NCBI GenBank assembly: GCA_964607655.1 | Contig: CAZSKX010000003.1 | Coordinates: forward strand, 4,160-68,159 | Direction of reading: 5' to 3' | DNA: 64,000 nt | Source of the DNA: an uncultured Candidatus Saccharibacteria bacterium | GTDB lineage: Bacteria; Patescibacteriota; Minisyncoccia; Phycocordibacterales; Phycocordibacteraceae | Shown here: one piece after another, positions 1 to 64,000 of the stretch | Numbering within the stretch: the stretch's first letter is position 1 | Layout of the letters: each line of letters opens with the position of its first letter | Notes under the pieces: generated by a model | Databases searched by the model: none | Seen by the model: only the letters and a program-made list of their open reading frames with translations | What the model was told of the DNA's origin: nothing | Position numbers and translations under genes: made by a program

Positions 1-217
1 CACCCTCCTCGGGTGCTTTTGTGTTATACGAAAAAGATATTATATGCTGTTTTGTTCCGCCTATTCCGCTCCCATTTGAAAGCTCACGTGTGGCTTTCAA
101 ACGACCATCGGGTTACGTTATCCGACTTCCGAGTACCGTTTTGAGACGAGTACTATCTCTCTTTCTTCGCAAGAAGAAAATCGACATGATGCGCCTTTCG
201 GGCTACATCGGTTCCAA

Positions 218-1680
<1,463 letters not shown>

Positions 1681-1866
1681 AAGAATAGGCGGAACAAAAC
1701 AATTCATAACATCTTTCTTCCCTGTCGCGAACGACAGGGACTCGTATTTCGAACGTATTTCGTTGTCAAAAAACAGCGTAAAAAACACCCCTCCCGCCTA
1801 AGCGGGAGACTTGCCTATCCTACAGGAAGGCCCTGGGCGGGTCAAGTCCAACATGAAAGCCGGCTT

Positions 1867-2181
1867 TTAAGGGCCGGCTTTCTCGAGCCGAACGAGGACT
1901 CCTTCCTTCGTAAGTTCGATATGGGCACCAGGGATGATCTCACCCGTTACTAAGCAGGGGTAGTACCGAACCGGTTCGAGGAATCCCCCCGTCTGACGAA
2001 ACCATTCGACTCGGTGCCAGAGACCGTTATTGAATCCGGTCGTGCCGATCATCTCGGCGACCTGTTCCGCCGTCGCTAAAATCATCGCGCGCCCTCCTTC
2101 TGGTTTTATGAAATACCCTGCCAACCGCATTGTCAACATTGCAGGGGCAGTGGGAGAGGGTATGATATACGCAGCCGTCAC
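1867..2181 (-). CDS. small hypothetical protein; true start probably internal (e.g. Met near 2085)
   Basis: The ORF ends next to a hairpin terminator (about 1855-1885). It lies only 2 bp divergent from the start of the 2184 gene, so the N-terminus is likely over-called. I recognise no family. Confidence 0.3.
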   Translation of the reverse strand: MTAAYIIPSPTAPAMLTMRLAGYFIKPEGGRAMILATAEQVAEMIGTTGFNNGLWHRVEWFRQTGGFLEPVRYYPCLVTGEIIPGAHIELTKEGVLVRLEKAGP

Positions 2182-2183
2182 CC

Positions 2184-2885
2184 TTGCCTTTACTCATGCA
2201 AAACACGCACGAGCGAATTATCGTCTCTCTGGGCGGATCACTTATGGTCCCCGATCAGATCGATGTCGACTTCCTCAACCAGTTTCGTGATGTTGTCGTA
2301 AAAAAGATCAATGAGGGTTTCTCCTTTTGTGTCATTGTCGGCGGTGGGAAAACTGCGCGCCGTTATCAAGACGCTGCGAAGAATGCCGGCGAGCTCTCTC
2401 CGGCCGATCTGGACTGGCTCGGTATCCACGCGACACGCTTAAACGCACACCTTCTGCGCGTCCTCTTTAACGACGCTGCCTACCCACACGTGATCAAGAA
2501 TCCGGAGGCAGACATCGACATATCGAAGCCCCTCATCGTCGCGGCTGGCTGGCAGCCGGGATGTTCGACAGACTATGACGCGGTGTTGATCGCGAAGAAT
2601 ATCGGCTCACACCGCCTCGTTAATCTCTCGAATATTGACCACGTCTACGACAAAGACCCAAAGAGACACGGAAACGCAAAAAAGTTTGAAAAAATGTCGT
2701 GGCCAGAATTCCGCGCGATCATACCCGATCATTGGGACCCTGGCCTTTCCTCCCCTTTTGACCCCGTTGCTGCTAAAGAGGCCGAGACACTCGACCTTGA
2801 AGTCGCGATAATGAACGGCGCTCACCTCGACCGCTTCGAGGCCTATCTCGACGGTAAACCGTTCGTAGGAACAGTTATTTCTTAA
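2184..2885 (+). CDS. amino-acid-kinase family protein, UMP kinase-like (archaeal-type PyrH / isopentenyl phosphate kinase-like)
   Basis: N-terminal 'RIIVSLGGSLM' glycine loop and an overall AAK-fold pattern ('VIVGGGKTARRY'). 233 aa. Confidence 0.55.
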   Translation: MPLLMQNTHERIIVSLGGSLMVPDQIDVDFLNQFRDVVVKKINEGFSFCVIVGGGKTARRYQDAAKNAGELSPADLDWLGIHATRLNAHLLRVLFNDAAYPHVIKNPEADIDISKPLIVAAGWQPGCSTDYDAVLIAKNIGSHRLVNLSNIDHVYDKDPKRHGNAKKFEKMSWPEFRAIIPDHWDPGLSSPFDPVAAKEAETLDLEVAIMNGAHLDRFEAYLDGKPFVGTVIS

Positions 2886-3795
2886 CGTACCAGCGCGCGA
2901 GCGGGATGAGGAGTGGTGCGGCGAGAAGCACCGAAGAGTAGGTCCCTGCGACAACTCCCACGAGCATCACGAGAGCAAAGTCGCGTGTCGCCGCAGCTCC
3001 AAAGAGCGCGACCGCAGTAAGTCCAAGCGCTGTCGTCAGCGACGTGTTGATCGAGCGAGTGAAGGTCTCGCTGATACTCTTACCCACAGTCGTCTCAAAG
3101 GCCTCTTTATGATTGTTTTTCTCATTGTGTGCCAGGTGCTCGCGGACACGGTCGAAGACAACGATAGTGTCGTTGACTGAGTACCCAAGGAGGGCGAGTA
3201 GCGCTGTGACAAACAGTGCGTCAACTGATGCGCCCGTAAAGTATGCGAGGATGGCATAGAAGCCAGCCGGGATGATGAGGTCATGCACTAGCATTCCGAT
3301 GACGATAATCCCGTAGATCCAGCTCGGCACGGGACGCGACACCTTGCGGAAGGCGAAGGCGACATACAGAGTGATAGCGAGTGCCACGGCGAGAATAGCC
3401 CAGAGCGCCTTAACGGCAAACTGGTTACCAAATGCTGGTCCGACAGACGTGTAGGAAAGCTCCGTAGTTGAGGCACTTTTGCCGAGAGCGACAAGAACAG
3501 CAGAATGCTCCTCAGGAGTAAGCGAACGAGTACGAATATTCACCGCCTGTTCCCCTGCCTCACGCACTGAAACATCGCCGAGCGAAAGGGTATCGATCTC
3601 GGTCTTGATCGCATTCAGTTCTGGACGACCATTCGGATACTCAACCTGAATCAACGAGCCGCCAGTAAAATCGATACCGAGAGGCAGGCCCAGGTATCCG
3701 ATAGCCGCCATGGCGCCAAGGAGAATGACGCCCGTTATGATAAAGAGGAACTTCCGATATTTTACGATAGTCATATTAGATATTTTTGATGCCAC
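2875..3795 (-). CDS. secF: protein translocase subunit SecF
   Basis: 'LPLGIDFTGGSLIQVEY' SecF signature and a C-terminal multi-TM region. It overlaps secD by 20 nt. Confidence 0.85.
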   Translation of the reverse strand: MASKISNMTIVKYRKFLFIITGVILLGAMAAIGYLGLPLGIDFTGGSLIQVEYPNGRPELNAIKTEIDTLSLGDVSVREAGEQAVNIRTRSLTPEEHSAVLVALGKSASTTELSYTSVGPAFGNQFAVKALWAILAVALAITLYVAFAFRKVSRPVPSWIYGIIVIGMLVHDLIIPAGFYAILAYFTGASVDALFVTALLALLGYSVNDTIVVFDRVREHLAHNEKNNHKEAFETTVGKSISETFTRSINTSLTTALGLTAVALFGAAATRDFALVMLVGVVAGTYSSVLLAAPLLIPLARWYVKK

Positions 3796-5089
3796 TCCCT
3801 AGCAAGAAGTGCCAACGACCCTTCCCTTCTTCAGGCACGATCGCGAGCAGGTAAAGGCGTGAGATCGAGACCGCCGAAACAAATGAGGCGAGTGTGCCGA
3901 GCACGAACACCAGTGCGAAGCCCTTCACAATGCTCGAGCCGAGCCAGAAGAGAATGATGCCCGAGATAATCATGGTGAAGTGGCCATCACGAATCGCAGT
4001 CCATGCCCGTGCGAAGCCGAGATGCACCGCCTCCCGAGGAGCCTTACCATCACGAAGCTCTTCTTTGGTGCGTTCGAAGATGAGCACATTGGCGTCAACC
4101 GCCATACCCAGCGTGATAATGAGGCCCGCGATCCCCGACGCAGTGAGCGTAACGGGTATAAATTTAATGATTGCGAGCATAAACACGAGGTACTGAGCGA
4201 GGGCAACGACTGCAACAAGACCCGGCAAGCGATACCAGACAATCATAAAGAGACCAATCATCACGAAGCCAATGATGCCAGCTTTAACACTTGCATCGAT
4301 AGCGACCGCGCCGAGGGTTGGGCCGATAGCTGAACTACTTTCGAGCTCAATAGGTACCGGGAGCGCGCCAAAGTTTAAATTGTTTACCAAATCGCGCGCC
4401 TCAGCAGCGGTGAACTGACCATTGATGCTCGCTTGTCCTCCAGTGATGGGCTCTTGGATCACTGGTGCCGAGATCGGTTGGCCGTCGAGGAAGATCGCGA
4501 GCTGTTCTCCCACGTGCTCGGTCGTGATCTTAGCGAAGAGATCCGCGCCCTCCTGATTGAAGTTAAGGAGCACCTGTGGTGCCGAGAGCCCAGCAGTCGC
4601 GCCCGAACCGAACTGGAGTACTGCGTTTGAAAGATAGCGCCCAGTGAGTCCCGTAGATATAAACACTGCTTGAGTGGTCGTGCTGGTCTGCGTCGTAGTC
4701 GCGAGTTTGAACTCTAGCGTTGGCGTCTTACCGAGGGCGGCAACGGCAGCCTTGATATCAGTCACCCCTGGGAGTGCAACGATGAGTCGGTCCTCCCTCG
4801 TGCCCGACAACGCACTCGCCTGCTCAATCTGTACCAGAGGCTCCGCAACGCCAAAGAGGTTGACGCGGCGGTCGATCACGCCGTGAAGGGCTTCAAGAGC
4901 TTCAGCACGCTCCTCGAGAGGCGTCGCGCTCGTGTCAGCACGATAGACGAGCTCAGTACCACCGGCCAGGTCGAGACCAAGCTTAAAGGCATACCGGCTA
5001 TTTGGATTAGCCTGAGTCGACCAGACGAAATAAGCGAGTAAAAGCCCTGCAACAAGGGCAATGAGGGAAAGCACCCGATAGCGAGTCAT
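3776..5089 (-). CDS. secD: protein translocase subunit SecD
   Basis: N-terminal TM helix, a periplasmic domain, and a C-terminal 6-TM 'DANVLIFERTKEE' SecD/SecF-family motif. Confidence 0.85.
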   Translation of the reverse strand: MTRYRVLSLIALVAGLLLAYFVWSTQANPNSRYAFKLGLDLAGGTELVYRADTSATPLEERAEALEALHGVIDRRVNLFGVAEPLVQIEQASALSGTREDRLIVALPGVTDIKAAVAALGKTPTLEFKLATTTQTSTTTQAVFISTGLTGRYLSNAVLQFGSGATAGLSAPQVLLNFNQEGADLFAKITTEHVGEQLAIFLDGQPISAPVIQEPITGGQASINGQFTAAEARDLVNNLNFGALPVPIELESSSAIGPTLGAVAIDASVKAGIIGFVMIGLFMIVWYRLPGLVAVVALAQYLVFMLAIIKFIPVTLTASGIAGLIITLGMAVDANVLIFERTKEELRDGKAPREAVHLGFARAWTAIRDGHFTMIISGIILFWLGSSIVKGFALVFVLGTLASFVSAVSISRLYLLAIVPEEGKGRWHFLLGSGIKNI

Positions 5090-5106
5090 ACGGCAGAGTA
5101 TACCGG

Positions 5107-5901
5107 CTACCTAGTGCTTTGCAACTCGCTTTTTTCGCAGAGAACAAGCACATTCTCGAAGAGACATGCCACCGCAATGGGACCGACGCCGCCTGGGACA
5201 GGGGTGAAGATTGAGCATTTTGAAGCACAGGCGGGGTCGGCGTCGCCGACGATTACGCCATTCGATTCGCTCGTGGAAGCGTCGATGAGCACAACCCCCT
5301 CTTGAATCATGTCGGGCCTAATGAGGCCCGGAACCCCGGCTCCGGCGATGATGATGTCGGCTTCCTTGAGCGCCTGCGTGAGGTCTGTCTCGCGAGTCGC
5401 CACAGTCACTCGCGCGCCTTGTTCGGCAAGCCATGTTGCCGCAGGGGCGCCCACGAGAAATCCTGATCCGATCACTACCGCCTTCTTCCCCGCCACGCTC
5501 ACCTCTCCTCGTTCCAGAATCTCTTTTATCGCTCCGACTACGGGTGGCAAGAGAGCTCTTTGTTCGCCCTGCTCAAACTTCGCCCGCGCCGCCCGCGAGA
5601 GGACGTCAGCATCTTTGCCGAGTGGGATCGCGTTGCAGGCCGCCTGTGCATCGACCCCGTCAGGGAGCGGTAACTGAACAATGACGGCATCCGCGTCATC
5701 GTAGTCAGAAGGATACGCCCGCACTTCAAAGTCGCAACCTGCAAGCTCAGCACGAGCAGCTTTAATCTTTAAATACGATTTCGTCGCCCCGGTCTCCTCG
5801 CCCACAAGAGCAACAACCTTCGGACGTCGCTGCAGTTTCTCTGCACGCCCTTTGGCGCGAGCAAGCACCTCTGCCGCAATCGATTTGCCATCTATAATCA
5901 T
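5107..5901 (-). CDS. folD: bifunctional methylenetetrahydrofolate dehydrogenase/cyclohydrolase FolD
   Basis: 'MIIDGKSIAAEV...' FolD N-terminus and the Rossmann motif 'VVIGSGFLVGAPAA'. Confidence 0.85.
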   Translation of the reverse strand: MIIDGKSIAAEVLARAKGRAEKLQRRPKVVALVGEETGATKSYLKIKAARAELAGCDFEVRAYPSDYDDADAVIVQLPLPDGVDAQAACNAIPLGKDADVLSRAARAKFEQGEQRALLPPVVGAIKEILERGEVSVAGKKAVVIGSGFLVGAPAATWLAEQGARVTVATRETDLTQALKEADIIIAGAGVPGLIRPDMIQEGVVLIDASTSESNGVIVGDADPACASKCSIFTPVPGGVGPIAVACLFENVLVLCEKSELQSTR

Positions 5902-5906
5902 GGTTC

Positions 5907-7244
5907 TTATGTGCCCGAGAAAGCGAGTAGAGCCCGCAGTGATTTCATCGCGACCGCAAGATCGAGCCCAAATGAGCGGTGTTTCAAATAGTAGAGGTCG
6001 AACGAGACCTTCCGTCGAGTGCGCTCGACGTCAGCAGGCCCGCGAGGCGCATCGTAGTCGTGAATCTGTGCCCACCCCGAAAGACCTGGCACTATCAGAT
6101 GCCGCATGTGATAGTGCGGAATTTCTCGTTCGTAGACTTCGACGATCTTAGGCAGTTCGGGGCGCGGCCCGATAAACGAGAGCTCACCTTTCAGGACGTT
6201 CCAGAGCTGCGGCAGCTCGTCGATACGTGTCTTGCGCAAGAAGCGTCCGAAGGATGTGATGCGATTTTTTGCATGGAGTGCTGGGTCGCCCTTATCATCG
6301 AAGAGCATCGTGCGGAGCTTCAAGAGACGAAATGCCTTCCCTCCCTTCCCTACTCGCTCTGCACGAATAAGCGGCGCTCCGCCTTGTGGCGCAAGTGCCG
6401 CCATCGCCACAAACACAAAAGGTAGAGCCACTATGCCTACCAAGAGCGCGAGCACGATATCGAATATGCGCTTCGTAGCGTCGTAGATCATCTGTCGCTG
6501 CGGCAGCGACTCGATTACCCGCGAAGGGTCAAGATGATCGAGTGGCACACGATCAAAGATCTCTTCGTAGAGGCTCGAGAATTCTATAAACATGACCCCG
6601 TCAATCATCCGACTATAGAGAATCGGCAAGTCTCCGGCGACGCGCTGATCTGACACATCAAGCACAACGGCGCGAGCGTCGTGCTTAAGCGCTTCTATCA
6701 CACGCTTAGCCACATCTCCTTCAATACAATCCTTCGTGCTGATCGCTTCGGTGAAGTGCATCAGGTAGCGGGGATTCTCGCTCACCTCGTCATACAGCTC
6801 TTGCACTGCGGCCCCTTCTCCGACAAGGACGGCTGGAGTGCGTTTCTCGGTAGCGAGCTCACGGCGCATGCGGTAAAAGCGCCATACTACTTCGGCAATA
6901 ACCGACACTACAAGATAGAGCGCCAGGATCGTCTTGGGTGCGATGTTGAGCGGAAGGACGAAGAAGAGAATGGCCGCGATCGCGACGTTGGTCGCCTGTG
7001 CCCCGAGGATGCGGACCCCCATCACGCGCCGTATCGGACGGGTTTGCTTCTCGTAGAGACCCGCGATATAGAAGATAACCAGCGAAAGCACGAACATAGG
7101 CAAGAACGGCCCGAAGTTGACCTGAAAGTAACCGAGGCTTGGTAACTCGAGGTTACGAAGAGTAAGCGCAACCGCAAGAGACAGGACCAATATGAGAAAG
7201 TCCCCGATGACAAGGGTGATGGTTTCGCGCCGATTAAATGCCAT
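5907..7244 (-). CDS. polyprenyl-phosphate sugar phosphotransferase (WbaP/bacterial sugar transferase family)
   Basis: C-terminal bacterial sugar transferase domain: 'RIFDIVLALLVGIVALP...KGGKAFRLLKLRTM...DELPQLWNVLKGELSFIGPRP'. Confidence 0.8.
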   Translation of the reverse strand: MAFNRRETITLVIGDFLILVLSLAVALTLRNLELPSLGYFQVNFGPFLPMFVLSLVIFYIAGLYEKQTRPIRRVMGVRILGAQATNVAIAAILFFVLPLNIAPKTILALYLVVSVIAEVVWRFYRMRRELATEKRTPAVLVGEGAAVQELYDEVSENPRYLMHFTEAISTKDCIEGDVAKRVIEALKHDARAVVLDVSDQRVAGDLPILYSRMIDGVMFIEFSSLYEEIFDRVPLDHLDPSRVIESLPQRQMIYDATKRIFDIVLALLVGIVALPFVFVAMAALAPQGGAPLIRAERVGKGGKAFRLLKLRTMLFDDKGDPALHAKNRITSFGRFLRKTRIDELPQLWNVLKGELSFIGPRPELPKIVEVYEREIPHYHMRHLIVPGLSGWAQIHDYDAPRGPADVERTRRKVSFDLYYLKHRSFGLDLAVAMKSLRALLAFSGT

Positions 7245-7289
7245 GAATACGCATACTATAACGTAAAAAGGTGCGGTAGAGTTACTGAT

Positions 7290-8444
7290 ATGGCAGACCC
7301 CAAAAAACCGAAGATTTTATACCTGATTACCAAGAGCAACTGGGGTGGCGCCCAGGCGTACGTCTACACACTGGCAACCGAGTTTAAGAAGGCGGGAAAC
7401 GAGGTCGTTGTAGCCCTCGGCGGGACGGGAGAGAAAGGAGCTGCCACGGGGCGCCTTGCCGACGAGCTCGCGAACGCAGGGGTACGGACCGTGCCGGTGC
7501 CATCCTTCACGCGAGACGTAGGGTTCGGCCGAGAGATTACGACCTTGCGCGAAGTCTACCGCATTATCAAAACTGAACGGCCCGACGTGATCCATCTCAA
7601 CAGCTCTAAGGCTGGCGGTATCGGCGCGCTCGCCGGCCGCCTCGCCGGAGTTAAGAACATTGTATTCACCTCGCACGGCCTCGCCTACGACGAGGACCGC
7701 AACGCGATTACCCGTGCCCTTATCTGGCTCTCCACCTGGGCAACCTTCTTGCTCTGCCACAGCGTGATTGTGATTTCGAGCGATACGTATCGTCGCGCTC
7801 GCGCGCTCCCCTTCTGTGCTTCAAAAATTCAGTTGGTCTATAACGGCATCGCTCCCGCAACATCACTCACTCGACTAGAGGCTCGTGACGAGCTCTTACC
7901 TGGAGCGCACGAGATCGACTCCGTATGGATCGGGACCATCGCCGAACTCACGCACAACAAAGATCTTGCATCGCTAGTGCGCGCAGCCGCGCTGCTCAAA
8001 AAAAAGAACCACTCTTTCACCCTCGGCATCATTGGCGTGGGCGAGGAGAGGGCAAATCTTGAAGCCCTTATCGCTAAGCACGAGCTCGCGCCGCACGTCC
8101 ACCTCCTCGGCTTTGTCGCTAATGCTCGAGAATATCTCACGGCGTTTGATATCTTTACCCTGACTTCAACAAAAGAAGGTCTCCCTTACGTACTCCTCGA
8201 GGCGGCCGAGGCTTCCTGCGCCGTGGTAGCTACCCGCATCCCAGGCACGACCGACATCATCGACGAGTCTACCGGTCTTCTCGTGACACCTAAAGACGCT
8301 CAGGGAATTGCGAACGCTCTGGAGACGCTCCTCACGAGTCCAGAAAAGCGCGCTGCGCTTAGCTCGGCACTCCAGAGAAAGATCCGTGAACGGTTTTCTA
8401 TCGAAAAGATGCTCGCGGCCATTGCCCACGTATACGAAAACTAG
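7290..8444 (+). CDS. glycosyltransferase family 1 (GT4-like)
   Basis: GT-B fold pattern and C-terminal 'TSTKEGLPYVLLEAAEASCAVVATRIPG' (the EX7E region). Confidence 0.8.
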   Translation: MADPKKPKILYLITKSNWGGAQAYVYTLATEFKKAGNEVVVALGGTGEKGAATGRLADELANAGVRTVPVPSFTRDVGFGREITTLREVYRIIKTERPDVIHLNSSKAGGIGALAGRLAGVKNIVFTSHGLAYDEDRNAITRALIWLSTWATFLLCHSVIVISSDTYRRARALPFCASKIQLVYNGIAPATSLTRLEARDELLPGAHEIDSVWIGTIAELTHNKDLASLVRAAALLKKKNHSFTLGIIGVGEERANLEALIAKHELAPHVHLLGFVANAREYLTAFDIFTLTSTKEGLPYVLLEAAEASCAVVATRIPGTTDIIDESTGLLVTPKDAQGIANALETLLTSPEKRAALSSALQRKIRERFSIEKMLAAIAHVYEN

Positions 8445-9574
8445 CCCCCGAAATACTCGTTGCCCCCTCGCTCGCGTGTGGCCCCACGCCCATGCCGAGC
8501 GAGCGACGCCACGACCCCGAGCGCTCCGAACTCAAGAACCAAATGGGAACCCCCCGAGCTCATGAACGGAATCGTGGTCCCCGTCACTGGCAGGAGCCCG
8601 AGACTGATCCCTGCGTGGATCGTTAGATGTGCAGAGAAGAGGATCAGCACACCGAGCGTAAAGAAGGTGTCGAAGTTGGTCGCGGCGGCTCGCGCGATCT
8701 GAGCCAGACGTGCCAACAGTAAGCCATAAATGGAGAGCAACAATGTAACGCCCACAAAGCCCCACTCTTCAGAAAAGGCGGCGAAGATGAAGTCCGTCTG
8801 ATACTCCGGCAAGAAGCGGAGCTTACTCTGTGTGCCATAGCCGATCCCTTTACCAAACCATTGTCCCGAGCCTACAGCGATCTGTGCCTGATACGCGTTA
8901 TAGCCCGCGCCATGGATATCATGCGCAGGATTGACGAAGGATATAATGCGCTGACGCTGGTATTCCTTAAGCCCCCCAAACCAGAGTGCTGTCGCGGCGA
9001 TAAGCGCGATGAGCCCAAGGGCCGCAAGATGCTTTTTTGAAATCCCTGATACCAACATCATCCCGAGCCACAGCGTCGAGAAAATGATCGCATTACCCAT
9101 ATCAGGCTCAACAACGATAAGACCGATGAAAACGAGGGCATATAGACCCGAGACAATAATGTGCCGAATGTCTCCGATCTCTACGTGACGCCGCGAGAGA
9201 TACTTCGCTAAGAGCATGATAAGCGAGAGCTTCGCTAGGTCTGCCGGCTGAAAGGAGAACCATCCAAAAGAGAACCACGCGCGCGCGCCCATGACAGGAT
9301 CAGCAAACAACAGGAGCCCAATGAGGAGCGCGGTCGACACGAGGTACAACGTCATAATGACCGGTGTCCGCCGGATAAACCGGACGTCGATATTCGCACA
9401 CGCTAGGTAGAGGCCGACCGCCACAAAAAGCCAAACGAGCTGTCGGGAGGCGAGCGATGCGCCCTGACCGAAAGTGTTCATGGTGACGACCCCGATCAAG
9501 GTGAGCACCACGGCTGGCAGGACCAAAGTCCAGTCCCCGAGCCACGTTACGAGACGACGATTTTCAAGACTCAC
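8441..9574 (-). CDS. SEDS-family peptidoglycan polymerase FtsW/RodA
   Basis: 10-TM protein with FtsW/RodA/SpoVE motifs: 'GAGYNAYQAQIAVGSGQWFGKG' and 'SKLRFLPEYQTDFIFAAFSEEWG'. Confidence 0.8.
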   Translation of the reverse strand: MSLENRRLVTWLGDWTLVLPAVVLTLIGVVTMNTFGQGASLASRQLVWLFVAVGLYLACANIDVRFIRRTPVIMTLYLVSTALLIGLLLFADPVMGARAWFSFGWFSFQPADLAKLSLIMLLAKYLSRRHVEIGDIRHIIVSGLYALVFIGLIVVEPDMGNAIIFSTLWLGMMLVSGISKKHLAALGLIALIAATALWFGGLKEYQRQRIISFVNPAHDIHGAGYNAYQAQIAVGSGQWFGKGIGYGTQSKLRFLPEYQTDFIFAAFSEEWGFVGVTLLLSIYGLLLARLAQIARAAATNFDTFFTLGVLILFSAHLTIHAGISLGLLPVTGTTIPFMSSGGSHLVLEFGALGVVASLARHGRGATRERGGNEYFGG

Positions 9575-10338
9575 GGCAGCGGCACGACGGGCGTCACTTC
9601 AACCCGCACACTCGAGGTCGCGAAGGGCTCGTTCCAGGTAAAGATCGCTGTCGCACTCTTCTGAGGATCAATGCGCGAGACGATCGTGCGAGAAGCGGCG
9701 ATCACATTTCCCGTACTTGAGTCACGAACAAACACGACAACGGGGAGCCCCAAGATCGGTACGAGACTCGAGTTAGTTAAAAGCGCGCTTACTCGCGGAG
9801 CTTCAGGAACACCGCCGATAGGAGCTACGACAACCTTCGGCAAAATGCGTGGGTCAGAAGGCGTGGCAACCCAGCGCGGCGAGGACGCGTCTACGGTAAG
9901 AAATGCACGCGCAATCCCTTCCCCTTCGGTCGCTACACCTGGAATAAAAATCGGCACCACCGTATGCGGCGGTAGATCGAGAGACCCCGAGAATTCACGC
10001 ACCTTCTCTCCTGTAGTCGAGTGGAGCGTTACGCGAAATGGAACATTTTTCGCAGATGCTTCACCATTTTTATTTTCTACTGACGAAATGAGATCCACTC
10101 GTCCGGTCTTGTTACGCACCAGACTAGTGAAAATAGTGGTGGGCGCTGCCGCAGTAGAGGTGCACACTGCTGAGCAAGGCCCTCCGCAGTCGATCCCCTG
10201 CTCTTCTTGATTCCGCTTCCCGTCCTGACAGGTCGGCGCGGCGTAGAGATTGGTGAAGTAGAAAATAACTACGCCAATAAGCGCCGCCAATATAAGCACC
10301 CCGATTACCGCAAACCTCATCCGTGTTGCCCAATGCAT
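9571..10338 (-). CDS. hypothetical membrane-anchored/secreted protein (N-terminus trimmed to Met before the TM anchor)
   Basis: The ORF-track N-terminus (to 10587) runs through the two tRNA-like genes. An internal Met followed by a hydrophobic anchor 'MRFAVIGVLILAALIGVVIFYF' is the plausible start. Confidence 0.45.
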   Translation of the reverse strand: MHWATRMRFAVIGVLILAALIGVVIFYFTNLYAAPTCQDGKRNQEEQGIDCGGPCSAVCTSTAAAPTTIFTSLVRNKTGRVDLISSVENKNGEASAKNVPFRVTLHSTTGEKVREFSGSLDLPPHTVVPIFIPGVATEGEGIARAFLTVDASSPRWVATPSDPRILPKVVVAPIGGVPEAPRVSALLTNSSLVPILGLPVVVFVRDSSTGNVIAASRTIVSRIDPQKSATAIFTWNEPFATSSVRVEVTPVVPLP

Positions 10339-10397
10339 GGGGTAAGTATACCAAAATGAAACGCCGCCGAGATCCCTAAGGATCCGGCGGCAAGACA

Positions 10398-10526
10398 TGG
10401 TGGGAGTAGACGGATTTGAACCATCGACCTCACGTTTGACCCATCGGCGCTCACTGTTGTTATGGCCACTTACAACAACGAACTTAATCGACGGACGTGC
10501 GCTCTGACCAACTGAGCTATACCCCC
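10398..10526 (-). tRNA. tRNA-like gene with an ~52-59-nt intervening sequence in the anticodon arm (possible anticodon GUC)
   Basis: Reverse complement: GGGGGTA-TA-GCTCAGTTGGTCAGAGC-G-CACGT[59 nt]ACGTG-AGGTC-GATGGTTCAAATCCGTC-TACTCCC-A-CCA. It has canonical acceptor, D and T arms and an encoded CCA. The two anticodon-stem halves (CACGT/ACGTG) are separated by 59 nt. Confidence 0.45.
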
Positions 10527-10533
10527 ACAACAT

Positions 10534-10643
10534 GGTCGGGATGGCGGGGTTTGAACCTGCTGAACCGTTCGATACTATGTTCCCCATTCGCGGCTGCAGT
10601 AGAAGAACGGCGTATACGGCGACATCGATGATGTCTCACCCCG
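10534..10643 (-). tRNA. tRNA-like gene, atypical (D-loop without GG; ~40-nt insertion between the anticodon-stem halves)
   Basis: Reverse complement: CGGGGTG...GCCGT[47 nt]ACGGT...GCAGGTTCAAACCCCGC-CATCCCG-A-CCA. The acceptor and T arm are recognisable, but the gene is 110 nt long. Confidence 0.3.
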
Positions 10644-10690
10644 ATAGCGAAATACCTGAACTGCGCGTACCCTATCACTTCTGTAAAAGA

Positions 10691-10730
10691 AACGCAAAAC
10701 CCCGCGCTTTAGGGCGCGGGGTTTTGCGTT
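10691..10730. terminator. perfect 17-bp hairpin (bidirectional terminator) between 5S and the tRNA-like genes
   Basis: 'aacgcaaaaccccgcgc ttta gggcgcggggttttgcgtt'. Confidence 0.7.
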
Positions 10731-10740
10731 CAAGTGCTCA

Positions 10741-10856
10741 GTTCTGGCGGCTAGCTACTCTCCCTGCCGGTAAAGGCAAGTACCATCGCCGCTAGTGGGC
10801 TTAACTTCCGAGTTCGGAAAGGGATCGGGTGTGACCCCACCGCCAAGCCACCAGAA
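10741..10856 (-). rRNA. rrf: 5S ribosomal RNA
   Basis: The reverse complement 'TTCTGGTGGC...CCCGATCCCTTTCCGAACTCGGAAGTTAAGC...GAGAGTAGC...GCCGCCAGAAC' matches the bacterial 5S consensus and its helix 1 pairing. Confidence 0.85.
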
Positions 10857-11253
10857 CCGAACACTCGAAAGTGTTTCGGTTTTGATCTACGAATATATGC
10901 AAAGGTAATTATTTCAAAGCACAGACAACAACTGTCTGATATACAGAGTTCCGCACAAGAGACTGGACATATTAGTACACCTCGACTCCACGCCTCGCGG
11001 CGCTTCCATCTGGTGCCTATCAACGTAATCATCTCTTACGAGTCTCATAACGATTCCTAATCTTGGAGCACGCTTCCCGCTTATATGCTTTCAGCGGTTA
11101 TCGCAACCCGACATAGCTACCCAGCAGTGCTCTTGGCAGAACAGCTGGTAGACCAGAGGTCAGTTCATCCCGGTCCTCTCGTACTAGGGACAACCCTCCT
11201 CAAGAATCAACGCCTGTAGTAGATAGGAGACCAACCTGTCTCACGCATTTTGT

Positions 11254-11672
11254 TTTAGCCCACATTACTGTGGGGATCGGACTGTAACTTACTCCGGTCT
11301 GGAGCATCAACATTCAGTCTCTACGGGCTTGTCATCGTGAACTTCGCGAAGGGCTCGAGAGTAATCTCGAGCAAAAGAACGTCGATCCGGTGACGGATCA
11401 GGTGCGCACTGATCCGTCACCGGGAAGAGAGGCGCTGTACAGCGCGGCCCTTCGCGAAGTTCACGATTAGATTCCCTCGGTATTACCCACGTGGGGCTCT
11501 ACCGATATCAGTTGATTTGTTCATACGCATTCCTGCGTATGACCGCCGTGATTATTTGTTGGCTTCTACTTTCTCTTTCATAGACGAAAAAACATTTCTG
11601 ATTTGACAACAATCTTCGATGAGGATTCAGACGGTGCGAGTGTCGACACAGGAGTGTCAACAGCCGCACGGT
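11254..11672 (-). other. ~420-nt intervening sequence in 23S domain V (E. coli ~2590-2596 equivalent), no ORF
   Basis: The exon homology 'GGTACGCGAGCTGGGTTCAGA' / 'GCGTGAGACAGGTTGGTCTCCTATCTAC' is interrupted. The insert contains a nested inverted repeat (11336-11465). Confidence 0.5.
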
Positions 11673-12323
11673 CTGAACCCAGCTCGCGTACCTTTTTAAA
11701 TGGCGAACAGCCATACGCTTGGGACCTTCTCCAGCCCCGCGCTAAGGTGAGCCGACATCGAGGTGCCGAACTCCGCCGTCGCTATGGACGCTTGGGCGGA
11801 ACTAGCCTGTTATCCCCAGGGTAACTTATATCCGTTAATCTCTGGCCGCATCTAAGGCGTACCATCGGTTCACTAGACTCTGCTTTCGCATCTGCTTGGG
11901 ATGTCCCCCTCGCAGTTAAGCCCGCTTGTGCTCTTACACTATCGCCACGGTTTCCATTCGCGGCTAGCGGACCTTAATAGACTCCTCCGTTACTCTTTAG
12001 GAGGATAGCGCCCCACCAAAACTACCCGTCACGCACGGTCCCCATGTGGATCCCACATAGGTTAGGCACTGTACATTGCAAGAACGGTATTTCACTGACG
12101 ACTCCACGCCACCCGAAAGCGACGCTTCAAAGTCTCCCGTCTATTCTACGCATGCAACACGCAGGGCCAATACGAAACTGTAGTAAAGCTCCTGGGGTCT
12201 TTTCGTCTAACTACAGGTATCCGGCATCTTCACCGGAAGTGCATTTTCACCGAGCAAGTCCTCGAGACAGTTTCCCAGTCATTACACCATTCGTGCACGT
12301 CGGAACTTACCCGACAAGGAATT

Positions 12324-12523
12324 ACGCTCTTCGATTCCTTTTAGCACGCGAAGGACCATATCTTATCCCTTCTTGGCGAAGGGTTTTGACGTATGGCCTC
12401 TCATTTGAGTCAAGTTGGACGACGTACGGATTACTCCATACGCAGGTAACTTGGCGTATTTTTATTCTGTTTACTCCTACAATCGTCCTAGTCCTTCCGG
12501 ACGCGACTCGCGTCGTGTCCGGA
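12324..12523 (-). other. ~200-nt intervening sequence in 23S domain IV (E. coli ~1917-1925 equivalent)
   Basis: The conserved 'AACTATAATCGTCCTAAGGT' / 'ATTCCTTGTCGGGTAAGTTCCGAC' is interrupted. The insert contains the long hairpin 'ccggacgcgactcgcgtcgtgtccgg'. Confidence 0.45.
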
Positions 12524-13347
12524 ACCTTAGGACGATTATAGTTATCGCCGACATTCACCGGGGCTTACACAGTCCAGCATCACACCGAAGTATGGTACCG
12601 CCCGTGGTTGACCTTCCGGCATTGGTCAGGTGTCACCCCCTATACATCCTCTTACGAGTTCGCAGGGAGCTGTGTTTTTGGTAAACAGTTGCCAGGAAAA
12701 CTTTCGCTGCGGCCGCTCTTGCGAGCGGCAGGCCTTATCCCTAAGTTACGGCCGCTTTTTTGCCGAGTTCCTTGAGGACCTCTTACTCGTTCATCTAGGT
12801 CTTCTCGACCAGACCACCTGTGTCGGTTTGCGGTACGGTCGCACCTATGGTTAATGCTTAGAAGTTTTTCTTGAAACCGCGCTCTCTGCTCTTTCTCCCT
12901 CCGTAGAAGGAAATTGTACCGACGCTCGGGATAATGCGTACCGGATTTGCCTAGTACACGCCCTCACGCAAGTAACTCCAATCCAATAAGAAGCAGCAGA
13001 TACAGCCGTTCGTCACTCCATAGCCCATAAATACGGTCAGGGAATATTAACCCTGTGTCCATCGGGTGCGGCTCTCGCCATCCCCTTAGGCCCGACTAAC
13101 CCTCAGTTGATCACCATAGCTGAGGAAACCTCGGTCTTTCGATGTGCGGGGTTCTCACCCGCATTGTGGTTACTTGTACCGACATTCTCACTTCTGTACG
13201 CTCCACGCTGGGTTACCCCTTACGCTTCAGTGCGAACAGAACGCTCTCCTACCGCGTGCATTCCAGCGAAGGAATGCACACCCGCAATTTCGGCACGACA
13301 TTTAACCCCGATCATCTTCGGCGCAAGGACTCTCGATTAGTGAGCTG

Positions 13348-13390
<43 letters not shown>

Positions 13391-13966
13391 AACTGTCTGT
13401 GAGTCCTCACTTCCTTGTGATGTACTTAATGTCGATTTTGGGGCCTTAATTGGCGATCCGGGCTCTTCCCCTCTCGATCGATGGAGCTTCGCCCCCACCT
13501 TCTAACTGCCACTCGGGCAATGGGTATTCGGAGTTTGATAGGAACCACGAGATTGCTCCCTGTTGGTCCCTTCCAGTGCTCTACCCCCCATTACACTTAA
13601 TAGTGACGCCAGCCCAAAAGCTGTTTCGGAGAGAACCAGCTATTCCCAGGTTCGATTAGCTTTTCACTCCTTACCACAAGTCATCCCAACGCGTTGTACG
13701 ACGAACGGGTTCGGGCCTCCATCTGTCTTTCGACAAACTTCACCCTGCTCATGGTAAGCTCACCTGGCTTCGGGTCGTATATATCCTACCAACGCGCTAT
13801 TAACACTCGGTTTCCCTACAGCTCCGCCCCGGAAGGGCTTAGCTACGCAAGATATATCCACTCGTCGGCTCATTCTTCAATAGGCATGCCGTCACGGATG
13901 CAAGCATCCGCTCCGACCCCTTGTAAGTACACGGTTTCAGTTCTATTTCACTCCCCTCTCGGGGTG

Positions 13967-14007
<41 letters not shown>

Positions 14008-14851
14008 TAGGATGTATTTAGCCTTACCGGTTAGTTCCGGCAGATTCACTCGAGCTATTCATGTCTCGAGCTACTCAAGAATACGAACAAGAGTCGTCAT
14101 GCATTTCGCATACGGGGCCATTACCCTCTAGGGCGCTGCTTCCCAACAGCTTCTGCTATACAGACGATTGGTAACTCTTTCCATACAAGTATGGTGTTCG
14201 CATCTTACAACCCCGCTATCCGAAGATAGCGGTTTGGGCTTTTCCCTTTTCGCTCGCCGCTACTTGGGGTATCACGAGAGTCGCTTTCAATGTGCACAAA
14301 CATAATGCGCACACTGAAAGCAACTCGTATTGTTCTCTTTTCCTCTCGGTACTGAGATGTTTCACTTCCCGAGGTTCGCTCCACACAGGCGTTACCCCGT
14401 GGGTTCCAGTTCAAGCTGGAGGGTTTCCCCATTCGGACATCTACGGATCACAGGCTACAAACCGCCTCCCCGAAGCTTTTCGCAGGTTAGTCACGTCCTT
14501 CATCGCCATCCTAAGCCTAGGCATCCACCGTGCACTCTTAATTGTCTCTCATGCGGAGACCTATATACCACAATCATTATTTGCACTTTGATTACCCCGT
14601 CGCTTTCGCAACGAGGCTTTCATTTACCTTTGCTACCCAGCCTTGCTGGCTCACCAACAAGACTGGGCTATTCGTATGTCAAATGTCACGTGTCCCCTCG
14701 AAACGAAAACCGCCCCCTCGGGGCGGTTCGCGTTTACAAACGCGCGGCATTTCTGCCTATCCCCGGATTAGGTTGGTTTGTAATTTCGTAGACACGTAGA
14801 ACCGAGTATATAGGAGGCGCTAAACCCTGTCAACTTAACCCCTCATCTAAC

Positions 14852-14878
14852 GGAAAACCGCCCCTTGCGGGGCGGTTT
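14852..14878. terminator. rho-independent terminator hairpin (repeat family AAAACCGCCCCTTGCGGGGCGGTTTT)
   Basis: 'aaaaccgccccttgcggggcggttttc' immediately after the stop of the 14899 gene. A variant copy lies at 14702-14728 and a near-identical copy at 19708-19735. Confidence 0.65.
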
Positions 14879-14898
14879 TCTTTTAGACGAGCCGAAGC

Positions 14899-15582
14899 TT
14901 AGTCCTTGATCTCTGCTGAGAGATGATCGATGTAGCGAGCGGCTGCATTCTGGCCACCGAGGCCAAAGGCGAGACCGAGCGCGAGTGAGAGTGCAATAAC
15001 CACACCCGTGAAGAGGGTCTGGACGAATACTGTCGCGACCTGAAGCTGTGCGAGCGCTGCAAGAATCGCGAAGATCCAGATAGCGTAGCGGGTTACCTTG
15101 CCGATGAGTCCTGCCTGACCAATCTTTGCGGCACGGGCTGAGCCCGAGATCACACGCTCCGCTGCCTCGGCGAGTACCGCGGCGACGATGAGAATAAGAG
15201 CTGCGACAATTACCTGCGGGAGGTAGCCGAGTACCACTTCGGTGAGGAAGAGGTTCACCGTATCGAGGCCAAGCACGTTAAGCGAGGCCACCAAGAAGAC
15301 GATGATAAAGAACCACTCGACAAGCGACCCGAGGAACTTACCCGCTGAAAGTTGGAATCCGGCACGAGAGAGCACACGCTCGAGGCCGGTGGCGCGGAGC
15401 GCGTGGTCGACGCGGAGCGCGTCAACCACCTGCTTCACAACACGCCCGACCCCAACGCCGATGAGCCATCCTACGATGAAGATGACAATGGCTACGATTA
15501 AGTTCGGGATGAACGCAACCACTCCGTAGAACAAATTGTTGAAGGATTGGCTGAGGACATCCGCCCAGGTATTGAACACCAT
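14899..15582 (-). CDS. membrane protein with conserved TM-helix repeats (PF05552-like)
   Basis: Four TM segments with a repeated '...VDALRVDHALRATGLERVL...' pattern. Confidence 0.55.
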   Translation of the reverse strand: MVFNTWADVLSQSFNNLFYGVVAFIPNLIVAIVIFIVGWLIGVGVGRVVKQVVDALRVDHALRATGLERVLSRAGFQLSAGKFLGSLVEWFFIIVFLVASLNVLGLDTVNLFLTEVVLGYLPQVIVAALILIVAAVLAEAAERVISGSARAAKIGQAGLIGKVTRYAIWIFAILAALAQLQVATVFVQTLFTGVVIALSLALGLAFGLGGQNAAARYIDHLSAEIKD

Positions 15583-15658
15583 AGTAAATACAGCTTTTTA
15601 TTATGCGATTAAGTACTCGTCTAAGGGGCACGAGTATCTGCCCATCAGTATACCATTT

Positions 15659-16228
15659 CTAGAGCCCTATTTTATCGATCAGGATGCGGTGTGGATAGTC
15701 AAAAACGTCCCGAAGTAGGCGGTCATAGACTCCGAGCCGATAGCGAAAGTCAGGGGTAGTAAAGAAGGCAAAACGCAGTTCCCTGCCGAGCTCCGCTTCG
15801 AGTGAGTGCACAGAGTTCAGGAGGACGCGTTCATCAAGAGAATCCCCTACGACAAGTAAGTCTATTTGTGGTTCGAGAATGCCGGAGAACAGGCCAGAAA
15901 GCGCGACCAGCTTGAGCGTTCCTGCTCGTCGCAGGGTTGCGATAATGTCCTGCGGTCGGACGTTGGTAGTCTCGCGAATAAAGGTCTCAAGCGCTCCAAA
16001 GTGTTCGAAGCTTGTATTTATCTGATAGCGCGCTGGACTCTGGCTCCCCTTCTTTCGCAGGAGTTTGATCGAGGTCAGGTCGGCAAGTTCTTTGCGGGCT
16101 GCGTCTTTAGAGATTTTCGTCCTCTGCGCCACCTCGACCGCTGAGAATGCCGTGTCTTTATTGAAGAGAAAGAGGCGGATGGTCTTCAGGCGGGCTGGAG
16201 AGCCGAAGAGCTTTGCGAGCGGTTCCAT
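15659..16228 (-). CDS. hypothetical protein with N-terminal winged-helix DNA-binding-like domain
   Basis: 'ARLKTIRLFLFNKDTAFSAVEVAQRTKISKDAARKELADL' HTH-like N-terminus. I recognise no family. Confidence 0.45.
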   Translation of the reverse strand: MEPLAKLFGSPARLKTIRLFLFNKDTAFSAVEVAQRTKISKDAARKELADLTSIKLLRKKGSQSPARYQINTSFEHFGALETFIRETTNVRPQDIIATLRRAGTLKLVALSGLFSGILEPQIDLLVVGDSLDERVLLNSVHSLEAELGRELRFAFFTTPDFRYRLGVYDRLLRDVFDYPHRILIDKIGL

Positions 16229-16261
16229 ACTATTCTGCCTAGTGTACGGGGTTGTGGGACA

Positions 16262-16292
16262 AAACGCAAAACGCCCCGAAAGGGGCGTTTTG
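16262..16292. terminator. terminator hairpin
   Basis: 'aaaacgccccgaaaggggcgttttgtcc'. Confidence 0.6.
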
Positions 16293-16402
16293 TCCTTTAT
16301 TGTCCTTGAGTAGCTTACTTAAGCGTAACCTTGTCACGCATAAATCTCTGCTGAGATTTTGCGCGACCCCACCTCGGCGCCGTCGCGCCTGCGGTTCAAA
16401 GG

Positions 16403-16768
16403 TTACTTAAGCGTAACCTTTGCCCCAGCGTCCGTAAGCTTCTTAGAAAGCTCGGCAGCATCTTCCTTCTTCATGCCGGTCTTGAGCATTGAAGGTACTC
16501 CGTCAACGAGATCCTTCGCCTCCTTGAGTCCGAGCGCGAGAGCCTCCTTGACCACCTTGATCACCGCGATCTTGGTAGCACCTGAGTCCGTAAGCTCGAG
16601 GTCAACGGTCGACTTTCCTTCCTCTTCTGCAGCCCCTGCTGCAGCTGGGCCAGCGGCTGCGACCGCCGTCGCCGAGACGCCCCACTTCTCTTCGATGGCC
16701 TTCACGAGCGTGTTGAGCTCGAGAACGGTCATCTTCTCTACTGCATCAATAATCTGTTCCTGAGTCAT
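16403..16768 (-). CDS. rplL: 50S ribosomal protein L7/L12
   Basis: '[31 protein letters not shown]', an Ala-rich hinge, and C-terminal '...AKVTLK'. An AAAGGA SD lies 7 nt upstream. Confidence 0.9.
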
Positions 16769-16842
16769 AATTATCCTTTAATTTTTGCCATCCCAGTACC
16801 ACAAACTTGCTATCGCTCGTTTGGCTACGGGACAAGCCTCAC

Positions 16843-17337
16843 CTACGCTGTCTTCGTCTTTGCTACTTCACTGAGTGCAAGAGCGAAACGCTGTCGTGGC
16901 GAGTTAATAATATTTGCGAACATGCCGCGGAGTGCTGGAAGCGGAGGAATCGTCGCGACGGCAGTAATACCTGCCTTGTCAGCAAACGTTCCGTCGAAGA
17001 CGCCTCCGAGGAGCGCGACTGCACCCTTCAGCTTCTTGCCGTATTCGTGCACCAAGCGAGCCGGCGCTGTTACGTCGTCTGTTGTCCACGCGACGGCAAC
17101 TTCTCCTGGGAGTTCTGGAACCGTGCCCTCATATCCTCGACCGCCAAGCGCCTTCTTGATCAAGGTCTTCTTCGCGACGAAGTACTGTACTCCGCTCTTA
17201 CGGAGATCGTCACGCATCTTTGATACGTCCGCAACCGTAAGCTTGTTGAACCCCACAAACGCTACCGACGACGCCTCCTTAAAGGCACCCTCGAGCTTCG
17301 TGAGAATTTCAGTCTTTTTGTTTTTGGTAATTGCCAT
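16843..17337 (-). CDS. rplJ: 50S ribosomal protein L10
   Basis: 'FVGFNKLTVADVSKMRDDLRKSGVQYFVAKKTLIKKAL' L10 signature. Confidence 0.9.
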   Translation of the reverse strand: MAITKNKKTEILTKLEGAFKEASSVAFVGFNKLTVADVSKMRDDLRKSGVQYFVAKKTLIKKALGGRGYEGTVPELPGEVAVAWTTDDVTAPARLVHEYGKKLKGAVALLGGVFDGTFADKAGITAVATIPPLPALRGMFANIINSPRQRFALALSEVAKTKTA

Positions 17338-17677
17338 GCTGTGTATATGCCGAAAATTAATTCGGTTTTGTACGAACGAACGAAAAAGGAGATTTCGACC
17401 TATTATGGTCTCCCTGCGCCGGACTTATGCGCGTATCGCGCAGCCAACGGTCTTTGGTTCGTACCGCCCCACTCTACCAAACAACCTCTCAGCGGGCAAC
17501 CATTACCCCATCGCACTCGTGAGACGGAGCGCGAAGAGTGCGAGCGCGATGATGGTCGCGAAGCCGGTCGTAAACTTAACGAATTCGACGAAAAACGGGA
17601 TCATCCTCCGCTCCTTCTCCTGTCGTGACTCCCCTTTCCCTACTGGTAGTGCCATACCTCTAGTATACTGCTCCGTC
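17338..17677 (-). promoter_or_regulatory. 340-nt leader upstream of rplJ (candidate L10-leader autoregulatory RNA)
   Basis: A long untranslated leader precedes the rplJ-rplL operon, the classical site of L10(L12)4 feedback. No motif was verified. Confidence 0.25.
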
Positions 17678-19681
17678 CTAGATCTGCCGGAAGAAGTACA
17701 TGCTAATTTCCGGAAAGTCTTTCTTCGACTGTTCTACATACTTCAAAATATGCTGGCTCGTCTCGACGCCAGGATTAAGGTCTAGGCCGTCTGTTGCTAC
17801 CGCACGCGCTTCGGCAAACTTACCTTCATATACGTAACTTACGGCCTTCATCCAGTACGGCGCGGGATGCTGCGGGACCAGAGCGACAGCTTTGTCTAGC
17901 ACTGCGCGTGCCTCCACAAAGTCCTCCTTACCGAGAATCGCCTGGTACATAAGAATATCTGCGAGACCTAAGTGTGCCCGAAAGTTTGTGGGATTTGCTT
18001 GAACATATGCTCGATATTCTGCCGTGTAGAGCTCTGCTTCTTGCGCCAGAGCCACAACTTTCGTCTGGTCACTGAGCACGCTCGGCTTCTCCGCAATACC
18101 GCGCTGAAAATCAACAACTGTGCGCCAGAGGAACGTCTGTTTGTCGAGGGGCGAGTTAAAAAGATCGGGATACAGTGGCAACCGCCTCTCTGCCGAACCA
18201 ACTGTGCGGATCGCCTCGTTTGCAATCTGTGCTTTCGTGAAAGGCACAACACCTACTAGTAGCGACCAGACCAGAAAGACGCTCAACGTCCCTGCGGCAG
18301 CGTAGACTGCCGCTGGAGGGACCGCAACCGTAGCCACACCAGGATTTTTATCTTGCCACGCTTTTTGTGTCACCACCCCCGCAAGAACAAACACGAGTGC
18401 GAGCATCGGGTATGAGATTGAGGTGTCAAAAGCGGTTTGCAGCTCGGCAAGATGGAGTGGAAAATAGACGATCAGCACGCCCGCAAGGTAGCGATCGCCA
18501 CGCGATGTGGTATTGAGCAGCGCGTACAGTAGACCAACAGCGACCAGGAGGTATACCAAGAGGTATAGGACAAGACCCACCCTACCGTTATCGAGCATCT
18601 GGTCGATGTAGACATTGTGGGCACGGTCAAACCACGCTTCGTTACCGTTGTCTTTTTGCAAGAGCCGGCTGTCAAAATTCTTTTCAAACACACGCTCGAA
18701 GTTGTCCGCGCCCCAGCCGAAGGCCGGCCGCTGGCTGATCGCCTTTTCAGATATCTCCCACACCAAAGGGCGCGCCTGTGTTCCTTGGCTTAAGTAAAGC
18801 TCGCGTACATAGCCGTTTGGCGAGAGCAACGAGAGAGACGCTGCTCCGGCCACACACACTCCGAACGCGAAGAGTCCCCACGCCGCCTTCGCTCGAACTT
18901 CTCTCTGCCTGATCTTCGACATCACCCAGATTCCAAAAATAAACACGAGCGACAAACCAAGCGCCAAGGTTGACGCTCTTGCCGCACCTATAATCTGCCC
19001 GGAAAAGTCGCCCCTGAGGATCTGTACGTTTAGAAAGGCCGGATTCACCACCAGGAGCACGGGCAACAGATACATCCACCACATGCGTTTTGGCGCACTC
19101 GCTAGGTAATAGAGTGCTAGCAGAAACGCTCCGAAGAGGTACATGCCGGCGAAAGTGCTGTTACCGAAGGTAAATGCATCGAGCGAATACGAAGGGAAAA
19201 TCAGCCCAAGACCACGGGCACTGAACAGATACAAAACTGAGTAGAGCGCGGTCGAGACCGTCACCACGAGCACGAGGCGACGGCGCACCTGCTCACGCTC
19301 AAGGAGACCCCACAGTGGAAGCATAAAAACGCCCAGCGAGAGTAAGTACCACGCACCGGTCATGCGTGTAGAAACTGACCAAAAAGTAGTCCCCCAATTT
19401 TCACCCAACAACCCAGAAAGAACGAGACTCCCTAGATAGATCAAAAGCGCACCAAGAGCGGGCGCCATTGCCGTGTGGATCCCCTTCCCTCTCGCCGAGA
19501 CCGACCAGACGGCGCAAGCAATACCGATGATGGCACTAAATATGATCAAATTGAGCGAGCGCGTTGAGCTCGGACCGTACAGAAAACCGTTATAGACGAT
19601 AAAAGGAAACGTGGCAAAAAAGAGATAGTATGCCCACTCTACCGAGCGCCAAAATGCGCCCCGCATGTCATCTATATGCAT
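17678..19681 (-). CDS. O-antigen ligase/Wzy-like polytopic membrane protein with C-terminal TPR repeats
   Basis: About 12 TM helices and a periplasmic loop, followed by TPR-like 'AHLGLADILMYQAILGKEDFVEARAVLDKAVALVP'. Confidence 0.55.
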   Translation of the reverse strand: MHIDDMRGAFWRSVEWAYYLFFATFPFIVYNGFLYGPSSTRSLNLIIFSAIIGIACAVWSVSARGKGIHTAMAPALGALLIYLGSLVLSGLLGENWGTTFWSVSTRMTGAWYLLSLGVFMLPLWGLLEREQVRRRLVLVVTVSTALYSVLYLFSARGLGLIFPSYSLDAFTFGNSTFAGMYLFGAFLLALYYLASAPKRMWWMYLLPVLLVVNPAFLNVQILRGDFSGQIIGAARASTLALGLSLVFIFGIWVMSKIRQREVRAKAAWGLFAFGVCVAGAASLSLLSPNGYVRELYLSQGTQARPLVWEISEKAISQRPAFGWGADNFERVFEKNFDSRLLQKDNGNEAWFDRAHNVYIDQMLDNGRVGLVLYLLVYLLVAVGLLYALLNTTSRGDRYLAGVLIVYFPLHLAELQTAFDTSISYPMLALVFVLAGVVTQKAWQDKNPGVATVAVPPAAVYAAAGTLSVFLVWSLLVGVVPFTKAQIANEAIRTVGSAERRLPLYPDLFNSPLDKQTFLWRTVVDFQRGIAEKPSVLSDQTKVVALAQEAELYTAEYRAYVQANPTNFRAHLGLADILMYQAILGKEDFVEARAVLDKAVALVPQHPAPYWMKAVSYVYEGKFAEARAVATDGLDLNPGVETSQHILKYVEQSKKDFPEISMYFFRQI

Positions 19682-19707
19682 ATTTCCAAGTATACCAAAT
19701 ACAAAAC

Positions 19708-19735
19708 CGCCCCTTGCGGGGCGGTTTTGTATTGC
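19708..19735. terminator. terminator hairpin (same repeat family as 14852)
   Basis: 'aaaaccgccccttgcggggcggttttg'. Confidence 0.65.
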
Positions 19736-19785
19736 TAGGCCATTATCCTAGCCGGACAGAGCTTTCGCTATCTGTAGACGATTCC

Positions 19786-21723
19786 TTAGTTAAGACCTGT
19801 GTATGAGGTCTTGAAGGAGTCGAGACTTGAGTTGTAGACATTGTTCGGAGTTGCATCCGTTCCATCGGTCGTCCATGAGACTCCAGAGAGTGACACACGG
19901 AACTGACCTGCTGCGCCAGCAGCTGGGAGCTGAACCGTCGTCGTGATTTCGAAAGTCTCAGAATCACCCTCTTCGATCTGGTAGAGGCCAGCCGTGTTCT
20001 TAGTGGTGTCAGTGAGGTTCGCAATCGTGACTGAGGTTCCGCCAATAGTCGCCGTACCTGCGCGGTCAACCAAGACTGACGTCTTGCCGGTGGTTACACC
20101 AGAAAGCATTGCATCAGCGAGGCTCGACACGTATATCGTGTCACCAATCGCAGTTACCTTGAACTTGATGCGGAAGGTAGCCTGGTCATCGCTTGCTCCG
20201 TTGCCAGCAGCAATCGAGACGCTAGGAGAACCATCGAGCGTAAGACCAATGCCGTTTACACGGAACTCTTGGTACTTACCCGTTGCGGTGCCTGACTTCA
20301 CGCCTGAGGCGAGCTGGTCACCTTGTGCGTTCTCAATATCGATGTACTGGCGGTTGGTGCCGGTAACATCTGCCTTAAGAACACTGCCTGCTGCGAAGCC
20401 AGTGCCGATCTTGTTGATATCAGCAAGTACTTCGAAGTTGACGGTGTCTCCTGCCTCGAGGTCGAGGTCGAGACGATCAAACGTGACTGTCGCCGCGCTT
20501 GCGCTTGAGCTAACAGACTCCGTGTAGGTCTTGCCGTCAATCTTCAGCTTGACTGATCCCGTGACAGCAACAACGCCGCCAGAAGCATCAGTCGTGAAGG
20601 TTACTGGGAGCTCGTTGAGGAGCACGTCTTCTGTGCCACCGACCTTCATGCGGCCCTTCAAGAGGGTCACATTGTTGGTCTTCACCGTCTCGCTGACTAC
20701 AACAATACCCTGAGCTGGTGAGCTTGAGTCTGTTGAGATCTTGAGATCAGTGTTTGCAGCTGTACCGAAGTCAACGAAGTTGATACCTACCTCATTACCT
20801 ATCTCGAAGTCTGAGGTCGTGGTGTAAACACCTGAACCGTCAATGTAGCGGACGCTAGTTACCGCGACCGTCCAGGAGTCACCAGAGATGTCGCCTGAGT
20901 CAATCGTCGTTGCTGCATCCACTGCTACGTAAAGCGTAGCAGTCTCATCAGCCTCGATGGTAGTGTCGCCACTGAGCGAAATAGTCTTTGAGTAGACCGT
21001 GCCGCTCTTGCTGAACTCGTCTACATCTGCTGAGCCGATCTTCTTGCTTCCAAGGTAGACCGAGACGCTCTTGATGTAGCGGTTGAGGCGAGTAGAACCA
21101 CTGGTGTCTGCATAATCGAAGGCCACACGAACTGACTTGAGCGCGACGTCTCCGTCAGTCGAGGTCTCAATGTCTGCACCGAGCACCTGTACGTTCTTAC
21201 CACCTTCTGCAACCTCCTCGTTGCTCAAAGAGCCGAGAAGTGTGAAGCCCTCAATGGTACCGTCGGTACCCTTGAGCGTGCCAGTTGAATCCGGCGTGGT
21301 CGTGCTTACGCAAGGAAGACCCGTGTTCGGATCAAACTTGGTTGCGCAGGTTGAGCTGCCCGGTGTACCAGGAGCTGCAGTGAAAGCTGCGCGCGAGATA
21401 GGACCGAAGTAGCCAACTGCAGGAGCAATGTTGTTTGCTGACTGCCACTTAGCTACTGCTGACTGGGTAAGAGGACCGAAGTATCCCATCGATACGCCAA
21501 CTGGCATAACGAGGTATCCCTTCGCGACAAGTGCTGCCTGGAGGCAGATAACTTGTGCACCGGTTGAACCAATCGTCAAGTCAGACGTGATGGTGCAGGT
21601 AGCCCCTGCATCAGGTGTCTGCGCGTGTACTGCAGGAACAAACGAGAGCATCGCTGATGCCATCGCAAGTGACGCAGCCACAGCAGCAACCTTTGCGGAT
21701 GCCTTTGTAGTTACAATTTGCAT
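19786..21723 (-). CDS. secreted cell-surface (S-layer-like) protein with two peptidoglycan-binding-like domains and a Thr/Ser/Gly-rich beta-rich region
   Basis: Signal peptide 'MQIVTTKASAKVAAVAASLAMASAMLSFVPAVHA'. Two 'GSTGAQVICLQAALVAKGYLV...' PG_binding_1-like repeats are followed by about 450 aa of low-complexity T/S/G/V-rich sequence. Confidence 0.55.
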   Translation of the reverse strand: MQIVTTKASAKVAAVAASLAMASAMLSFVPAVHAQTPDAGATCTITSDLTIGSTGAQVICLQAALVAKGYLVMPVGVSMGYFGPLTQSAVAKWQSANNIAPAVGYFGPISRAAFTAAPGTPGSSTCATKFDPNTGLPCVSTTTPDSTGTLKGTDGTIEGFTLLGSLSNEEVAEGGKNVQVLGADIETSTDGDVALKSVRVAFDYADTSGSTRLNRYIKSVSVYLGSKKIGSADVDEFSKSGTVYSKTISLSGDTTIEADETATLYVAVDAATTIDSGDISGDSWTVAVTSVRYIDGSGVYTTTSDFEIGNEVGINFVDFGTAANTDLKISTDSSSPAQGIVVVSETVKTNNVTLLKGRMKVGGTEDVLLNELPVTFTTDASGGVVAVTGSVKLKIDGKTYTESVSSSASAATVTFDRLDLDLEAGDTVNFEVLADINKIGTGFAAGSVLKADVTGTNRQYIDIENAQGDQLASGVKSGTATGKYQEFRVNGIGLTLDGSPSVSIAAGNGASDDQATFRIKFKVTAIGDTIYVSSLADAMLSGVTTGKTSVLVDRAGTATIGGTSVTIANLTDTTKNTAGLYQIEEGDSETFEITTTVQLPAAGAAGQFRVSLSGVSWTTDGTDATPNNVYNSSLDSFKTSYTGLN

Positions 21724-22192
21724 AATTTACTAATTTATTTTAGGGAGCACATTTAATAATCAAGTTGAAGCGCACATATACACACGGGTACTCCCATTGT
21801 CTACGCTCAATTACGAGCAAGAAAAATGGTCGCACACGGAATCGCACTTTCATTTCACACTACCCCACAGCGCGCAGTTTCGACCAACGCGCCATGGGTT
21901 AGTTAGCAAGAGTAACGTGATCCATTGCTAGATCACATATTCAGTTTTCAAAGTACGTCCCAGCAAAGCGCCCCTGCTAAGGACTGCTGTTCAGTATAGC
22001 AGTGGGCCTTTTCTCTGAGCGACCGCGTGTGGATAACAACCGGATTACAAGAACGCAAAAAGACCAAGTATCCGCAGGGCGGATTGGTCTTGGTTACGCC
22101 CTATATTTCCTGGTCCCTACCACGGCGGTCATAATAACACAGACGGGCTAGGACAGCAAACCTTTCATCAGCCATTACAGGCGACCTTAATC

Positions 22193-22945
22193 TTAGGCTA
22201 AGGAGTACGTACTCCAGCGTCGTTCACCGCGTTTTACCACCTTTCCCTGCTCTGTGAGGGAGACCAGCTCCCGCTGGATCGTCTTCTCAGAAACTCCTCG
22301 TATGAGATGCGAGATGTCCTTTATGTTTACCTGACCCTTATTTTTTATAATGGACAGTATCGCTTCTTCTCTGTCTTTTATCTGTCCTTTAGGACTTTCT
22401 TCTGCCTTGCGTGGCTGGCTTACCGGCAGTGCTGGCGCCGGCCGTTGTCGCTCTTCCTTTGGAGCTGCCTTATCCATCGCTGCTAAGGTCGGCAGTTCGT
22501 CGAGAATGACCCGTGGTTCTTCATAAGCCGCTATTTCTTGGAGGAGGTACTGAGCTTCCTTGCTGATAAGGTCAGCATTCATCCGAGAAAGCAGAGCGCT
22601 CGTCCGCGCCACGGTGAGCATACTCACAAGCGAGAGGAGTTCCCGCGGAAGCTTTTCCCTCATCTCGACCAGAGGAAGAAGTGCCGTGTCCACGAGTGAC
22701 ACGGCACTCATTTCGAGCCTGGCTTTAAGACTTACTGCTCCGGCGAACGCAGGGCTCACCGCCGACAACGCCTTGGCAAGGCGCTCGGCCTTTTTATAGA
22801 TGAAGACTCTTCGTATGTCTTTTTCAAAAACGTTATTAAATATATCTTTTTGAAGGACAAAATCGTCCGGATGCTCGTATTTGTTGGGCTGACTTTTATT
22901 GGACAATGGATGCTCTTGTCCGATATGTCTTATTTCTTGTCCCAT
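22193..22945 (-). CDS. hypothetical protein with C-terminal winged HTH (N-terminus uncertain)
   Basis: C-terminal 'EEAILSIIKNKGQVNIKDISHLIRGVSEKTIQRELVSLTEQGKVVKRGERRWSTYSL' wHTH. The ORF-track start at 22999 sits 22 bp from the ftsK start, and the N-terminal ~200 nt is AT-rich, so the start was trimmed to an internal Met. Confidence 0.4.
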   Translation of the reverse strand: MGQEIRHIGQEHPLSNKSQPNKYEHPDDFVLQKDIFNNVFEKDIRRVFIYKKAERLAKALSAVSPAFAGAVSLKARLEMSAVSLVDTALLPLVEMREKLPRELLSLVSMLTVARTSALLSRMNADLISKEAQYLLQEIAAYEEPRVILDELPTLAAMDKAAPKEERQRPAPALPVSQPRKAEESPKGQIKDREEAILSIIKNKGQVNIKDISHLIRGVSEKTIQRELVSLTEQGKVVKRGERRWSTYSLA

Positions 22946-23021
22946 ATCTTTATCTGTAGTATACGCCTGTCCTTTTGCTCTGCAAGAAGTTTCCGCCACT
23001 CCTAAAAAGTTCCCTTAGGCG

Positions 23022-25262
23022 GTGCTACAATACACAGTATCTATGAGCCGGAGAAACAAGAGTGCAGCTCGGCGTGACCGTCGACGTGAGGAAGCGGTCG
23101 CTGAGTACGACACGCTCATCCGCTACACCTCGGCCGTTGTCACGCTTGCTGCAGGAGTCCTCTCCGCCCTAGCCATATTCGGCGCCGCAGGACCTGTCGG
23201 TAGCGCCATCTTCAACACGAGCTACGCCATCGTTGGTGTTGGCGCCTTTGTCCTCCCTATCGCCCTTATCCTCGTGGGTGTGTACGCAGGGTTCGGTAAG
23301 GCCTTTTTAGCCCCGCTCACCACCTCAGGCCTCGTGCTCGTGCTCGTCTCGGTCTTGGCCTTTGCGGGCATCTTCCCTGAAGCACAGTTTGGCGGCATCG
23401 CTGGGACGTCGCTTGGCGGCGCGCTCGCCGGCTTCTTTGGTTTCTGGGGTGCGGTCGTGCTCCTTATCGCAGCACTCGCGATAGGCCTGGCACTCATTGT
23501 CGATCTAGAAATGATTGGGTCGTTCCTTGGTGAACAGGCGTATAGAGTGTACGAACGCTGGCACGCTCCTGCGAACGAAGATGATTTTGAGGAGTTCGAC
23601 GGATCACCGAGCACCGTTCGTGCAGAAGCTGAGGAAGAGGCTTCGGATGCGGACAGTTCATCGCGACCCTTGCCTGAACGCGAACCGATCGTGACCATGT
23701 TTAACCGACCACTCGACGCTCCTGCCTCCTCTGCTGCTTCGACGGGTATCGCCAACTTCGACGCCGAATACACCGCCCCCTCTCTCTCGATCCTTGGCGC
23801 CGATCGAGGCCGTCCAGGAGTCGGCGACATCAAGGCAAACGCCAACATCATCAAGCGCACCTTCCAAAACTTCGGCATCCAGCTCGAGATGGACGAGGTG
23901 TCCGTGGGCCCCACAGTCACCCGCTACGCCGTGAAGCCGGCCGAAGGAGTACGCCTCTCGAAGATCGTCTCGCTCGCTGGCAATCTCGAACTCGCGCTCG
24001 CCGCTCACCCGGTACGCATTGAGGCACCGATACCTGGAAAATCGCTCGTGGGCATCGAGGTGCCAAATACGACCAAGGCTATGGTTGGGCTCGGTGGCCT
24101 ACTCTCTTCGCCTGAGTGGAACGAGAGCAACAAGCCCCTACTCGCAGCCGTTGGCCGCGACATCACTGGCACTCCACACTACGTGAACATCGCAAAGATG
24201 CCCCATGGTCTCGTTGCTGGCGCGACCGGCTCAGGTAAGTCAGTCGCGATCCACGCGATCATCACCTCCCTGCTCTACCGCAACGGTCCAAACCAACTCC
24301 GCTTTATCATGATCGACCCTAAGCGCGTCGAGCTCACCGGATATAACGGAATCCCCCACCTCCTCACCCCCGTGATCACCGACCCAAAGAAAACCATTCT
24401 CTCCCTCAAGTGGGCTGCGAAGGAGATGGAACGTCGGTATAACATCCTCGAAAACTCTCGCGTCCGTGACATTGATTCGTACCACGCAACGATCTATGAG
24501 CCCGCTAAGGCAAAACATACGGGCGACGACGCCGACCTGCCTGAGGCTATGCCGTTTATCGTGATCGTGATCGATGAATTAGCTGACATCATGCAGTCGT
24601 ATCCACGCGAGCTCGAAGCATCGATCGTCCGCCTCGCGCAAATGTCACGCGCGGTCGGTATTCACCTCCTTCTCTCGACCCAACGCCCCTCAGTAAACGT
24701 CATCACTGGCCTGATTAAGGCTAACGTCCCGACTCGTATGGCGCTCCAGGTGGCGAGTCAGATCGACTCCCGTACGATCCTCGACGCTTCAGGTGCTGAG
24801 ACGCTCCTCGGTGCTGGCGACATGCTCTACCAAGGAAGCGATATGCAAAAGCCCGTCCGCCTCCAGACGGCCTACATCAGCGAGCAGGAGATGAAAAAGG
24901 TGGTTGACTATATTAAGAAGAACAACGCCGGCGACCTCTCCTCTATCGACCTAGGCGGCAACGGGGTCTCGGTAAGCGACGCTGGTGACGTAATCGGACT
25001 TGCAAACGGATCTTTCGATGACAGCGAAGACGTGGATGACGACCTGTACGACGAAGCGCGTCGTGCGGTAGAAGAAGCCGGGAGGGCCTCAACGAGCTAC
25101 CTGCAGCGCAAGCTTAAGATCGGCTATTCTCGCGCCGCGCGCCTGATGGATGTTCTCGAGGCCAAGGGTGTCATTGGCCCCGCTGACGGCTCAAAACCAC
25201 GCGAGGTGCTTACCGGCGCCCGCGCTGGAGCCCCAGCTGAAGAGGCTGAGGAGGTGTTCTGA
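23022..25262 (+). CDS. ftsK: DNA translocase FtsK/SpoIIIE
   Basis: N-terminal TM helices, linker, Walker A 'GATGSGKSVAIHAIITSL', Walker B 'IVIVIDELADIM', and a C-terminal gamma wHTH. Confidence 0.85.
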   Translation: MLQYTVSMSRRNKSAARRDRRREEAVAEYDTLIRYTSAVVTLAAGVLSALAIFGAAGPVGSAIFNTSYAIVGVGAFVLPIALILVGVYAGFGKAFLAPLTTSGLVLVLVSVLAFAGIFPEAQFGGIAGTSLGGALAGFFGFWGAVVLLIAALAIGLALIVDLEMIGSFLGEQAYRVYERWHAPANEDDFEEFDGSPSTVRAEAEEEASDADSSSRPLPEREPIVTMFNRPLDAPASSAASTGIANFDAEYTAPSLSILGADRGRPGVGDIKANANIIKRTFQNFGIQLEMDEVSVGPTVTRYAVKPAEGVRLSKIVSLAGNLELALAAHPVRIEAPIPGKSLVGIEVPNTTKAMVGLGGLLSSPEWNESNKPLLAAVGRDITGTPHYVNIAKMPHGLVAGATGSGKSVAIHAIITSLLYRNGPNQLRFIMIDPKRVELTGYNGIPHLLTPVITDPKKTILSLKWAAKEMERRYNILENSRVRDIDSYHATIYEPAKAKHTGDDADLPEAMPFIVIVIDELADIMQSYPRELEASIVRLAQMSRAVGIHLLLSTQRPSVNVITGLIKANVPTRMALQVASQIDSRTILDASGAETLLGAGDMLYQGSDMQKPVRLQTAYISEQEMKKVVDYIKKNNAGDLSSIDLGGNGVSVSDAGDVIGLANGSFDDSEDVDDDLYDEARRAVEEAGRASTSYLQRKLKIGYSRAARLMDVLEAKGVIGPADGSKPREVLTGARAGAPAEEAEEVF

Positions 25263-25585
25263 TGACCAAGCAACTCCTTCTTGCCCTTCTTGCCCTTCTT
25301 CTCTTCTACGGCGCTATTGAGGCCTGGCCGCTCATCCGCGGGCCGCGCCTCATGGTCACCACCCCAGTGGACAATGCTTCTATCGAAGGTGGTGTTGTGA
25401 AAATAGGCGGCAACACCGCCCACGTGTCTGTGTTGACGCTAAACGGCGCTCCCCTGCTGTATGACCAGAACGGGGACTTTTCGTCAACGATGGCCTTCTC
25501 TAGAGGAAGTTCTATACTTACCTTTACGGCGGCTGATCGGTTTGGACGAACAACTACCATAACGCGTACAATTTTTGTACCTTAA
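25262..25585 (+). CDS. small secreted hypothetical protein
   Basis: Signal peptide '[17 protein letters not shown]'. It is translationally coupled to ftsK through an ATGA overlap. Confidence 0.4.
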
Positions 25586-25602
25586 TTATTAACATTCCAT
25601 CT

Positions 25603-26652
25603 ATGGCATTCGGTAAACCAAAAAAAGAAAAAGTGCTCAAGACCGTTACGGCCGCAACGAAGGATAAGGATGAGCGGCAGCAATCAATTGAACGTGCGTT
25701 GAAAGAAATTCGCACCAAATTTGGTGACGAAGCAATCACTACCTACGGCGCGGGAAAGGTAGAAAAAATCCCGGCTATTTCAACCGGCTCGATCGGCCTC
25801 GACGCTGCGCTCGGGATCGGCGGTGTCCCCCGCGGACGCATCATTGAGATCTTTGGTCCTGAGAGTAGCGGTAAGACTACCCTCGCCCTCCACATTATCG
25901 CCGAAGCACAGAAAGCGGGCGGCATCGCTGCATTCGTCGACGCTGAGCACGCGCTCGACCCTGAGTACGCCAAGCACATCGGCGTTAAGCTCCCTGAGCT
26001 CCTTATCTCTCAGCCAGATACCGGCGAGCAAGCGCTCGATATCGTTGAGTCTCTCGTACGCAGCGGCAACGTCGACGTGATCGTCGTCGACTCTGTAGCT
26101 GCCCTTACGCCTAAGGACGAGATCGAAGGAGAGATGGGCCAGCAGCACGTCGGCAAGCAGGCGCGCCTCATGAGCCAGGCTCTGCGTAAGCTCACCGCCA
26201 TCGTCTCACGATCTAAGACCATCGTAGTCTTCATCAACCAGATTCGTATGCAGATCGGGGTAATGTTTGGTAATCCCGAGACAACCCCGGGCGGCAAGGC
26301 ACTTAAGTTCTATACTTCAGTGCGCCTCGATATCCGTCGCATCGCCAGCATCAAAAAGGGCGAAGAGGTAGTCGGCGGCCGCACACGTGTGAAGGTGGTA
26401 AAAAATAAAGTGGCGGCCCCCTTCAAGACAACAGAGTTCGACATCATTTACGGCGAAGGCATTAACCGTGAAGGCGAACTCCTCGCCCTCGGTGAAAAGC
26501 ATGGCCTTATCGAGAAGAGTGGCGCAACATACAAACTCAACGGCGAGAAGCTCGCTGTCGGCTATGACGCTTCACGCACCTACCTACGCGAGAACAAGTC
26601 GGTCTCCAGCGATCTCTTGAAGCAGATCAAAGCGAAACTCGCCGAGAACTAA
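25603..26652 (+). CDS. recA: recombinase RecA
   Basis: '[39 protein letters not shown]' and the remaining RecA core motifs. Confidence 0.95.
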
Positions 26653-26984
26653 GCCGCGTGCGCCAAGCGCGGAGCCACGATAAGTCGTGCTATCTCACGC
26701 GCAAGATATACGACCGCCCCTACGACAAGCAGGGTTAAGATCTGCACGCCAAGCTGTGTATTGAGGAATGCGTATTCAAGATACAGCAGACGCCCCATGA
26801 GATCCTGAGGCCCATTTGAGAAAACTTTTGCCACCCACACTTCCCTACCTATGCCGTAGAGGGACAAGCCGAGTACGAGCGCTGACGCGCTTACGCGATT
26901 TACCACAAGACGCAATGCTCGTATGGCGTGCACGCGACGCATCACTACACGCTCAATCTCTGATCGGTTATCGTTGTTTGTCAT
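26649..26984 (-). CDS. small hypothetical membrane protein
   Basis: Two predicted TM helices. It overlaps the recA stop and the sigma-factor gene. Weak. Confidence 0.3.
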
Positions 26985-27585
26985 ATACCTTTTTAAATAA
27001 TTTCTTAGCTCGATGCACTCGTGTCTTTACCGCCGGGATCGAGAGGTCTTCTGACTCGGCAATCTCTTCTTGAGTCTTTCCCTCAATAAACTGTAACCGT
27101 AGGATCCGCGCCGCGGTTTCAGGTAGCTTGGCGAGCACGGCAAATACCTCATTGCGAATCGACAGGTCTTCAAAAAACTCCGCCTGCTCGTCAGGAAGCG
27201 CCTCATAGTGTTCGGGCTCGAGCTCGGCTCGATAACTGCGCGCCTTACGTGCGGCGGTGTACTTGGTATACGCCACGCGGTTTAATATCGTGTACGCCCA
27301 CGAAGCAAACGTGGCCCCCTCTTGCGGAGCATAGCGGTCAGCATAGAGGTAGATCTTGGTGAAAGTGTCCTGTACTATCTCTTCGGCATCTTCAGGCGAG
27401 AAGACAATCGCGCGGGCACGACGCAAGAACGCCGCTTCGTAGCGACGGACCAGGATCGCAAAAAGGTCTGGCTCTCGCTTCGAACGCACCAGTATCTGCG
27501 CGTCAGAGAGCGCAGAGAGATCCTCGCCAGTGCTTGAAAAAGCCATGATGTCTGTTAGCATACACGAATCGCCCTTGCTGGGCAC
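26968..27585 (-). CDS. ECF-type RNA polymerase sigma-70 factor
   Basis: Region 2 'FLRRARAIVFSPEDAEEIVQDTFTKIY...FASWAYTILNRVAYT' and region 4 'EEIAESEDLSIPAVKTRVHRAKKLFKK'. Confidence 0.8.
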   Translation of the reverse strand: MPSKGDSCMLTDIMAFSSTGEDLSALSDAQILVRSKREPDLFAILVRRYEAAFLRRARAIVFSPEDAEEIVQDTFTKIYLYADRYAPQEGATFASWAYTILNRVAYTKYTAARKARSYRAELEPEHYEALPDEQAEFFEDLSIRNEVFAVLAKLPETAARILRLQFIEGKTQEEIAESEDLSIPAVKTRVHRAKKLFKKVYDKQR

Positions 27586-27620
27586 TTTTTATAACTCATT
27601 CGTAGAACCAAAAGTTTCTT

Positions 27621-28196
27621 ATGGCAATCCTCGCATACAACGAAATCCTCTCGAAAACGATCATCACTTACAACGGTGAGCCGTACGAAGTGCTCTCTGC
27701 GCACATCTTCCGCATGCAGCAGAGGAAGCCGGTTAATCAGACAAAACTCCGCCACCTCATCACCGGCAAGGTCACTGAGATCTCCTTCCACCAGAACGAG
27801 TCGGTCCCTGAGGCAGAAGTCGGCCGCATGAACGCGAAGTACCTCTATACGAGCCGTGGGGAGAGCTGGTTTGCCGAGGAGAATAATCCAAAGAACCGTT
27901 TTAAGTTCGCTGAGGAGGCAGTACACGACCAGATCAAGTGGCTTGCGCCCAACACGAGCGTCGAAGTTGTGACCATCGAGGACAAACCGGTCACGCTTAA
28001 GATCCCCGTCAAGGTGGATCTCGAAGTAACCGAGGCGCCGCCCACGATCAAGGGCAACACCGCCACAGGTGGCAACAAGCTCGTCACCCTCTCGACCGGC
28101 GCTACCGTAAACGCTCCTCTCTTTATCAATGCGGGCGATGTGCTCCGCATTAACACCGATACGGGCGAATACGTCGAGCGTGTAGACAAGGCGTAG
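27621..28196 (+). CDS. efp: elongation factor P
   Basis: Three-domain EF-P pattern and the KOW region 'GKVTEISFHQNESVPEAEV'. Confidence 0.9.
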   Translation: MAILAYNEILSKTIITYNGEPYEVLSAHIFRMQQRKPVNQTKLRHLITGKVTEISFHQNESVPEAEVGRMNAKYLYTSRGESWFAEENNPKNRFKFAEEAVHDQIKWLAPNTSVEVVTIEDKPVTLKIPVKVDLEVTEAPPTIKGNTATGGNKLVTLSTGATVNAPLFINAGDVLRINTDTGEYVERVDKA

Positions 28197-28199
28197 GTG

Positions 28200-28440
28200 G
28201 TCGGGTATTCTTCTCGAAGAGGTTGGGTCGCGGGGCGATTCGAAGGGTCTGCAGGAAGTGGCCAAGACGGGAATCCTTTAGCGCCGTGGTAACACGGCCA
28301 GAAGAACAGTGTTTGGGCCCCGAGATGCCGGACTGACCTGAACACCCGATCCCGCCAACAAGGGAACTACCTGATAACGGAGACCCCTTGTTGCCTGCAA
28401 ATGCCCGGGGAGCGTACTCGATCCTCCCCGGGCATTTATT
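28200..28440 (+). ncRNA. candidate structured non-coding RNA (unassigned family)
   Basis: About 240 nt with no ORF. A long-range pairing, 5' 'GGTCGGGT' with 'ACCCGATCC' (~28340), encloses a GNRA-capped hairpin 'ccgtg-gtaa-cacgg'. Further hairpins follow: 'acaaggg...cccttgt' and 'aaatgcccgggga...tccccgggcattt'. The strand is uncertain. Confidence 0.25.
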
Positions 28441-28480
28441 TTTATATACAAAACATCGCGGCCCCTTTTGGGGCCGCGAT
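28441..28480. terminator. bidirectional terminator hairpin
   Basis: 'aaaacatcgcggcccc tttt ggggccgcgatgttttgtttt'. Confidence 0.7.
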
Positions 28481-28499
28481 GTTTTGTTTTCCTGAATGA

Positions 28500-28706
28500 T
28501 TACGGAGCAACGTACGGAAGGAGCCCCATATAGCGAGCACGTTTAATCGCCTGAGCGATCTCACGCTGCTTGTTCGCCGGGACGCCCGTGCGCTTCTTCC
28601 CAAGGATTTTCGCATGCGCGGTCGTGAACTGCTTCAGATACACCACATCCTTGTAGTCGATGTGCTTCTTAATCTCAATTTCTTCTCGTTCTGCTTGATA
28701 TGCCAT
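28500..28706 (-). CDS. rpsR: 30S ribosomal protein S18
   Basis: '[48 protein letters not shown]'. Confidence 0.9.
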
Positions 28707-28730
28707 GATAGTAAACGTTACGGTTCTAAT

Positions 28731-29177
28731 TTAGAAAGGAATATCTTCTGGGTTGATCTCCTCATCGGGATACTGGATCTCGTCGCCCTTCGGCGCTGGC
28801 TGTTCTTCAGTCATGCTCGGGCCGCCGCTACTCTGCCCTGCGCCCTTGCCTCCGTCCGCGCCAAACTGGAAGTTCTCGACGACGATTTCTGTGCGGTAGT
28901 TCTTCTTGCCATCCTGCCCATCCCACGAACGCGTGGTGATACGTCCTTCGACGAAGATCGGCCGACCTTTCTTGCAGTATTGAGCAATGACCTCGGCAGT
29001 GCGCCCGAACGCAACGATATTGTGGAACTCTGTCGCCTCTTGTTTACCACCGTTCTTGTCCTTATACGTACGGTTGGTCGCAAGACCGAAGTTTACTACC
29101 TGGCCGCCTGACGGAAGAGCCTTGAGCTCTGGGTCACGCGTGAGGTTGCCGTAGAGGAATACTTTGTTGAGGTACAT
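28731..29177 (-). CDS. ssb: single-stranded DNA-binding protein
   Basis: OB fold 'LNKVFLYGNLTRDPELK...' and an acidic C-terminal tail '...DIPF'. Confidence 0.9.
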   Translation of the reverse strand: MYLNKVFLYGNLTRDPELKALPSGGQVVNFGLATNRTYKDKNGGKQEATEFHNIVAFGRTAEVIAQYCKKGRPIFVEGRITTRSWDGQDGKKNYRTEIVVENFQFGADGGKGAGQSSGGPSMTEEQPAPKGDEIQYPDEEINPEDIPF

Positions 29178-29179
29178 GG

Positions 29180-29680
29180 TTAGAGTGTAGCACTCTGAAG
29201 CGCCGCATCGAGCTCAGCATCTGGCGTCACCTCTACTTCTTCGGCCGCCGTCTCTTCAGGAGCCGTCTTATTAGATGCCGCGGCAAACTCGCGGATCTCT
29301 ACCGCATGACGTGCCGCCTCTTTGGTCGTCACAAGATCGATGAAACGAACGAACGACTTGTTTGCACTCGCAGCAGCCACCACTTCAGCATGAGCCTCAG
29401 GAGTCGCTTCATACGCGATCCAAGAGAAATACGCGCTGTTAAAGTCTCGACGTCCGGCGGTCTCCTGACGCGAGATGGTGTATGCCAGCTGAATCATCTG
29501 CGGCTCACCCTCTGCGACAAGCGTACCGTTAGCACTAATAATATCCCGAACTGCCTCGTAGGCCTTCTTAATGCCTTCGGTTGGAAGCTCTGGATCGAGG
29601 TGGAATCCGAGCTCGTATATACGAACTTCAGACTCTCCATCGAGCTCCATCTCTGGAGCAACATCCTTATTTTTAGCCAT
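29180..29680 (-). CDS. rpsF: 30S ribosomal protein S6 (with acidic C-terminal extension)
   Basis: 'VRIYELGFHLDPELP...' S6 fold. It sits in the conserved rpsF-ssb-rpsR arrangement. Confidence 0.85.
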   Translation of the reverse strand: MAKNKDVAPEMELDGESEVRIYELGFHLDPELPTEGIKKAYEAVRDIISANGTLVAEGEPQMIQLAYTISRQETAGRRDFNSAYFSWIAYEATPEAHAEVVAAASANKSFVRFIDLVTTKEAARHAVEIREFAAASNKTAPEETAAEEVEVTPDAELDAALQSATL

Positions 29681-29730
29681 AATTCCCGCATCGTACCACC
29701 GTTTCAGCGGGCTCGCAAGAACGGCCAGCC

Positions 29731-30522
29731 CTAGAGCGCAAAGAGTCTTTGGGCGTTTGCGAGAAGGGTCTGTCGGACAGTCTCTGTGTTTTCTTGGCGG
29801 ATCTCGGCGATCTTCTCCACCACGTCGACTACCGAGAGCGGGTCGTTGCGCTGACCACGCCGGGAGGAGGGGGCGACGTAGGGAGCATCGGTCTCGGCGA
29901 GAATGCTGTCGAGAGGAACGTGTTTAATCACCTCGTCGTAGTCGCGAGCAAAAGTAACCACTGCCGTGAAGGAAAGCGTAAATCCGAGTGCAACGAGAGC
30001 GTCCGCTTCTTTGATCCCGCCGACAAAGAAATGAATGTCACCACGAAGGTTTGAGTTCGCGCTTTTTGCCTCATGCAAAATCTCGATCAGATCTTGATAC
30101 GCATCTTGAGTCCCCTTACTCGGACGCGCGTGGATGATGAGCGGCTTATCGAACTCTGCGGCGAGTGCAATGTGTTTTTTAAACAATTCTTTCTGTTTGG
30201 CTTTGACACCATCGTTCACCTCGAGCGGTCGAAAATAATCGAGCCCACACTCCCCCACTGCCACCACACGCGGATTTCTCAGAAGCCCGCGGAGCGTCGC
30301 CTCATCAAAAGGCTCATCGTGATTAGGGTGCTGTCCTACTGAGGCGTAGAGATGCCCGTGCTGCTCCGCATGCATCACTGCCTTTGTCGAAGATTCTGCG
30401 TCGACACCGACGACAATTCCCGCCACCTGCTCGTCTCGCATCTTCTCGATCAGCGCGTCGCGATCAAGGTCGTATTGGTCGAACTGCACATGGCAGTGCG
30501 CGTCGAAATACTTAGGCGTCAT
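29731..30522 (-). CDS. TatD-family metal-dependent DNase/hydrolase
   Basis: 'YFDAHCHVQFDQY' and downstream His/Asp motifs of the TatD family. Confidence 0.8.
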   Translation of the reverse strand: MTPKYFDAHCHVQFDQYDLDRDALIEKMRDEQVAGIVVGVDAESSTKAVMHAEQHGHLYASVGQHPNHDEPFDEATLRGLLRNPRVVAVGECGLDYFRPLEVNDGVKAKQKELFKKHIALAAEFDKPLIIHARPSKGTQDAYQDLIEILHEAKSANSNLRGDIHFFVGGIKEADALVALGFTLSFTAVVTFARDYDEVIKHVPLDSILAETDAPYVAPSSRRGQRNDPLSVVDVVEKIAEIRQENTETVRQTLLANAQRLFAL

Positions 30523-31955
30523 GCAAGGCGTGGAAAGAGATTCTCGGGCTTTTTGTTCGCTTTAACCGCCTCGAGGATCTTGTCCGCCGTCGTGGGCATG
30601 GCGACCTTTAGATGGACCGCGATTTTCGCGAGGTGCCGGACGAGTTTTTCAAGGTCAGCCCTTGCCTCCTCCTGTTCGGCGGGGTCGGCACTCTTGATCT
30701 TCTTATAGGGCGCATGCTCAGTCATGTACGCATCCCCCTTAGCGACGTGTTCGAAGATAAGGTCCATGGCCTCGTTGAACCTAAACTGTGTAATGAGCTC
30801 GAGGAAGGGCTCTTCGACCGACTCATCTTCGGTCCTCAGCGTGACGGGGCCCGGGAGATGCTCCTCGGCGAGCTTCATCACGCGCGCCACAAGATTGCCT
30901 ATACCGTTCGTTAGATGTGCGGTGTAGTGATCATGAATCGCCTCTTTGGTGAGATCAGAATCTTCAAAAGGATTCATGTGGCGCAGAAGAATGTAGCGCG
31001 TCGCATCTACGCCATATTTCTCGACAAGGTCGAGTGGGTTTATCACATTCCCGAGTGACTTGCTCATCTTCTGTCCCCCGCTCGTAATGAAGCCGTGGAT
31101 AAAAATCTCTCTCGACGGAGCAAGGCCGGCCGACATAAGCATCGCCTGCCACATCGCTGATTGCTGACGTAGGTTGTCCTTTCCCGCAAACTGCGTGACC
31201 GGCCACCAGTGCTCGAACGTGGCGACGTCATCGGGCCATCCAATAACCGAGATGTAATTGACGAGTGCGTCGAACCACACGTACATCACATGCTCGTCAT
31301 CACCTGGCACGGGAATGCCCCACGCAAGTTTTTCTTTGCGCCGTGAAATACTGAAGTCTTTAAGACCCGCAGAAACAAACGAGCGAATCTCACCTAGGCG
31401 CTCTTTCGGTATGACAAACTCAGCCTGCTCAGCGTACAGCTCAAGGAGTGGTTGCTGATATTTTGAAAACCGAAAATAATAATTCTCCTCCGTACGAATC
31501 TCGAGATCTTGGTTGGGATGGAGCGGACAACGACCATCAACCAGTTCTGACCCGGTCTTCTCGAGCTCGCAGCCTGTGCAATATTTCACCTCGTAAGTCG
31601 CTTTATAAATGTCCCCCGCATCGGCGCACTTCTGCCAAAACGCCTGAGCTGCCTTTATGTGGCGGGGGTCGGTAGTACGAGTAAACGCATCAAAAGATAT
31701 GTTTAGTTTCTCGGCAAAGTCTTTAAAATAGCCTGCGAATTCATCGGTATATGCTTCGAGGCTCTTCCCCTCGGCCTCAGCCTTCTTGGCGATTTTGGCC
31801 CCGTGCTCGTCGGTACCTATGTTAAGAAACACCTCCTCTCCCTTAAGTCGCAGGGCGCGCACGTAGCAATCAGCTTCTACAAACTCGAGCGCGTGCCCGA
31901 GATGGGGCCGGTCGTTCACGTACGGAAGCGTGGTGGTAATGTAGCGCGCACTCAT
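30519..31955 (-). CDS. metG: methionyl-tRNA synthetase
   Basis: 'PYVNDRPHLGHALEF' HIGH-region and 'KMSKSLGNVI'. Confidence 0.9.
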   Translation of the reverse strand: MSARYITTTLPYVNDRPHLGHALEFVEADCYVRALRLKGEEVFLNIGTDEHGAKIAKKAEAEGKSLEAYTDEFAGYFKDFAEKLNISFDAFTRTTDPRHIKAAQAFWQKCADAGDIYKATYEVKYCTGCELEKTGSELVDGRCPLHPNQDLEIRTEENYYFRFSKYQQPLLELYAEQAEFVIPKERLGEIRSFVSAGLKDFSISRRKEKLAWGIPVPGDDEHVMYVWFDALVNYISVIGWPDDVATFEHWWPVTQFAGKDNLRQQSAMWQAMLMSAGLAPSREIFIHGFITSGGQKMSKSLGNVINPLDLVEKYGVDATRYILLRHMNPFEDSDLTKEAIHDHYTAHLTNGIGNLVARVMKLAEEHLPGPVTLRTEDESVEEPFLELITQFRFNEAMDLIFEHVAKGDAYMTEHAPYKKIKSADPAEQEEARADLEKLVRHLAKIAVHLKVAMPTTADKILEAVKANKKPENLFPRLA

Positions 31956-31961
31956 ACTTCT

Positions 31962-33023
31962 CTACTTCGCGTGTGTGTGCACACGACGCTTGCGCTTGTC
32001 GTAGTCGGAGAGGAGCTCGAGTAGGGCTGCCGCCACCGGCACCGAGAGCAACACGCCCAAGAAACCGACGAGTGTGTACCCGGCAATAAGTGCAACAATA
32101 ACCAAGAGTGGCGGTAGGCCAACCACCTTCTTTACAATAAGCGGATAGATCAGGTTTGATTCAAACTGGTTCACTACTATATAGAGCCCAGCGACGATGA
32201 GCGCTAGGGTAACGCCGTCATGCGAGTAGGCCACCGTTATCGCGAGGAGCCCGGCCACAAGACCGCCAAAGATCGGAATGATCTCTGCAAATGCGGTAAA
32301 AACAGCGAGCAATAGCGCATACGGCACGCCGAAAATAACGAGACCAAGGTATATGAGCATCCCAACAATGACCGACAAGAGAAGCTGTCCCTGCATCCAC
32401 AGACCGATCTTCTTCTGCGCTCGTCTCCAGAGGTCGACTGCATAGTCCTCGTGGCGCACCGGGACGACCAGGCGCAAAAAGTCGTCAACGCCCGTATCCT
32501 GTAACGCGAAGTAGAACGAGAGGACCACCACGAGAACAAAAGAAAGGATCCCGCCGAAAAAGGCAATGACGAGGTGCGTCGCGCCGCTGCTGCTAGTGCT
32601 AAAGGCGTACTGGAGAGAGAAGAGGGAGCGCACAAGATCCTGCAACTCTTGGCCGCTACCGAGAAGATCGGTAGCGCTGGAAAGATTGCTGATCGAGGCC
32701 GGTATATTAAGGGTATTAACATACTGCGGAATAACCGAAAGGAAGTCGAGTGCGTCAGCGACGATCGGCGGGAAGAAGAGATATAGCAGTATAAAAACAG
32801 ACGCAAACGTAAACACATAAATCAGCAGCACGCTCAAGAATCTCGGCATCTTCCGTCGCACAAAAAAGAGCACTCCCGGCTCGATCGCTGACGCGATCAC
32901 GATCGCCGTCACCACAAGGAGCGCCAGATCCCGAAGCACCCAAAAGATATAGGCCCCCGCAACGATTGCGACAGCCTTTACGATAGTACCTGCGGTGATG
33001 GAGACGTTAAGCTCGCGGTCCAT
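31962..33023 (-). CDS. AI-2E family transporter (PF01594-like permease)
   Basis: 8-TM topology with the conserved mid-protein loop typical of the UPF0118/AI-2E family. Confidence 0.6.
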   Translation of the reverse strand: MDRELNVSITAGTIVKAVAIVAGAYIFWVLRDLALLVVTAIVIASAIEPGVLFFVRRKMPRFLSVLLIYVFTFASVFILLYLFFPPIVADALDFLSVIPQYVNTLNIPASISNLSSATDLLGSGQELQDLVRSLFSLQYAFSTSSSGATHLVIAFFGGILSFVLVVVLSFYFALQDTGVDDFLRLVVPVRHEDYAVDLWRRAQKKIGLWMQGQLLLSVIVGMLIYLGLVIFGVPYALLLAVFTAFAEIIPIFGGLVAGLLAITVAYSHDGVTLALIVAGLYIVVNQFESNLIYPLIVKKVVGLPPLLVIVALIAGYTLVGFLGVLLSVPVAAALLELLSDYDKRKRRVHTHAK

Positions 33024-33044
33024 ACGAGCATCCTAGCATATTAG

Positions 33045-34373
33045 CTATATATTGAGGGCGGTTCGTAGTCGGTCAGCCGCCTGATCAACCGTGAGACGCT
33101 CCTGCTCGCCCGTGTCACGATGGCGTAGCGTGACGGTATCTTTGAGCTCTGGATTCTCGCCGAGCGTATCGAAGTCGATCGTGATGCAGAACGGTGTACC
33201 GATCTCATCTTGGCGACGGTAGCGCTTGCCAATATTGCCGTTATCATCCCAGGCAATAGCCGGATGTACCTTCTGGAGCGCCTGCCGCACTTCCCTCGCC
33301 TTCTCGACAAGCTCGGGTTTATTTTTCAAGAGCGGCGAGACCATTGCCTTAACCGGCGCCACCTCCGGCGCGAGCGCGAGATACACACGCGATTCGTCTC
33401 CCATCGTATCTTCTCGATACGCACTCGCGAGTACTGCGAGTACGGTACGCTCGACACCGAAGGACGGCTCGATCACGTGCGGGACAAAACGTTCCTTCGT
33501 CTCTTCGTCGAGGTACGAGAGATCGACACCCGAGGTCTCGGCATGGCGAGAGAGGTCGAAGTCGGTGCGGTACGCCAAGCCCCAGAGCTCCTTGCGCCCT
33601 TGTGGGAAGTCAAATTCGAAATCGATCGTACGCTTCGAGTAGTGTGCGAGATCTTCGGGCGCGATCTCGAGCTCGTGCACACTCGCTTCGGGAAGGCCGA
33701 TACGTGTGGCGTACTCGTGCATCAGCACACGCCATTCTTCAAACGCGCGCTCCCAGTCACTCGGCTTTACGAAATACTCGATCTCCATCTGCTTCAGCTC
33801 ACGCAAGCGGAAGATGAAGTCGCGCGGCGCGATCTCGTTACGAAAAGCCTTCCCTACCTGTGCGAGACCAAACGGAATCTTCGGGTGCATCGAGTCGAGC
33901 ACGTTTTTATAGTTCACGAACATACCACCCGCAGTCTCGGGGCGCAGGTACACCACCGACGACTCGTCCTCCATCGCCCCCGCGTGCGTCTTGAACATCA
34001 TATTGAAAGCACGTGGCTCGCCGAGCTTCCCGCCACACTCCGGACAGGTGGTCTGATCCTCGAGATGATCCGCACGGAAGCGACGCTTACACTTCTCACA
34101 TTCAACTAGGGGGTCGGCAAAGCCAGAGACGTGGCCCGACGCCTCCCACGCCTTTGGGTTCATCAGGATCGCCGCGTCGAGCGGGTACATGTCGTCACGA
34201 TGGTTAACCAGGAGGTCAAACCATATCTGCTTAATATTCTCTTGGAGCAGGACGCCAAGCGGGCCGTAGTCGTAAGTGCCCGCGAGCCCGCCGTATATCT
34301 CCGAGCCCGGGAATATAAACCCGCGGCGTTTACAGAGCGAGACGATCTTCTCCATCAAGGTGAGCTCAGCCAT
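33045..34373 (-). CDS. glycyl-tRNA synthetase (alpha2 dimeric, archaeal/eukaryote-like type)
   Basis: 'GFIFPGSEIYGGLAGTYDYGPLG', class II motifs, and 'FDFPQGRKELWGLAYRTDFDL'. Confidence 0.85.
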   Translation of the reverse strand: MAELTLMEKIVSLCKRRGFIFPGSEIYGGLAGTYDYGPLGVLLQENIKQIWFDLLVNHRDDMYPLDAAILMNPKAWEASGHVSGFADPLVECEKCKRRFRADHLEDQTTCPECGGKLGEPRAFNMMFKTHAGAMEDESSVVYLRPETAGGMFVNYKNVLDSMHPKIPFGLAQVGKAFRNEIAPRDFIFRLRELKQMEIEYFVKPSDWERAFEEWRVLMHEYATRIGLPEASVHELEIAPEDLAHYSKRTIDFEFDFPQGRKELWGLAYRTDFDLSRHAETSGVDLSYLDEETKERFVPHVIEPSFGVERTVLAVLASAYREDTMGDESRVYLALAPEVAPVKAMVSPLLKNKPELVEKAREVRQALQKVHPAIAWDDNGNIGKRYRRQDEIGTPFCITIDFDTLGENPELKDTVTLRHRDTGEQERLTVDQAADRLRTALNI

Positions 34374-34384
34374 AGAAAGCCTGA

Positions 34385-36280
34385 TTATCGCACAGTTCCG
34401 TTCCCTGCAATATACCCTGCCTCAGTTGAGGTTTCGGTATTCACCGGAGCGGCTGCCGCCTGGATCGTGATGCCCGCAAATCGATCGTGACCACTAAAAC
34501 TCATCAGGTTGGTAAGGAGCGGCGCTCCTCCGATCTGCGACGTAGAAGGAAGAAGTGAGACCTGGAAATACCCCTTGGCACTTCCCCCTTGAGGCAAGTC
34601 TCCAGTCTTCCAAGTAACTTTCCGCACAGTTGGATCATAAGAAAAAGTGCCCGTCCCTCCTGTTTTCGCCGTGTACGTGACGTACCCAGGCAAAACAGTA
34701 GTCACTGACCCATCGGCGATCGCACTTCCTGGATTTCGCGCCGTCCATTCTATAGTGTAGGTCGTGGGCTGATCTGGCCTTGGCGGGACGGGGCCTGAGT
34801 TTGGAAATGGCCCGGTTTTATGAAGCGTCGCGGCAGCGAGCGTAACGCCGGTCACCACCTTTGCTGTACGGGTGAGCGACGACTGTACTTCCTCAGGCAC
34901 GTTGCGCTGCCCTTGACGTATGCCTGCGATCGAAACGGTAAGCACCACCGTAGGAGAACTTCCTGCACTCGGAAGTGTCTTGAAGGAGAAGCTTCCCAAT
35001 CCCGACGCGCCCGGCGCAAAGCTTGCAAGTGAGGGGTCTGCGTCCTGACTGAAAATAACCGTGCGATCACTCGAACGATAGAAACCTTGTGTGCTTGTAA
35101 TACTGCTGTAGTCGACAGCACTGCCTGAAAGCGTGACTGCAACTGAGAGATTGTTCACTGCGGTAGATAGTGTGTTGGCATAGGAGATCGTGACGTTTTG
35201 AGAAGCGCCAGCCTTTAAGATCGGACTTGCTGACGAATCTCCGTTTATGACGAGATTGGTGGTGATAAAGGGTGCCGTAATAGCAACCGCGGCCTCCTGG
35301 CTCATATAGGTAACCGCGAGCGCCGTATCGGTAGCGCTTTTAGCAGTCCCGACGTTGAAGTGGAAAACTCTCTCTTCTTGCTCCTGCCCGTTCAGCACTC
35401 CCGTGAGCGTGATGGTCTTACTCGACCCCGGAGCCATAGTGCCGAGAAGGAAGCTGGTCCCCGTGAGCGGCACCGAAGAATTTGTCACCGAGAAGCCAAA
35501 GGGAAAGTCGCCTGCAAGAACAACGTTTTCGAGCGGGAGGGTGGCGTTTGAGCGCACCGTGAGCGCAAAGGTGATCGGCTTTCCTGACACGGTCTCTGAG
35601 AGCGTGTTCAGGGAGAGCTCGAGTGGGGTGGTCGAGATGCCGAGCGTATATGACGTTTTCTTTTTAAAGTTCGCGTTTGTCCCGCTTGTTGTGTAAGAGA
35701 GCGACGCAGGAAGTGTGACTGTCTGCCCTGCCCCACCAAAGAGCACGGCGCGCAGGGAGCGTGTGACCGTCTCCCCGCTCTCTATGCGCCCCACGTTTTC
35801 TGTATACCGAGGATATGCTTCGAGCGTATTGCTTGCATTACGCGTGCTCTCAGGAAAATCTATTTCAACAATCGCGTTCTCGATAGCAACCGCATTTTTG
35901 TTGGTGATGATAAGTTGCAGCGGGACAGTATCTCCACCCGCAATCGTGGTCGGGCCCTGGATCGTGAGGTCTATTTTGTCACTCGATACGGAATTGCTGC
36001 CAAAGTAGAAAAAGTATCCCGCTACTCCCAAGGAGATAAGAAAGAAGATGACCGCAAAGCTAAAGAAGTTGCTGGCCCACCGCGTCGGCTGGGCGGTCGC
36101 TCCAGAGGCCTGGGCCAAAACAGCCACGTCTTCCCAAGCGTGCGGAAGTTTCGGATCTCCAGAGACTGACAGCGGCTGACGTTCGACAGTCGGCGTCTCA
36201 TCGGTCTTATAGAGCTTGTGGCGCGCTTCTTCGAGCGCGCCCGTAGTGTCCTTGTCGGGTATTGGAAGCGTCTCAGGCAT
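34385..36280 (-). CDS. large membrane-anchored extracellular hypothetical protein (Thr/Ser-rich, Ig-like repeats)
   Basis: A single N-terminal TM anchor 'FFSFAVIFFLISLGVAGYFFYF' is followed by repetitive beta-rich sequence. The likely start is 'MPETLP'. Confidence 0.45.
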   Translation of the reverse strand: MPETLPIPDKDTTGALEEARHKLYKTDETPTVERQPLSVSGDPKLPHAWEDVAVLAQASGATAQPTRWASNFFSFAVIFFLISLGVAGYFFYFGSNSVSSDKIDLTIQGPTTIAGGDTVPLQLIITNKNAVAIENAIVEIDFPESTRNASNTLEAYPRYTENVGRIESGETVTRSLRAVLFGGAGQTVTLPASLSYTTSGTNANFKKKTSYTLGISTTPLELSLNTLSETVSGKPITFALTVRSNATLPLENVVLAGDFPFGFSVTNSSVPLTGTSFLLGTMAPGSSKTITLTGVLNGQEQEERVFHFNVGTAKSATDTALAVTYMSQEAAVAITAPFITTNLVINGDSSASPILKAGASQNVTISYANTLSTAVNNLSVAVTLSGSAVDYSSITSTQGFYRSSDRTVIFSQDADPSLASFAPGASGLGSFSFKTLPSAGSSPTVVLTVSIAGIRQGQRNVPEEVQSSLTRTAKVVTGVTLAAATLHKTGPFPNSGPVPPRPDQPTTYTIEWTARNPGSAIADGSVTTVLPGYVTYTAKTGGTGTFSYDPTVRKVTWKTGDLPQGGSAKGYFQVSLLPSTSQIGGAPLLTNLMSFSGHDRFAGITIQAAAAPVNTETSTEAGYIAGNGTVR

Positions 36281-36300
36281 CCCCTTCAGTATACACGGGG

Positions 36301-36864
36301 TCAAAGCTCTGAGGCACTAATGCCTTGATTAATTCTTTGTATGTATGCAGCCCGCTCCTTGAGAACCTGCTGTAAAAACGATTCTTCGTATCCATTTGGG
36401 TTTACCGCATCTCCCGCATCAAGGCCAAGCAGGCCGAGCAGTCTCAAGACTGCCAGAAGCTCGATTGCTTCATGAAGTTCGACTGGTCGGTCACGCAATG
36501 CGGCAAGGAATCCCCTGACCACCTCGAACACACGTTCGTCACGCGCCTCGTCCGCAACGAGCCTCAAGAGCAGGCCGGTCACGCGCGCAACACGCTCACG
36601 CCCCGGGTGAGGTAGCACTTTGGCCCATTGTTCTTCCAGCACTGCCCCGACGACTCGCCATCCCTCCTTTCCTTGCACGAGCATCACCTCACTTTCAGAA
36701 AGCGTCGTCAGGCCATGAGCAAGTTTCGCCCCTGGCTTTCTGATCCCCTGGGCTCGTGCACGCACCAGTCCGACCGTCGGTGTAAGTAGCGTAACAAGTG
36801 AGTTGGCTTCGCCGAGCGAGGTACGCGCAAGAACAATCCCTCGCGTATCGTATTTATGCCGCAT
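36301..36864 (-). CDS. recO: DNA repair protein RecO (short form)
   Basis: N-terminal OB fold '[36 protein letters not shown]'. Confidence 0.55.
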
Positions 36865-39800
36865 CGCGTACGAGGTTAAACCGTTTCTCTCCCGTCGAGA
36901 GTGTTACCCCGTACTTCCCTCCTTCGACCACTTCCGTACGTACTTTGTCGGTAGGAGCCAGCTGCTCTTGCTTACGCGCGTCTGCAATCGCACGGGCGAA
37001 CTCTCGCTCATCGCCCTCTTGTACAAGCTCGGGGGTAAGCACCGTGTCGAGCGAAAGCGTCTCGCCCACGCTTACCTGCTTCACATTGATCTCCTCGGCG
37101 AGCACCGCAGCGAGCTCGAGCGGAAGTCCTCCATTGATGGTGACGCTCGCGAGCGGCTGGCGCACCTTGATCCCTGCCTTCTGGCGCAGCTGGAGCGCTT
37201 CTGAGGCAAGTGCCCGAACGCGAGCCATCTCGCCGACAAGATCGACCTTCGGTGCTGTTTTGAAAAGTTTCGTGAGCGTAAACGCCTCCCGCTTAGGCTC
37301 TGGCCACGCAGCTAAGTGCACACTGATCGGATCGCTCTCTTCACGCACCGAGCGGAAGATCTCTTCGGCGAGGAAAGGTGAGAAGGGGGCGAGTAGAAGC
37401 GCGCATGTCCGAAGCGTCGTGCGAAGGGTCTCGAGCGCCGCACTATCACCCTCTCGAGCTCGATCGCGCACTCGCCGCACATACCACTGCGACAAGTCTT
37501 CGGCGAGTGCTGCCACTCCTCGCGACGCTTCAAAGAGCTGATAGTGGTCGAGAGCCTCCGTCACTTCGTAGACGGCCTTCTCTAACCGCGCCTCCATCCA
37601 CTGGTCAAGGATCGTAGGGGTTGCTTCGACACGTGGAACCTCCTTAAAGAGGTCGTAAAACTTTGTACTGTTGTCGAGCCACGAGAGCACCTTCGCGGCC
37701 TCCTTCACCGTCTTCGGGTCAAAGTTCTTCGAGTCACCCGCCTGGCTCACGCTGTACATCCAGAAGCGGAGCGCATCGACACCGTACCGGTCGATCTCAT
37801 CCATCGGGTCAGTCACGTTCCCTTTCGACTTACTCATCTTCTGACCGTTCGCGTCGAGGAGATGGCCGAGACAAATCACGTTTTTAAATGGCGCTCCGCG
37901 TCCAGCGAGTACGCCGACGGCAAGGAGCGTGTAGAACCACCCACGCGTCTGGTCGATCGCTTCAGAGATAAAATCCGCAGGATACGCTACCTGCTTCATA
38001 TACTGCTCGAGCGTTTGCTCCCCGCGCTCTTTCGCCGCCTGAGCGAAGGGCATCGCGCCGGAGTCAAACCATACGTCCATCACCTCTTTAACTCGGCGGA
38101 GCTCAGTCCCCTTCTCGCTCACGAGCACCACGTCGTCGATATACGGCCGGTGCAGATCAAGCTCATAATTTTCATTGTGTGGCAGCGGAACGAAGTCAAA
38201 CTCGGCGACTTCTGCGAATTTAGCGCTACTAATGACCTTATTTAGGATCTCATTTGCCGCAATTGCGTCAGCTCCTTCAACGAGGACCGCGAACGACTCA
38301 AAGGCCACGCCGTGCGTAACGATAAGCACCTTTTCGTTCTTCGTCTTCTCCTCTAGTTCGTATACAAAAGATCCCAATCGGTTTTTGGCGTCTGCGTAAC
38401 TCTCTTCACCCCCCGGAACTAGATCGAGGTAGCCGTGAGTCTTCTTCCACGCCCAAAAAGCCTCGTGGGCACCCGGCTTGTTCTCTCCATCAAACTCTCC
38501 GAAATCAAACTCCCGTAGCCGGTCATCGTACGCGATCGCTTCTTTAGGGAAACCGAGACTCGTCGCAACCATCTCTGCCGTCTCTTTGGTGCGCAGGAGC
38601 GGCGAAGCGTAGATCTTTGTGATGCCCATCGTTTTAAGTTCTTCGATACTTGCCCTCACCTGCTCCTTCCCTTTTTCAGTCAAACCATTTGGCGTGCCGA
38701 TCTTCGAATCAAAAAACTTCTTTGCGTTCCCTTCGGCTTCGCCGTGACGCATTAGGAAGTACTGGTTGCCCGATTTCTTTGTGTGCTTCTTAAGTTCGTC
38801 GATTGAACCAGCAAGCGCCTGTTCGCTCCCGTCAGCACTCATCCAGACCGGAAGCGGTGTCCCCCAGTACCGCTCGCGACTGATCGCCCACTCCTTTGCG
38901 TTCGTGAGCCACTCGCCCATGCGCCCGTCGCGAATATGTTCTGGTTCCCAGTTGACCTTCTTGTTTTCTGCCACGAGCGTTCCTCGCAGGTCGTGAATGC
39001 GGATATACCACGAGTCCCGTGCGTAGTAGATGAGGCGAGTCTTGCAACGCCAGCAGAAGGGGTAGGTGTGCGTGTACGATTCTTTTTTAAATAAAATGCC
39101 CTGAGTCTGGAGATTCTTAAGGATCTCGACCGCCGTACTTTCTTCGATCACCGCACGCCCGGTAAGGAAGTCGGTTCCTTCGACATACTTCCCTTCAGGA
39201 TTTACCAAGTGAACCTTCGGTAGGCCGCGATCGCTGCCGAGGTCGAAGTCTTCTTGGCCATACATCGGCGCGATGTGCACGATGCCCGTACCCTCGTCAG
39301 TCGTGACGAAATCAGCATCATATACCGCATACGCGTGCTTAAACTTCGCGCGTTCTTCTTCGCGCGCGACCTCCTGGGCAAAGGCATAGACCGGCTTGTA
39401 GCGCTTCCCGATGAGCGCCTCCGCGAGCACATCCCCTGTGCGCTTCCACTCGGCTCCGAGCACCGCCTCAGCGCGTGCATCTGCGAGGATGACGTGCGTG
39501 CCGTCCTTCTCGTATTTACCGTATGAAATATTCTTTCCGATCGCGAGCGCGACGTTCCCGGGAAGCGTCCACGGCGTCGTGGTCCAGGCGAGCAAGAAGG
39601 TGCCCGGCTCACCCATGAGCTCAAACTTCACCATCACGGTGATGTCCTTCACCTCCTCGTAGCCCTGCGCGAGCTCGTGCGACGAGAGTGAGGTTCCACA
39701 GCGCGAACACCACGGCACCACGCGGTAGTCCTTATAGAGCCGGCCCTCCTTCGCGATATGCGCCATGATGCGCCACACCACCTCGATGTACGAGTTGTCG

Positions 39801-40249
39801 TAGGTGAAGTAGGCGTTCTTTGCGTCGACCCAGTAGCCGATGCGTCGCGTTACGTTCGCCCACAGGTCGATATAGGTCGCTGCCGTCTCACGACACTTTT
39901 TATTAAATGCGGCGATGCCGTACTTCTCGATATCTGGCTTACCGGAAAACCCAAGCTCCTTCTCAACCTGTAGCTCGACCGGGAGTCCGTGCGTATCCCA
40001 GCCCGCGCGACGGGGGACGTGATACCCACGCATCGTCTTATAGCGTGGAATCGCATCCTTGAAAGCGCGCGTCTCGAAGTGGCCCATGTGCGGCTTACCG
40101 TTTGCACCCGGCGGACCTTCGTAGAAAACAAACTCGCCCATGGGCGACGGCTTCTCGAGTGACTTCTCGAAGATCCTCTCACGCTCCCAAAACTCAAGCA
40201 CCGCCTCTTCGCGCTTGGCTGTTTCTGACTTCTCGGGCGCGTCGGCCAT
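36854..40249 (-). CDS. ileS: isoleucyl-tRNA synthetase carrying an inserted histidine-phosphatase (PGAM-family) domain
   Basis: HIGH region '[13 protein letters not shown]', editing-domain '[11 protein letters not shown]', '[14 protein letters not shown]', and 'KMSKSKGN'. Between '[13 protein letters not shown]' and 'HRPYIDD' lies a roughly 190-aa segment '[11 protein letters not shown]...[11 protein letters not shown]...LIVTHG', a His-phosphatase fold. Confidence 0.9.
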
Positions 40250-40289
40250 ATCTCACTATCGTAGCGTTTATGCGACAAAAAAGAAACGG

Positions 40290-40330
40290 GGCCACGCGGA
40301 TGTCTCCGCGTGGCCCCATATTTTGTTGTG
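40290..40330. terminator. terminator hairpin
   Basis: 'aaacggggccacgcgg atgtct ccgcgtggccccatattttgttg'. Confidence 0.65.
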
Positions 40331-40343
40331 GTCGTGGCCTTGG

Positions 40344-40589
40344 TCAGATGTGAATGAGCAGCTCCCGCGAGCGCTGGGTCCGGCTCATCTCCTGGGCGAA
40401 GGCCATCACCGCCGGGTGGACGGGAGCGAGCTCCCTGCCCTTCTTCGGATCAGAGAGCTTCGTGCGGATCTTCTCGAGCTCCGCAGTGGCGTCGATCTCC
40501 GCGCCGCTCTTCTGGACGTGCTCGACCAGCTTCTCGAGCGGAACCTTGGCCCGCTTCGCTTCATCCCTCACCAATTGGGCATCCTTCAT
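40344..40589 (-). CDS. small hypothetical protein (81 aa)
   Basis: Stand-alone ORF with its own downstream terminator, lying between argS and ileS. I recognise no family. Confidence 0.35.
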   Translation of the reverse strand: MKDAQLVRDEAKRAKVPLEKLVEHVQKSGAEIDATAELEKIRTKLSDPKKGRELAPVHPAVMAFAQEMSRTQRSRELLIHI

Positions 40590-40677
40590 GCGTTAGTACG
40601 CTCCTTGTGGCTGCACGTGTGCCGCACAGTCCAAGGAGGACTCTACAACACTAGGAGGTTGGGCGCAAGGCCTTAAA

Positions 40678-42363
40678 TCACATCCTGTCCGGTGTCGGGA
40701 TGCCGAGCAGCGTGAGGCCATTCGTCATCGTGTTGGCGAAGGCCTGTGCGACGCGCTGTTTGTACGCTTCTTCAGGGCTCCCGAGCACTTGTTCGTTTGC
40801 ATAAAAAGCGTTCCAGGTAGAAGCGAGCTCAGTGAGATACGTGAGCAAGTAGTTGGGCGCGAGCTCTCGCGCTGCGCGCGCGACCACCTCGGGGTAGTGC
40901 AGGAGCGCGCGCTCGATCGCGTATGGCTCTGCCGGCTCCTCGCCCCCCTTCTCGCCGTTGGTCGCGTAGGTGAGGATCTTCTTCGCGCGCACGAGTGCGT
41001 ACTGCAGGTACGGCCCTGAGTCGCCCTCAAGCGAGAGCGACTTCTCTGGGTCGAAAATAATGTCTGACCCCGGCGACTGCCGCAGCACCATATATTTAAT
41101 CGCGCCGATCGCGACCTGTTCAGCGATGAGCGGATCCTCATTCTTCTCACTCGCCTTCTTTACAATATCTTCGATAAACCCAGCGGCAGTGATCACATTC
41201 CCCTCGCGCGAGGACATCTTACCGGTGGTTAGTCGCAAGAAGCCGTGCGGCACGTGGATGGTCTTCGCCGCGAGGAGCGGCGCGACCTCCTTCATCGCGG
41301 CAAAGATAACCTTGAAATATTCACTCTGCTCTGCGGCCGTGAGGATAATGCTCTCGTCTGACGGCCATCGCTCCTCCTTTAAGAACGCGAGGCCGAGATC
41401 CTTCGCCTCGTAGAGCGGCGTCCCGCGGCTCGTGATAAATACCCGAGTGTGGAGCCCGACCTTCTCGCCCTTATACACCACCGCGCCCTCGCTCTGTTCG
41501 AAAATGCCTTTGGCAAGCCCGTCATGTACTACCTGGATACCGCGCGGCGCCGCGTCACTATCGAAGAAGAAGAAATCAAACTTGGTGTCGAGCAGCTTCC
41601 AGATCCGCGTAAACGCCTCCATCGAGACATCGCGCCCCTTACGCCAGAGCTCCATGAGCGCGTGATCCACACCCTCGTACAGCGCCGTATTAAGCGCGTC
41701 GATCTCGGCCTTCGCCGCCTCGTCCTCTTCATAGGCCTTATTGCCCTCCGCATACGCTGTGCCGATCTGCTCAGCACTCTCTGGCTCAGCGACTCCTTTC
41801 TTCTGCAATTCCCAGATCGCCTTCGCTACGTGCGGTCCAACGTCTCCCCCGTAGGTATCGCGCGCCATCGTCGCGCCCGCATTCTCTACCAGCCGGGAGA
41901 CCGCCTCGCCGATGATCGTGCTCATCAGGTGCCCGATGTGCATCGGCTTAAAGGCGTTTGGATTCGAGTATTCGATAATCACCCGCTTACCCTCCTTCGA
42001 CTTACCCTTACCCCAGTCGCTCCCCTGTGCTACCGCCTCGGCCACTGCAAATGCCACTTGCTCGCGCGCGAGGGTGATATTGATAAACCCCGGGCCGGCC
42101 ACTTCAACTTTCGACACTTTATCGCTCAGCTTCTTCTGAATCTTCTGTGCTAGCTCCTCGGCAAGCTCTCGAGGATTCTTTCCCAGCGCCTTAGCCGCGG
42201 CCATCGCCGCGTTGGTCGTATAGTCGCCAAACTCCGCGCTCGCCGGGCGCTCCACGGCAAAAGAAACTCCTTCTCCCACCTCGCCGAGAACGGCCTTGTG
42301 TATCAGCTCCTCCATTAAGCCGAGTGTACCAGATTCGCCTGAATTATTTGAACATCTGCGCAA
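40678..42363 (-). CDS. argS: arginyl-tRNA synthetase
   Basis: Class I 'PMHIGHLMSTIIGEAV' and a C-terminal DALR anticodon-binding region. Confidence 0.9.
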   Translation of the reverse strand: MRRCSNNSGESGTLGLMEELIHKAVLGEVGEGVSFAVERPASAEFGDYTTNAAMAAAKALGKNPRELAEELAQKIQKKLSDKVSKVEVAGPGFINITLAREQVAFAVAEAVAQGSDWGKGKSKEGKRVIIEYSNPNAFKPMHIGHLMSTIIGEAVSRLVENAGATMARDTYGGDVGPHVAKAIWELQKKGVAEPESAEQIGTAYAEGNKAYEEDEAAKAEIDALNTALYEGVDHALMELWRKGRDVSMEAFTRIWKLLDTKFDFFFFDSDAAPRGIQVVHDGLAKGIFEQSEGAVVYKGEKVGLHTRVFITSRGTPLYEAKDLGLAFLKEERWPSDESIILTAAEQSEYFKVIFAAMKEVAPLLAAKTIHVPHGFLRLTTGKMSSREGNVITAAGFIEDIVKKASEKNEDPLIAEQVAIGAIKYMVLRQSPGSDIIFDPEKSLSLEGDSGPYLQYALVRAKKILTYATNGEKGGEEPAEPYAIERALLHYPEVVARAARELAPNYLLTYLTELASTWNAFYANEQVLGSPEEAYKQRVAQAFANTMTNGLTLLGIPTPDRM

Positions 42364-42402
42364 CCACCGGACGGTCTACGCCGAGGACCTCGGCAATTGC
42401 GC

Positions 42403-42561
42403 CTAGCTCGCCTTAAGTCGCACCTGTTCGATCAGCTTCTGCTGGTCGGCGCTCGCCTTACGCGCCACGTCTAGGTACACCTTCTTTTTCTCCCGCGAAG
42501 AGGCCTCCCGGAAGAAACGCGAAAACTCTCCGGAAGTACGGACCGGGGTCTTTTTCTTCAT
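42403..42561 (-). CDS. small basic ORF (52 aa) immediately downstream of the zeta-like kinase gene (not in ORF track, <60 aa)
   Basis: Manual translation from the ATG (complement of 42559-42561) gives 'MKKKTPVRTSGEFSRFFREASSREKKKVYLDVARKASADQQKLIEQVRLKAS*'. It starts 17 nt after the zeta stop. Confidence 0.25.
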   Translation of the reverse strand: MKKKTPVRTSGEFSRFFREASSREKKKVYLDVARKASADQQKLIEQVRLKAS

Positions 42562-42578
42562 TAAGAAAGCAAGGAATT

Positions 42579-43307
42579 TCATGGGTTTTTGAGTGCTGCT
42601 TGCAATGTATCCTTACTGTAACGCTCGGGCACATACCCGTCAATCGAGCGTATGTTTGCTTCATAACGCAGGTCACTCCCATCAATATTCTTAACGATCA
42701 GATCGACTGTGATTCGATCCCCAAACTCCGATTTGAGCTTGTTAACATTTTCTCGTGCTTGAAAGTATTGTTCGACAAACGAATCTCTCGGTATCACCCG
42801 ACCCTCTCGCTGCTCACGTGCCTGAGCGAACTTCCAAGCCTGCAACGGGTCTTGATACACATAGAGGATCTGTACGAGCCGCTCCTTCTCTAGACTTCGC
42901 TCGATGTTCTCTCGAGCTCGCTCAAGGTTGGAGAGTGTCCCATCAAAGACGTAGCTCTGATGATTATGGAGGGCCAGGTCCTGCATCTTATCGGCAAGAA
43001 TAGACGTCGCACCCTGAAAGAGGCGTGAATTCGATCCGTTATATTCTTTGAACTCCTCTCGCAACTCATCTGCGTCTATCCGCAATACGGCATCCCTCCG
43101 CCCTGCGAGCCGCTCAATAAGCCGGAATGATGACTCGGTTTTACCCGCCCCTGGCGATCCCGCCATAAAGACCGAGACCGGCTGGGCGTCGGGCGGAAAG
43201 AGATTGATATCGGTGCGCCTCTTGGCAATAGCTACTTTATTTTTGTTCGCCTTTGCAAAAGCCAGCGCTTCTTCTTGGATCCGCCGGTCCTCTTCGGTCA
43301 TGCTCAC
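42579..43307 (-). CDS. zeta-toxin-like P-loop kinase (PF06414-like)
   Basis: Walker A 'FMAGSPGAGKTE' in a roughly 240-aa zeta/PezT-like architecture. Confidence 0.6.
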   Translation of the reverse strand: MSMTEEDRRIQEEALAFAKANKNKVAIAKRRTDINLFPPDAQPVSVFMAGSPGAGKTESSFRLIERLAGRRDAVLRIDADELREEFKEYNGSNSRLFQGATSILADKMQDLALHNHQSYVFDGTLSNLERARENIERSLEKERLVQILYVYQDPLQAWKFAQAREQREGRVIPRDSFVEQYFQARENVNKLKSEFGDRITVDLIVKNIDGSDLRYEANIRSIDGYVPERYSKDTLQAALKNP

Positions 43308-43384
43308 ATTCTACTCCAGGCCCCACCACTTTCCCGCCCCGTCTTCCACCTCCAGACTGTGCTCTTAGTCTTAAGGGTCATAAG

Positions 43385-43972
43385 TCATTTTGTCACTATA
43401 ACCGTCCCCACAAGCTCCACGTGTTTGTTCAGCAAATAATTTGCTACCCGCGGCAATTCATCATAGATATCAATCGATCCATTCGTAATGATCTGCTTTG
43501 GCTTTCTTTTGCCGTCAACTTTGTCTATTACGTAGCGGTACCTCACACCAATCGAGATCACCGAGATGATGCCTTGGGCGTCAACCGAGACAGAAACTCC
43601 TGATCTGCCTCGATGGGCTATGTACTGTCTCATGGCCTCTAAAATTGAAAACTCGGAAGAATGATCAATTTGCTCCCAAAACAAAAAAAGATTCCTTGAA
43701 TTTTGCTCAAGCTCCTTCTTGAAAGAAGGATTCCAAGAGACTTGATAAGGCGCTCTGTTAAGGCCTGATTGGATGTTGATAATCTGCAACATCATTTGGG
43801 AAGCCGCGTGCAATTCAAATATGCACGCATCCAAAAAATAATAGAATTCATTCTGTATTGAGGTTCTCTTCCGAGGATCGAATTCTTTGCTTCGCAACTT
43901 TTCAAAAAAGAAACGGGCTGCATCAATTTTAGTATTGAAAGCTTCAGACAAAGATTCCACTGTCTCGACCAT
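43385..43972 (-). CDS. hypothetical protein (195 aa), AT-rich, upstream partner of zeta-like kinase
   Basis: I recognise no motifs. Its codon composition resembles the foreign island. Confidence 0.4.
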   Translation of the reverse strand: MVETVESLSEAFNTKIDAARFFFEKLRSKEFDPRKRTSIQNEFYYFLDACIFELHAASQMMLQIINIQSGLNRAPYQVSWNPSFKKELEQNSRNLFLFWEQIDHSSEFSILEAMRQYIAHRGRSGVSVSVDAQGIISVISIGVRYRYVIDKVDGKRKPKQIITNGSIDIYDELPRVANYLLNKHVELVGTVIVTK

Positions 43973-44016
43973 ATATCTAGTCTCTAGACTTTTTAAGTCA
44001 CATCCAGAAAGTCCCT

Positions 44017-45180
44017 CTATCGGTTCCCCTTTGCTCGATTATGCGTTTTGCAAAGCATCTGGCAGTTTGCCGCATCTGTCGCCCCGCCCTTACTCCAGGC
44101 CGCCACGTGATCAGCGTCCATGTCGGCCAGACCCCAGATCTTTTCTTTATTGGCGTCGTGTCCCATTGCACACAGCGGGCAATTTGATTCTCCCTTCTCC
44201 TTGGTCGCTGCAGTCTGCGCCTCATAGACTGAGCGCTTGGTCGCCTCGTCAAACATGCGCACGTCCAGCAGCTTGGTATCCACTTCACCACCCAATACGT
44301 ACTCAAAAATCCCTTTTCGACTCTTGACGTGCGCATCTCCATAGAGGCGTTGAACCGCTGCGGAAACTTTCGCAGGATCGTATGATTGCTTGTGATACGT
44401 CTTATATAGTCGATTCCACTCGAGTCCCTTCATTTCACTCTCAACGTCGATAAACGTCGTCGATACCCAATTTATCACCGTATCGAAATGTTTCTTCAGG
44501 CCAGTAATATCAGCATCTTGTCGGTGCTGGCTCATATAGCTATCAATCGCTCCATCAGAAACCCAGTCGAGGGCTTGCTCGAGATAAGCCTGGCGCTTCA
44601 CCTCACCTGAAATATAGGCACTCCACTTCTGGACGTTCGCATTCTGGCTGTTACTGAACTCCTCGCGCGCACGTGTCACAAACGGACCAGAGTACACGGC
44701 ATTCAATATCTCTTGCTCCGTTAGAGGGACTCCGGCAATATTGATCGTCCTGAACCAGTCTTTGATTTCAGGCTCTTCGCCCTCGCATATATATATGAGC
44801 AATTTCGTATTCAAGATCATCTCTCGTTGTACATCGGCCATGCCAGTGTAGTATTGCTCGTGCCCATTTTGATCCTTCACAGCAAACTTTCCAGTTACAA
44901 ACCGGCCAATACTGGTAATGCGCTGCTGTCCGTCGAGAACCTCGAGCTTCTTCTCGCCGGTCCGATTGAAATACATCACACCAATTGGATAGCCTTTTAC
45001 AATAGAATCGACCACTCCCACGTCACGCTTGCCATCGGCGTAGATGTAGTTGCGCTGGTACTCAGGCTGGATCGTGAGCGTGCCCGATAGACCAAAGAGC
45101 CCCTTGCCTTCTAGCTCATTGTACTCAAAGCCATCGACGACTTCTCGAATTGTAATGTCTGTTTTCAGTGCAGTATTCAT
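44017..45180 (-). CDS. DUF262 (ParB-like, DGQQR motif) + C-terminal HNH nuclease; GmrSD-like/type IV-like restriction endonuclease, short form
   Basis: 'LEVLDGQQRITSI' DUF262 signature and a C-terminal HNH 'CPLCAMGHD...DHVAAWSKGG...NCQMLCKTHNRAKGN'. Confidence 0.7.
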   Translation of the reverse strand: MNTALKTDITIREVVDGFEYNELEGKGLFGLSGTLTIQPEYQRNYIYADGKRDVGVVDSIVKGYPIGVMYFNRTGEKKLEVLDGQQRITSIGRFVTGKFAVKDQNGHEQYYTGMADVQREMILNTKLLIYICEGEEPEIKDWFRTINIAGVPLTEQEILNAVYSGPFVTRAREEFSNSQNANVQKWSAYISGEVKRQAYLEQALDWVSDGAIDSYMSQHRQDADITGLKKHFDTVINWVSTTFIDVESEMKGLEWNRLYKTYHKQSYDPAKVSAAVQRLYGDAHVKSRKGIFEYVLGGEVDTKLLDVRMFDEATKRSVYEAQTAATKEKGESNCPLCAMGHDANKEKIWGLADMDADHVAAWSKGGATDAANCQMLCKTHNRAKGNR

Positions 45181-46286
45181 GTCGTAGTTCTTCTATGTTT
45201 AACAAACAATCTCTTAAATGTCTCCTTGCCGTTTACATAGGTGCTTCTGCCGTAAACGCCCTCAGCATCTTGACTTACGCCTCGGTTGGCGCCAACGATC
45301 TCAAATTGGCTTGGTGAATACTTGTCGAGGAAATTTATCGGTACGCCCATAACGCCCTGGTAATCCTTGGGTATCGCTGCAATATAAGGTACGTCGATGG
45401 CATCATAGTTGTCATATCTGTCGTAAGCTGACTTTCCTCTCATTTTTTTATTAAATTTCAAATTCTCCTCGAGACTCATCAGGTCTAATGGCAAGTGTCG
45501 ACGCCCATGATCGAGATTCGTATACCACCTGACGCCCATTACTCGCTGATAATACTTTCCTTCCCGAACCTCGCCGGTGAATTTAGACATGTCTACAGTT
45601 GTTTTTGGCACTTCAAACTCCCTATCCCCACTCGAAATACTTGGTCCAAGCCACATCAAATTCGATTTAATGAGCGGAAAAATCTCTGTATATGTAATAG
45701 CGTTTATATGCCCGATAATTAAATATTGTTTATCAAAATTTATCAGTTGTGCCACATAGGGACGAAACAGGCTAAATGGAGGGTTCGTGACAACAATGTC
45801 GGATTCTTTAAGCAATTCGATGCATTCCCGACTTCGGAAGTCGCCGTCGCCCTCTAGCGGCGACCATTCATTGTTTTTATTTGCTTTCAATTGCTGCGCG
45901 ATATCCTGCAAAGTGAAAGACCCATCACCATCCACATCGCCGACTTCGTTGATAATGAACTTATTGGCGGTAATTTTTGGTCGGCCTTTGACGGGTTCGA
46001 GCGTCACGTCATCTCCAAATAGTCCGAGCTGTGTATTCGCAACAGGCGACGGTTTGTAGCTCGTTGTAATAAGCCGCTTTAGCCCAAGGCGTTTGAAATT
46101 AAGTACGAAGTAGCGAAAGAAATTGCTCTCGAAAGGGTCGTCGCAGTTGCAGTAGATAACCTTATCCTTAAAGGTGCTGGAATCGAACTCGAGATATGCC
46201 TCGATCTCTTTTTGAATATCGCTGTACTGCGTATAGAACTCGTCATTCTTTACCTTTTTGGCATTGGTGAGGTTACTGTTGGCCAT
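45177..46286 (-). CDS. N6-adenine DNA methyltransferase, EcoRI-methylase-like family
   Basis: 'IVVTNPPFSL' motif IV (NPPF) and an N-terminal 'DEFYTQYSDI' region. A 4-nt overlap with the downstream nuclease gene suggests an operon. Confidence 0.6.
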   Translation of the reverse strand: MANSNLTNAKKVKNDEFYTQYSDIQKEIEAYLEFDSSTFKDKVIYCNCDDPFESNFFRYFVLNFKRLGLKRLITTSYKPSPVANTQLGLFGDDVTLEPVKGRPKITANKFIINEVGDVDGDGSFTLQDIAQQLKANKNNEWSPLEGDGDFRSRECIELLKESDIVVTNPPFSLFRPYVAQLINFDKQYLIIGHINAITYTEIFPLIKSNLMWLGPSISSGDREFEVPKTTVDMSKFTGEVREGKYYQRVMGVRWYTNLDHGRRHLPLDLMSLEENLKFNKKMRGKSAYDRYDNYDAIDVPYIAAIPKDYQGVMGVPINFLDKYSPSQFEIVGANRGVSQDAEGVYGRSTYVNGKETFKRLFVKHRRTTT

Positions 46287-46516
46287 ACCTAATAGCCAAA
46301 TGATCCCACAATTTCTTCATTTTTGGAATGCGGCTGAGCTCGGTAGTCTCGGCAAGCCCGAATCCCCAGCTCATTGATTTTTCATCCGAAGGGGTATACC
46401 ACCTTTGTATTTCTATTGAAGGGCACCTCCGTGGGTTTCGTCCCCGGGCGGTGCTTTTCTTTTATACTCGAGCTTGGCCGTCAGAACGGCGATAGTGGAG
46501 CCGATCGCGAACACAT

Positions 46517-47161
46517 CTATACGCTGAAGATGTTAATTCTTCGGGCTGCCCGCAAGGTGTAGTCATTCTTTTTCAAAAAATCTTCTATCCCCGCAATCGC
46601 CTTCTTGGGTGCCATGGTTGTCATAAAGTCGTCGAGGGATTCGAAGCGAAATATCGTCTCGTCCGGTATCTCAGCAATTTCTGCATAGCCTTGGTGGGTT
46701 TTCAGAGCATTGTAGGCAGCTCGCTTCTCTTGTCTCTCGTCACCGTCGCATGCGTCAAAGGCAATCTCCGCATCAAAAAAGGTTCCTTCTTCGGCTGGTT
46801 CGAGAAAAATGATATGGCCACCTTTTTTCGTGACGCGAATCGCTTCGTCAATCGCCCTCGGCATTTCTTCAATCGGCACATGGTGCAAGGAAAGAGTAAA
46901 TAAAACCGCATCGAACTGCTCGTCCGGAAAGCCAAGCCTTTCTGCTTTACCAAGTACGTAAGTGATGTTTTGAGCTGCATTGTGCGTCCTGGCCCAATCA
47001 AGGAGCGCAGTATCTGGCTCCATTGCGGTCAGCCAGGCACACTTCTTCGCTATCTCAACCGAACGTGAGCCATTCCCACACCCGATTTCGAGAATAGACT
47101 TCCCGAACAACGGCATCACCGTTTCGATACTGCTCAAATAGTCGTCCTTCAACCTTTTCAT
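46517..47161 (-). CDS. class I SAM-dependent methyltransferase (small-molecule type)
   Basis: Motif I 'ILEIGCGNGSRS' and motif II/III spacing. Confidence 0.7.
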   Translation of the reverse strand: MKRLKDDYLSSIETVMPLFGKSILEIGCGNGSRSVEIAKKCAWLTAMEPDTALLDWARTHNAAQNITYVLGKAERLGFPDEQFDAVLFTLSLHHVPIEEMPRAIDEAIRVTKKGGHIIFLEPAEEGTFFDAEIAFDACDGDERQEKRAAYNALKTHQGYAEIAEIPDETIFRFESLDDFMTTMAPKKAIAGIEDFLKKNDYTLRAARRINIFSV

Positions 47162-47285
47162 ACGCGAACTATAGCAAACGGGCCGATAAGGGTCCTTAGA
47201 TTATTTGCCGTTGCAACAAACGCCTAACAGGAGTAGCCTGTTCGGAGATCATCAGTTCACTCACGCTCAGCAAAGAGGAGGTTCT

Positions 47286-47738
47286 ATGGAATCTGTCCGG
47301 CTACAAGAATTGTCAGTTGCAGGTTTTGGGGGCTCGCCCTATCAAACGGGTCGCGTGACCATTCACGACGACATCATCACGTACTTGATCTACGACAGCG
47401 ACGGGGGCTCTCATCTCGACGAGATGCTCACCTTACGAGACGTCGAGAACATCAGCGCCCGGATGGGCCGGTTAGGTACCTGCTATCTTATCTTCGGGGG
47501 AGTCTCGGCGATTGCATCGCTCGTGTTGTGGAATCCGCTCCTCGCCTTCGGCGCGTGGAGTTTTTTCACGATCGCCCAAGGGGTTATGGTGGACCTCGTG
47601 ATCGAGACCAAGCGCGGCACTAGGCTCGTGTGGGCAACACGAGAGTGGCGGGATACGGAACACTTCAGCCAATACGTACAACGGGCCTTGGTCGAATGGC
47701 GCACGCGCCACTGTTCGGCGGGACACCCCGTCCTCTGA
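47286..47738 (+). CDS. hypothetical membrane protein
   Basis: Two TM helices and a following hairpin terminator. The ORF-track start at 47205 may be over-called. Confidence 0.3.
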   Translation: MESVRLQELSVAGFGGSPYQTGRVTIHDDIITYLIYDSDGGSHLDEMLTLRDVENISARMGRLGTCYLIFGGVSAIASLVLWNPLLAFGAWSFFTIAQGVMVDLVIETKRGTRLVWATREWRDTEHFSQYVQRALVEWRTRHCSAGHPVL

Positions 47739-47743
47739 CTGGA

Positions 47744-47775
47744 GGCCGTTTGCGATACTTGTATCGCAAACGGCC
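47744..47775. terminator. terminator hairpin
   Basis: 'ggccgtttgcgatac ttgt atcgcaaacggcc'. Confidence 0.6.
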
Positions 47776-47841
47776 TTTCTTTTTATACAAACGACTCGGG
47801 AATAAAAGGCCTGAGAAAAATGCACATGCTACGATGCCTCC

Positions 47842-48312
47842 ATGGCACTAATCTACGAAACCCATAACTTCACTATTCAGTCTACCGATCGGCCCTTCGT
47901 CGACCGAACCGAAGGCGGACACCTCCGGATATACCCCAAAGTCCCTGTGCGAGATCGGACTAAACTTACTCCTGCCCTGGCAACCGAATACATGAAGTTG
48001 TCGATGGTTGTGGGAGAGGCACTCGTCACCGTCATGAGAGCCCAAGGCGTCGAGATAGGCATCGTTAATTATCAGGACATGGGAAATTGGGGTGTTTTTA
48101 AGCCAGAAGGACCCACACTCCACATGCAAATCTTCGGTCGAGCCGTTAACGCCACCATCCAAAAGTATGGCGAAGCGGTTTTGCTACCTCAGCGAGAGAC
48201 AGGGTTTTATGATAATTTCCAACCACTCACCGATGAAGATCGCGATCTGTTAAAAGCAGAAATCGACAACCTCCTCAATACAGAGAAATATTCAACTCGC
48301 TGGTCTGAGTAA
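47842..48312 (+). CDS. hypothetical protein, possibly HIT-like superfamily
   Basis: 'GGHLRIYPK' and 'TLHMQIFGR' (HxHxQ-like). Weak. Confidence 0.3.
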   Translation: MALIYETHNFTIQSTDRPFVDRTEGGHLRIYPKVPVRDRTKLTPALATEYMKLSMVVGEALVTVMRAQGVEIGIVNYQDMGNWGVFKPEGPTLHMQIFGRAVNATIQKYGEAVLLPQRETGFYDNFQPLTDEDRDLLKAEIDNLLNTEKYSTRWSE

Positions 48313-48382
48313 CTTCCCTGTCTAAAACGACTCGGGGGTGGGTGCGTGAGGGCAATTTTTACTACTTCTGACTTTGCAGCTG

Positions 48383-49537
48383 TTATCTCAACTTTATTTG
48401 GTCCTTTGGTATCTCTACTAGAGAGTCGACGATTTTCAGAATGTCTGCATCAGTCACTATGGTGCTGTCCTCTTCCCAGGTTTGATTGATGTTTATGGGA
48501 TTAAAGCCAACGAGAGTACCGCCAACCCGTACGAACCAAAAATCTGATCCTAGAGCAGCTTGGGGATGTCTCACTCCGTACACACGATCTCCTTTGGAGG
48601 TAGTGCCCACCGAGAAACATACCCCCGCTAAGAATGGCTTGTCCTGTGTAAAACTGAAACAGTCGTCAGGGCAGCGTGCACCATCGCCAGCGATAAGGTC
48701 TTCCCGACCGGTCTGACACAACTCTAACGCCTCATGCAGGCCGTCATATGGGCTCCTACCTACGATCTCCGCATAGAGGACTAGGTCATCGGGTGATGTG
48801 TAGTATTCGTTATAAAATTTCCCATCGTAGGTCATGCCCTCGGGTATCCACGTCGGCTGTAACACCGTGTAGCCCACCTGCGCTGCGATGCTCCTCGTCT
48901 CGCTTTTATAAACCATGTTGCTCATAAGCACTTGGATTATCGGCCCCGCTATAACGTAGATAAGCACCAGCGCTGTAAACAGTGTACCTCTAGCGACTTT
49001 GTGTCCAGCCATTACCCTCATGCCAGAACGGTACGTGCTCGAGATATTTAGCAGCATATCCACAATCCAGAACGTTATGACGAAGATGGCCGCACTTAGA
49101 ACAAGGGAGATAACAATATCCCCCTTAACCACCAGTTCCCCGATCCCGGCAACGGTAACCGCGATAGTGAGTGCTACAACAGCAAGGAGCGTCCCATCGA
49201 ATGGCTCCCTCTTCAAACGATAAAGCCATACCGCAGCAATCACAGCAAGGAAAAACTGGCCGGCCACAAGCAGGTTACCTAACACCAGCGCGAGCGCGAG
49301 TCCGGAGAAACCTGAAGAATCTTTCAAAAGCGTCTGAATCAGGAGAAACCCTAATCCGTATCGAGCGCCGTAGTATACGAGCGTCGCGAGGAGCGGCACG
49401 AAGATGAGCGAGTAGATAGTATTGCGGGCAGCTTGCTCGGGCGGCATAGGCTGAGCTTCTGGTGGCATATCGAAATGATAGCACTCGTTTTTAATGGAAA
49501 TTAAAAAGAGGCCCGCTGCAGGATGCAGCGGGCCCAA
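48383..49537 (-). CDS. hypothetical polytopic membrane protein with extracellular C-terminal domain
   Basis: About 6 TM helices, then a soluble domain. I recognise no family. Confidence 0.4.
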   Translation of the reverse strand: MGPLHPAAGLFLISIKNECYHFDMPPEAQPMPPEQAARNTIYSLIFVPLLATLVYYGARYGLGFLLIQTLLKDSSGFSGLALALVLGNLLVAGQFFLAVIAAVWLYRLKREPFDGTLLAVVALTIAVTVAGIGELVVKGDIVISLVLSAAIFVITFWIVDMLLNISSTYRSGMRVMAGHKVARGTLFTALVLIYVIAGPIIQVLMSNMVYKSETRSIAAQVGYTVLQPTWIPEGMTYDGKFYNEYYTSPDDLVLYAEIVGRSPYDGLHEALELCQTGREDLIAGDGARCPDDCFSFTQDKPFLAGVCFSVGTTSKGDRVYGVRHPQAALGSDFWFVRVGGTLVGFNPININQTWEEDSTIVTDADILKIVDSLVEIPKDQIKLR

Positions 49538-49561
49538 GGTGCTACGTGTACGACAAATGAG

Positions 49562-50821
49562 CTAGTTGAACGATTCGGGGATCGGATGTGCGACCGCGAG
49601 CTCGCGTACCTGTGCCTTGGCAGCCTCCGGTGCCAGGCGCTTCTTGAGTACGTCGAGCATGATGCTCGCGACCTCGCAACTGTCGGCAGCCGAGAAGCCG
49701 CGGGTCGTGATAGCAGGCGTCCCGAAGCGGATCCCTGATGGATCCATCGGCTTCCTCGGGTCGTCAGCGATCACGTTCTTATTGACCGTGATCCCCGCCT
49801 CGTCGAGAAGCTTCTCCGCCACAGCACCCGTGATGCCAAAGGAGCCGAACACGTCCGCCAGGATGAGGTGGTTGCTCGTCCCGCCGGTGATCAAGCGCAC
49901 TCCGCCCTCTTTGAACACCTCGGCCATCGCCCTGGCGTTCTCGAGAACCTGCTTCGCATACACCTTGAACGACGGCTGCAGAGCCTCGTTAAAGGCGATC
50001 GCCTTGGCTGCGATCTGGTGCATGTGAGGCCCGCCCTGGAGCCCCGGGAAGACCGACTTGTCGATCGCCTTCGCGATCGCCTCGCTCTCCCGCGTGAGGA
50101 TCATCCCGCCGCGCGGACCCCGCAGGGTCTTGTGCGTCGTGGTGGTCATCACGTCGAAGCCGTAGTCGAAGGGGTTCGCTACGGCCCCGCCGGCGATGAG
50201 GCCAGCGATGTGTGCGATGTCCATCACCGCGACAGCGCCGACTTCGCGCGCGATCTCGACAATCTTCGCGTAGTCGAGCTCGCGCGGATACGCCGAGAAG
50301 CCCGCGAGGATCATCTTCGGCTGCACGCGCTTGGCCGTCTCGAGCATCGCCTCGTAGTCGATCTCACCCGTCTCGACATCCTTCATCCCGTAACGGACGA
50401 AGTTGTAGATCTTGGCGAGCTGCGTCACCGGGTGACCATGCGTGAGATGCCCACCATGGCTGAGCTCCATCCCGAGGATGGTGTCCCCGGGCTTCAGGAG
50501 CGCGTTGTACATCGCGGCGTTCGCGTTCGCGCCACCCAAGGGCTGCACGTTCGCGAAGGCAGCGCCGAAGAGCTTCTTCGCGCGCTCGATCGCGATCGTC
50601 TCGATCTGGTCCATGAACTCCTGGCCGCCGTAGTAGCGCGCTCCAGGATACCCTTCGGAGTACTTGTTGGTCGCTGAGGAGGCCATCGCCTCCATCACTG
50701 CCGCCGAGACGTGGTTCTCGCTCGGGATAAGCTCCAGGCCCTTGGCCTGGCGCTGGTCTTCGCCAATGAGCGCATCGTAGATGCGCTCGTCCTCTTGTTT
50801 GATATGCCTGTAGTCACGCAT
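49562..50821 (-). CDS. glyA: serine hydroxymethyltransferase (start trimmed to 'MRDYRHIKQEDERIYDAL')
   Basis: 'LELIPSENHVSAAVMEAMAS...NKYSEGYPGARYYGG' and the PLP-lysine region 'TTTTHKTLRGPRGG'. The ORF-track start at 51001 would overlap tmk. Confidence 0.9.
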   Translation of the reverse strand: MRDYRHIKQEDERIYDALIGEDQRQAKGLELIPSENHVSAAVMEAMASSATNKYSEGYPGARYYGGQEFMDQIETIAIERAKKLFGAAFANVQPLGGANANAAMYNALLKPGDTILGMELSHGGHLTHGHPVTQLAKIYNFVRYGMKDVETGEIDYEAMLETAKRVQPKMILAGFSAYPRELDYAKIVEIAREVGAVAVMDIAHIAGLIAGGAVANPFDYGFDVMTTTTHKTLRGPRGGMILTRESEAIAKAIDKSVFPGLQGGPHMHQIAAKAIAFNEALQPSFKVYAKQVLENARAMAEVFKEGGVRLITGGTSNHLILADVFGSFGITGAVAEKLLDEAGITVNKNVIADDPRKPMDPSGIRFGTPAITTRGFSAADSCEVASIMLDVLKKRLAPEAAKAQVRELAVAHPIPESFN

Positions 50822-50852
50822 GAGCGCAGTGTACCCCGGTAGACGGCTTCGC

Positions 50853-51557
50853 TCAACGCGCGGGCTCTCTCGAGAGCAGAGACTCCACAGTCGTACGAAC
50901 CTCTTCGTGGATATCCTCGATTGAACGCATTTCTTCCCCTTGCACACAGTCGATAATGCTCCAGTTCGGCTGTCTCTCTGCGAGCCAGTTTGCTGTCGCA
51001 TGACTTTGTTCGAGATAGGTTCGATCTTCCTCTACCGTATCCTTCACTCCCGCACCGAGGAGCTGGTTCTTTGCCGCACGCTTCTTTTGCAAAAGTTCTA
51101 GACTTGTTTCGACCGGCACGCGCAGATAAATGATGTGATCAGGCTTGGGGACATGGAGCACTTCGTGCTCCATGCGATCAAGCCACTTGAGGAACGTTTC
51201 TCTTTCTTTTTCGTCTGCTATCTTCCCCCCTTGGTGGATCTGATTGGAGCTAGCGAATCGATCTGCAATCACCACCTTTCCCTCTTCTAGAGCTTTCTGT
51301 ATGTCTGGAGACGCTTCGAGCCTATCAAGCGCATAGAGTGGCGAAGAAATCTTTGGGCTTGTATGCAAAAAATCCCCCTCTTTACCTGCCAAACACTCTG
51401 CCAAAAGAGCCCCAAAAAAACTCTCGCTGTACCTTGGGAAAGAGATCGTCATCGACTCGACCCCGTCTGCGCTAAGCATCTCCGCAAGCAACCGTGACTG
51501 GGTCGCCTTGCCGGACCCGTCGTTACCGTCGAGCACGATAAATACCCCTTTGCGCAT
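50853..51557 (-). CDS. tmk: thymidylate kinase
   Basis: 'GVFIVLDGNDGSGKATQ' P-loop and the LID region. Confidence 0.85.
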   Translation of the reverse strand: MRKGVFIVLDGNDGSGKATQSRLLAEMLSADGVESMTISFPRYSESFFGALLAECLAGKEGDFLHTSPKISSPLYALDRLEASPDIQKALEEGKVVIADRFASSNQIHQGGKIADEKERETFLKWLDRMEHEVLHVPKPDHIIYLRVPVETSLELLQKKRAAKNQLLGAGVKDTVEEDRTYLEQSHATANWLAERQPNWSIIDCVQGEEMRSIEDIHEEVRTTVESLLSREPAR

Positions 51558-51577
51558 GTGCCTAGTATACTGGACCC

Positions 51578-52408
51578 ATGGAACGCGCCTACCTCGACGC
51601 CCTTAAGAACATTCTTACGACCGGGGTCGATCGAACGGGACGCAATGGAGACACGCGGGCGAAATTCGCCATCCAACTGAGGCATGATTTTAAAGACGGA
51701 TTCCCGGCACTCACCACCAAAAAGCTTGCCTTTAAGGCGGTCAAAAGTGAATTGATTTGGTTCATTGAAGGTTCTCAGGACGAGAATCGACTTAAAGAAC
51801 TGAACGGCACCGATCGCACTATCTGGACTGCAAACGCTGAAGCTGACTATTGGAGCTCCAAAGCAGAATTCCCTGGAGATCTGGGGCGCATTTATGGTGT
51901 CCAATGGCGCCGGTGGCAGCGTAGCGACGGCAGCACGCTTGATCAGCTCGCCCGCGTGATAGACAAGATTAAAAACGATCCCGCTGATCGGCGCCTCATC
52001 GTCTCGGCATGGAACCCTGGAGAACTCGAACAAATGGCGCTACCGCCCTGTCATATGTTCTTCCAGTTCTTTGTCTCTGATGATCAGCTGTCACTGCACA
52101 TGGTCCAGCGTTCCTGCGACATGTTCCTGGGTGTTCCCTTTAACATTGCCTCGTATGCGCTCCTGCTCGCGATGGTCGCGCAAGTGACGGGCAAAGTCCC
52201 TCACGAGCTTGTACTGACTCTGAATGACGCTCATATCTACCACGATCATTTTGATGCCGTCGAAGAACAGCTTTCCCGCGAGCCGCTTCCATTCCCTAAG
52301 CTCTGGCTCAATCCTGACGTTCAGGATATCGACCGGTTTACTATGGAGGACATCCGGCTTGAGGACTATCGTTCTCACGAAGCGATCAAGGCCGCGATGG
52401 CTGTATAA
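51578..52408 (+). CDS. thyA: thymidylate synthase (ThyA type)
   Basis: 'DRTGRNGDTRAKFAIQLRHD', 'ALPPCHMFFQFFV' (catalytic Cys), and C-terminal '...AAMAV'. Confidence 0.9.
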   Translation: MERAYLDALKNILTTGVDRTGRNGDTRAKFAIQLRHDFKDGFPALTTKKLAFKAVKSELIWFIEGSQDENRLKELNGTDRTIWTANAEADYWSSKAEFPGDLGRIYGVQWRRWQRSDGSTLDQLARVIDKIKNDPADRRLIVSAWNPGELEQMALPPCHMFFQFFVSDDQLSLHMVQRSCDMFLGVPFNIASYALLLAMVAQVTGKVPHELVLTLNDAHIYHDHFDAVEEQLSREPLPFPKLWLNPDVQDIDRFTMEDIRLEDYRSHEAIKAAMAV

Positions 52409-52419
52409 CAAATAACCCT

Positions 52420-53142
52420 ATGGCTCTCTCTGATAGACGAATACTCGAAGAAATGAAAAAGGGCGCGATCATTATCGCCCCCTTTGAGCGCGATCATTTA
52501 GCGACGAGCAGTTATGACGTTACCCTGGGTGAATATTTCTATCGCGAACAACCACCCAAGTCTAATCACAGTCTCTACAATATTTGGAGTCATTCGCAGA
52601 TGGAGCACGTCTGGGGCGCCAACCAGAAGGCGGAGCGAGCGATGAGCGCAAAAGAGGCCTTCAAAGAATTCAACTTTGATTTTAACGATGGCATCCACGC
52701 TGACGACAAGGTGATCATACTTCGCCCGGGCGAAACAATACTCGCCCATACCCAAGAGTTTATCGGTGGAAAGGACCACATCACCACAATGATGAAGGCG
52801 CGCTCGTCGACCGGGCGAAACTTTATCGAGGTATGCAAGTGCGCGGGATGGGGCGACGTAGGATACACGAATCGATGGACGATGGAGATCACCAACAATT
52901 CTCGTAACTACATCATCCCGCTCGTCGTGGGGAGGCGCATTGCACAAATTATTTTCTTTGAGACCGGTCCTATTCTCGCCAAAGACTACACGGCAAGTGG
53001 TAAGTATGCGGGGTCAACGAATCTGAGCGTACTTAAAAAGTCCTGGCGTCCTGAAATGATGCTTCCCCGTCTTTGGGCAGATCGCGACATAAAGAAGAAG
53101 CAGCCTTGGCATAAGAAATCTCGTAAGCCGAAGCATGCTTAG
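52420..53142 (+). CDS. dcd: dCTP deaminase (possibly bifunctional dCTP deaminase/dUTPase-like)
   Basis: 'ALSDRRILEEMKKGAIIIAPFERDHL' Dcd N-terminus and a jelly-roll dUTPase-like fold. Confidence 0.7.
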   Translation: MALSDRRILEEMKKGAIIIAPFERDHLATSSYDVTLGEYFYREQPPKSNHSLYNIWSHSQMEHVWGANQKAERAMSAKEAFKEFNFDFNDGIHADDKVIILRPGETILAHTQEFIGGKDHITTMMKARSSTGRNFIEVCKCAGWGDVGYTNRWTMEITNNSRNYIIPLVVGRRIAQIIFFETGPILAKDYTASGKYAGSTNLSVLKKSWRPEMMLPRLWADRDIKKKQPWHKKSRKPKHA

Positions 53143-53620
53143 TATTATCGCCGCTATCGGAAAGAACCGTGAGCTTGGTTTAGAGGGAAATCTCTTGTGG
53201 CACCTGCCTGATGATCTAAAACGGTTTAAGGCCCTCACCACGGGCCATCCCGTTATCATGGGCCGCAAAACTTGGGGGAGTCTCCCCGATCGAGCACGTC
53301 CCCTCCCCAACCGGACTAACATTGTCGTGACTCGACAGGCTGCGTTCGAAGCTCCGGGCGCTGTAGTCGTTAATTCATTCGAGGAAGCGCGCGCCGCTGC
53401 GGCGCGCGCAGAAGGCGCAGAGGAAGTGTTTGTGATTGGTGGCGGCGAACTCTACGCGGTAGCACTTCCTTCCACCGATCGCCTCTATCTCACTCTCATT
53501 GACGCCTCCGCTCCAGCCGATACTTTCTTCCCTCCCTATGATCAATTTTCAAAAGTTATCAACGACGAGAGTGTAGAGGGCGATCCGCCTCACAGATTCG
53601 TTACCTTAGAGAAACAATAA
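53135..53620 (+). CDS. folA: dihydrofolate reductase
   Basis: 'MLSIIAAIGKNRELGLEGNLLWHLPDDLKRFKALTTGHPVIMGRKTWGSLP'. Confidence 0.85.
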   Translation: MLSIIAAIGKNRELGLEGNLLWHLPDDLKRFKALTTGHPVIMGRKTWGSLPDRARPLPNRTNIVVTRQAAFEAPGAVVVNSFEEARAAAARAEGAEEVFVIGGGELYAVALPSTDRLYLTLIDASAPADTFFPPYDQFSKVINDESVEGDPPHRFVTLEKQ

Positions 53621-53621
53621 A

Positions 53622-53650
53622 AGCGCCTAAGGCGCCTTTATTGTTTCTTC
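53622..53650. terminator. terminator hairpin (bidirectional, between folA and rplK)
   Basis: 'aaaagcgcc ttag gcgccttta'. Confidence 0.55.
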
Positions 53651-53661
53651 TTTTGGAAAAG

Positions 53662-54084
53662 TTATTTGATCACTTCGACGCCCATTGATCGCGCGGTACC
53701 CGCGATCGTGCGAGCCGCAGCTTCTGCTGAAGCAGCGTTCATGTCGGGGCTCTTCTCCTTCACAATCTCTTCGATCTGAGCCATCGTGATCTTGCCCACC
53801 TTCTGAAGAGGAGCCTTGCCCGAACCCTTCTCCACACCGATCGCCTTCAAGATGAGGCGTGAAGCGGGTGGGTTCTTAAGGATAAAGGTGAACGTGCGGT
53901 CATCCATGACCGAGAGCTCAACCGGGATGATCATCCCGCGCTTGTCCTTAGTCGCCTCGTTGAACTGGGTCACAAACTGACCAATGTTCACGCCGGCTGG
54001 GCCGAGCGCTGTACCTACCGGAGGCGCAGGGGTTGCTGCCCCGCCCGGGATCTGGAGTTTAATTTTCTTTGTTACCGTTGCCAT
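53662..54084 (-). CDS. rplK: 50S ribosomal protein L11
   Basis: '[34 protein letters not shown]'. Confidence 0.9.
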
Positions 54085-54124
54085 AGACTGTGTGAGAATA
54101 CCTTAGTATCGATAAATTGCCAAA

Positions 54125-54808
54125 TCAGAGCTTGCGCACCTGAAGGAAGTCGAGCTCCACGGGGGTCTCACGACCGAACATCGAGACCATCACTTTCACC
54201 TTGCCGCGATCCTCGTCGATCTCACCCACCTTGCCCTCGAGATCCTTAAACGGCCCGTCAACGATCGCGACCGGGTCATCTTTCATAAGATCGATGCGGT
54301 GCTTCGGCGCGTCAGCGTTCATGCGCTTGGTGAGGGTTGCCACCTCGCTCTCCTCCATCGGCACCGGCGTGTTACCTGCGCCGACGAATCCAGTTACGCG
54401 CGGCGTGTTACGCACCACGAACCACGAATCGTCGTCGACGATCATGCGCACGAGGATGTACCCAGGATAAATCTTCTCCTCCTCGACGATGCGCTTCCCT
54501 GCCTTCACACGGATCTTCTTCTCGGTCGGTACGACCACATCGAAGATCTTGTTCTCCATGCCGAGCGACTCGATGCGCTGCTTTAAGTTACGCTCCACTG
54601 CGTTCTCGTACCCCGCATAGGTGTGGATCGTGTACCAACGAGCATCCTCCTTGTTGGGAGCAGTCTGATCGATAATCTCTTTCTTCACGCCTGGAGCGAT
54701 GTCGGCCATAGCCGGCTCATCGTCGGCAAAGTCGTCCGACAACTCAAATCCTGGTATTGCTGGCTTGTTCTCTTGGTCGTCCATGGTGAGAAAGTTAGGC
54801 TCCGACAA
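54125..54808 (-). CDS. nusG: transcription termination/antitermination factor NusG (with N-terminal extension)
   Basis: NGN domain 'RWYTIHTYAGYENAV' and KOW 'VAIVDGPFKDLEGKVGEID'. Confidence 0.9.
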   Translation of the reverse strand: MSEPNFLTMDDQENKPAIPGFELSDDFADDEPAMADIAPGVKKEIIDQTAPNKEDARWYTIHTYAGYENAVERNLKQRIESLGMENKIFDVVVPTEKKIRVKAGKRIVEEEKIYPGYILVRMIVDDDSWFVVRNTPRVTGFVGAGNTPVPMEESEVATLTKRMNADAPKHRIDLMKDDPVAIVDGPFKDLEGKVGEIDEDRGKVKVMVSMFGRETPVELDFLQVRKL

Positions 54809-54980
54809 GACCGCTCACCACACCTCCAAGGAGGTAGTCGGCAGCGGCCACCAAAAGAGTGATCAGGATCGCAATGACGATAACAACGAGGGTGTGTCCG
54901 ATCGCCTTACGACGCGTCGGCCACACAATGTGCTTAAACTCTTCGCGAACGTGATGGAAGTAGGTGGTCAGTGAGCTCAT
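54795..54980 (-). CDS. secE: preprotein translocase subunit SecE
   Basis: 61 aa, 'FKHIVWPTRRKAIGHTLVVIVIAILITL'. It sits in the conserved secE-nusG-rplK order. Confidence 0.8.
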   Translation of the reverse strand: MSSLTTYFHHVREEFKHIVWPTRRKAIGHTLVVIVIAILITLLVAAADYLLGGVVSGLVGA

Positions 54981-55029
54981 GGTGAGGATGGTCTACTAAA
55001 TAAAAAAGCCCTGCGGGCCTTTAATACCT

Positions 55030-55078
55030 GCAAGATACCAAAAGACCCCGGCCGCGTCAAGCGGCCGGGGTCTTTTCC
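55030..55078. terminator. terminator hairpin
   Basis: 'aaaagaccccggccgc gtcaa gcggccggggtcttttcc'. Confidence 0.65.
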
Positions 55079-55084
55079 TCTAAC

Positions 55085-55873
55085 TTAGCGTATCTCGTAG
55101 GTGATCGAGACCGTCGCGTTGTAGGTATTCTGCCCTGTTGGGATAGCTGGCGCGACTGACTTCATGTCCAGACTGCGCTCTGCAGACCCGAGACCGTACA
55201 TCATAGGGTATGGGCCCCCTGAAGACTCTGAGAAGTTTACGATCTTGCCGAGGCGCACGCCGAGCTGTCGAGACAGCGCCTTGGCCTGTGCCTTAGCCTT
55301 CTCGATAGCGTCTGCGCGTGCCGCGTCATAGCCAGCCGTAGCATCGTCGAGCGCGAAGTTTGGCCCCGAAATACCCTGCACTTCGAGCTTCCCGAGACCA
55401 GCGAGGAGATCGCCCACGATCTTCAAGTCACGCACAGTGACCTGAACCGTCTGTGACACTTCGTACCCGGTCACCCGTGGCGTACCTGGACAGTACACGC
55501 CAGGAACACAGTTCGAATAGGCGTACTGTGGGGTAATGTTGTAGGCGAGCGTCTTAATATCTTTCTCTTCCACTCCCTGCCCCTTCACGTAGTCGATCGC
55601 TGCGTTTGTCTGCTTTGTCGTCTTGTCTTGTGCGTCAGAGACTGCGGGTGCTGAGTTCTGCACCGTAAACGAGATGCGCGCAACGTCCGGAGCCTTCGTA
55701 GCCTGGCCTTCGGCGCTCACGGTGATCGTGTCAGTGGCCGGGCGACCCGCGCGACCCATATCTTTCAGCGTGCCGATCGTTGATGCCAAAAGGAATACGG
55801 CAAGCAATACCAGCACGGCTGTCAGGCTGTTTCGAATCCGGTTATTTGAGAGTTGTATCAAAAAGTCATTCAT
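55085..55873 (-). CDS. SIMPL-domain (DUF541) periplasmic protein
   Basis: N-terminal anchor, then 'ITVSAEGQATKAPDVARISFTVQ...AIDYVKGQGVEEKDIKT'. Confidence 0.7.
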   Translation of the reverse strand: MNDFLIQLSNNRIRNSLTAVLVLLAVFLLASTIGTLKDMGRAGRPATDTITVSAEGQATKAPDVARISFTVQNSAPAVSDAQDKTTKQTNAAIDYVKGQGVEEKDIKTLAYNITPQYAYSNCVPGVYCPGTPRVTGYEVSQTVQVTVRDLKIVGDLLAGLGKLEVQGISGPNFALDDATAGYDAARADAIEKAKAQAKALSRQLGVRLGKIVNFSESSGGPYPMMYGLGSAERSLDMKSVAPAIPTGQNTYNATVSITYEIR

Positions 55874-55903
55874 AGGATTAAGGATTACGAGGCTAGTGTA
55901 CCA

Positions 55904-56554
55904 CTAGCGAGACTGGAGCGTCGAGAGCATCCCGCGGAGCCCCTGCTGCGCCGGAAGCGCGGTGACGTCTAGGCTTGGCTCCATCCAGTCGACCACACCC
56001 CGATCCGTCGCGTCGAAACGAAGCACGTCGCCAGGGCGCGTGAGGTAGTACGCCACCTGCACCACCGCTTCGAAACGCTCGATCGGCACGACCGTAAACG
56101 TGCGCCCGCCAAGGGTAACCGAAGAGAACTGCGCCGGACTCACCGGGAGCCCCGAGGCGCCGCCAATCGCTGTTTCTTGAATTATCGCGAGCGGGGTCGT
56201 TGAGGCGGTGAGCGGATATTTACGGATCTCCACACTCTTCGGCTCGAGCGCGCTTTGTCCTGGCGCCTCATAGCGCGCGACTATCTCCTCAGTCGCTCCA
56301 ACCGCGCCAAACCCACTCGGGAGCACAAAGGTAAGGCCAAGGTCGTCGAGCGTCACGTTTGGTGGTGGACAAGCCGCAAACGCACACGAAAGCGGCACGG
56401 GCGAGAGCTCGGTCCCATCAGGACAGACGAGACGCTCGATCGGGCAATTAATCTGTCGGTCCTTATACTCGATCGCATTACGATAAAAGAACCCGCCAAA
56501 GCCGATAAAGATAATAAACACTATACCGAGAAGAAGTCGTCGCATGGTGAGCAT
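55904..56554 (-). CDS. hypothetical membrane-anchored protein
   Basis: N-terminal TM helix and a Cys-containing periplasmic region. Confidence 0.35.
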   Translation of the reverse strand: MLTMRRLLLGIVFIIFIGFGGFFYRNAIEYKDRQINCPIERLVCPDGTELSPVPLSCAFAACPPPNVTLDDLGLTFVLPSGFGAVGATEEIVARYEAPGQSALEPKSVEIRKYPLTASTTPLAIIQETAIGGASGLPVSPAQFSSVTLGGRTFTVVPIERFEAVVQVAYYLTRPGDVLRFDATDRGVVDWMEPSLDVTALPAQQGLRGMLSTLQSR

Positions 56555-56563
56555 GATACCACC

Positions 56564-57016
56564 CTACCCCGCGAGGCTCCTGCGAGGCTCGACATGCGAC
56601 GCGATGTGGATCGCGAGCGCGATAAGGGCGAGGTTTTTAATAATGTACTGCCCCTCAAGTGTGGGCACCATGAAGCTGGTCCAGATCTCGGCTGGGAGGA
56701 GTACGAGCGGGCCTGACGTCATGATCATGTGCGCCAACATGACCGGTATCACCACGCGCTCAGCACCCCGCATCAAGAACAGAATGCCGATCAAACATTC
56801 GAAAACACCAAAGGCGATCAGAAACGGCCCGAAGGTGACAAACGACGCGAGGCTCTCATTAAAGAGCCGCTCCACTACCCCGCTCGCCGGCGAGAGGCCA
56901 ATGATCTTCAGAAACCCAAACCAGAAATACACGACGAACAGCGCGAACCGCGCGAACGGTAACGACACGCGCCTAAAAAACTGTATTGCTCGGGCATCAA
57001 ATTCTTGAAACGTCAT
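56564..57016 (-). CDS. DoxX-like small membrane protein
   Basis: Four TM helices, about 150 aa. Confidence 0.4.
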   Translation of the reverse strand: MTFQEFDARAIQFFRRVSLPFARFALFVVYFWFGFLKIIGLSPASGVVERLFNESLASFVTFGPFLIAFGVFECLIGILFLMRGAERVVIPVMLAHMIMTSGPLVLLPAEIWTSFMVPTLEGQYIIKNLALIALAIHIASHVEPRRSLAG

Positions 57017-57060
57017 TTGTCTAGTATACCCCTTTGCTGATTACTCTCTGCTCGTTTCGG

Positions 57061-57100
57061 GGCGACTATCGGGAATCGAACCTGAATTGCATATTGTGTC
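57061..57100 (-). pseudogene. orphan tRNA 3' fragment (T-arm + acceptor 3' strand, no 5' half)
   Basis: RNA sense '...TTCAGGTTCGATTCCCGATAGTCGCC': a canonical T-loop TTCGATT and acceptor strand, but no matching 5' half upstream. Confidence 0.35.
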
Positions 57101-57103
57101 TAT

Positions 57104-57180
57104 TGGGGTGGTCGATGGGGCACGATCCCACAACCTTCGGTACCACAAACCGATGCTCTACCAATTGAGCTACGACCACC
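57104..57180 (-). tRNA. tRNA-His (GUG)
   Basis: Reverse complement: G(-1)GTGGTCG-TA-GCTCAATTGGTAGAGC-A-TCGGT-TTGTGGT-ACCGA-AGGTT-GTGGGATCGTGCCCCAT-CGACCAC-C-CCA. The G-1:C73 pair is diagnostic of tRNA-His. Anticodon GTG. Confidence 0.85.
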
Positions 57181-57183
57181 ATA

Positions 57184-57675
57184 TTACTCACATTTTAAGA
57201 ATCTCGCGCGCTCCTCTTCGTAGTGATGCACCAGGAAATGGCAGTTATTACAAAGCCAAGCGAGGTTCTCCAGCGTGTTATTTTTCCGGTTCTTATCGAT
57301 GTGATGCACCGCCAAAACCCGGTAATCCTCAGTCTTACATAAACGACAGATTTTTGGAACCTTGTACCGCTCCATGGTCGCTCGATAGACAAACTCCCCC
57401 GTCTTAAAATTTTTATGCGCCGAACCGATGTAGAGCTGATTACGCCACTGTGTCTGACAACTTTTTGAGCAGAAATACTTGCCACTTTTTGATCCTTTGA
57501 GTCCCTTCTGCGTTTTGTAGGTCAACTTTTCGCACACAGCACACTTCACCTGTTCACCATTACGCATGCTCAAATGATGGCATTCTGCTGAGCAGAATTT
57601 ACCATTACCCGCCTTGAGCCAAGATGGTTTAGCATAGAAAGATTTACCGCATCGGCCGCATTTCACCTCTGCCAT
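57184..57675 (-). CDS. free-standing HNH endonuclease with N-terminal Cys-rich zinc-finger region
   Basis: 'VLAVHHIDKNRKNNTLENLAWLCNNCHFLVHH' HNH motif and Cys pairs 'CGRCGK...CSAECHH', 'CAVCEK...CSKSC'. Local GC is lower than its surroundings. Confidence 0.65.
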   Translation of the reverse strand: MAEVKCGRCGKSFYAKPSWLKAGNGKFCSAECHHLSMRNGEQVKCAVCEKLTYKTQKGLKGSKSGKYFCSKSCQTQWRNQLYIGSAHKNFKTGEFVYRATMERYKVPKICRLCKTEDYRVLAVHHIDKNRKNNTLENLAWLCNNCHFLVHHYEEERARFLKCE

Positions 57676-57747
57676 CAGTCCATTTTACGGCAAACCATGC
57701 AGAGGTAAAAGGTACGAGTTGTGGATATATAGATGCTGGCTCTCTCC

Positions 57748-58278
57748 CTAATACTTCGGATTCTCCTCCGGCACTCCCGCGAGGTGGTTCGCGAGGCGCG
57801 CGAGCGCGAAGAGGAGTGAGGAGAGACGGTTCATGTACGCGCGCGTTTCGGGCGTAAGCTCACGCAGCCCGCCCTCGACCACCGCTACGGTACGCCTCTC
57901 AGCGCGGCGCGAGAGGGTCCGCGCGACGTCGAGGAGCGCGGAGAGCTCGGTGCCGCCCGCCACCGAGAAACCTTTGAGGGGTGGAATCTCTTTTTCAATC
58001 CCGTTTACGATCTCTTCTACCGCCTTCACGTCCTCTTCCCCGAGGTGCTTGTCGGCCCCCGCCACCTCAGCCTGAACGATAAATAATTTCTCCTGAACAT
58101 CCCGCAATGTTTCGCGAATGCGCGGCTCATCTGTCTGCGTACGGACATATCCAATGAACGCATTCAGTTCATCGAGTGAACCGAGCGCTTCGGGTAATTC
58201 TGAGGCTTTAGAAATGCGGGGCTGATCAGTCCCAAACGTTTTGGTGGTACCTCCATCGCCTTTGCCTGTGTAGAGCAT
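57748..58278 (-). CDS. ATP:cob(I)alamin adenosyltransferase, PduO type
   Basis: 'MLYTGKGDGGTTKTFG...LGSLDELNAFIG' PduO/MMAB N-terminal signature. Confidence 0.75.
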   Translation of the reverse strand: MLYTGKGDGGTTKTFGTDQPRISKASELPEALGSLDELNAFIGYVRTQTDEPRIRETLRDVQEKLFIVQAEVAGADKHLGEEDVKAVEEIVNGIEKEIPPLKGFSVAGGTELSALLDVARTLSRRAERRTVAVVEGGLRELTPETRAYMNRLSSLLFALARLANHLAGVPEENPKY

Positions 58279-58300
58279 AGATAGGTCTATTGTACATAAG

Positions 58301-58330
58301 TTGACAGCAAGTCCTACCCCTCTCTAAGAT
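58301..58330 (+). promoter_or_regulatory. candidate sigma-70 promoter for the dnaA-like gene
   Basis: TTGACA (58301-58306), an 18-nt spacer, then TAAGAT (58325-58330), about 60 nt upstream of the ATG at 58393. Confidence 0.35.
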
Positions 58331-58392
58331 GCGGGTAGACCGCGAACCTTGAATGAACGAGTAATCACTGTTTACAACCAGAGGGGAGACGA

Positions 58393-59763
58393 ATGAGCAG
58401 TCACGTGGCTGAAGCTCTGTGGGCAACCGCCTGCGGAGAGATCGAAAGCAGACTTTCTGAGAAAGATTTCCACACGTGGATCTTGGCACTCGAAGCAAGA
58501 TCCTTCGATGGCCAAACGCTGGTCCTGGGAGCGCCTTTCGGGCTCTTCCGTGACCGCGTGAAGCAGTCGTTCCTTCCCGTCATCGAGACCTGCGTCTCGG
58601 TGGCGGCCAAGTGCGCCTGCGAGGTCACGATCGAGATCGGCCAGCTGAAGAACCTTTCAGCGACGCGACGAGAACGTCCTCTTCGGTGGACGCCGTCACC
58701 AAAGCGCGCGGGAGTTCCCACTTCTGCCAAAGTCAGATCGCTCCACGAGAAGACGTTCGACGGCTTCCTCGTCGGCGAGAGCAATCGGCTCGCCTATCTG
58801 GGCGCACGACAGCTCGCAGAAGCAACCGCTCCCGAGGGCAACAATCTGTTGTTTCTCTATGGCGGCGCGGGTCTCGGGAAAGCGCACCTGCTGCTCGCGA
58901 CCGCGCATGCTCTGCGCAGCCGCGGGAAGAAGGCGCTCTACTATCGAAGCGGGGACTTTGTCCGTCACGCGACCGCCTCGCTCGAGAGCGGACGGACGGA
59001 CGTGTTCCACGCCGAGATTCGGACCTGCGATGCCCTTCTCCTGAGCAAGGTGCAGCTTCTCTCCGGCAAGCAACAGGTCCAACAGGAGCTGTGTCGTGCC
59101 ATGAGTCTGTTGCACCAGGATGGAAAGCTGGTCGTGATCACGAGTGATCGATCGCCCGCCGAACTCGACGACTTCGATCCGGAGCTACAGAGACAGTTCG
59201 CGAGCGCTCCGTTCCTTGAAGTTGGCCCTCTCGACCAAGAGCTTCGGCTGCGCATCCTGCGCACCAAGCTCACCGAGAAGGGGCTTCGCCTCGAGGAGCA
59301 TGTTCTCGAGCGCCTGGCGACCCAGCTCCAGGGCAGCGTCCGCGAGATCGAAGGGTTGGCTTCGCATTTGCAGGCGGCGAATGGTCAAGAGCTGCTTGCC
59401 ACTGACGGAGAGCAGCTTGAAACCCTGATTCTGCCACACCTGGCGAGGCGAGGACCCGTCGATCTCGATGTCATCATCGACAACGTGGCGTGGATGCACG
59501 GCCTCACGCGGGATGAACTCCTGTCACGAGACCGTTCTCGCCGCATCGCGTGGCCCCGGCACAACGCCGCCTACCTGTGCCGAAAGCTTACCAAAGCTTC
59601 CCTCCCCGAGATCGGCGTCGCGCTTGGCGGGAGGAACCACACCTCGATCCTGCGCGCCGTACGATCGGTTACCGAGCGCCAGCTGAATGACTCGAGTTTC
59701 GCCAGCAAACTGCAGCAGCTGGAGAAGGCGATCGGGTCGGTGCCAGCGCTACGTGTTGCGTAA
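58393..59763 (+). CDS. DnaA-family protein with degenerate Walker A (GKA) and Walker B (SK for DD)
   Basis: All four DnaA domains are present: N-terminal domain I-like, AAA+ 'LFLYGGAGLGKAHLL', 'DALLLSKVQLL', sensor 'VVITSDRSP', 'SVREIEGL', and a C-terminal DNA-binding 'GGRNHTSILRAV'. Confidence 0.75.
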   Translation: MSSHVAEALWATACGEIESRLSEKDFHTWILALEARSFDGQTLVLGAPFGLFRDRVKQSFLPVIETCVSVAAKCACEVTIEIGQLKNLSATRRERPLRWTPSPKRAGVPTSAKVRSLHEKTFDGFLVGESNRLAYLGARQLAEATAPEGNNLLFLYGGAGLGKAHLLLATAHALRSRGKKALYYRSGDFVRHATASLESGRTDVFHAEIRTCDALLLSKVQLLSGKQQVQQELCRAMSLLHQDGKLVVITSDRSPAELDDFDPELQRQFASAPFLEVGPLDQELRLRILRTKLTEKGLRLEEHVLERLATQLQGSVREIEGLASHLQAANGQELLATDGEQLETLILPHLARRGPVDLDVIIDNVAWMHGLTRDELLSRDRSRRIAWPRHNAAYLCRKLTKASLPEIGVALGGRNHTSILRAVRSVTERQLNDSSFASKLQQLEKAIGSVPALRVA

Positions 59764-59826
59764 CACCAAATACTGAAGGGCGGTCCTTGGAGGAGGACCG
59801 CCCTTTCCTTTTGTCGCTTTCTTATA

Positions 59827-60531
59827 TTATCTATCAACCTTGCGTACGATACAGAGCGGTGTTTGTTCTGACGATTGGCCGAGCGGATTATCCCGGAACA
59901 CTTCCCTACAAAAGTCATCGGTGATAGCGGGCGACGACTTCCCGAGAATCGCCACGCCAAGATCGTTCGCGTCGATTATCACCACTTCGTGCTGCAGTAA
60001 CTTGGCGAGCTCGCGGGCCACATTGTCCGGATCCTTTGGGCCCAGTTTTGCGTAGTGGTTAAATGGTGGAAGCGTATAGTCACAAGGACCATCAATGGCA
60101 TTGATGTTATTCCCTACTACCTTATAGAAAACTCCACGCACCCCAAAAGGTTTGGTAAGTGCTGAGGCAAGCGCCGCAAAGAGCATGCGTGGTGCACCCG
60201 CCTCACGGAGCGCGAGCTCCATCGTCCACGGGCTTCCAAGTCCGATCCCGTGTGGAGACTTGTGCACAAACTTCACCAACAGCTTAGCGAGCCAGGAGGG
60301 CGCAATCTCGGCGATCGGGTACGCCCTTCCCTGACTGATCGCCACCACCCGCTCACTGATAAAGAGCATGTCGCCGGGGCGTAGGTGCGCTGTCGCGTAC
60401 TTCTTACAGACCTCTTTAATGTCGTCTTTGTCGGTAATGACATGCGTCTTGATCGGGAGGCGTGCGTAGGACGCACCCAAAACATCTATAATTAATTTCT
60501 TTCCTGCGTTTGGGACGAGATCTGATGGCAT
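59827..60531 (-). CDS. CofE-like protein (F420-0:gamma-glutamyl ligase family)
   Basis: 'MLFISERVVAISQGRAYPI' and overall CofE-like length and pattern. Confidence 0.45.
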   Translation of the reverse strand: MPSDLVPNAGKKLIIDVLGASYARLPIKTHVITDKDDIKEVCKKYATAHLRPGDMLFISERVVAISQGRAYPIAEIAPSWLAKLLVKFVHKSPHGIGLGSPWTMELALREAGAPRMLFAALASALTKPFGVRGVFYKVVGNNINAIDGPCDYTLPPFNHYAKLGPKDPDNVARELAKLLQHEVVIIDANDLGVAILGKSSPAITDDFCREVFRDNPLGQSSEQTPLCIVRKVDR

Positions 60532-60534
60532 GTC

Positions 60535-61962
60535 TCAAATATGCGCGCTCTGGTCGCGGGGGTCAAATATCGAAGGCGCAAGCTTCTCCCCTTTGAGGAT
60601 CGCGGCGATCCGCTGACTGCCATAGATTGAGGGAAGGATCCCTACTCCGTTACATCCGAGGTTGTAGAGCAGGCTCTCGTTGAGCGGTTCGACTCCCACG
60701 CGACGCACCCCGTTTGGGGTGTAGCCCATAAGTCCGTGCCAGCAGAACACATAGGACGGGTCTTCTTCCGGATACGTCGCGTAGTTGCTCTTCATGAAGT
60801 CATCAATCTTCTCTCGCATTGACTCGTCACAGGAATGCCCCCGTGAATACGTTGCCCCATTCGGCAACACCTTCTCTGGCCCGCCGGTACAAACAAGGTT
60901 GTACGAGCTCTGCCCTTCGTGCTCGTGTGGTCTACGTGTTAGGTAGAAGTAGGTTTCGCCGGTTGGATCGCCGTTGCGCTCGCGCGACGACGAGAAGTAA
61001 CTGATCGCGATCGGCGCACGATTAAGTGGCTCGAGGTAGCCTGACATGTAGCCGATCCTCCCCGCAACCGTATGGTGAAAGCTCGTGTCGATGTCCGGCC
61101 CGCTCGTGTTCTCGATGGTAAATCCCTCAAAGCCATTCGTCGCGAGGACGACGCGCGCTGCCCGCACCTTATGCTCCCGTATCTCGAGCATCGCTCCAGC
61201 AGCGTTAAGACTCACTGCACGCACAGGACTGCCCTCAAAAAAGCGAAACCGCTCTGGGTAGCGCACCGAGAGATAGCCGAGCAACTCTTCGGTAAAGAGA
61301 GCACTGTTGGTGCAACCTTTTTGATAGGCGAGCGCTGCGATGTACTCCGTATTGGTGGTCTCGAGTAAGTTGCGCAGGTCTGCCTCCGGTATAAGTTTGT
61401 AAAGGTCGCCGTATTCCTCGTTAATCGACCCGCGCTCAGTCCACTCTTCGGCGATAAGAACGCCTTCGGCCGGCAAGCCGCCCATAACACGATAGCGATT
61501 ATTCTGGAGATGCTGGTCTACCTGCGCAAGACTGGTGAGACCCGCGTAGCCCGTGAAGCGGTATACCGGCGTCTGTAGCGACGCTTCAGCGACAATCTCG
61601 TCGAGCAGCATCCACCCCGACTCAACCGCTTTCTGTCCATCAATAGCGAGTTCGAGACCAAACTCGTCGACGAGCTCGGTAAGCGGTCGTTCGAAGTAGC
61701 TCGTGATCTGCCCGGCGTTGTACCCTGTGGCGCCATGCGCAATCTTATCCGCCTCGATAAGCACGACTCGCTTGTCGGTATCGCGTAATGTAAAAAAGGC
61801 CGTCGTCACACCCGCGATCCCTCCCCCGACCACCACGACGTCGGTGTCGACATCTTCGGTAAGCGGCGTCACGGGACGAGTACGATTTAACTGCTTAATC
61901 CAAGGAGAATGGTTGGGGATCATGCCCTGCCATTTTACCGCATCCAGACTATGCACAGGCAT
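60535..61962 (-). CDS. FAD-dependent oxidoreductase (DAO family)
   Basis: N-terminal 'DVVVVGGGIAGVTTAF' dinucleotide-binding motif. Confidence 0.6.
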   Translation of the reverse strand: MPVHSLDAVKWQGMIPNHSPWIKQLNRTRPVTPLTEDVDTDVVVVGGGIAGVTTAFFTLRDTDKRVVLIEADKIAHGATGYNAGQITSYFERPLTELVDEFGLELAIDGQKAVESGWMLLDEIVAEASLQTPVYRFTGYAGLTSLAQVDQHLQNNRYRVMGGLPAEGVLIAEEWTERGSINEEYGDLYKLIPEADLRNLLETTNTEYIAALAYQKGCTNSALFTEELLGYLSVRYPERFRFFEGSPVRAVSLNAAGAMLEIREHKVRAARVVLATNGFEGFTIENTSGPDIDTSFHHTVAGRIGYMSGYLEPLNRAPIAISYFSSSRERNGDPTGETYFYLTRRPHEHEGQSSYNLVCTGGPEKVLPNGATYSRGHSCDESMREKIDDFMKSNYATYPEEDPSYVFCWHGLMGYTPNGVRRVGVEPLNESLLYNLGCNGVGILPSIYGSQRIAAILKGEKLAPSIFDPRDQSAHI

Positions 61963-62019
61963 CGAGCGATTTGAGAATTTCGGTGCAATTGCGTATAGTG
62001 TGCATACCCTTCGGGGAAT

Positions 62020-62104
62020 GCCCAGGTGGCGAAATTGGTAGACGTACTACCTTGAGGTGGTAGCGCCCGTTAAGGGCATGGAGGTTCGAGTCCTCTCCTG
62101 GGCA
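62020..62104 (+). tRNA. tRNA-Leu (GAG)
   Basis: GCCCAGG-TG-GCGAAATTGGTAGACGT-A-CTACC-TTGAGGT-GGTAG-[long variable arm CGCCCGTTAAGGGCAT]-GGAGGTTCGAGTCCTCT-CCTGGGC-A. Confidence 0.85.
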
Positions 62105-62107
62105 CCG

Positions 62108-62146
62108 CGCAAACAAAAAAGACCCAACGAATGTTGGGTCTTTTTT
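62108..62146. terminator. terminator hairpin after tRNA-Leu / before rplS stop (bidirectional)
   Basis: 'aaacaaaaaagacccaac gaat gttgggtcttttttgtttgg'. Confidence 0.7.
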
Positions 62147-62161
62147 GTTTGGAGTCGCTTT

Positions 62162-62650
62162 TTATGCAGCGACGACCTCCTCAGCCTTCTCCTCTACGGG
62201 CGTCTCCTCCGCCACGACTTCTGCCTCCTCCGTCGGGAGGGTCTCGTCGCTCTTCACATTCATCATGCGGGCGTTACGGAGCTGGCGACGCATCGCCTTG
62301 GCGGCCTTCTCGCGGATAAAGTAGAGCTTGGCACGGCGGACCTTCGAGCGCTTAACGATCTCGATCGAGTCGATCAAGGGAGAGTAGAGCGGGAAGATCT
62401 TTTCCACACCCACACCCGAGAGCGTAGCGCGCACCGTGAAAGTGCCGCCCGCCTCCTTGCCGTGCTTCACGGCGATCACAAGCCCTTCAAAGACCTGCTT
62501 ACGCGCATTCTTAATAGTCTTTTCCTTTTTATCAGCACCGCGGCCCTTCTTGAGCTCGATGATGTTCTGAGTGACACGCACCGTATCGCCCGGGCGAACA
62601 CCCAGTGCGGCGCGACCCTCAGCGTTAACAGGGGTAAGTACTTTCTGCAT
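62162..62650 (-). CDS. rplS: 50S ribosomal protein L19 (with acidic C-terminal extension)
   Basis: '[12 protein letters not shown]...[11 protein letters not shown]'. Confidence 0.9.
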
Positions 62651-62674
62651 GATTGGCGCACTGTACCATGCTGC

Positions 62675-63379
62675 TTAGATCGAAGCAAATTCCCCGGCCG
62701 CGCCCGGGAAGCGGCTGAGGCCCTGCGTAAGGTCTCCTGCAAGGGGGGCTGTAATAGTGAGTCGATCTCCTCCGATTCGAGGCACGTCGATCATATAAGC
62801 ATGGAGCGCGAGGCGCGCGAGCCCCAGGGCCGGAGCGTGGTTCGGCGAATACAACGTATCCCCCACGATCGGGTGATGGATTGCCTTCAGGTGCACGCGT
62901 ATCTGGTGGGTACGACCTGTCTCTGGCATGACCTTAAGCAGCGCGTACGACTTCCCTTCCTCTTCGGCGACGCCAACGACCTCATAGCGAGTAAGCGCCT
63001 CACGCAAGCGACCCTTCGCTTTTGGTTGCGCACTCCTGAGGCGGAAATCGCTGCGCGATCTCCCAATATCAAAGTCAATCATGCCCTTCCTTGCCTTAGG
63101 TGCGCCGTGCACGACGGCGAGATAGATCTTCTGGACCTCTCGATCATGAAAAGCCTTACGCAGAAACTCATACGCCGTCTTGCTCTTCGCGAAGAGGAGC
63201 AGGCCGGACGTGTCACGATCGAGGCGATGCACGTAGCCCCCACCACTGTCCGGATACTTCTCGTTGAACCAATCTTCGGCAGTTGGCTCTTCCGTCCGCC
63301 CGTCGCTGTGTGTGATCAACCCCGCGGGCTTATTGATCGCCACAATGTCTGAATCCTCGTAGAGAATGGGGAGCTCCAT
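62675..63379 (-). CDS. RluA-family pseudouridine synthase
   Basis: 'HRLDRDTSGLLLFAKS' catalytic-Asp motif. Confidence 0.8.
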   Translation of the reverse strand: MELPILYEDSDIVAINKPAGLITHSDGRTEEPTAEDWFNEKYPDSGGGYVHRLDRDTSGLLLFAKSKTAYEFLRKAFHDREVQKIYLAVVHGAPKARKGMIDFDIGRSRSDFRLRSAQPKAKGRLREALTRYEVVGVAEEEGKSYALLKVMPETGRTHQIRVHLKAIHHPIVGDTLYSPNHAPALGLARLALHAYMIDVPRIGGDRLTITAPLAGDLTQGLSRFPGAAGEFASI

Positions 63380-63496
63380 ATTTCGACAATAACAGGTTTT
63401 TGTTTTGGGTCACACTAGTGGTCACCAATAATTTGCTCGTCGACACTCGCAAATTTTTGCGACCCCGCCTCGCGGTTTTGTCTGCTGACAAAACAT

Positions 63497-63550
63497 CGCT
63501 GCGGCCCGCACCAAACACAAAGACACTGCGCAGGCAGTGTCTTTGTGTTT
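63497..63550. terminator. long (21-bp stem) terminator hairpin downstream of tRNA-Val
   Basis: 'gcaccaaacacaaagacactg cgcagg cagtgtctttgtgtttggtgc'. Confidence 0.65.
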
Positions 63551-63552
63551 GG

Positions 63553-63625
63553 TGCGCCCTGAGGGACTTGAACCCCCGACCTTCTCAGTGTAAATGAGTT
63601 GCTCTACCAACTGAGCTAAGGGCGC
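63553..63625 (-). tRNA. tRNA-Val (UAC)
   Basis: Reverse complement: GCGCCCT-TA-GCTCAGTTGGTAGAGC-A-ACTCA-TTTACAC-TGAGA-AGGTC-GGGGGTTCAAGTCCCTC-AGGGCGC-A. Confidence 0.8.
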
Positions 63626-63665
63626 ATACCAAAACTCTACACCATTACTTGCTTTCGTCCATTGA

Positions 63666-63980
63666 TCATACATTAAAACTGCGATGTACGGCGCTTCGCC
63701 TTATCCGGAAAGCGTCTGAGGTATGCACTGGACTATACGATCCGTCGAACTCCCGTTTCGCGACGGTGACCGTGTAGGTTCCATCAGGCACTAGCGCATA
63801 GTACCGACCAAACTCGTCTGTTATCGTGCGTTTTACTTCTTCCCCGCTGAGTGCCTCGTGTATTGTTACGAGAGCATACGCAAACGGCTTCCCCGTGGCC
63901 GTCTCCACAATTTTTCCATATGGACGCGGCCCAAACCCTGCATAACGCAGGAACCCGATCACCGCAAAGGCGAGTAGCAC
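63666..63980 (-). CDS. hypothetical protein with carboxypeptidase-regulatory-like (CarbopepD_reg) beta-sandwich pattern; may extend beyond window
   Basis: 'GKIVETATGKPFAYALVTIHE...TDEFGRYYALVPDGTYTVTV'. Confidence 0.35.
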   Translation of the reverse strand: MLLAFAVIGFLRYAGFGPRPYGKIVETATGKPFAYALVTIHEALSGEEVKRTITDEFGRYYALVPDGTYTVTVAKREFDGSYSPVHTSDAFRIRRSAVHRSFNV

Positions 63981-64000
63981 GCCAATGCTCTGCCATGCAG

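Follow-up and report, generated by a model that had tools for sequence, protein, structure and literature searches.

Proteins with a DUF262 domain include GmrSD, BrxU and SspE, in which this domain is an NTPase sensor (PMC10952713). HEPN genes are generally often linked to restriction-modification (R-M) systems; for the Cthe_2314 family of HEPN proteins no conserved neighbourhood or associations have been reported (PMC3710099). The locus described here, which lies in a 64-kb stretch of DNA (the window) of a Patescibacteria/CPR-type genome, carries a DUF262-HNH nuclease gene coupled to an EcoRI-family methylase gene, with a HEPN gene beside them. No published characterisation of a cassette formed by an EcoRI-family methylase and a DUF262-HNH protein was found in the literature. 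Existing tools class the cassette as Type II.

Organization and boundaries of the variable region

The variable region extends over ~42,403-49,535 (~7.1 kb), between glyA and argS. The first-pass annotation had delimited an island at 43.4-47.2 kb, which is too narrow, since the region spans 42.4-49.5 kb. Its features and flanks are the following.

40678-42363, minus strand: argS, arginyl-tRNA synthetase (Pfam tRNA-synt_1d 9e-37, Arg_tRNA_synt_N, DALR_1); left flank, outside the island
42403-42582, minus strand: 59-aa ORF, zeta partner and putative antitoxin; ATGA 4-bp overlap with the zeta stop codon
42579-43301, minus strand: zeta-toxin-family P-loop kinase, 240 aa (Pfam Zeta_toxin 1.7e-37, Walker A GSPGAGKT)
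43385-43972, minus strand: stand-alone HEPN protein, Cthe_2314 family, 195 aa (Pfam HEPN_Cthe2314 1.4e-7)
44017-45180, minus strand: DUF262/GmrSD_N plus zinc HNH nuclease, 387 aa (Pfam GmrSD_N 7.3e-21, HNH 1.9e-6)
45177-46286, minus strand: EcoRI-family N6-adenine DNA methyltransferase (Pfam EcoRI_methylase 1.6e-124)
46517-47161, minus strand: class I SAM-dependent methyltransferase (Pfam Methyltransf_11 1.2e-22)
47205-47738, plus strand: orf177, 177 aa, no family match
47741-47778: terminator-like hairpin after orf177, 17-bp stem
47842-48312, plus strand: HIT-like protein, 156 aa (Pfam HIT 1.9e-4, marginal: 22.4 bits, cut-off 21.5)
48383-49471, minus strand: predicted membrane protein, hydrophobic segments in the translation
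49509-49535, minus strand: terminator-like hairpin just past the glyA stop codon; 12-bp stem, 9 GC pairs, T-rich tail
49562-50800, minus strand: glyA, serine hydroxymethyltransferase (Pfam SHMT 1.7e-147); right flank, outside the island

The domains recognized in the first pass (DUF262, HNH, EcoRI_methylase, SAM methyltransferase and Zeta_toxin) were all confirmed by Pfam, and the island proteins are all full length relative to their homologues. The hairpin at 49509-49535 is the right boundary of the variable region. The ORF of the membrane protein extends to 49537, and since a start at this position would lie inside the glyA terminator, the start is more likely near 49471. The 42-50 kb interval has no integrase, tRNA or flanking repeat, and the lack of an integrase had already been pointed out; no mobility gene is present and the route of entry is unmarked, a point against the acquisition reading.

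The gene order in the window is nusG-rplK-(thyA-dcd-folA)-tmk-glyA-[island]-argS-ileS, and the genes beyond glyA were confirmed by the matches to tmk, Thymidylat_synt, DCD and DHFR_1 (tmk, thyA, dcd and folA). Locus L007, ordered nusG-rplK-tmk-argS, shares this backbone. In locus L009 (ArgRS 64% identical), the order is thyA-glyA-argS and the glyA-argS gap has 121 bp only, which makes it an empty site, while two unrelated genes fill the same gap in L010 (ArgRS 46% identical). In the closest relative, L008 (ArgRS 78% identical), only a divergent methylase-nuclease pair stands beside argS, in a contig that begins at the methylase gene, with any cargo genes beyond it out of view. A gene set held in conserved synteny among relatives was looked for and none was found: glyA and argS are adjacent in L009, and L010 and L008 are filled otherwise.

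Composition of the region

The mean GC of the window is 0.545 (54.5%), and that of 43385-47161 and 43385-46600 is 0.467 and 0.461, respectively, with 400-bp windows within the former ranging from 0.383 to 0.537. The earlier estimate of a fall from about 60% to 35-47% was about right for the flanks (argS 0.588, glyA 0.634) and slightly too deep for the island, whose minimum is 38% and whose nuclease gene has ~50%. At all scales tested, the glyA-argS gap region is the GC minimum of the window: the lowest-GC segment of 3216 bp in all 64 kb is 43369-46584, and that of 7172 bp is 42404-49575, which corresponds to the gap. The sole other low-GC stretch, at 10.8-14.6 kb, is the 23S rRNA gene. Per-gene GC in the island spans 0.417-0.571, with z-scores, relative to the 51 other ORFs, of -4.2 (HEPN), -3.5 (EcoRI-type methylase), -2.0 (SAM methyltransferase), -1.9 (HIT-like), -1.6 (nuclease), -1.3 (membrane protein), -1.2 (zeta) and +0.7 (orf177, which is host-like). 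The composition is therefore uneven by per-gene z-scores and by window minima, and a uniform composition, which would have spoken against an island, was not observed.

Synonymous codon usage is mildly atypical, with length-adjusted z values of 1.4-1.5 for the HEPN and methylase genes, 1.2 for the HIT-like gene and ~0 for the others; therefore, codon positions 1 and 2 account for much of the fall in GC. The codon usage of the nuclease, zeta, SAM methyltransferase and membrane protein genes is indistinguishable from that of the host, which indicates that these genes are old acquisitions or partly native. The weakness of the codon signal agrees with low GC being native to the genes, or with an assembly chimera, in which case the region would not be accessory. 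However, this explanation is very hard to sustain: the empty site of L009 largely refutes it, the independent assembly of L008 also joins a cassette of the same family to argS, and the GC of the cassette is below that of its host in most loci examined. The horizontal acquisition suggested in the first pass is supported by the non-uniform composition, the empty site and the travelling cassette. We consider the glyA-argS gap to be probably a variable hotspot, whose accessory genes came from several independent acquisitions and whose core is a two-gene R-M cassette.

The methylase-nuclease cassette

The methylase and nuclease genes are adjacent and co-oriented, as in a Type II R-M system, with the methylase first and a 4-bp overlap (ATGA, read directly) between its stop codon and the start codon of the nuclease. 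The PADLOC scan proposed in the first pass gave full-length matches for both, the methylase to MTase_II (1.5e-105) and the nuclease to REase_II (1.1e-84, aa 8-386). The methylase presents the amino-methyltransferase motif (D/N)PP(Y/F) as NPPF at aa 168-171, and aligns over its full length, at 41% identity, with the methylase that adjoins a 'type-2 restriction enzyme EcoRI' in the E. coli plasmid pU90-3. In the nuclease, the DGQQR motif was read directly at aa 83-87 (D83-GQQR87), and the C-terminus, which matches PF01844 (HNH), has an intact predicted active site composed of D357-H358...N372...H380-N381 and Cys334/337/373/377. D83-GQQR87, C334, C337, C373, C377, H358, H380 and N381 are invariant in 26/26 homologues.

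By these features, the EcoRI-family methyltransferase would mark adenines in the host DNA, and the translationally coupled DUF262(ParB/Srx-like, DGQQR)-HNH protein would cut incoming DNA without the mark. The 64 kb show no avoidance of palindromes, and hence no trace of restriction pressure or of the target site.

The cassette is found across several phyla, plasmids and phages, with varying neighbours. The same order, with overlapping or closely abutting genes, occurs in Pseudohongiella, several CPR contigs, a 9-kb Moraxella plasmid, E. faecium megaplasmids and the Flavobacterium phage laban6-1. The nuclease has more than 8000 homologues, and the 120 matches listed are 75-100% identical to it. 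Among IMG/VR loci with enough upstream sequence (n=62), 59 have a co-oriented EcoRI-family methylase within the 1.4 kb upstream of the nuclease, and the pairing is also present in all the other loci examined. Elsewhere the neighbours are other defence genes, namely AbiE, SIR2-HerA, AAA_13, DUF2130 with a helicase, and DUF3800. Between the nuclease of the window and those of other CPR lineages, among the matches listed, identity is 85-88%, but it falls to 69% for the nuclease that occupies this site in L008, whose methylase is 47% identical to that of the window; this argues for independent acquisition or replacement of the cassette.

A DUF262 N-terminal domain followed by a His-Me nuclease is also the architecture of GmrSD-like Type IV modification-dependent enzymes, and the best solved-structure match of the nuclease is BrxU (7p9k), although non-significant (E 0.14). 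That the nuclease is such an enzyme and the neighbouring methylase functionally unrelated is nevertheless highly improbable, given the 4-bp gene overlap, the co-occurrence of the two genes in 59/62 viral loci and wherever else they were examined, and a C-terminal domain that is a zinc HNH instead of DUF1524, for which the C-terminus gave no Pfam match. A coupled R-M cassette remains our preferred reading.

Conserved nucleases and reshuffled methylases

Unexpectedly, comparison of 61 cassettes (1830 pairs) revealed stronger conservation of the nuclease than of the methylase in 95.8% of the pairs. When the nucleases are 95-100% identical, the paired methylases have a median identity of 71% and a minimum of 62%. 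In the loci L058 and L059, DNA identity is 100% for the nuclease, 99.6% for the integrase, 98.8% for Bro-N and 68.4% for the methylase. The methylase divergence is limited to two segments, corresponding to aa ~203-248 and ~335-end of the window protein, which share 0-28% identity, against 80-100% in the N-terminal half with its NPPF motif. Among the 35 methylases that could be anchored, the variable segments form discrete types (9 and 20), which recombine and recur with different nuclease clusters. In addition, two tandem EcoRI-family methylases precede a single nuclease in L036.

Identical nucleases accompanied by segment-swapped methylases indicate that specificity may sit only in the methylase. 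Indirectly, this pairing and the conserved NTP-binding motif of DUF262 lean against a nuclease that reads, by itself and with Mg2+ only, the defined sequence of the methylase. We tentatively propose that the cassette may represent an undescribed R-M class, in which the methylase alone would hold interchangeable target-recognition segments and the conserved ParB-like NTPase-HNH protein would be a specificity-less effector directed or licensed by it. Its logic would be that of Type III or Type I systems, or of an SspE-like sensor of the self mark, with other components. Such a class would explain both the identical nucleases with reshuffled methylases and the tandem methylases with a single nuclease.

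A departure from classical Type II, whose two enzymes read one sequence independently, would be, possibly but somewhat doubtfully, a DUF262-HNH protein that is a sequence-blind NTP-switch nuclease, acting in a complex with the methylase (the Mod/Res logic of Type III) or sensing the methylation state, as SspE senses phosphorothioate. The pairwise conservation, the confinement of the L058/L059 divergence to two segments, the recombining segment types and the tandem methylases are all consistent with it, as are the invariance of the NTP-binding DGQQR motif and the sensor role of DUF262 in other systems (PMC10952713). On the other hand, the variable segments are putative determinants of specificity, no M.EcoRI-family structure was matched in the structure search, and PADLOC places the nuclease among the Type II REases.

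HEPN and zeta modules

The 195-aa protein taken as hypothetical in the first pass is indeed encoded there, but it matches HEPN_Cthe2314 above the gathering score (32.1 bits versus a cut-off of 27.1) and contains an Rx4H motif, R115-QYIA-H120, as read from the translation. Its gene has the lowest GC in the island (0.417). The gene is rare, with only 20 cluster representatives at E<=1e-3 among 1.84 billion. Its one close homologue has a serine recombinase and housekeeping genes as neighbours, and neither an R-M nor a zeta gene in the vicinity. No MNT antitoxin gene occurs near the HEPN gene, and in none of the other loci examined does the latter stand next to the cassette.

The zeta ORF encodes 240 aa from the ATG at 43301 and can be extended to a GTG at 43307. 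It has 2806 homologues, of which the closest (58-77% identical) are from Minisyncoccota, Patescibacteria and Mucilaginibacter. No epsilon/PezA antitoxin gene is present upstream; the neighbour there is the HEPN gene, and zeta homologues do not share it. Directly downstream of zeta homologues, the motif SxFSRFFREASSxEKKKV of the 59-aa ORF is kept in L020/L021, L022 and L023 (tblastn 1e-8 to 1e-17), and the pair is maintained in four other contexts. The kinase had been placed at the island edge; instead, it lies inside the variable region with its own conserved partner. The 59-aa ORF had been missed in the first pass and has no Pfam or PHROG family match. We read the two genes as a putative toxin-first toxin-antitoxin or abortive-infection pair.

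Two putative toxin-type modules, an RNase-type HEPN (Rx4H) and the zeta/59-aa pair, both cassette-free elsewhere, stand beside the cassette, and the ~7.1 kb was probably built up through several independent acquisitions. The alternative of a single transfer of the whole 42.4-49.5 kb, as one co-functional multi-gene defence system, is suggested by the contiguity of the genes, 6/9 of them on one strand with short gaps, by low GC as a block, and by the general R-M linkage of HEPN genes (PMC3710099). We regard it as very unlikely, since each module is found elsewhere without the others, in L008 the R-M pair adjoins argS by itself, per-gene GC is widely spread, and the Cthe_2314 HEPN family lacks a reported conserved neighbourhood (PMC3710099). 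The single anti-phage or anti-plasmid module first envisaged thus gives way to a mosaic of independent ones.

Cargo genes

The SAM methyltransferase, orf177, the HIT-like gene and the membrane protein make up the cargo, for which no link to defence was found. Nothing ties the SAM methyltransferase to defence, although it had been counted in the defence module: its NCBIfam matches are all far under the cut-offs, and the enzymes of this type that accompany other cassettes are not its relatives (25% identity in an E. faecium plasmid, no match in L004). No Pfam, NCBIfam, PADLOC or PHROG match was obtained for orf177. The membrane protein has no family match and is unrelated to the genes in the L010 gap.

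The MADS system (mad1-mad8 locus) was rejected as a candidate for the region, with generic-domain matches only to mad2 (3.2e-18, SAM-MTase fold) and mad8 (7.7e-4, zeta P-loop) and no further mad components found by PADLOC.

Comparison with known systems

As a defence/addiction hotspot in a small CPR-type genome, the island is a clear case, useful but expected. Of wider value is the cassette, given the spread of its homologues over phyla, plasmids and phages. Were the specificity of a ParB-like NTPase-HNH nuclease set by the methylase alone, a new architecture would be added to the R-M types, and this would be a natural system reprogrammable by swapping short methylase segments.

The cassette resembles EcoRI R-M (M.EcoRI, PF13651) in having a full-length member of the methylase family with NPPF, in a two-gene mobile arrangement. 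It differs in the nuclease, a DUF262+HNH protein without similarity to R.EcoRI, and in gene order, with the methylase first and a 4-bp overlap here and the nuclease first in EcoRI. With GmrSD/BrxU Type IV enzymes, the nuclease shares the union, in a single polypeptide, of an N-terminal DUF262 with DGQQR and a His-Me-finger nuclease at the C-terminus (PMC10952713, PMC12707154), but it has a cysteine-rich zinc HNH (PF01844) in place of DUF1524 and is shorter (387 aa, versus 587 in BrxU). GmrSD/BrxU are stand-alone and modification-dependent, whereas the nuclease of the window is coupled to a methylase and, being so paired, presumably spares modified DNA. SspABCD-SspE also combines a host DNA modification that marks self with a DUF262-nuclease effector (PMC10952713); its mark is a phosphorothioate made by four proteins, in contrast to the predicted m6A made by one methylase, and SspE carries DUF1524 in place of HNH.

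Likeness to Type III systems (Mod + Res) is in logic only: the methylase gene comes first, the methylase has variable segments, and the partner is a conserved NTPase-nuclease. The cassette has no SF2 helicase and no PD-(D/E)XK nuclease, and its methylase is of the EcoRI family and not a Type III Mod. Regarding epsilon/zeta (PezAT), the zeta kinase domain with Walker A and the overlap with a small partner gene are shared, but the partner is downstream instead of upstream and belongs to no described family. Finally, the HEPN protein, unlike the HEPN abortive-infection and R-M-associated RNases (PrrC-like logic), is of the Cthe_2314 family with no MNT or ABC partner here; like them, it has the HEPN signature with Rx4H and adjoins an R-M cassette (PMC3710099).

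Gene content and limits of the variable region

The space between argS and glyA encodes, from the argS side, a 59-aa ORF, a zeta-like kinase, a HEPN protein of 195 aa, a nuclease, an EcoRI-family methylase, a SAM methyltransferase, a 177-aa ORF (orf177), a HIT-like protein and a membrane protein. Pfam confirmed argS and SHMT (glyA) as the flanks and upheld the domain calls of the first-pass annotation: Zeta_toxin (1.7e-37) in the kinase, GmrSD_N/DUF262 (7.3e-21) and HNH (1.9e-6) in the nuclease, EcoRI_methylase (1.6e-124), and Methyltransf_11 (1.2e-22) in the SAM methyltransferase. The core thymidylate cluster placed beside the island is also real, since tmk, thyA, dcd, folA, rplK and nusG are found past glyA. 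As had been stated, there is no integrase within 42–50 kb; no tRNA or meaningful flanking repeat was found there either, repeats being at chance level.

The filled part of the gap extends from 42403, where the 59-aa ORF ends, to 49535, at the glyA terminator. A promoter and terminator scan gave counts no higher than those of shuffled sequence, with just two strong hairpins standing out. Features mapped within the region or at its edges are:

42403-42582, minus strand, 59-aa ORF that overlaps the zeta stop codon
47741-47778, plus strand, terminator-like hairpin with a 17-bp stem, 3′ of orf177
49535-49509, minus strand, terminator-like hairpin directly past the glyA stop codon

The glyA hairpin falls inside the TTG-initiated start of the ORF at 48383-49537, so this membrane-protein ORF probably starts later, near 49471. 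The longest glyA ORF (49562-51001, minus strand) overlaps tmk (50853-51557, minus strand) by about 150 bp; because its SHMT domain begins at residue 67, the true glyA start is probably downstream.

Base composition and codon usage

The mean GC content of the window is 54.5%, falling to 46.7% in the interval 43385-47161 (46.1% for 43385-46600), where 400-bp windows span 38.3% to 53.7%; the flanks have 58.8% (argS) and 63.4% (glyA). The GC drop reported earlier exists, but its depth was overstated. The low-GC interval given as 43.4–47.2 kb is real, but the variable region is wider, at 42.4–49.5 kb. When all 64 kb were scanned, the lowest-GC window of 3216 bp was 43369-46584, and that of 7172 bp was 42404-49575, which coincides exactly with the argS-glyA space. 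The sole other low-GC stretch is the 23S rRNA gene, at 10.8–14.6 kb.

Compared with 51 other ORFs, the GC z-scores of the island genes run from −4.2 (195-aa gene) and −3.5 (methylase) to −1.2 (zeta), orf177 being the exception at +0.7. At synonymous sites, codon usage departs just mildly from the norm: length-adjusted z-scores reach about 1.4–1.5 in the genes for the HEPN protein and the methylase and 1.2 in that for the HIT-like protein, all other island genes being at about 0. Part of the GC drop, which is genuine but less deep than first stated, therefore falls in the first and second codon positions. Elsewhere in the window, glyA presents the highest GC3 (0.82, z +2.8), and the most atypical codon usage (length-adjusted z 2.9) belongs to a 645-aa ORF at 19786-21723 (minus strand), whose GC at second codon positions is unusually high, at 0.505.

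For several window genes, the nearest homologues bear the names Paceibacterota, Patescibacteria, Minisyncoccota or Saccharimonadales. The 16S gene (218-1683, minus strand) lies about 9 kb from the 5S and 23S genes (10742-10855 and 10954-14551, minus strand), unlinked and with protein-coding genes between, and the 23S match of 3598 nt against a 2925-nt Rfam model indicates an insertion of about 670 nt. Both traits, unlinked 16S and 23S genes and a 23S insertion, are typical of CPR bacteria. Homologue names and rRNA traits make it reasonable to suppose that the host is of CPR type, with a small genome. An Rfam tRNA match at 10401-10526 (minus strand, 126 nt, 53.7 bits), which ARAGORN did not call and which overlaps the end of the ORF at 9571-10587, may be an intron-containing tRNA.

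The glyA-argS gap in related genomes

A search with ArgRS as query yielded four related loci, designated L007 to L010. L009 (ArgRS 64% identical) has an empty site: its gene order is thyA-glyA-argS, and glyA and argS lie 121 bp apart. In L010 (46%) the gap holds a DUF2914 protein and a 221-aa protein, both unrelated to the genes of the window; neither the membrane protein nor zeta is similar to them, and both were rejected as ancestral gap genes. In L008 (78%), whose contig starts at the methylase gene, argS is immediately preceded by only a methylase-nuclease pair of this family, 47% and 69% identical to the proteins of the window, whereas nucleases of other CPR lineages reach 85–88%. L007 (45%) presents nusG-rplK-tmk-argS. 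These differing contents mark the glyA-argS gap as a variable hotspot; no gene set is conserved in synteny across these relatives, and the refuting case put forward beforehand, conserved synteny, thus does not hold.

L008 also shares the unusual IleRS of the window (36854-40249, minus strand, 1131 aa), in which a His_Phos_1 (alpha-ribazole-phosphatase-like) domain is inserted at about aa 498–661, between the synthetase halves. The same insertion occurs in the L008 IleRS (4449-7829; PF00300, 3.3e-33), and the 963-aa IleRS of the distant relative L007 is without it.

The reading of the island as horizontally acquired is supported, with four corrections, concerning its extent, its mosaic nature, zeta and the SAM methyltransferase. 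What had been described as one module combines at least three independent ones, in a mosaic that also contains cargo. Zeta, said to be at the edge, lies inside the region together with a partner of its own, and nothing implicates the SAM methyltransferase in defence.

Zeta, HEPN and cargo genes

Homologues of the zeta-like kinase number 2806 and come from different phyla. A conserved small ORF with the motif FSRFFREASSxEKKKV follows the zeta homologue in the window and in 4 of 4 other contexts; in the window this is the ORF 42403-42582, omitted from the earlier description of the zeta region. Such ORFs, of 57–59 aa, occur in unrelated phyla (L020, 5720-5893; L022, 4717-4893; L023, about 4771-4893). 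The 59-aa ORF matched no Pfam or PHROG family. We read zeta and this ORF as a putative toxin-first two-gene module, in which the small protein may represent an undescribed partner or antitoxin family.

The 195-aa protein, previously called hypothetical, exceeds the gathering score of Pfam HEPN_Cthe2314, and its sequence contains an Rx4H motif (R115-QYIA-H120). The family is rare, with 20 cluster representatives at E<=1e-3 among 1.84 billion, and a HEPN survey gives it no conserved context (PMC3710099). Its one close homologue adjoins a serine recombinase and has neither zeta nor R-M genes in its vicinity. A HEPN-zeta pair was considered and rejected, as homologues of neither gene keep the other as neighbour.

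No link to defence was detectable for the SAM methyltransferase, orf177, the HIT-like protein or the membrane protein. The SAM methyltransferase was also rejected as a third cassette gene, those near other cassettes being unrelated to it: the one upstream of the Enterococcus faecium cassette is 25% identical over a generic fold, and that of locus L004 is unrelated.

The methylase-nuclease cassette across genomes

The nuclease matches the PADLOC Type II REase model over its full length (1.1e-84), the methylase matches the Type II MTase model (1.5e-105), and the two genes overlap at ATGA, the shared methylase stop and nuclease start codons. At least 8000 nuclease homologues were found; identity is 75–100% in the 120 matches listed, nearly all of which have exactly 387 aa. 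By exact-sequence look-up, neither this nuclease nor its 88%-identical relative P0002 is on record.

The methylase-then-nuclease pair recurs in Pseudohongiella chromosomes, several CPR contigs, a 9-kb Moraxella plasmid, E. faecium megaplasmids and Flavobacterium phage laban6-1. Of the 62 IMG/VR loci with enough upstream sequence, 59 have an EcoRI-family methylase gene on the same strand, upstream of the nuclease. The cassette is flanked by different genes at different loci, frequently by other defence genes (AbiE, SIR2-HerA, AAA_13, DUF2130 with a helicase, DUF3800), and its GC is below that of the host in most loci examined.

Palindrome counts gave no hint of the recognition site: across the 64 kb, no 4- or 6-bp palindrome shows clear depletion (the lowest z is −1.96, for CTAG), and AATT, GAATTC and CAATTG occur at expectation. 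An AlphaFold2 run on the nuclease (26-sequence alignment, 75–88% identity) gave no usable model (pLDDT 47, pTM 0.28). Searching solved structures by sequence matched neither protein, and a profile search with the nuclease returned BrxU alone (E 0.14). Published work describes DUF262 as a domain with an NTPase or sensing role in GmrSD, BrxU, SspE, Menshen, Dazbog and PD-T4-2 (PMC10952713, PMC12065111, PMC12707154). A full-text literature search found no paper pairing an EcoRI-family methylase with a DUF262-HNH nuclease; the family is catalogued, being present in PADLOC's Type II models, and uncharacterised in the literature searched.

A nearly constant nuclease and a reshuffled methylase

The evolutionary pattern of the cassette is the sole part of the island that could lead somewhere new. 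Across 61 loci with full nuclease and full methylase, the nuclease is the more conserved in 95.8% of the 1830 pairs (mean identity 65% against 51%), and where nucleases are 95–100% identical, the methylases have a median identity of 71% and a minimum of 62%. In the prophage ends L058 and L059, genes for a methylase, Bro-N, a nuclease and an integrase follow one another in this order, with DNA identities of 68.4%, 98.8%, 100% and 99.6%, respectively. A Bro-N gene between methylase and nuclease and a tyrosine integrase after the nuclease characterize the whole prophage-end group (L058, L059, L063, L064 and L070), whose elements differ in the methylase alone and are otherwise about 99% identical. 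L058, L059, L063 and L064 combine identical nucleases with methylase segments that differ.

The divergence is restricted to two methylase segments, window aa ~203–248 and ~335 to the end (0–28% identity), the N-terminal half being 80–100% identical. In 35 anchorable methylases these segments sort into distinct types, which recombine and are found again alongside different nuclease clusters. Another locus, L036, has two tandem EcoRI-family methylases (1636-2775 and 2889-4004) followed by one nuclease. The DGQQR NTP-binding motif of the nuclease is invariant.

In relation to the EcoRI system, the methylase shares 41% identity over its whole length with the methylase of E. coli plasmid pU90-3 whose gene adjoins that of R.EcoRI, whereas the nuclease has no similarity to R.EcoRI. 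In Type II systems the usual pattern is the opposite of that seen in the cassette, whose nuclease is more conserved than its methylase. This pattern, together with the invariant DGQQR motif, lends some plausibility to a model, which we hold as rather doubtful, in which specificity would reside in the methylase only. The reshuffling of the methylase segments resembles the target-recognition-domain shuffling of Type I and Type III systems.

What the first reader, a model, noticed from the sequence alone, without database searches (positions are those of the whole stretch)
44017..46286. Operonic EcoRI-family m6A methyltransferase + short DUF262-HNH nuclease: possible non-canonical restriction-modification pair
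The MTase stop and nuclease start overlap by 4 nt (45177-45180), implying co-translation. DUF262+HNH proteins (GmrSD/BrxU-like) are usually modification-DEPENDENT type IV enzymes and are not normally paired with a cognate MTase. A 387-aa DUF262-HNH fusion directly coupled to an orphan-type EcoRI-like MTase is an unusual architecture. It may be a new type II-like R-M system, or an MTase-guarded type IV enzyme.
Basis: partly seen in the sequence, partly recalled or inferred. Interest (0 to 1): 0.7.

Follow-up and report, generated by a model that had tools for sequence, protein, structure and literature searches.

The report
MTase-coupled DUF262-HNH restriction cassette
The two overlapping genes are real and belong to a very widespread but biochemically uncharacterised restriction-modification cassette, in which an EcoRI-family adenine methylase with a swappable specificity segment is always paired with a nearly invariant GmrSD-like nuclease; this suggests the nuclease has no matching sequence specificity of its own.

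Summary
A 369-aa EcoRI-family m6A methyltransferase (45177-46286, minus strand) and a 387-aa DUF262 + HNH protein (44017-45180, minus strand) overlap in ATGA.

The pair is not a rarity. It is a conserved, horizontally mobile cassette found in Patescibacteria, other phyla, plasmids and phages. PADLOC's Type II R-M models already match both proteins over their full length. I found no biochemical characterisation. One paper calls a homologous pair a possible "novel restriction-modification system".

Evidence for restriction-modification logic:
- The order M then R is kept down to about 35% nuclease identity.
- No solitary nuclease was seen.
- Phage contigs carry the methylase alone.
- In about a third of loci, defence genes are inserted between M and R.

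Evidence against an ordinary Type II pair:
- The methylase carries a modular hypervariable segment with 17 types in 71 systems; M.EcoRI shares one of these types.
- The nuclease stays uniform and does not track that segment.
- A gut-bacterial relative switches methylase C-termini through a (GACA)n tract while its nuclease is identical.
- Two plasmids keep an intact nuclease beside a broken methylase.

I therefore favour a Type III-like scheme: the methylase supplies specificity, and the ParB-fold NTPase-HNH protein is the restriction subunit.

Novelty: new variant of a known kind. Interest: 0.62.

The parts
45177..46286 (-). EcoRI-family (gamma-type) N6-adenine DNA methyltransferase, 369 aa
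   Evidence: PF13651 E=1.6e-124. PADLOC MTase_II PDLC03297 E=1.5e-105, full length. About 51% identical to M.EcoRI outside the variable segment; tblastn of the whole protein gives about 41% to the EcoRI plasmids.
45774..45785 (-). Methylase catalytic motif IV, N168-P-P-F171, within TNPPFS
   Evidence: Read from the sequence. TNPPFS is present in 71 of 71 related methylases.
45531..45650 (-). Hypervariable modular segment of the methylase (aa 213-252), the putative target-recognition cassette; the window carries 'type 4'
   Evidence: There are 17 discrete sequence types among 71 systems. The M.EcoRI segment is 64-74% identical to type 2 but 19-33% to the other types, while the rest of the protein is about 50% identical to all.
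45177..45180 (-). ATGA stop/start overlap between methylase and nuclease (translational coupling)
   Evidence: The same overlap of 4 nt, or a spacing of 1 to 11 nt, occurs in about 50 of 75 related loci.
44017..45180 (-). DUF262 (ParB/Srx-fold NTPase) + helical middle + zinc-finger HNH nuclease, 387 aa; the putative restriction subunit
44692..45075 (-). DUF262/GmrSD_N domain (aa 36-163), including D83-G-Q-Q-R87 at 44920-44934
   Evidence: the QR, DGQQR and FxxxN motifs are invariant in 80 sequences spanning 36-100% identity.
44020..44190 (-). HNH nuclease domain with CxxC...CxxxC zinc site (aa 331-387); D357 H358 N372 N381
   Evidence: PF01844. Invariant columns. Structural matches to HNH domains.
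43385..43972 (-). Neighbouring HEPN (Cthe_2314-like) gene, 44 nt downstream of the nuclease; defence-island neighbour, not a conserved part of the cassette
   Evidence: PF18730 E=1.4e-7. No homologue was found in any of the 80 related loci.
42579..43307 (-). Neighbouring zeta-toxin-family kinase gene; defence/TA island neighbour
   Evidence: PF06414 E=1.7e-37. A 35%-identical homologue also lies just downstream of the nuclease in L080.

Best explanation
This is a two-gene restriction-modification cassette acquired by horizontal transfer into a small defence island of a probable Patescibacteria/Saccharibacteria genome. Host identity is inferred from the closest relatives. The EcoRI-family methylase marks host DNA with m6A at a motif set by its swappable variable segment (aa ~213-252, plus two smaller variable patches). 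For this 'type 4' segment the motif is unknown and is probably not GAATTC. The downstream, translationally coupled DUF262-HNH protein is the restriction subunit. It combines a ParB/Srx-fold NTP-binding switch, a helical middle region and a zinc-finger HNH nuclease, and it attacks DNA that lacks the mark. The nuclease is almost invariant while the methylase specificity segment is shuffled. I therefore infer that the nuclease has no matching sequence specificity of its own. It would get its targeting either from the methylase, as in Type III (Mod/Res) and Type I systems, or by reading the presence or absence of m6A independently of sequence context through its DUF262 sensor domain. Shown here: domains, motifs, fold, gene linkage, modular variation and lack of co-variation. 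Inferred: that methylation protects, NTP dependence, a physical or functional dependence of the nuclease on the methylase, and the cleavage mode.
For: (1) Linkage. 75 of 80 nuclease-anchored genome loci have the EcoRI-family methylase upstream on the same strand. The remaining 5 end too early, and in two of them (L040, L073) the available upstream sequence holds the same cargo genes seen between M and R elsewhere. The pairing persists on plasmids down to about 35% nuclease identity and in Flavobacterium phage laban6-1 gp07-gp08.
(2) PADLOC Type II MTase and REase models match both proteins over their full length.
(3) Phage contigs carry close homologues of the methylase alone: L090 has it next to terminase genes, and L092 has it between gp59-like and gp32-like genes with a 44-aa remnant of the nuclease. 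This is the classic anti-restriction pattern.
(4) In about 24 of 75 loci, 0.5-3 kb of other defence or mobile-element genes sit between M and R (RhuM, DUF2130, Bro-N, T5orf172, HEPN_AbiU2, AntA, Fic, Dam, AAA_15/21, AIPR), and both genes are still retained.
(5) There are 17 discrete types of the methylase variable segment in 71 systems. A nuclease cluster at >=95% identity has 3 types, and a cluster at >=90% identity (17 members) has 7. In a regression, nuclease identity depends on the methylase core (coefficient 0.63) but not on the variable segment (0.016).
(6) The variable segment behaves as a specificity cassette. M.EcoRI shares it with type 2 members (64-74% identity) against 19-33% for other types, while the rest of the protein is about 50% identical to all.
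(7) In a homologous Ruminococcus-type locus, a (GACA)n tract inside the methylase gene varies between metagenomes (n = 5 to 27). It selects among three complete alternative C-terminal modules while the nuclease protein is identical.
(8) The methylase is disrupted but the nuclease ORF is intact on a Chryseobacterium plasmid (frameshifts) and a Microbacterium plasmid (IS256 insertion).
(9) A natural in-frame M-DUF262-HNH fusion exists in a TGA=Trp organism.
(11) In Sulfitobacter indolifex, which carries a homologous pair, GAATTC is not methylated, and a strain-specific asymmetric m6A motif, GGCATC, is unassigned (PMC9025767).
Against: There is no experiment on any member, so protection by methylation, NTP dependence and any M-R interaction are all inferred. 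M.EcoRI, a family member, works as an independent monomeric Type II methylase with a separate PD-(D/E)XK endonuclease, so the methylase family does not by itself imply a Mod-like role. The two cases with M broken and R intact could be sequencing errors, or silenced operons in which the promoter or the coupling was lost. The fusion is a single contig, and its methylase motifs are degenerate (FPSF instead of NPPF), so it may be decaying. No target-site avoidance was detectable. The assignment of GGCATC to the Sulfitobacter methylase is unproven. A few amino-acid changes in the nuclease could in principle retune specificity without being visible at 88-95% identity.
Confidence: 0.55

Rival explanations
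1. It is an ordinary Type II restriction-modification system. The DUF262-HNH protein would be an independent, sequence-specific endonuclease recognising the same site as the methylase, and the DUF262 domain would be just its DNA-binding or regulatory part.
For: PADLOC REase_II and MTase_II models match over the full length. The M-first order with translational coupling is common in Type II systems. The methylase family includes M.EcoRI, which partners an independent endonuclease. The cassette sits on small plasmids, as classical Type II systems do.
Against: The nuclease is uniformly conserved, more so than the methylase (75% against 67% mean identity), and has no variable segment. Nucleases that are 95% identical pair with methylases whose specificity segments are 11% identical. 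The (GACA)n switch changes the methylase C-terminus while the nuclease stays identical. The NTPase motifs of DUF262 are invariant, which a Mg2+-only Type II enzyme would not need. Cases with the methylase disrupted and the nuclease intact exist.
Confidence: 0.2
2. It is a Type IV (modification-dependent) GmrSD/BrxU-like nuclease that attacks modified phage DNA. The methylase would be either functionally unrelated or a guard that protects host DNA from off-target cutting.
Against: Type IV enzymes are typically solitary, whereas this nuclease is never found without the methylase across 35-100% identity. The protein is 387 aa against 560-590 aa for the Type IV enzymes, and DUF1524 was not detected. 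Phages carry the methylase alone, which would be pointless or harmful if methylation attracted the nuclease.
Confidence: 0.08
3. It follows SspE-like logic. The m6A marks on host DNA would activate the DUF262 NTPase and license the nuclease to act on invading DNA, so that self-modification acts as an activator rather than only as a shield.
Against: Phage-borne solitary methylases fit protection better than activation. There is no direct evidence. SspE works with a five-gene modification module of a different chemistry.
Confidence: 0.1

Closest known systems
Type III restriction-modification systems (Mod/Res, e.g. EcoP15I; phase-variable mod genes of Haemophilus, Neisseria and Mycoplasma)
   Same: The gene order is methylase then nuclease. 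The restriction subunit is conserved while the methylase carries an exchangeable target-recognition segment. A simple-sequence repeat lies inside the methylase gene in one lineage. Loss of the methylase with an intact restriction gene is tolerated. The restriction subunit has an NTP-binding domain. A homologue-bearing strain has an asymmetric candidate motif (PMC9025767).
   Different: The methylase is an EcoRI-family gamma-type enzyme, not a beta-type N6_N4 Mod. The restriction subunit has a ParB/Srx-fold DUF262 and an HNH nuclease instead of an SF2 helicase and a PD-(D/E)XK nuclease. No complex formation or two-site requirement has been shown.
EcoRI Type II system (M.EcoRI + R.EcoRI)
   Same: The methylase is a full-length homologue of M.EcoRI, about 50% identical outside the variable segment, with the DEFYT, CNCDDP, NPPF and C-terminal motifs all shared. 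'Type 2' relatives even share the M.EcoRI variable segment.
   Different: The partner nuclease is unrelated to R.EcoRI. The gene order is M then R with an overlap, not R then M. The window's variable segment is only 23% identical to that of M.EcoRI, so GAATTC specificity is unlikely.
GmrSD / BrxU family Type IV enzymes (DUF262 + DUF1524)
   Different: The protein is about 200 aa shorter. The nuclease domain is PF01844 with a Cys4 zinc site, not DUF1524. It is always encoded with a methylase. Its probable logic is blocking by modification, not dependence on modification.
SspABCD-SspE phosphorothioate-sensing system
   Same: A DNA-modification module is coupled to a DUF262-nuclease effector, and the effector is generic while the modification module defines self.
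   Different: The modification is m6A made by a single methylase, not phosphorothioate made by four proteins. SspE carries DUF1524 and is about 560 residues in the solved chain. Sequence similarity is limited to the DUF262 motifs.

Membership tests
Type II restriction-modification system (classical, independent R and M) | A DNA methyltransferase with intact catalytic and AdoMet motifs | tested here: met
   PF13651 E=1.6e-124; the TNPPFS, DEFYT and CNCDDP motifs are conserved.
Type II restriction-modification system (classical, independent R and M) | An adjacent endonuclease gene with an intact catalytic site, genetically linked to the methylase | tested here: met
   The HNH D357 H358 N372 N381 residues and the zinc cysteines are conserved. 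Linkage holds in 75 of 75 informative loci.
Type II restriction-modification system (classical, independent R and M) | The endonuclease recognises the same sequence as the methylase on its own, so its sequence should change when the methylase specificity changes | tested here: not met
   Nucleases at >=95% identity pair with 3 different variable-segment types. The regression coefficient on the variable segment is 0.016.
Type II restriction-modification system (classical, independent R and M) | Cleavage needs only Mg2+, with no NTP | not testable with these tools
Type III restriction-modification system | The mod gene lies upstream of res, Mod carries an exchangeable TRD, and Res is conserved | tested here: met
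   This is met by analogy only, since the proteins are not homologous to Mod and Res.
Type III restriction-modification system | Res is an SF2 helicase-type ATPase plus a PD-(D/E)XK nuclease; Mod is a beta-class N6_N4 methylase | tested here: not met
   Pfam finds DUF262 + HNH and EcoRI_methylase instead. The structural hits are ParB/Srx and HNH folds.
Type III restriction-modification system | Res is inactive without Mod; sites are asymmetric and hemimethylated; cleavage needs two sites | not testable with these tools
   There are only indirect hints: cases with M broken and R intact, and an unassigned GGCATC motif in S. indolifex (PMC9025767).
GmrSD / BrxU Type IV restriction enzymes | An N-terminal DUF262 (GmrS) domain with the QR, DGQQR and FxxxN motifs | tested here: met
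GmrSD / BrxU Type IV restriction enzymes | A C-terminal DUF1524 (GmrD) nuclease domain | tested here: not met
   No DUF1524 hit at E<=0.01; the C-terminus is PF01844 HNH with a Cys4 zinc site. It belongs to the same His-Me superfamily.
GmrSD / BrxU Type IV restriction enzymes | A stand-alone gene that acts on modified DNA and needs no cognate methylase | tested here: not met
   It is always found with the methylase. Modification dependence itself is not testable here.
EcoRI_methylase family (PF13651) | Full-length similarity to M.EcoRI, including the NPPF motif | tested here: met
EcoRI_methylase family (PF13651) | GAATTC specificity | tested here: inconclusive
   The window's variable segment is 23% identical to that of M.EcoRI, against 64-74% for type 2 members. 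GAATTC is not depleted. No methylome is available.

The most novel reading that the evidence does not exclude
The cassette would represent a distinct, very widespread class of NTP-dependent restriction-modification system. A monomeric gamma-type (EcoRI-family) methylase with an exchangeable recognition cassette would act as the specificity subunit. A ParB/Srx-fold NTP switch fused to an HNH nuclease would act as a generic restriction subunit, making it a helicase-free functional analogue of Type III Res. In some gut Firmicutes the system would be reprogrammed by a three-frame (GACA)n switch that selects among three alternative methylase C-terminal modules.
Probability: 0.4. Interest if true: 0.8.

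Novelty: new variant of a known kind. Interest (0 to 1): 0.62.

Why it matters
If the nuclease really takes its specificity from the methylase, or reads m6A independently of context, this would be a new mechanistic class of restriction-modification system. It would be built from a ParB-fold NTPase, a fold otherwise known from chromosome segregation and from modification-dependent Type IV enzymes.

The family is large. More than 8000 clusters at 90% identity were scored in each of two searches, and there are 434 clusters at 50% identity with E<=1e-30. It is prominent in Patescibacteria, lactic-acid-bacteria plasmids, Enterococcus faecium optrA megaplasmids and a Ruminococcus bromii-type gut bacterium. 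It is currently annotated only as 'DUF262 domain-containing protein' or counted as a generic Type II system.

There are three practical consequences:
- Methylome-to-gene assignment: the variable-segment types should predict motifs, with type 2 probably GAATTC-like.
- Genetic tractability of Patescibacteria and gut anaerobes.
- A possible source of programmable methylase-nuclease pairs.

The (GACA)n three-state switch would be a new kind of phase-variable epigenetic regulator outside Type I and Type III systems.

Tried and rejected
- Target-site avoidance. I computed Markov observed/expected ratios for all 4-mer and 6-mer palindromes in the window and in 850 kb of related loci, and for GAATTC/AATT by variable-segment type. 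No motif stood out: GAATTC O/E was 0.72 in type 2 loci against 0.75-1.06 in the others. This is inconclusive and underpowered.
- The first AlphaFold run used 30 close homologues and failed (pLDDT 45). It was repeated with 80 sequences from two subfamilies (pLDDT 83).
- Sequence searches of the PDB gave only a marginal BrxU hit, E=0.11, on the DGQQR region.
- NCBIfam has no model for either protein.
- I looked for a biochemically characterised member behind PADLOC's REase_II model. The PADLOC papers do not say how the R-M models were built, and eight literature searches found no characterisation. One search was badly designed and uninformative.
- There is no simple-sequence repeat in the window cassette or in the 80 genome loci. 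Phase variation is specific to the Ruminococcus-type lineage.
- The promoter and terminator scan found no more sites than in shuffled sequence.
- An exact-sequence look-up of the window nuclease found nothing on record, so the source genome was not identified directly.
- No tRNA or integrase flanks the island.
- A homing-endonuclease or selfish HNH reading was rejected, because the nuclease is never separate from the methylase and carries an NTPase sensor domain.
Full report
**Observation**

ORF 45177..46286 encodes a 369-aa protein that matches Pfam EcoRI_methylase (PF13651) at E=1.6e-124. ORF 44017..45180 encodes a 387-aa protein with GmrSD_N/DUF262 (aa 36-163, E=7e-21) and a C-terminal HNH domain (PF01844, aa 353-387). 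The methylase stop and the nuclease start share ATGA at 45177-45180. The cassette lies in a stretch of lower G+C (0.45-0.50 against 0.54-0.61 in the flanks). That stretch sits between housekeeping genes (IleRS, ArgRS, SHMT), next to a HEPN gene and a zeta-toxin gene. This is the look of a small, horizontally acquired defence island.

**How common the pair is**

The pair is not an oddity. The best 120 are all about 387 aa and 75-100% identical. An exhaustive search of 50%-identity representatives gives 434 clusters at E<=1e-30.

In 80 loci from species-representative genomes, 75 have the EcoRI-family methylase upstream on the same strand. These are mostly Patescibacteria/Saccharibacteria, plus Chloroflexota, Actinomycetota, Geobacter and Bacteroidota. 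The five exceptions are cut by contig ends. In two of them (L040, L073) the sequence just upstream holds RhuM or Fic/AAA_13 genes, the same cargo seen between M and R elsewhere.

About 50 loci have an overlap of 4 nt or a spacing of 1 to 11 nt. The pair also occurs in these places, with nuclease identity as low as 35%:
- small plasmids of lactic acid bacteria;
- Enterococcus faecium optrA megaplasmids;
- actinobacterial, Moraxella, Aeromonas and Sulfitobacter plasmids;
- the cultured Flavobacterium phage laban6-1 (gp07-gp08).

PADLOC's Type II MTase and REase models match both proteins end to end (E=1.5e-105 and 1.1e-84). Standard defence-finding pipelines therefore already count this as a Type II R-M system. 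NCBIfam has no model, and public annotation reads 'DUF262 domain-containing protein'.

**Literature**

I found no biochemical characterisation. The only explicit mention is for Sulfitobacter indolifex DSM 14862 plasmid pDSM14862_g, which carries a homologous pair (L104). The authors report that GAATTC is not methylated. They also report that a strain-specific m6A motif, GGCATC, has no REBASE match. [quoted passage not shown] A 2025 survey of the ParB-CTPase fold lists ParB-HNH fusions as novel and unstudied (PMC12704722).

**The proteins**

The methylase aligns over its whole length with M.EcoRI, taken from an E. coli EcoRI plasmid where it sits next to R.EcoRI. It shares the DEFYT, CNCDDP, GDFRS, TNPPFS, W.TN.D, YDNYDA, GVMGVPITFL and C-terminal TY.RI.IK motifs.

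For the nuclease, an AlphaFold model built on 80 sequences from two subfamilies (pLDDT 83) shows three parts:
- an N-terminal alpha/beta domain;
- an all-helical middle region (about aa 166-330);
- a beta-beta-alpha HNH domain.

- the three GmrS-type motifs: Q42 R43, D83-G-Q-Q-R87 and F143...N147;
- the HNH residues D357 H358 N372 N381;
- the zinc cysteines C334, C337 and C377. C373 is invariant among the close relatives.

DUF1524, the nuclease domain of GmrSD, BrxU and SspE, is not detected. The protein is also about 200 residues shorter than those enzymes.

**Evidence that methylation protects**

- The nuclease is never seen alone, whereas the methylase family is. It partners R.EcoRI, it occurs next to other genes on Campylobacter and other plasmids, and it occurs alone on phage contigs.
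- In L090 a 61%-identical methylase sits next to small and large terminase genes.
- In L092 a 56%-identical methylase sits between gp59-like and gp32-like genes, followed by a 44-aa remnant of the nuclease N-terminus.

Phages keeping the methylase while losing the nuclease is the classic self-protection pattern. It is hard to reconcile with a nuclease that attacks the methylated state.

In about 24 of 75 loci, 0.5-3 kb of other genes is inserted between M and R, and both are retained. The inserted genes are:
- RhuM (8 loci);
- DUF2130 (4);
- Bro-N (4);
- T5orf172 (3);
- HEPN_AbiU2 (2);
- AntA (2);
- Fic, Dam, AAA_15/21 and AIPR (1 each).

From my own knowledge, such embedding of defence genes is typical of Type I operons.

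**Evidence that this is not an ordinary Type II pair**

Among 71 complete systems the nuclease is more conserved than the methylase (mean pairwise identity 75% against 67%). It has no variable stretch and almost no indels. The methylase has a sharply hypervariable segment at aa ~211-250 and smaller ones at 271-290 and 331-350.

The main segment falls into 17 discrete types flanked by conserved W-L-G and W-x-T-N-L-D-H-G motifs. It behaves as a specificity cassette. M.EcoRI aa 185-226 is 64-74% identical to 'type 2' members but 19-33% identical to other types (window: 23%). The remainder of M.EcoRI is uniformly 48-55% identical to all of them.

The nuclease does not follow this cassette:
- A cluster of three nucleases at >=95% identity carries three types.
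- A cluster at >=90% identity (17 members) carries seven types.
- L002 and L003 have 95%-identical nucleases and 11%-identical segments.
- In a regression, nuclease identity depends on the methylase core (0.63) but not on the variable segment (0.016).

An endonuclease that had to recognise the methylase's site on its own could not stay constant through such swaps.

**Three further observations in relatives**

First, there is a repeat-driven switch in a subfamily whose nuclease (P0184) is named for Ruminococcus bromii by UniRef and is listed in more than 1000 blocks of the assembly collection. There the methylase gene contains a (GACA)n tract. In 11 distinct metagenomic contigs with identical flanks and an identical nuclease protein, the tract length and the resulting frames are:

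| n mod 3 | Contigs | n values |
|---|---|---|
| 0 | 4 | 27, 9, 6, 6 |
| 2 | 2 | 14, 8 |
| 1 | 3 | 7, 7, 19 |

Of the other two contigs, one has a sequence gap in the tract and one has an interrupted tract. Each frame runs into its own complete copy of the conserved C-terminal module...ITYARIVIKRKM...GKETYARILIKRRM or ...KIYNRILIKRRKKDEN. These modules differ in exactly the part that is variable across the family. This is a three-state phase switch of the methylase with a constant nuclease. In known systems such switches belong to Type III mod and Type I hsdS genes, where the restriction subunit cannot act without the methylase.

Second, two plasmids have a disrupted methylase next to an intact nuclease ORF. 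In Chryseobacterium taklimakanense the methylase lies in three frames. In Microbacterium sp. No. 7 an IS256 removed the catalytic N-terminal half.

Third, one contig from a TGA=Trp organism encodes an in-frame methylase-DUF262-HNH fusion with degenerate methylase motifs (FPSF instead of NPPF) but intact nuclease motifs.

Each of these three is weak alone. The causes could be sequencing error, polar silencing or decay. All three point the same way.

**Interpretation**

I consider it very likely (about 0.8) that this is a restriction-modification cassette in which m6A marks self.

I consider it more likely than not that the DUF262-HNH protein is a generic, NTP-regulated restriction subunit without its own matching sequence specificity. 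It would be targeted in one of two ways:
- through the methylase, in the manner of Type III or Type I systems;
- by context-independent sensing of m6A through its DUF262 domain, the domain that senses modifications in GmrSD, BrxU and SspE (PMC12065111).

The data cannot separate these two sub-models. An ordinary Type II reading (0.2), a Type IV enzyme with a guard methylase (0.08) and an SspE-like self-activated effector (0.1) remain possible.

The window's own recognition motif is unknown. Its variable segment (type 4, shared with L001, L051, L065 and L075, and distantly resembling the S. indolifex segment) argues against GAATTC.

**Tests that failed or were inconclusive**

Palindrome and GAATTC avoidance showed nothing distinctive. 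There is no repeat tract in the window cassette. No promoter or terminator signal exceeded chance.

**Verdict**

The cassette is common and already caught by R-M models. It is uncharacterised, and its comparative genomics indicate a non-classical, Type III-like mechanism built on a GmrSD-like fold. I rate it as a new variant of a known kind, with interest 0.62.

Noticed in passing
L097-L101 and L107-L116 (gut metagenome contigs; Ruminococcus bromii-type locus). The methylase gene ends at the nuclease ATG, which is locus position 5001 in L097-L101.: A (GACA)n tract inside the EcoRI-family methylase gene varies from 5 to 27 copies between contigs. Depending on n mod 3, it fuses the gene to one of three complete, paralogous C-terminal modules, while the downstream DUF262-HNH protein stays identical. 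All three frames occur in nature (4, 2 and 3 contigs). It looks like a three-state phase-variable methylase outside Type I and Type III systems.
   Followed up: partly
L102:4001-6067 (ENA contig k141_149627; protein P0302): This is a natural in-frame fusion of an EcoRI-family methylase domain with DUF262-HNH (688 aa), in an organism that reads TGA as Trp: conserved Trp positions are TGA codons. The methylase motifs are degenerate (FPSF instead of NPPF, and DEFYT is lost), while the nuclease motifs are intact.
   Followed up: partly
L011, L019, L020, L022, L029, L033, L034, L041, L042, L046, L049, L050, L052, L054-L056, L058-L063, L066, L075 (between the methylase and the nuclease): In about a third of related loci, 0.5-3 kb of other defence or mobile-element genes is inserted between the methylase and the nuclease. 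The genes are RhuM, DUF2130, Bro-N, T5orf172, HEPN_AbiU2, AntA, Fic/DOC, Dam, AAA_15/21 and AIPR, plus several ORFs with no Pfam hit. The M-R gap appears to be a hotspot for defence cargo.
   Followed up: partly
L085:3041-3980 (Chryseobacterium taklimakanense plasmid) and L106:2137-4004 (Microbacterium sp. No. 7 plasmid B): The methylase is disrupted while the adjacent DUF262-HNH ORF is intact. In L085 it is split across three reading frames. In L106 an IS256 removed its N-terminal catalytic half.
   Followed up: partly
L090:272-1393 and L092:297-1397 (IMG/VR viral contigs): Phage contigs carry close homologues of the methylase without the nuclease. In L090 it sits next to terminase genes. In L092 it sits between gp59-like and gp32-like genes, followed by a 44-aa remnant of the nuclease N-terminus at 1426-1551.
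   Followed up: partly
L103:2486-3466 (M.EcoRI on an E. coli plasmid) compared with L027, L028, L031, L033, L039, L047, L056, L060, L066, L081 and L083: M.EcoRI aa 185-226 is 64-74% identical to the 'type 2' variable segment of methylases that partner DUF262-HNH. The rest of the protein is only about 50% identical. This suggests that these systems, including those on E. faecium optrA megaplasmids and a Pediococcus plasmid, methylate GAATTC or a close relative of it.
   Followed up: partly
window 36854-40249 (-): The isoleucyl-tRNA synthetase (1131 aa) carries a histidine-phosphatase-superfamily domain (PF00300, E=8e-34) inserted at aa 498-661, inside the class I catalytic core. This is an unusual domain insertion for an aminoacyl-tRNA synthetase.
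   Followed up: no
window 42579-43972 (-): A HEPN (Cthe_2314-like) gene and a zeta-toxin-family kinase gene lie directly downstream of the nuclease on the same strand. A zeta-toxin homologue also follows the nuclease in L080. They could form a toxin or abortive-infection module sharing the island.
   Followed up: no
window 46517-47161 (-) and L081:2640-3302: A class I SAM-dependent methyltransferase (Methyltransf_11) lies just upstream of the cassette in the window. A weakly similar one (25% identity over 125 aa) lies upstream of the cassette on the E. faecium plasmid. This may be coincidence.
   Followed up: no

Follow-up and report, generated by a model that had tools for sequence, protein, structure and literature searches.

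A horizontally acquired Binatia-type DnaA with a dismantled AAA+ active site and a conserved DNA-binding domain in a Kaiserbacteria-like CPR bacterium

Textbooks present DnaA as the initiator that is switched by ATP, and its binding to DNA can be teased apart from its ATP-dependent functions only with difficulty in experiments. To our knowledge, every DnaA that has been studied (E. coli, Aquifex, B. subtilis) needs the Walker A and Walker B residues and the arginine finger for origin opening. Hda has neither domain I nor the DNA-binding domain IV; it carries a functional nucleotide site and an arginine finger and acts via the sliding clamp. Second dnaA genes occur in other bacteria, for example DnaA1 and DnaA2 of Chlamydia, and some of these copies lie away from dnaN. 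As far as we know, all of them keep canonical Walker motifs. In eukaryotes, ORC includes catalytically inactive AAA+ subunits, that is pseudo-ATPases, that are part of an obligate hetero-oligomer without a DnaA-type domain IV. CPR genomes are small and redundant genes are seldom kept in them. Apart from a paper on the proximity of T4SS genes and dnaA, a literature search returned nothing relevant on ATPase-dead DnaA, on Kaiserbacteria DnaA or on DnaA paralogues. Here, we analyze a dnaA-like gene from a CPR bacterium, located in a stretch of 64 kb (the window) of a 71-kb contig.

The gene at 58393..59763 (+) corresponds to the exact bounds of an ORF of 456 codons plus stop. Its product has the four-domain architecture of DnaA, as seen with Pfam (DnaA_N at residues 8-69, Bac_DnaA at 120-270, Bac_DnaA_C at 359-426), in a full-length alignment to 8BTG, and with AlphaFold and Foldseek. 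The model TIGR00362 matches the protein from end to end (306.4 bits, E 3.7e-91), at a score below the curated cut-off of 343.9 bits. AlphaFold predicts domains I, III and IV with a pLDDT of around 90, and residues 85-117 fall below 50. The best structural matches are DnaA structures, and the TM scores to the domain III structures 8BV3 and 2Z4R are 0.87-0.88. The C-terminal signature GGRNHTSILRAV of domain IV is present at nt 59623-59661. The features of the gene are as follows:

58393..59763, + strand: dnaA-like gene, 456 aa; DnaA xenologue of Binatia type whose AAA+ active site is degenerate
58393..58644, + strand: domain I (DnaA_N fold), aa 1-84; PF11638; pLDDT ~90
58645..58746, + strand: domain II linker, aa 85-118; predicted to be disordered
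58747..59457, + strand: domain III, aa 119-355; PF00308; AAA+ fold kept, active site degenerate
58861..58884, + strand: Walker A, GGAGLGKA, aa 157-164; Ala164 (GCG, 58882-58884) in place of the Thr that coordinates Mg
59035..59049, + strand: Walker B, LLLSK, aa 215-219; S218 and K219 in place of the two acidic residues
59185..59199, + strand: Box VII, LQRQF, aa 265-269; Gln268 at the arginine-finger position
59341..59343, + strand: sensor II Arg317, kept according to the residue alignment
59458..59760, + strand: domain IV, DnaA-box-binding helix-turn-helix, aa 356-456; PF08299

Other assignments within the wider family were rejected. The Hda model TIGR03420 gives 79.6 bits against a cut-off of 194.8, and 3BOS is a structural match, but domains I and IV are present, so that the protein is not an Hda. 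A helper ATPase of the IstB/DnaC type was dismissed at 42.7 bits, compared to the NF038214 cut-off of 200 bits. We also discarded a plasmid- or phage-borne DnaA-like initiator, since ordinary dnaA genes are the best matches in both PLSDB and a phage collection; the identity in tblastn reaches 31% at most.

The motifs were called by aligning the protein residue by residue with the DnaA of B. subtilis (8BTG) and that of Aquifex (1L8Q/2HCB). In Walker A, GLGKT/GTGKT of the references is aligned with GLGKA; the Thr is kept in every other tabulated sequence of the family and outgroup. In Walker B, LLIDDIQ/LLLDDVQ faces LLSKVQ, with S218 encoded by AGC (59044-59046) and K219 by AAG (59047-59049). 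In Box VII, LQRQF stands under LRSRF/LVSRF, which places Q268 (CAG, 59194-59196) at the arginine-finger position, E. coli R285. The equivalents of E. coli E204, V211, R245 and L290 are lost as well. The loss of R245 in the B-motif was down-weighted as an argument, because B. subtilis DnaA has a Gln at the aligned position. The Walker A Lys (K163), the sensor I Asp (D252) and the sensor II Arg (R317) are kept, and domain IV retains the equivalents of R399, P423, H434 and T435. Domain IV also carries D433N and H439R; both substitutions are found across the whole clade to which the protein belongs, and hence the binding specificity may differ from TTATCCACA. The initial annotation had noticed the changes GKT to GKA and DD to SK, and had predicted an ATPase-dead protein that retains domain I, the sensor motifs and the C-terminal signature. 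The alignment confirms these observations and takes the first of them further, to the arginine finger and additional AAA+ residues. From its residues, the protein is thus predicted to be ATPase-dead.

The substitutions are not private to one assembly. Two syntenic orthologues from independent samples, P0002 (76% identity, sequencing run SRR29729392) and P0003 (67% identity, sequencing run SRR30597359), start with the same Met. Their Walker B motifs read IDN and VEN, respectively, with the second Asp missing in both, and their arginine-finger regions read DHL and DHF, an exchange of Arg for His. The loss of catalytic residues is stepwise, from P0003 and P0002 to the protein encoded at 58393..59763. 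With TIGR00362, the six degenerate proteins score 250-330 bits, family members with intact motifs 364-396 and the canonical DnaA of Paceibacteria 477. Since related degeneracies are found in syntenic orthologues from independent samples, sequencing error does not account for them. That the gene is a sequencing or assembly artefact or lies on a mis-binned Binatia contig is extremely improbable, and the independent syntenic loci already refute it. Such a reading could appeal to the G+C content of the gene, 0.62 compared to 0.54-0.59 in its neighbours, but the contig is that of a CPR bacterium, with rRNA genes of CPR type, ribosomal proteins and tRNAs on both sides of the gene, identical junctions are found in four further independent assemblies, and the degenerate motifs are common to independent orthologues.

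The origin of the gene lies outside the CPR. A neighbour-joining tree unites the family with the sequences P0004-P0072 at 100% bootstrap, to the exclusion of canonical DnaAs. Around 80 relatives share at least 41% identity with the protein, after which identity falls to about 32%. An exhaustive HMMER search of 1.84 billion representatives yielded only three relatives above 340 bits, the next scoring 223 bits. Otherwise, the clade is found mainly in Binatia MAGs, in which the motifs are intact. P0004-P0072 are annotated as 'chromosomal replication initiator protein DnaA' and stem from Candidatus Binatia and 'Deltaproteobacteria' MAGs. Binatia dnaA loci have a deeply conserved order of NuoB/F/G, a gene for 275 aa, an intergenic region of ~250-630 bp and dnaA; on the 3' side a gene for 170-180 aa (in four of five loci) is followed by a glycosyltransferase and an amidase gene. 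The dnaA of this clade never adjoins dnaN, and the GC skew at four Binatia loci is weak and shows no switch at dnaA.

The host is a Kaiserbacteria-like member of the Paceibacteria, a CPR bacterium. The genes for its 16S and 23S rRNA are unlinked, with ~670 extra nt in the latter. The nearest named relatives of its IleRS belong to Paceibacterota and Kaiserbacteria CG10, and the same contigs bear the family members P0064 and P0035. Among the 120 closest IleRS sequences, the carriers of the gene form one clade of 6-8. A patchy distribution was considered as an argument for dispensability and abandoned, as the IleRS tree places the carriers in a small exclusive clade. A profile search with CPR DnaAs returned Taylorbacteria, Nomurabacteria and Paceibacterota, and no Kaiserbacteria among the best 120 of 7999 matches. 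A pattern scan of a genome collection for GLGKTHLLxA was swamped by canonical DnaAs, with no member of the clade among the matches listed. A canonical Paceibacteria locus used for comparison (L093) has rnpA beside dnaA-dnaN. Identity to canonical Paceibacteria DnaA is only 24-26%, and the 'paralog' of the initial annotation is better described as a xenologue from the Binatia-type clade; it did not arise by duplication of the host's own DnaA. One insertion site, with the order adenosyltransferase, dnaA-like gene and, further on, rplS, is common to L082/L083, L086, L087, L090 and the locus studied here. That five related CPR genomes have the gene at this same non-origin locus suggests a single ancient transfer between phyla. 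These data show that a Binatia-type dnaA was acquired horizontally, entered the ancestor of a small Kaiserbacteria-like group and was then inherited vertically.

The locus itself does not resemble an origin. Its elements are:

57748..58278, - strand: PduO-type cobalamin adenosyltransferase (Cob_adeno_trans), divergent; left border of the insertion site
58291..58300, + strand: TGTACATAAG element, immediately 5' of the -35 hexamer; possible operator
58301..58330, + strand: sigma-70-type promoter, TTGACA - 18 nt - TAAGAT; 10/12 matches in a promoter scan
58383..58388, + strand: ribosome-binding site GGGGAG, 4 nt 5' of the ATG, as read from the sequence
59775..59806, + strand: intrinsic terminator from a terminator scan, with a G+C-rich stem of 14 bp and a T-rich tail behind it
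59827-60531, - strand: F420_ligase-like gene, weak Pfam match
62162..62650, - strand: rplS (ribosomal protein L19), right-hand syntenic anchor

All five syntenic CPR loci share the adenosyltransferase border, and in L082 rplS directly adjoins the dnaA-like gene. Cobalamin and F420-like metabolism genes do flank the gene, as had been stated at the outset; their meaning is that of an insertion site conserved in five CPR genomes and nothing beyond. The promoter sits in the divergent intergenic region shared by the dnaA-like and the adenosyltransferase gene. Both of its hexamers (-35 and -10) are conserved across L082, L086, L087 and L090, and the sequence of the terminator stem in L086 and L087. 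TGTACATAAG is conserved at the present locus, in L086, in L087 and in the distant L090. Read on the other strand as TTATGTACA, it differs from the DnaA-box consensus at two positions, and no other box-like element in the vicinity of the gene is conserved. The search for a canonical dnaA covered the window; with a DnaN from Paceibacteria and two DnaAs of the canonical type as queries, tblastn detected no other DnaA and no DnaN there. The window contains 14 near-consensus DnaA boxes, compared to 8 expected by chance; these are dispersed and form no cluster, neither in the window nor in the intergenic regions that flank the gene. The GC skew is negative all along the window, without a change of sign and hence without a switch. 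The gene runs opposite to nearly all of its neighbours and to the leading strand inferred from the skew. The non-origin context that had been proposed is thereby substantiated within the window.

The decay of the protein is confined largely to one domain. We compared it with 174 positions that are at least 95% conserved among the Binatia-hosted members. In the AAA+ core 30 of 80 such positions are changed (37%), compared to four of 29 in domain I and two of 48 in domain IV, where 46 are kept. In P0035, a CPR orthologue with intact motifs, only three of the 80 core positions differ. Between the present gene and L087, dN/dS is 0.225 overall, 0.26 for the AAA+ core, 0.22 for domain I and 0.12 for domain IV. 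Over at least three species with full-length ORFs and a dS of 0.65-0.9, dN/dS ranges from 0.22 to 0.33 overall and from 0.12 to 0.22 in domain IV. A Binatia pair at similar dS has 0.109, about half of 0.225. In the same hosts the xenologue is 48-52% identical and IleRS 68-73%, a sign of much faster evolution of the xenologue; among the matches listed, canonical Paceibacteria DnaAs from different named families share about 75% identity. Thus, the data show that the AAA+ active site was dismantled in the sub-lineage of this gene, and that the AAA+ fold, domain I and chiefly domain IV are under purifying selection.

We lean towards the view that the protein is a nucleotide-independent regulator that binds DnaA boxes and is not a replication switch. 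Judging from its residues, the protein would no longer bind Mg-ATP productively, would be unable to hydrolyse ATP and could not form the ATP- and arginine-finger-dependent filament that opens origins; for these reasons it would most likely be a nucleotide-independent binder of DnaA-box-like sites. It may act as a transcription factor, modulate initiation by occupying DnaA boxes, or do both. Initiation proper would be left to a canonical Paceibacteria DnaA, encoded by a putative second gene in an rnpA, dnaA-dnaN arrangement elsewhere in the genome. The first annotation had already suggested a regulatory DnaA-like protein without nucleotide switching, and this part of it is the one that we favour; the degenerate replication initiator in a reduced genome that it offered beside this is a minority reading. 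Several points speak against a regulator. The 64 kb that the window covers of the 71-kb contig contain no canonical dnaA. The one conserved box-like element by the gene departs from the consensus at two positions, and D433N and H439R may alter the binding specificity. The Walker A Lys and the sensor II Arg remain, and the loss of ATP binding is a prediction from sequence. In addition, CPR genomes are small and rarely redundant, and no known member of the host clade lacks the gene, as would also be expected if it were essential.

An essential role would be that of a sole initiator, brought about by xenologous displacement: the native dnaA would have been replaced, and in this sub-lineage replication would now be started by a protein that neither binds nor hydrolyses ATP and has no arginine finger, perhaps with the help of other factors or by simple box binding together with helicase recruitment through domain I. 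Purifying selection on all domains, intact ORFs and the almost untouched domains I and IV are compatible with this, as are the single locus of the gene in all known host-clade members, a 64-kb window without other DnaA or DnaN, and the general rarity of redundant genes in reduced CPR genomes. The related degenerate protein P0074 adjoins T4SS pilin genes, and canonical dnaA is often near such genes in Paceibacteria (PMC12102498). However, the locus has neither a DnaA-box cluster nor a GC-skew switch nor dnaN, and the gene opposes both the direction of its neighbours and the skew-inferred leading strand. The xenologue has diverged faster than IleRS and than canonical Paceibacteria DnaAs (among the matches listed), with more than a third of the conserved AAA+ core altered, and none of the DnaAs studied can open an origin without its Walker A and B residues and its arginine finger. 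We therefore regard a sole initiator as unlikely, and see a similarly small chance that the foreign DnaA starts replication without a nucleotide switch or marks the origin in a DnaA-independent route.

The conserved fold could also serve to inhibit. As a decoy, the protein would join or cap filaments of canonical DnaA via domains I and III and would be a dominant-negative brake, with site binding being secondary. The AAA+ fold and domain I are indeed kept under selection, and a protomer without arginine finger or ATP should not be able to extend an AAA+ filament, as can be deduced from 2HCB, 3R8F and 8BTG. Identity to host-type DnaA is just 24-26%, however, and the 30 changes among 80 core positions include interface residues (equivalents of L290 and of the R227 region), so that specific hetero-oligomerisation is doubtful. 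Moreover, constraint is strongest on domain IV and not on domain III, and we consider a decoy quite improbable. A transferred gene in slow decay without any role would explain the stepwise loss of catalytic residues, the TIGR00362 score under the cut-off and a dN/dS that is about twice that of the Binatia pair at similar dS. Against such a relic stand full-length ORFs with dN/dS well below one half in at least three species, the conserved promoter, start codon and terminator, the mere two changes among 48 conserved domain IV positions and a confidently predicted fold, which make it very unlikely. Taken with these points, a box-binding regulator remains the reading that we prefer.

The lineage offers a natural dissection of DnaA, in which the ATP machinery was lost residue by residue and domains IV and I were held by selection. 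If a canonical DnaA coexists in the same cell, this would plainly be an initiator that has become a DNA-binding regulator of the pseudo-ATPase type, after inter-phylum transfer and in a minimal genome, and it would show a use for the nucleotide-free part of DnaA. If none coexists, replication of a bacterial chromosome could start without the ATP cycle of DnaA. The analysis also defines a discrete Binatia-type DnaA clade and documents the flow of a core informational gene from Binatia to the CPR.

Compared to canonical DnaA (8BTG, 1L8Q/2HCB, E. coli), the protein shares the four domains, the DnaA_N and AAA+ folds, an initiator-type core, the sensor I and II residues and the listed domain IV residues. 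It differs in the absence of the Walker A Thr, the Walker B Asps, the arginine finger and the four further AAA+ residues, in an identity of only ~25-32% with a score under the TIGR00362 cut-off, and in a gene that lacks dnaN or rnpA adjacency, a box cluster and a skew switch. With the Binatia-type clade it has 41-64% identity in common, the signatures APFGLFRDR, RRVAWPRH and GGRNHTS(I/V)LRAV and the substitutions D433N, H439R and R281G. In contrast to this protein with its lost ATP site, the Binatia members keep GKT, DD and SRF; their synteny is distinct, some have near-consensus DnaA boxes upstream, and the present host is a CPR bacterium. Hda likewise represents a DnaA-family AAA+ module that is used in regulation and not in origin opening, but it is the reverse case, since the protein described here keeps the DNA-binding domains and loses the nucleotide site. 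Unlike second dnaA genes elsewhere, this copy is foreign and catalytically dismantled, and it is known here as one copy. By analogy only, it resembles eukaryotic ORC, where an AAA+ fold of the initiator clade likewise serves as a scaffold or DNA-binding module after ATPase residues have been lost.

The dnaA-like gene of the window (58393..59763, + strand, 456 aa, exactly where the initial annotation had placed it) encodes a DnaA of foreign, clade-specific type, and in a small CPR lineage it has become fixed at a locus that is not an origin. In its product the ATP site is dismantled, and selection preserves the module that binds DNA. All three Pfam domains of DnaA are present (DnaA_N 8-69, Bac_DnaA 120-270, Bac_DnaA_C 359-426). 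AlphaFold models the protein confidently: pLDDT is about 90 for domains I, III and IV, residues 85-117 form a disordered linker, and the top structural matches of the model are DnaA structures. In the alignment with solved DnaA structures GLGKA corresponds to GLGKT, LLSKVQ to LLIDDIQ and LQRQF to LRSRF. This bears out the proposal, made from the sequence alone, that the Walker A threonine and both Walker B aspartates are lost; the arginine finger is gone too, with Gln268 in its place. Numbered as in E. coli DnaA, the substitutions are T179A, E204G, V211T, D235S, D236K, R245Q, R285Q and L290P, while K178, D269 and R334 are kept, as are the domain IV contact residues R399, P423, H434 and T435.

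The degenerate motifs are not an artefact. The nearest database relatives, P0002 (76% identity) and P0003 (67%), derive from two further sequencing runs and show the same gene order, adenosyltransferase(-), dnaA-like(+), F420-ligase-like(-), FAD oxidoreductase(-), rplS(-). Both retain GKT; their Walker B reads IDN or VEN and histidine occupies the arginine-finger position. The finger is also gone in P0051, P0053 and P0074, and since all six degenerate proteins carry H235R and have lost F237 and R268, the sequences suggest a single loss event. P0074 is highly divergent, with SK likewise at Walker B and cysteine as finger; its gene (L088/L089) lies directly downstream of five T4SS-pilin genes on a low-GC CPR contig.

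Two independent database searches recovered a compact clade around the window protein, with about 80 proteins at 41% identity or more before a fall to about 32%. When 1.84 billion representatives were searched exhaustively with HMMER, only three relatives scored above 340 bits, and the scores then dropped to 223 bits. Every bootstrap replicate (100%) recovers this Binatia-type DnaA clade as monophyletic, and D433N, H439R and R281G (E. coli numbering) are clade-wide. Most members stem from MAGs that carry the label Candidatus Binatia or 'Deltaproteobacteria', where GKT, DD and SRF are kept. At five Binatia loci covering the whole clade depth the neighbours of dnaA are conserved: NuoB/F/G, a 275-aa gene, about 250-630 bp of intergenic sequence, dnaA, a 170-180-aa gene (4/5 loci), a glycosyltransferase and an amidase. 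At none of the five does dnaN follow dnaA, and in the four Binatia loci analysed for GC skew no clear switch was seen at the gene; some of the upstream intergenic regions contain 2-3 near-consensus DnaA boxes.

The rRNA genes of the window are:
218-1683, - strand, rRNA gene
10742-10855, - strand, rRNA gene
10954-14551, - strand, rRNA gene
The 16S gene and the 23S-5S pair are unlinked, with about 9 kb of protein-coding genes between them, and the 23S match exceeds the 2925 nt of the Rfam model by about 670 nt. This excess suggests an insertion or intron, elements known from CPR rRNA genes. The closest matches of the window IleRS bear the names Paceibacterota, Patescibacteria and Kaiserbacteria, and the IleRS genes on the contigs carrying P0064 and P0035 are among them. 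These features identify the host as a Kaiserbacteria-like CPR member. A tRNA found by Rfam at 10401-10526(-) spans 126 nt against a 71-nt model, has no ARAGORN call and may be intron-bearing.

P0035 (Kaiserbacteria CG10, GCA_002773355.1) and P0064 (Paceibacterota) are clade members with intact motifs. Their genes share the insertion site of the window gene, after thyA, folA, rplK, nusG, secE, a SIMPL gene, two small genes and the adenosyltransferase. In an IleRS tree of the 120 closest sequences the gene carriers group together as a clade that has 6 (58% bootstrap) or 8 (82% bootstrap) members. The DnaA tree nests the CPR copies among Binatia sequences, with weakly supported branching order, and the gene has a G+C of 0.60-0.64 versus 0.54-0.57 in its hosts. 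The most parsimonious account has a Binatia-like donor pass the gene once to the ancestor of this small CPR clade, with vertical inheritance thereafter.

A low-GC island (0.42-0.51, about 42500-47200) between argS (40678-42363) and glyA/SHMT (49562-51001) codes for a zeta toxin, a Cthe_2314-like HEPN protein, a GmrSD_N+HNH endonuclease, an EcoRI-like adenine methyltransferase and a SAM methyltransferase; it looks like an inserted defence island, since the related locus L090 has argS and glyA close together. A stand-alone HNH endonuclease gene (57184-57675, - strand, G+C 0.46) beside tRNA-His (57104-57179) has no counterpart in the syntenic loci L082 and L090, and is thus probably a recent insertion next to a tRNA gene.

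The dnaA-like locus is not an origin. GC skew is negative over the entire window, near-consensus DnaA boxes are scattered (14 observed, 8 expected) with no cluster in the 64 kb, and neither a second DnaA nor any DnaN is encoded there, in agreement with the non-origin context first proposed. The gene is oriented opposite to nearly all neighbours. An F420-ligase-like gene does adjoin it, as had been noted, but the F420 context is a lineage-specific rearrangement: in the window, L086 and L087, and at no other locus, this gene and the FAD-oxidoreductase gene (together 59827-61962, - strand) separate the dnaA-like gene from rplS, and in Kaiserbacteria CG10 an F420-ligase-like gene is placed beside rplK and folA (L082 3833-4579).

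The gene has conserved expression signals:
58301-58330, + strand, promoter TTGACA-18-TAAGAT
ribosome-binding site
59775-59806, intrinsic terminator
Directly upstream of the -35 hexamer, a TGTACATAAG element (58291-58300) is conserved in the window, L086, L087 and the distant L090. The element includes the palindrome TGTACA, is similar to a DnaA box apart from two mismatches, and may be an operator.

Among 174 positions at least 95% conserved in Binatia-hosted members, the window protein has changed 30/80 in the AAA+ core, 4/17 in the lid, 4/29 in domain I and 2/48 in domain IV; for the motif-intact P0035 the counts are 3/80, 1/17, 3/29 and 2/48. In P0064, also motif-intact, decay is reversed, with 15/48 changed in domain IV (GGRNHTTVILAI, RSRHLLWPRNIA) and only 6/80 in the core. 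Nei-Gojobori dN/dS between the window gene and L087 (dS 0.65) is 0.225 overall, 0.26 in the core, 0.22 in domain I and 0.12 in domain IV, against 0.109, 0.11, 0.06 and 0.05 for the Binatia pair L081 and L084 at similar dS. Thus, constraint is relaxed about two-fold, most in the ATPase core, and is still far from neutral.

The window protein would be unable to run an ATP cycle or to form an arginine-finger-dependent filament, so that it would bind DnaA-box-like sites independently of nucleotide and would serve either as a transcription factor or to modulate box occupancy. Initiation itself would fall to a canonical DnaA encoded elsewhere in the genome. We hold this combined reading to be reasonably probable. 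Its main rival, that the xenologue displaced the native dnaA and now initiates without ATP, seems to us rather improbable. Paceibacteria have a different protein as their canonical DnaA, with 24-26% identity to the window protein. Its conservation among the named Paceibacteria families is about 75%, and it is encoded at rnpA / dnaA-dnaN near T4SS genes; in Paceibacteria such proximity to T4SS genes is frequent (PMC12102498). Less likely still are a decoy that caps filaments of canonical DnaA, a decaying relic, set beside the persisting constraint and expression signals, and a sequencing or assembly artefact, set beside the orthologues from separate runs.

No closer relative was found in the plasmid and phage collections searched, and no prior description of such a predicted ATPase-dead DnaA in the searchable literature. 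Hda, an AAA+ protein without domains I and IV, was rejected as an identity (model score 79.6 bits, cut-off 194.8); both domains are present in the window protein. From the DnaA equivalog it departs in four tested features, namely HMM score (306.4 bits in an end-to-end alignment with NCBIfam TIGR00362, under the 343.9 cut-off), Walker A, Walker B and arginine finger, whereas it agrees in architecture, sensor residues and domain IV. We class it as a pseudo-ATPase DnaA xenologue.
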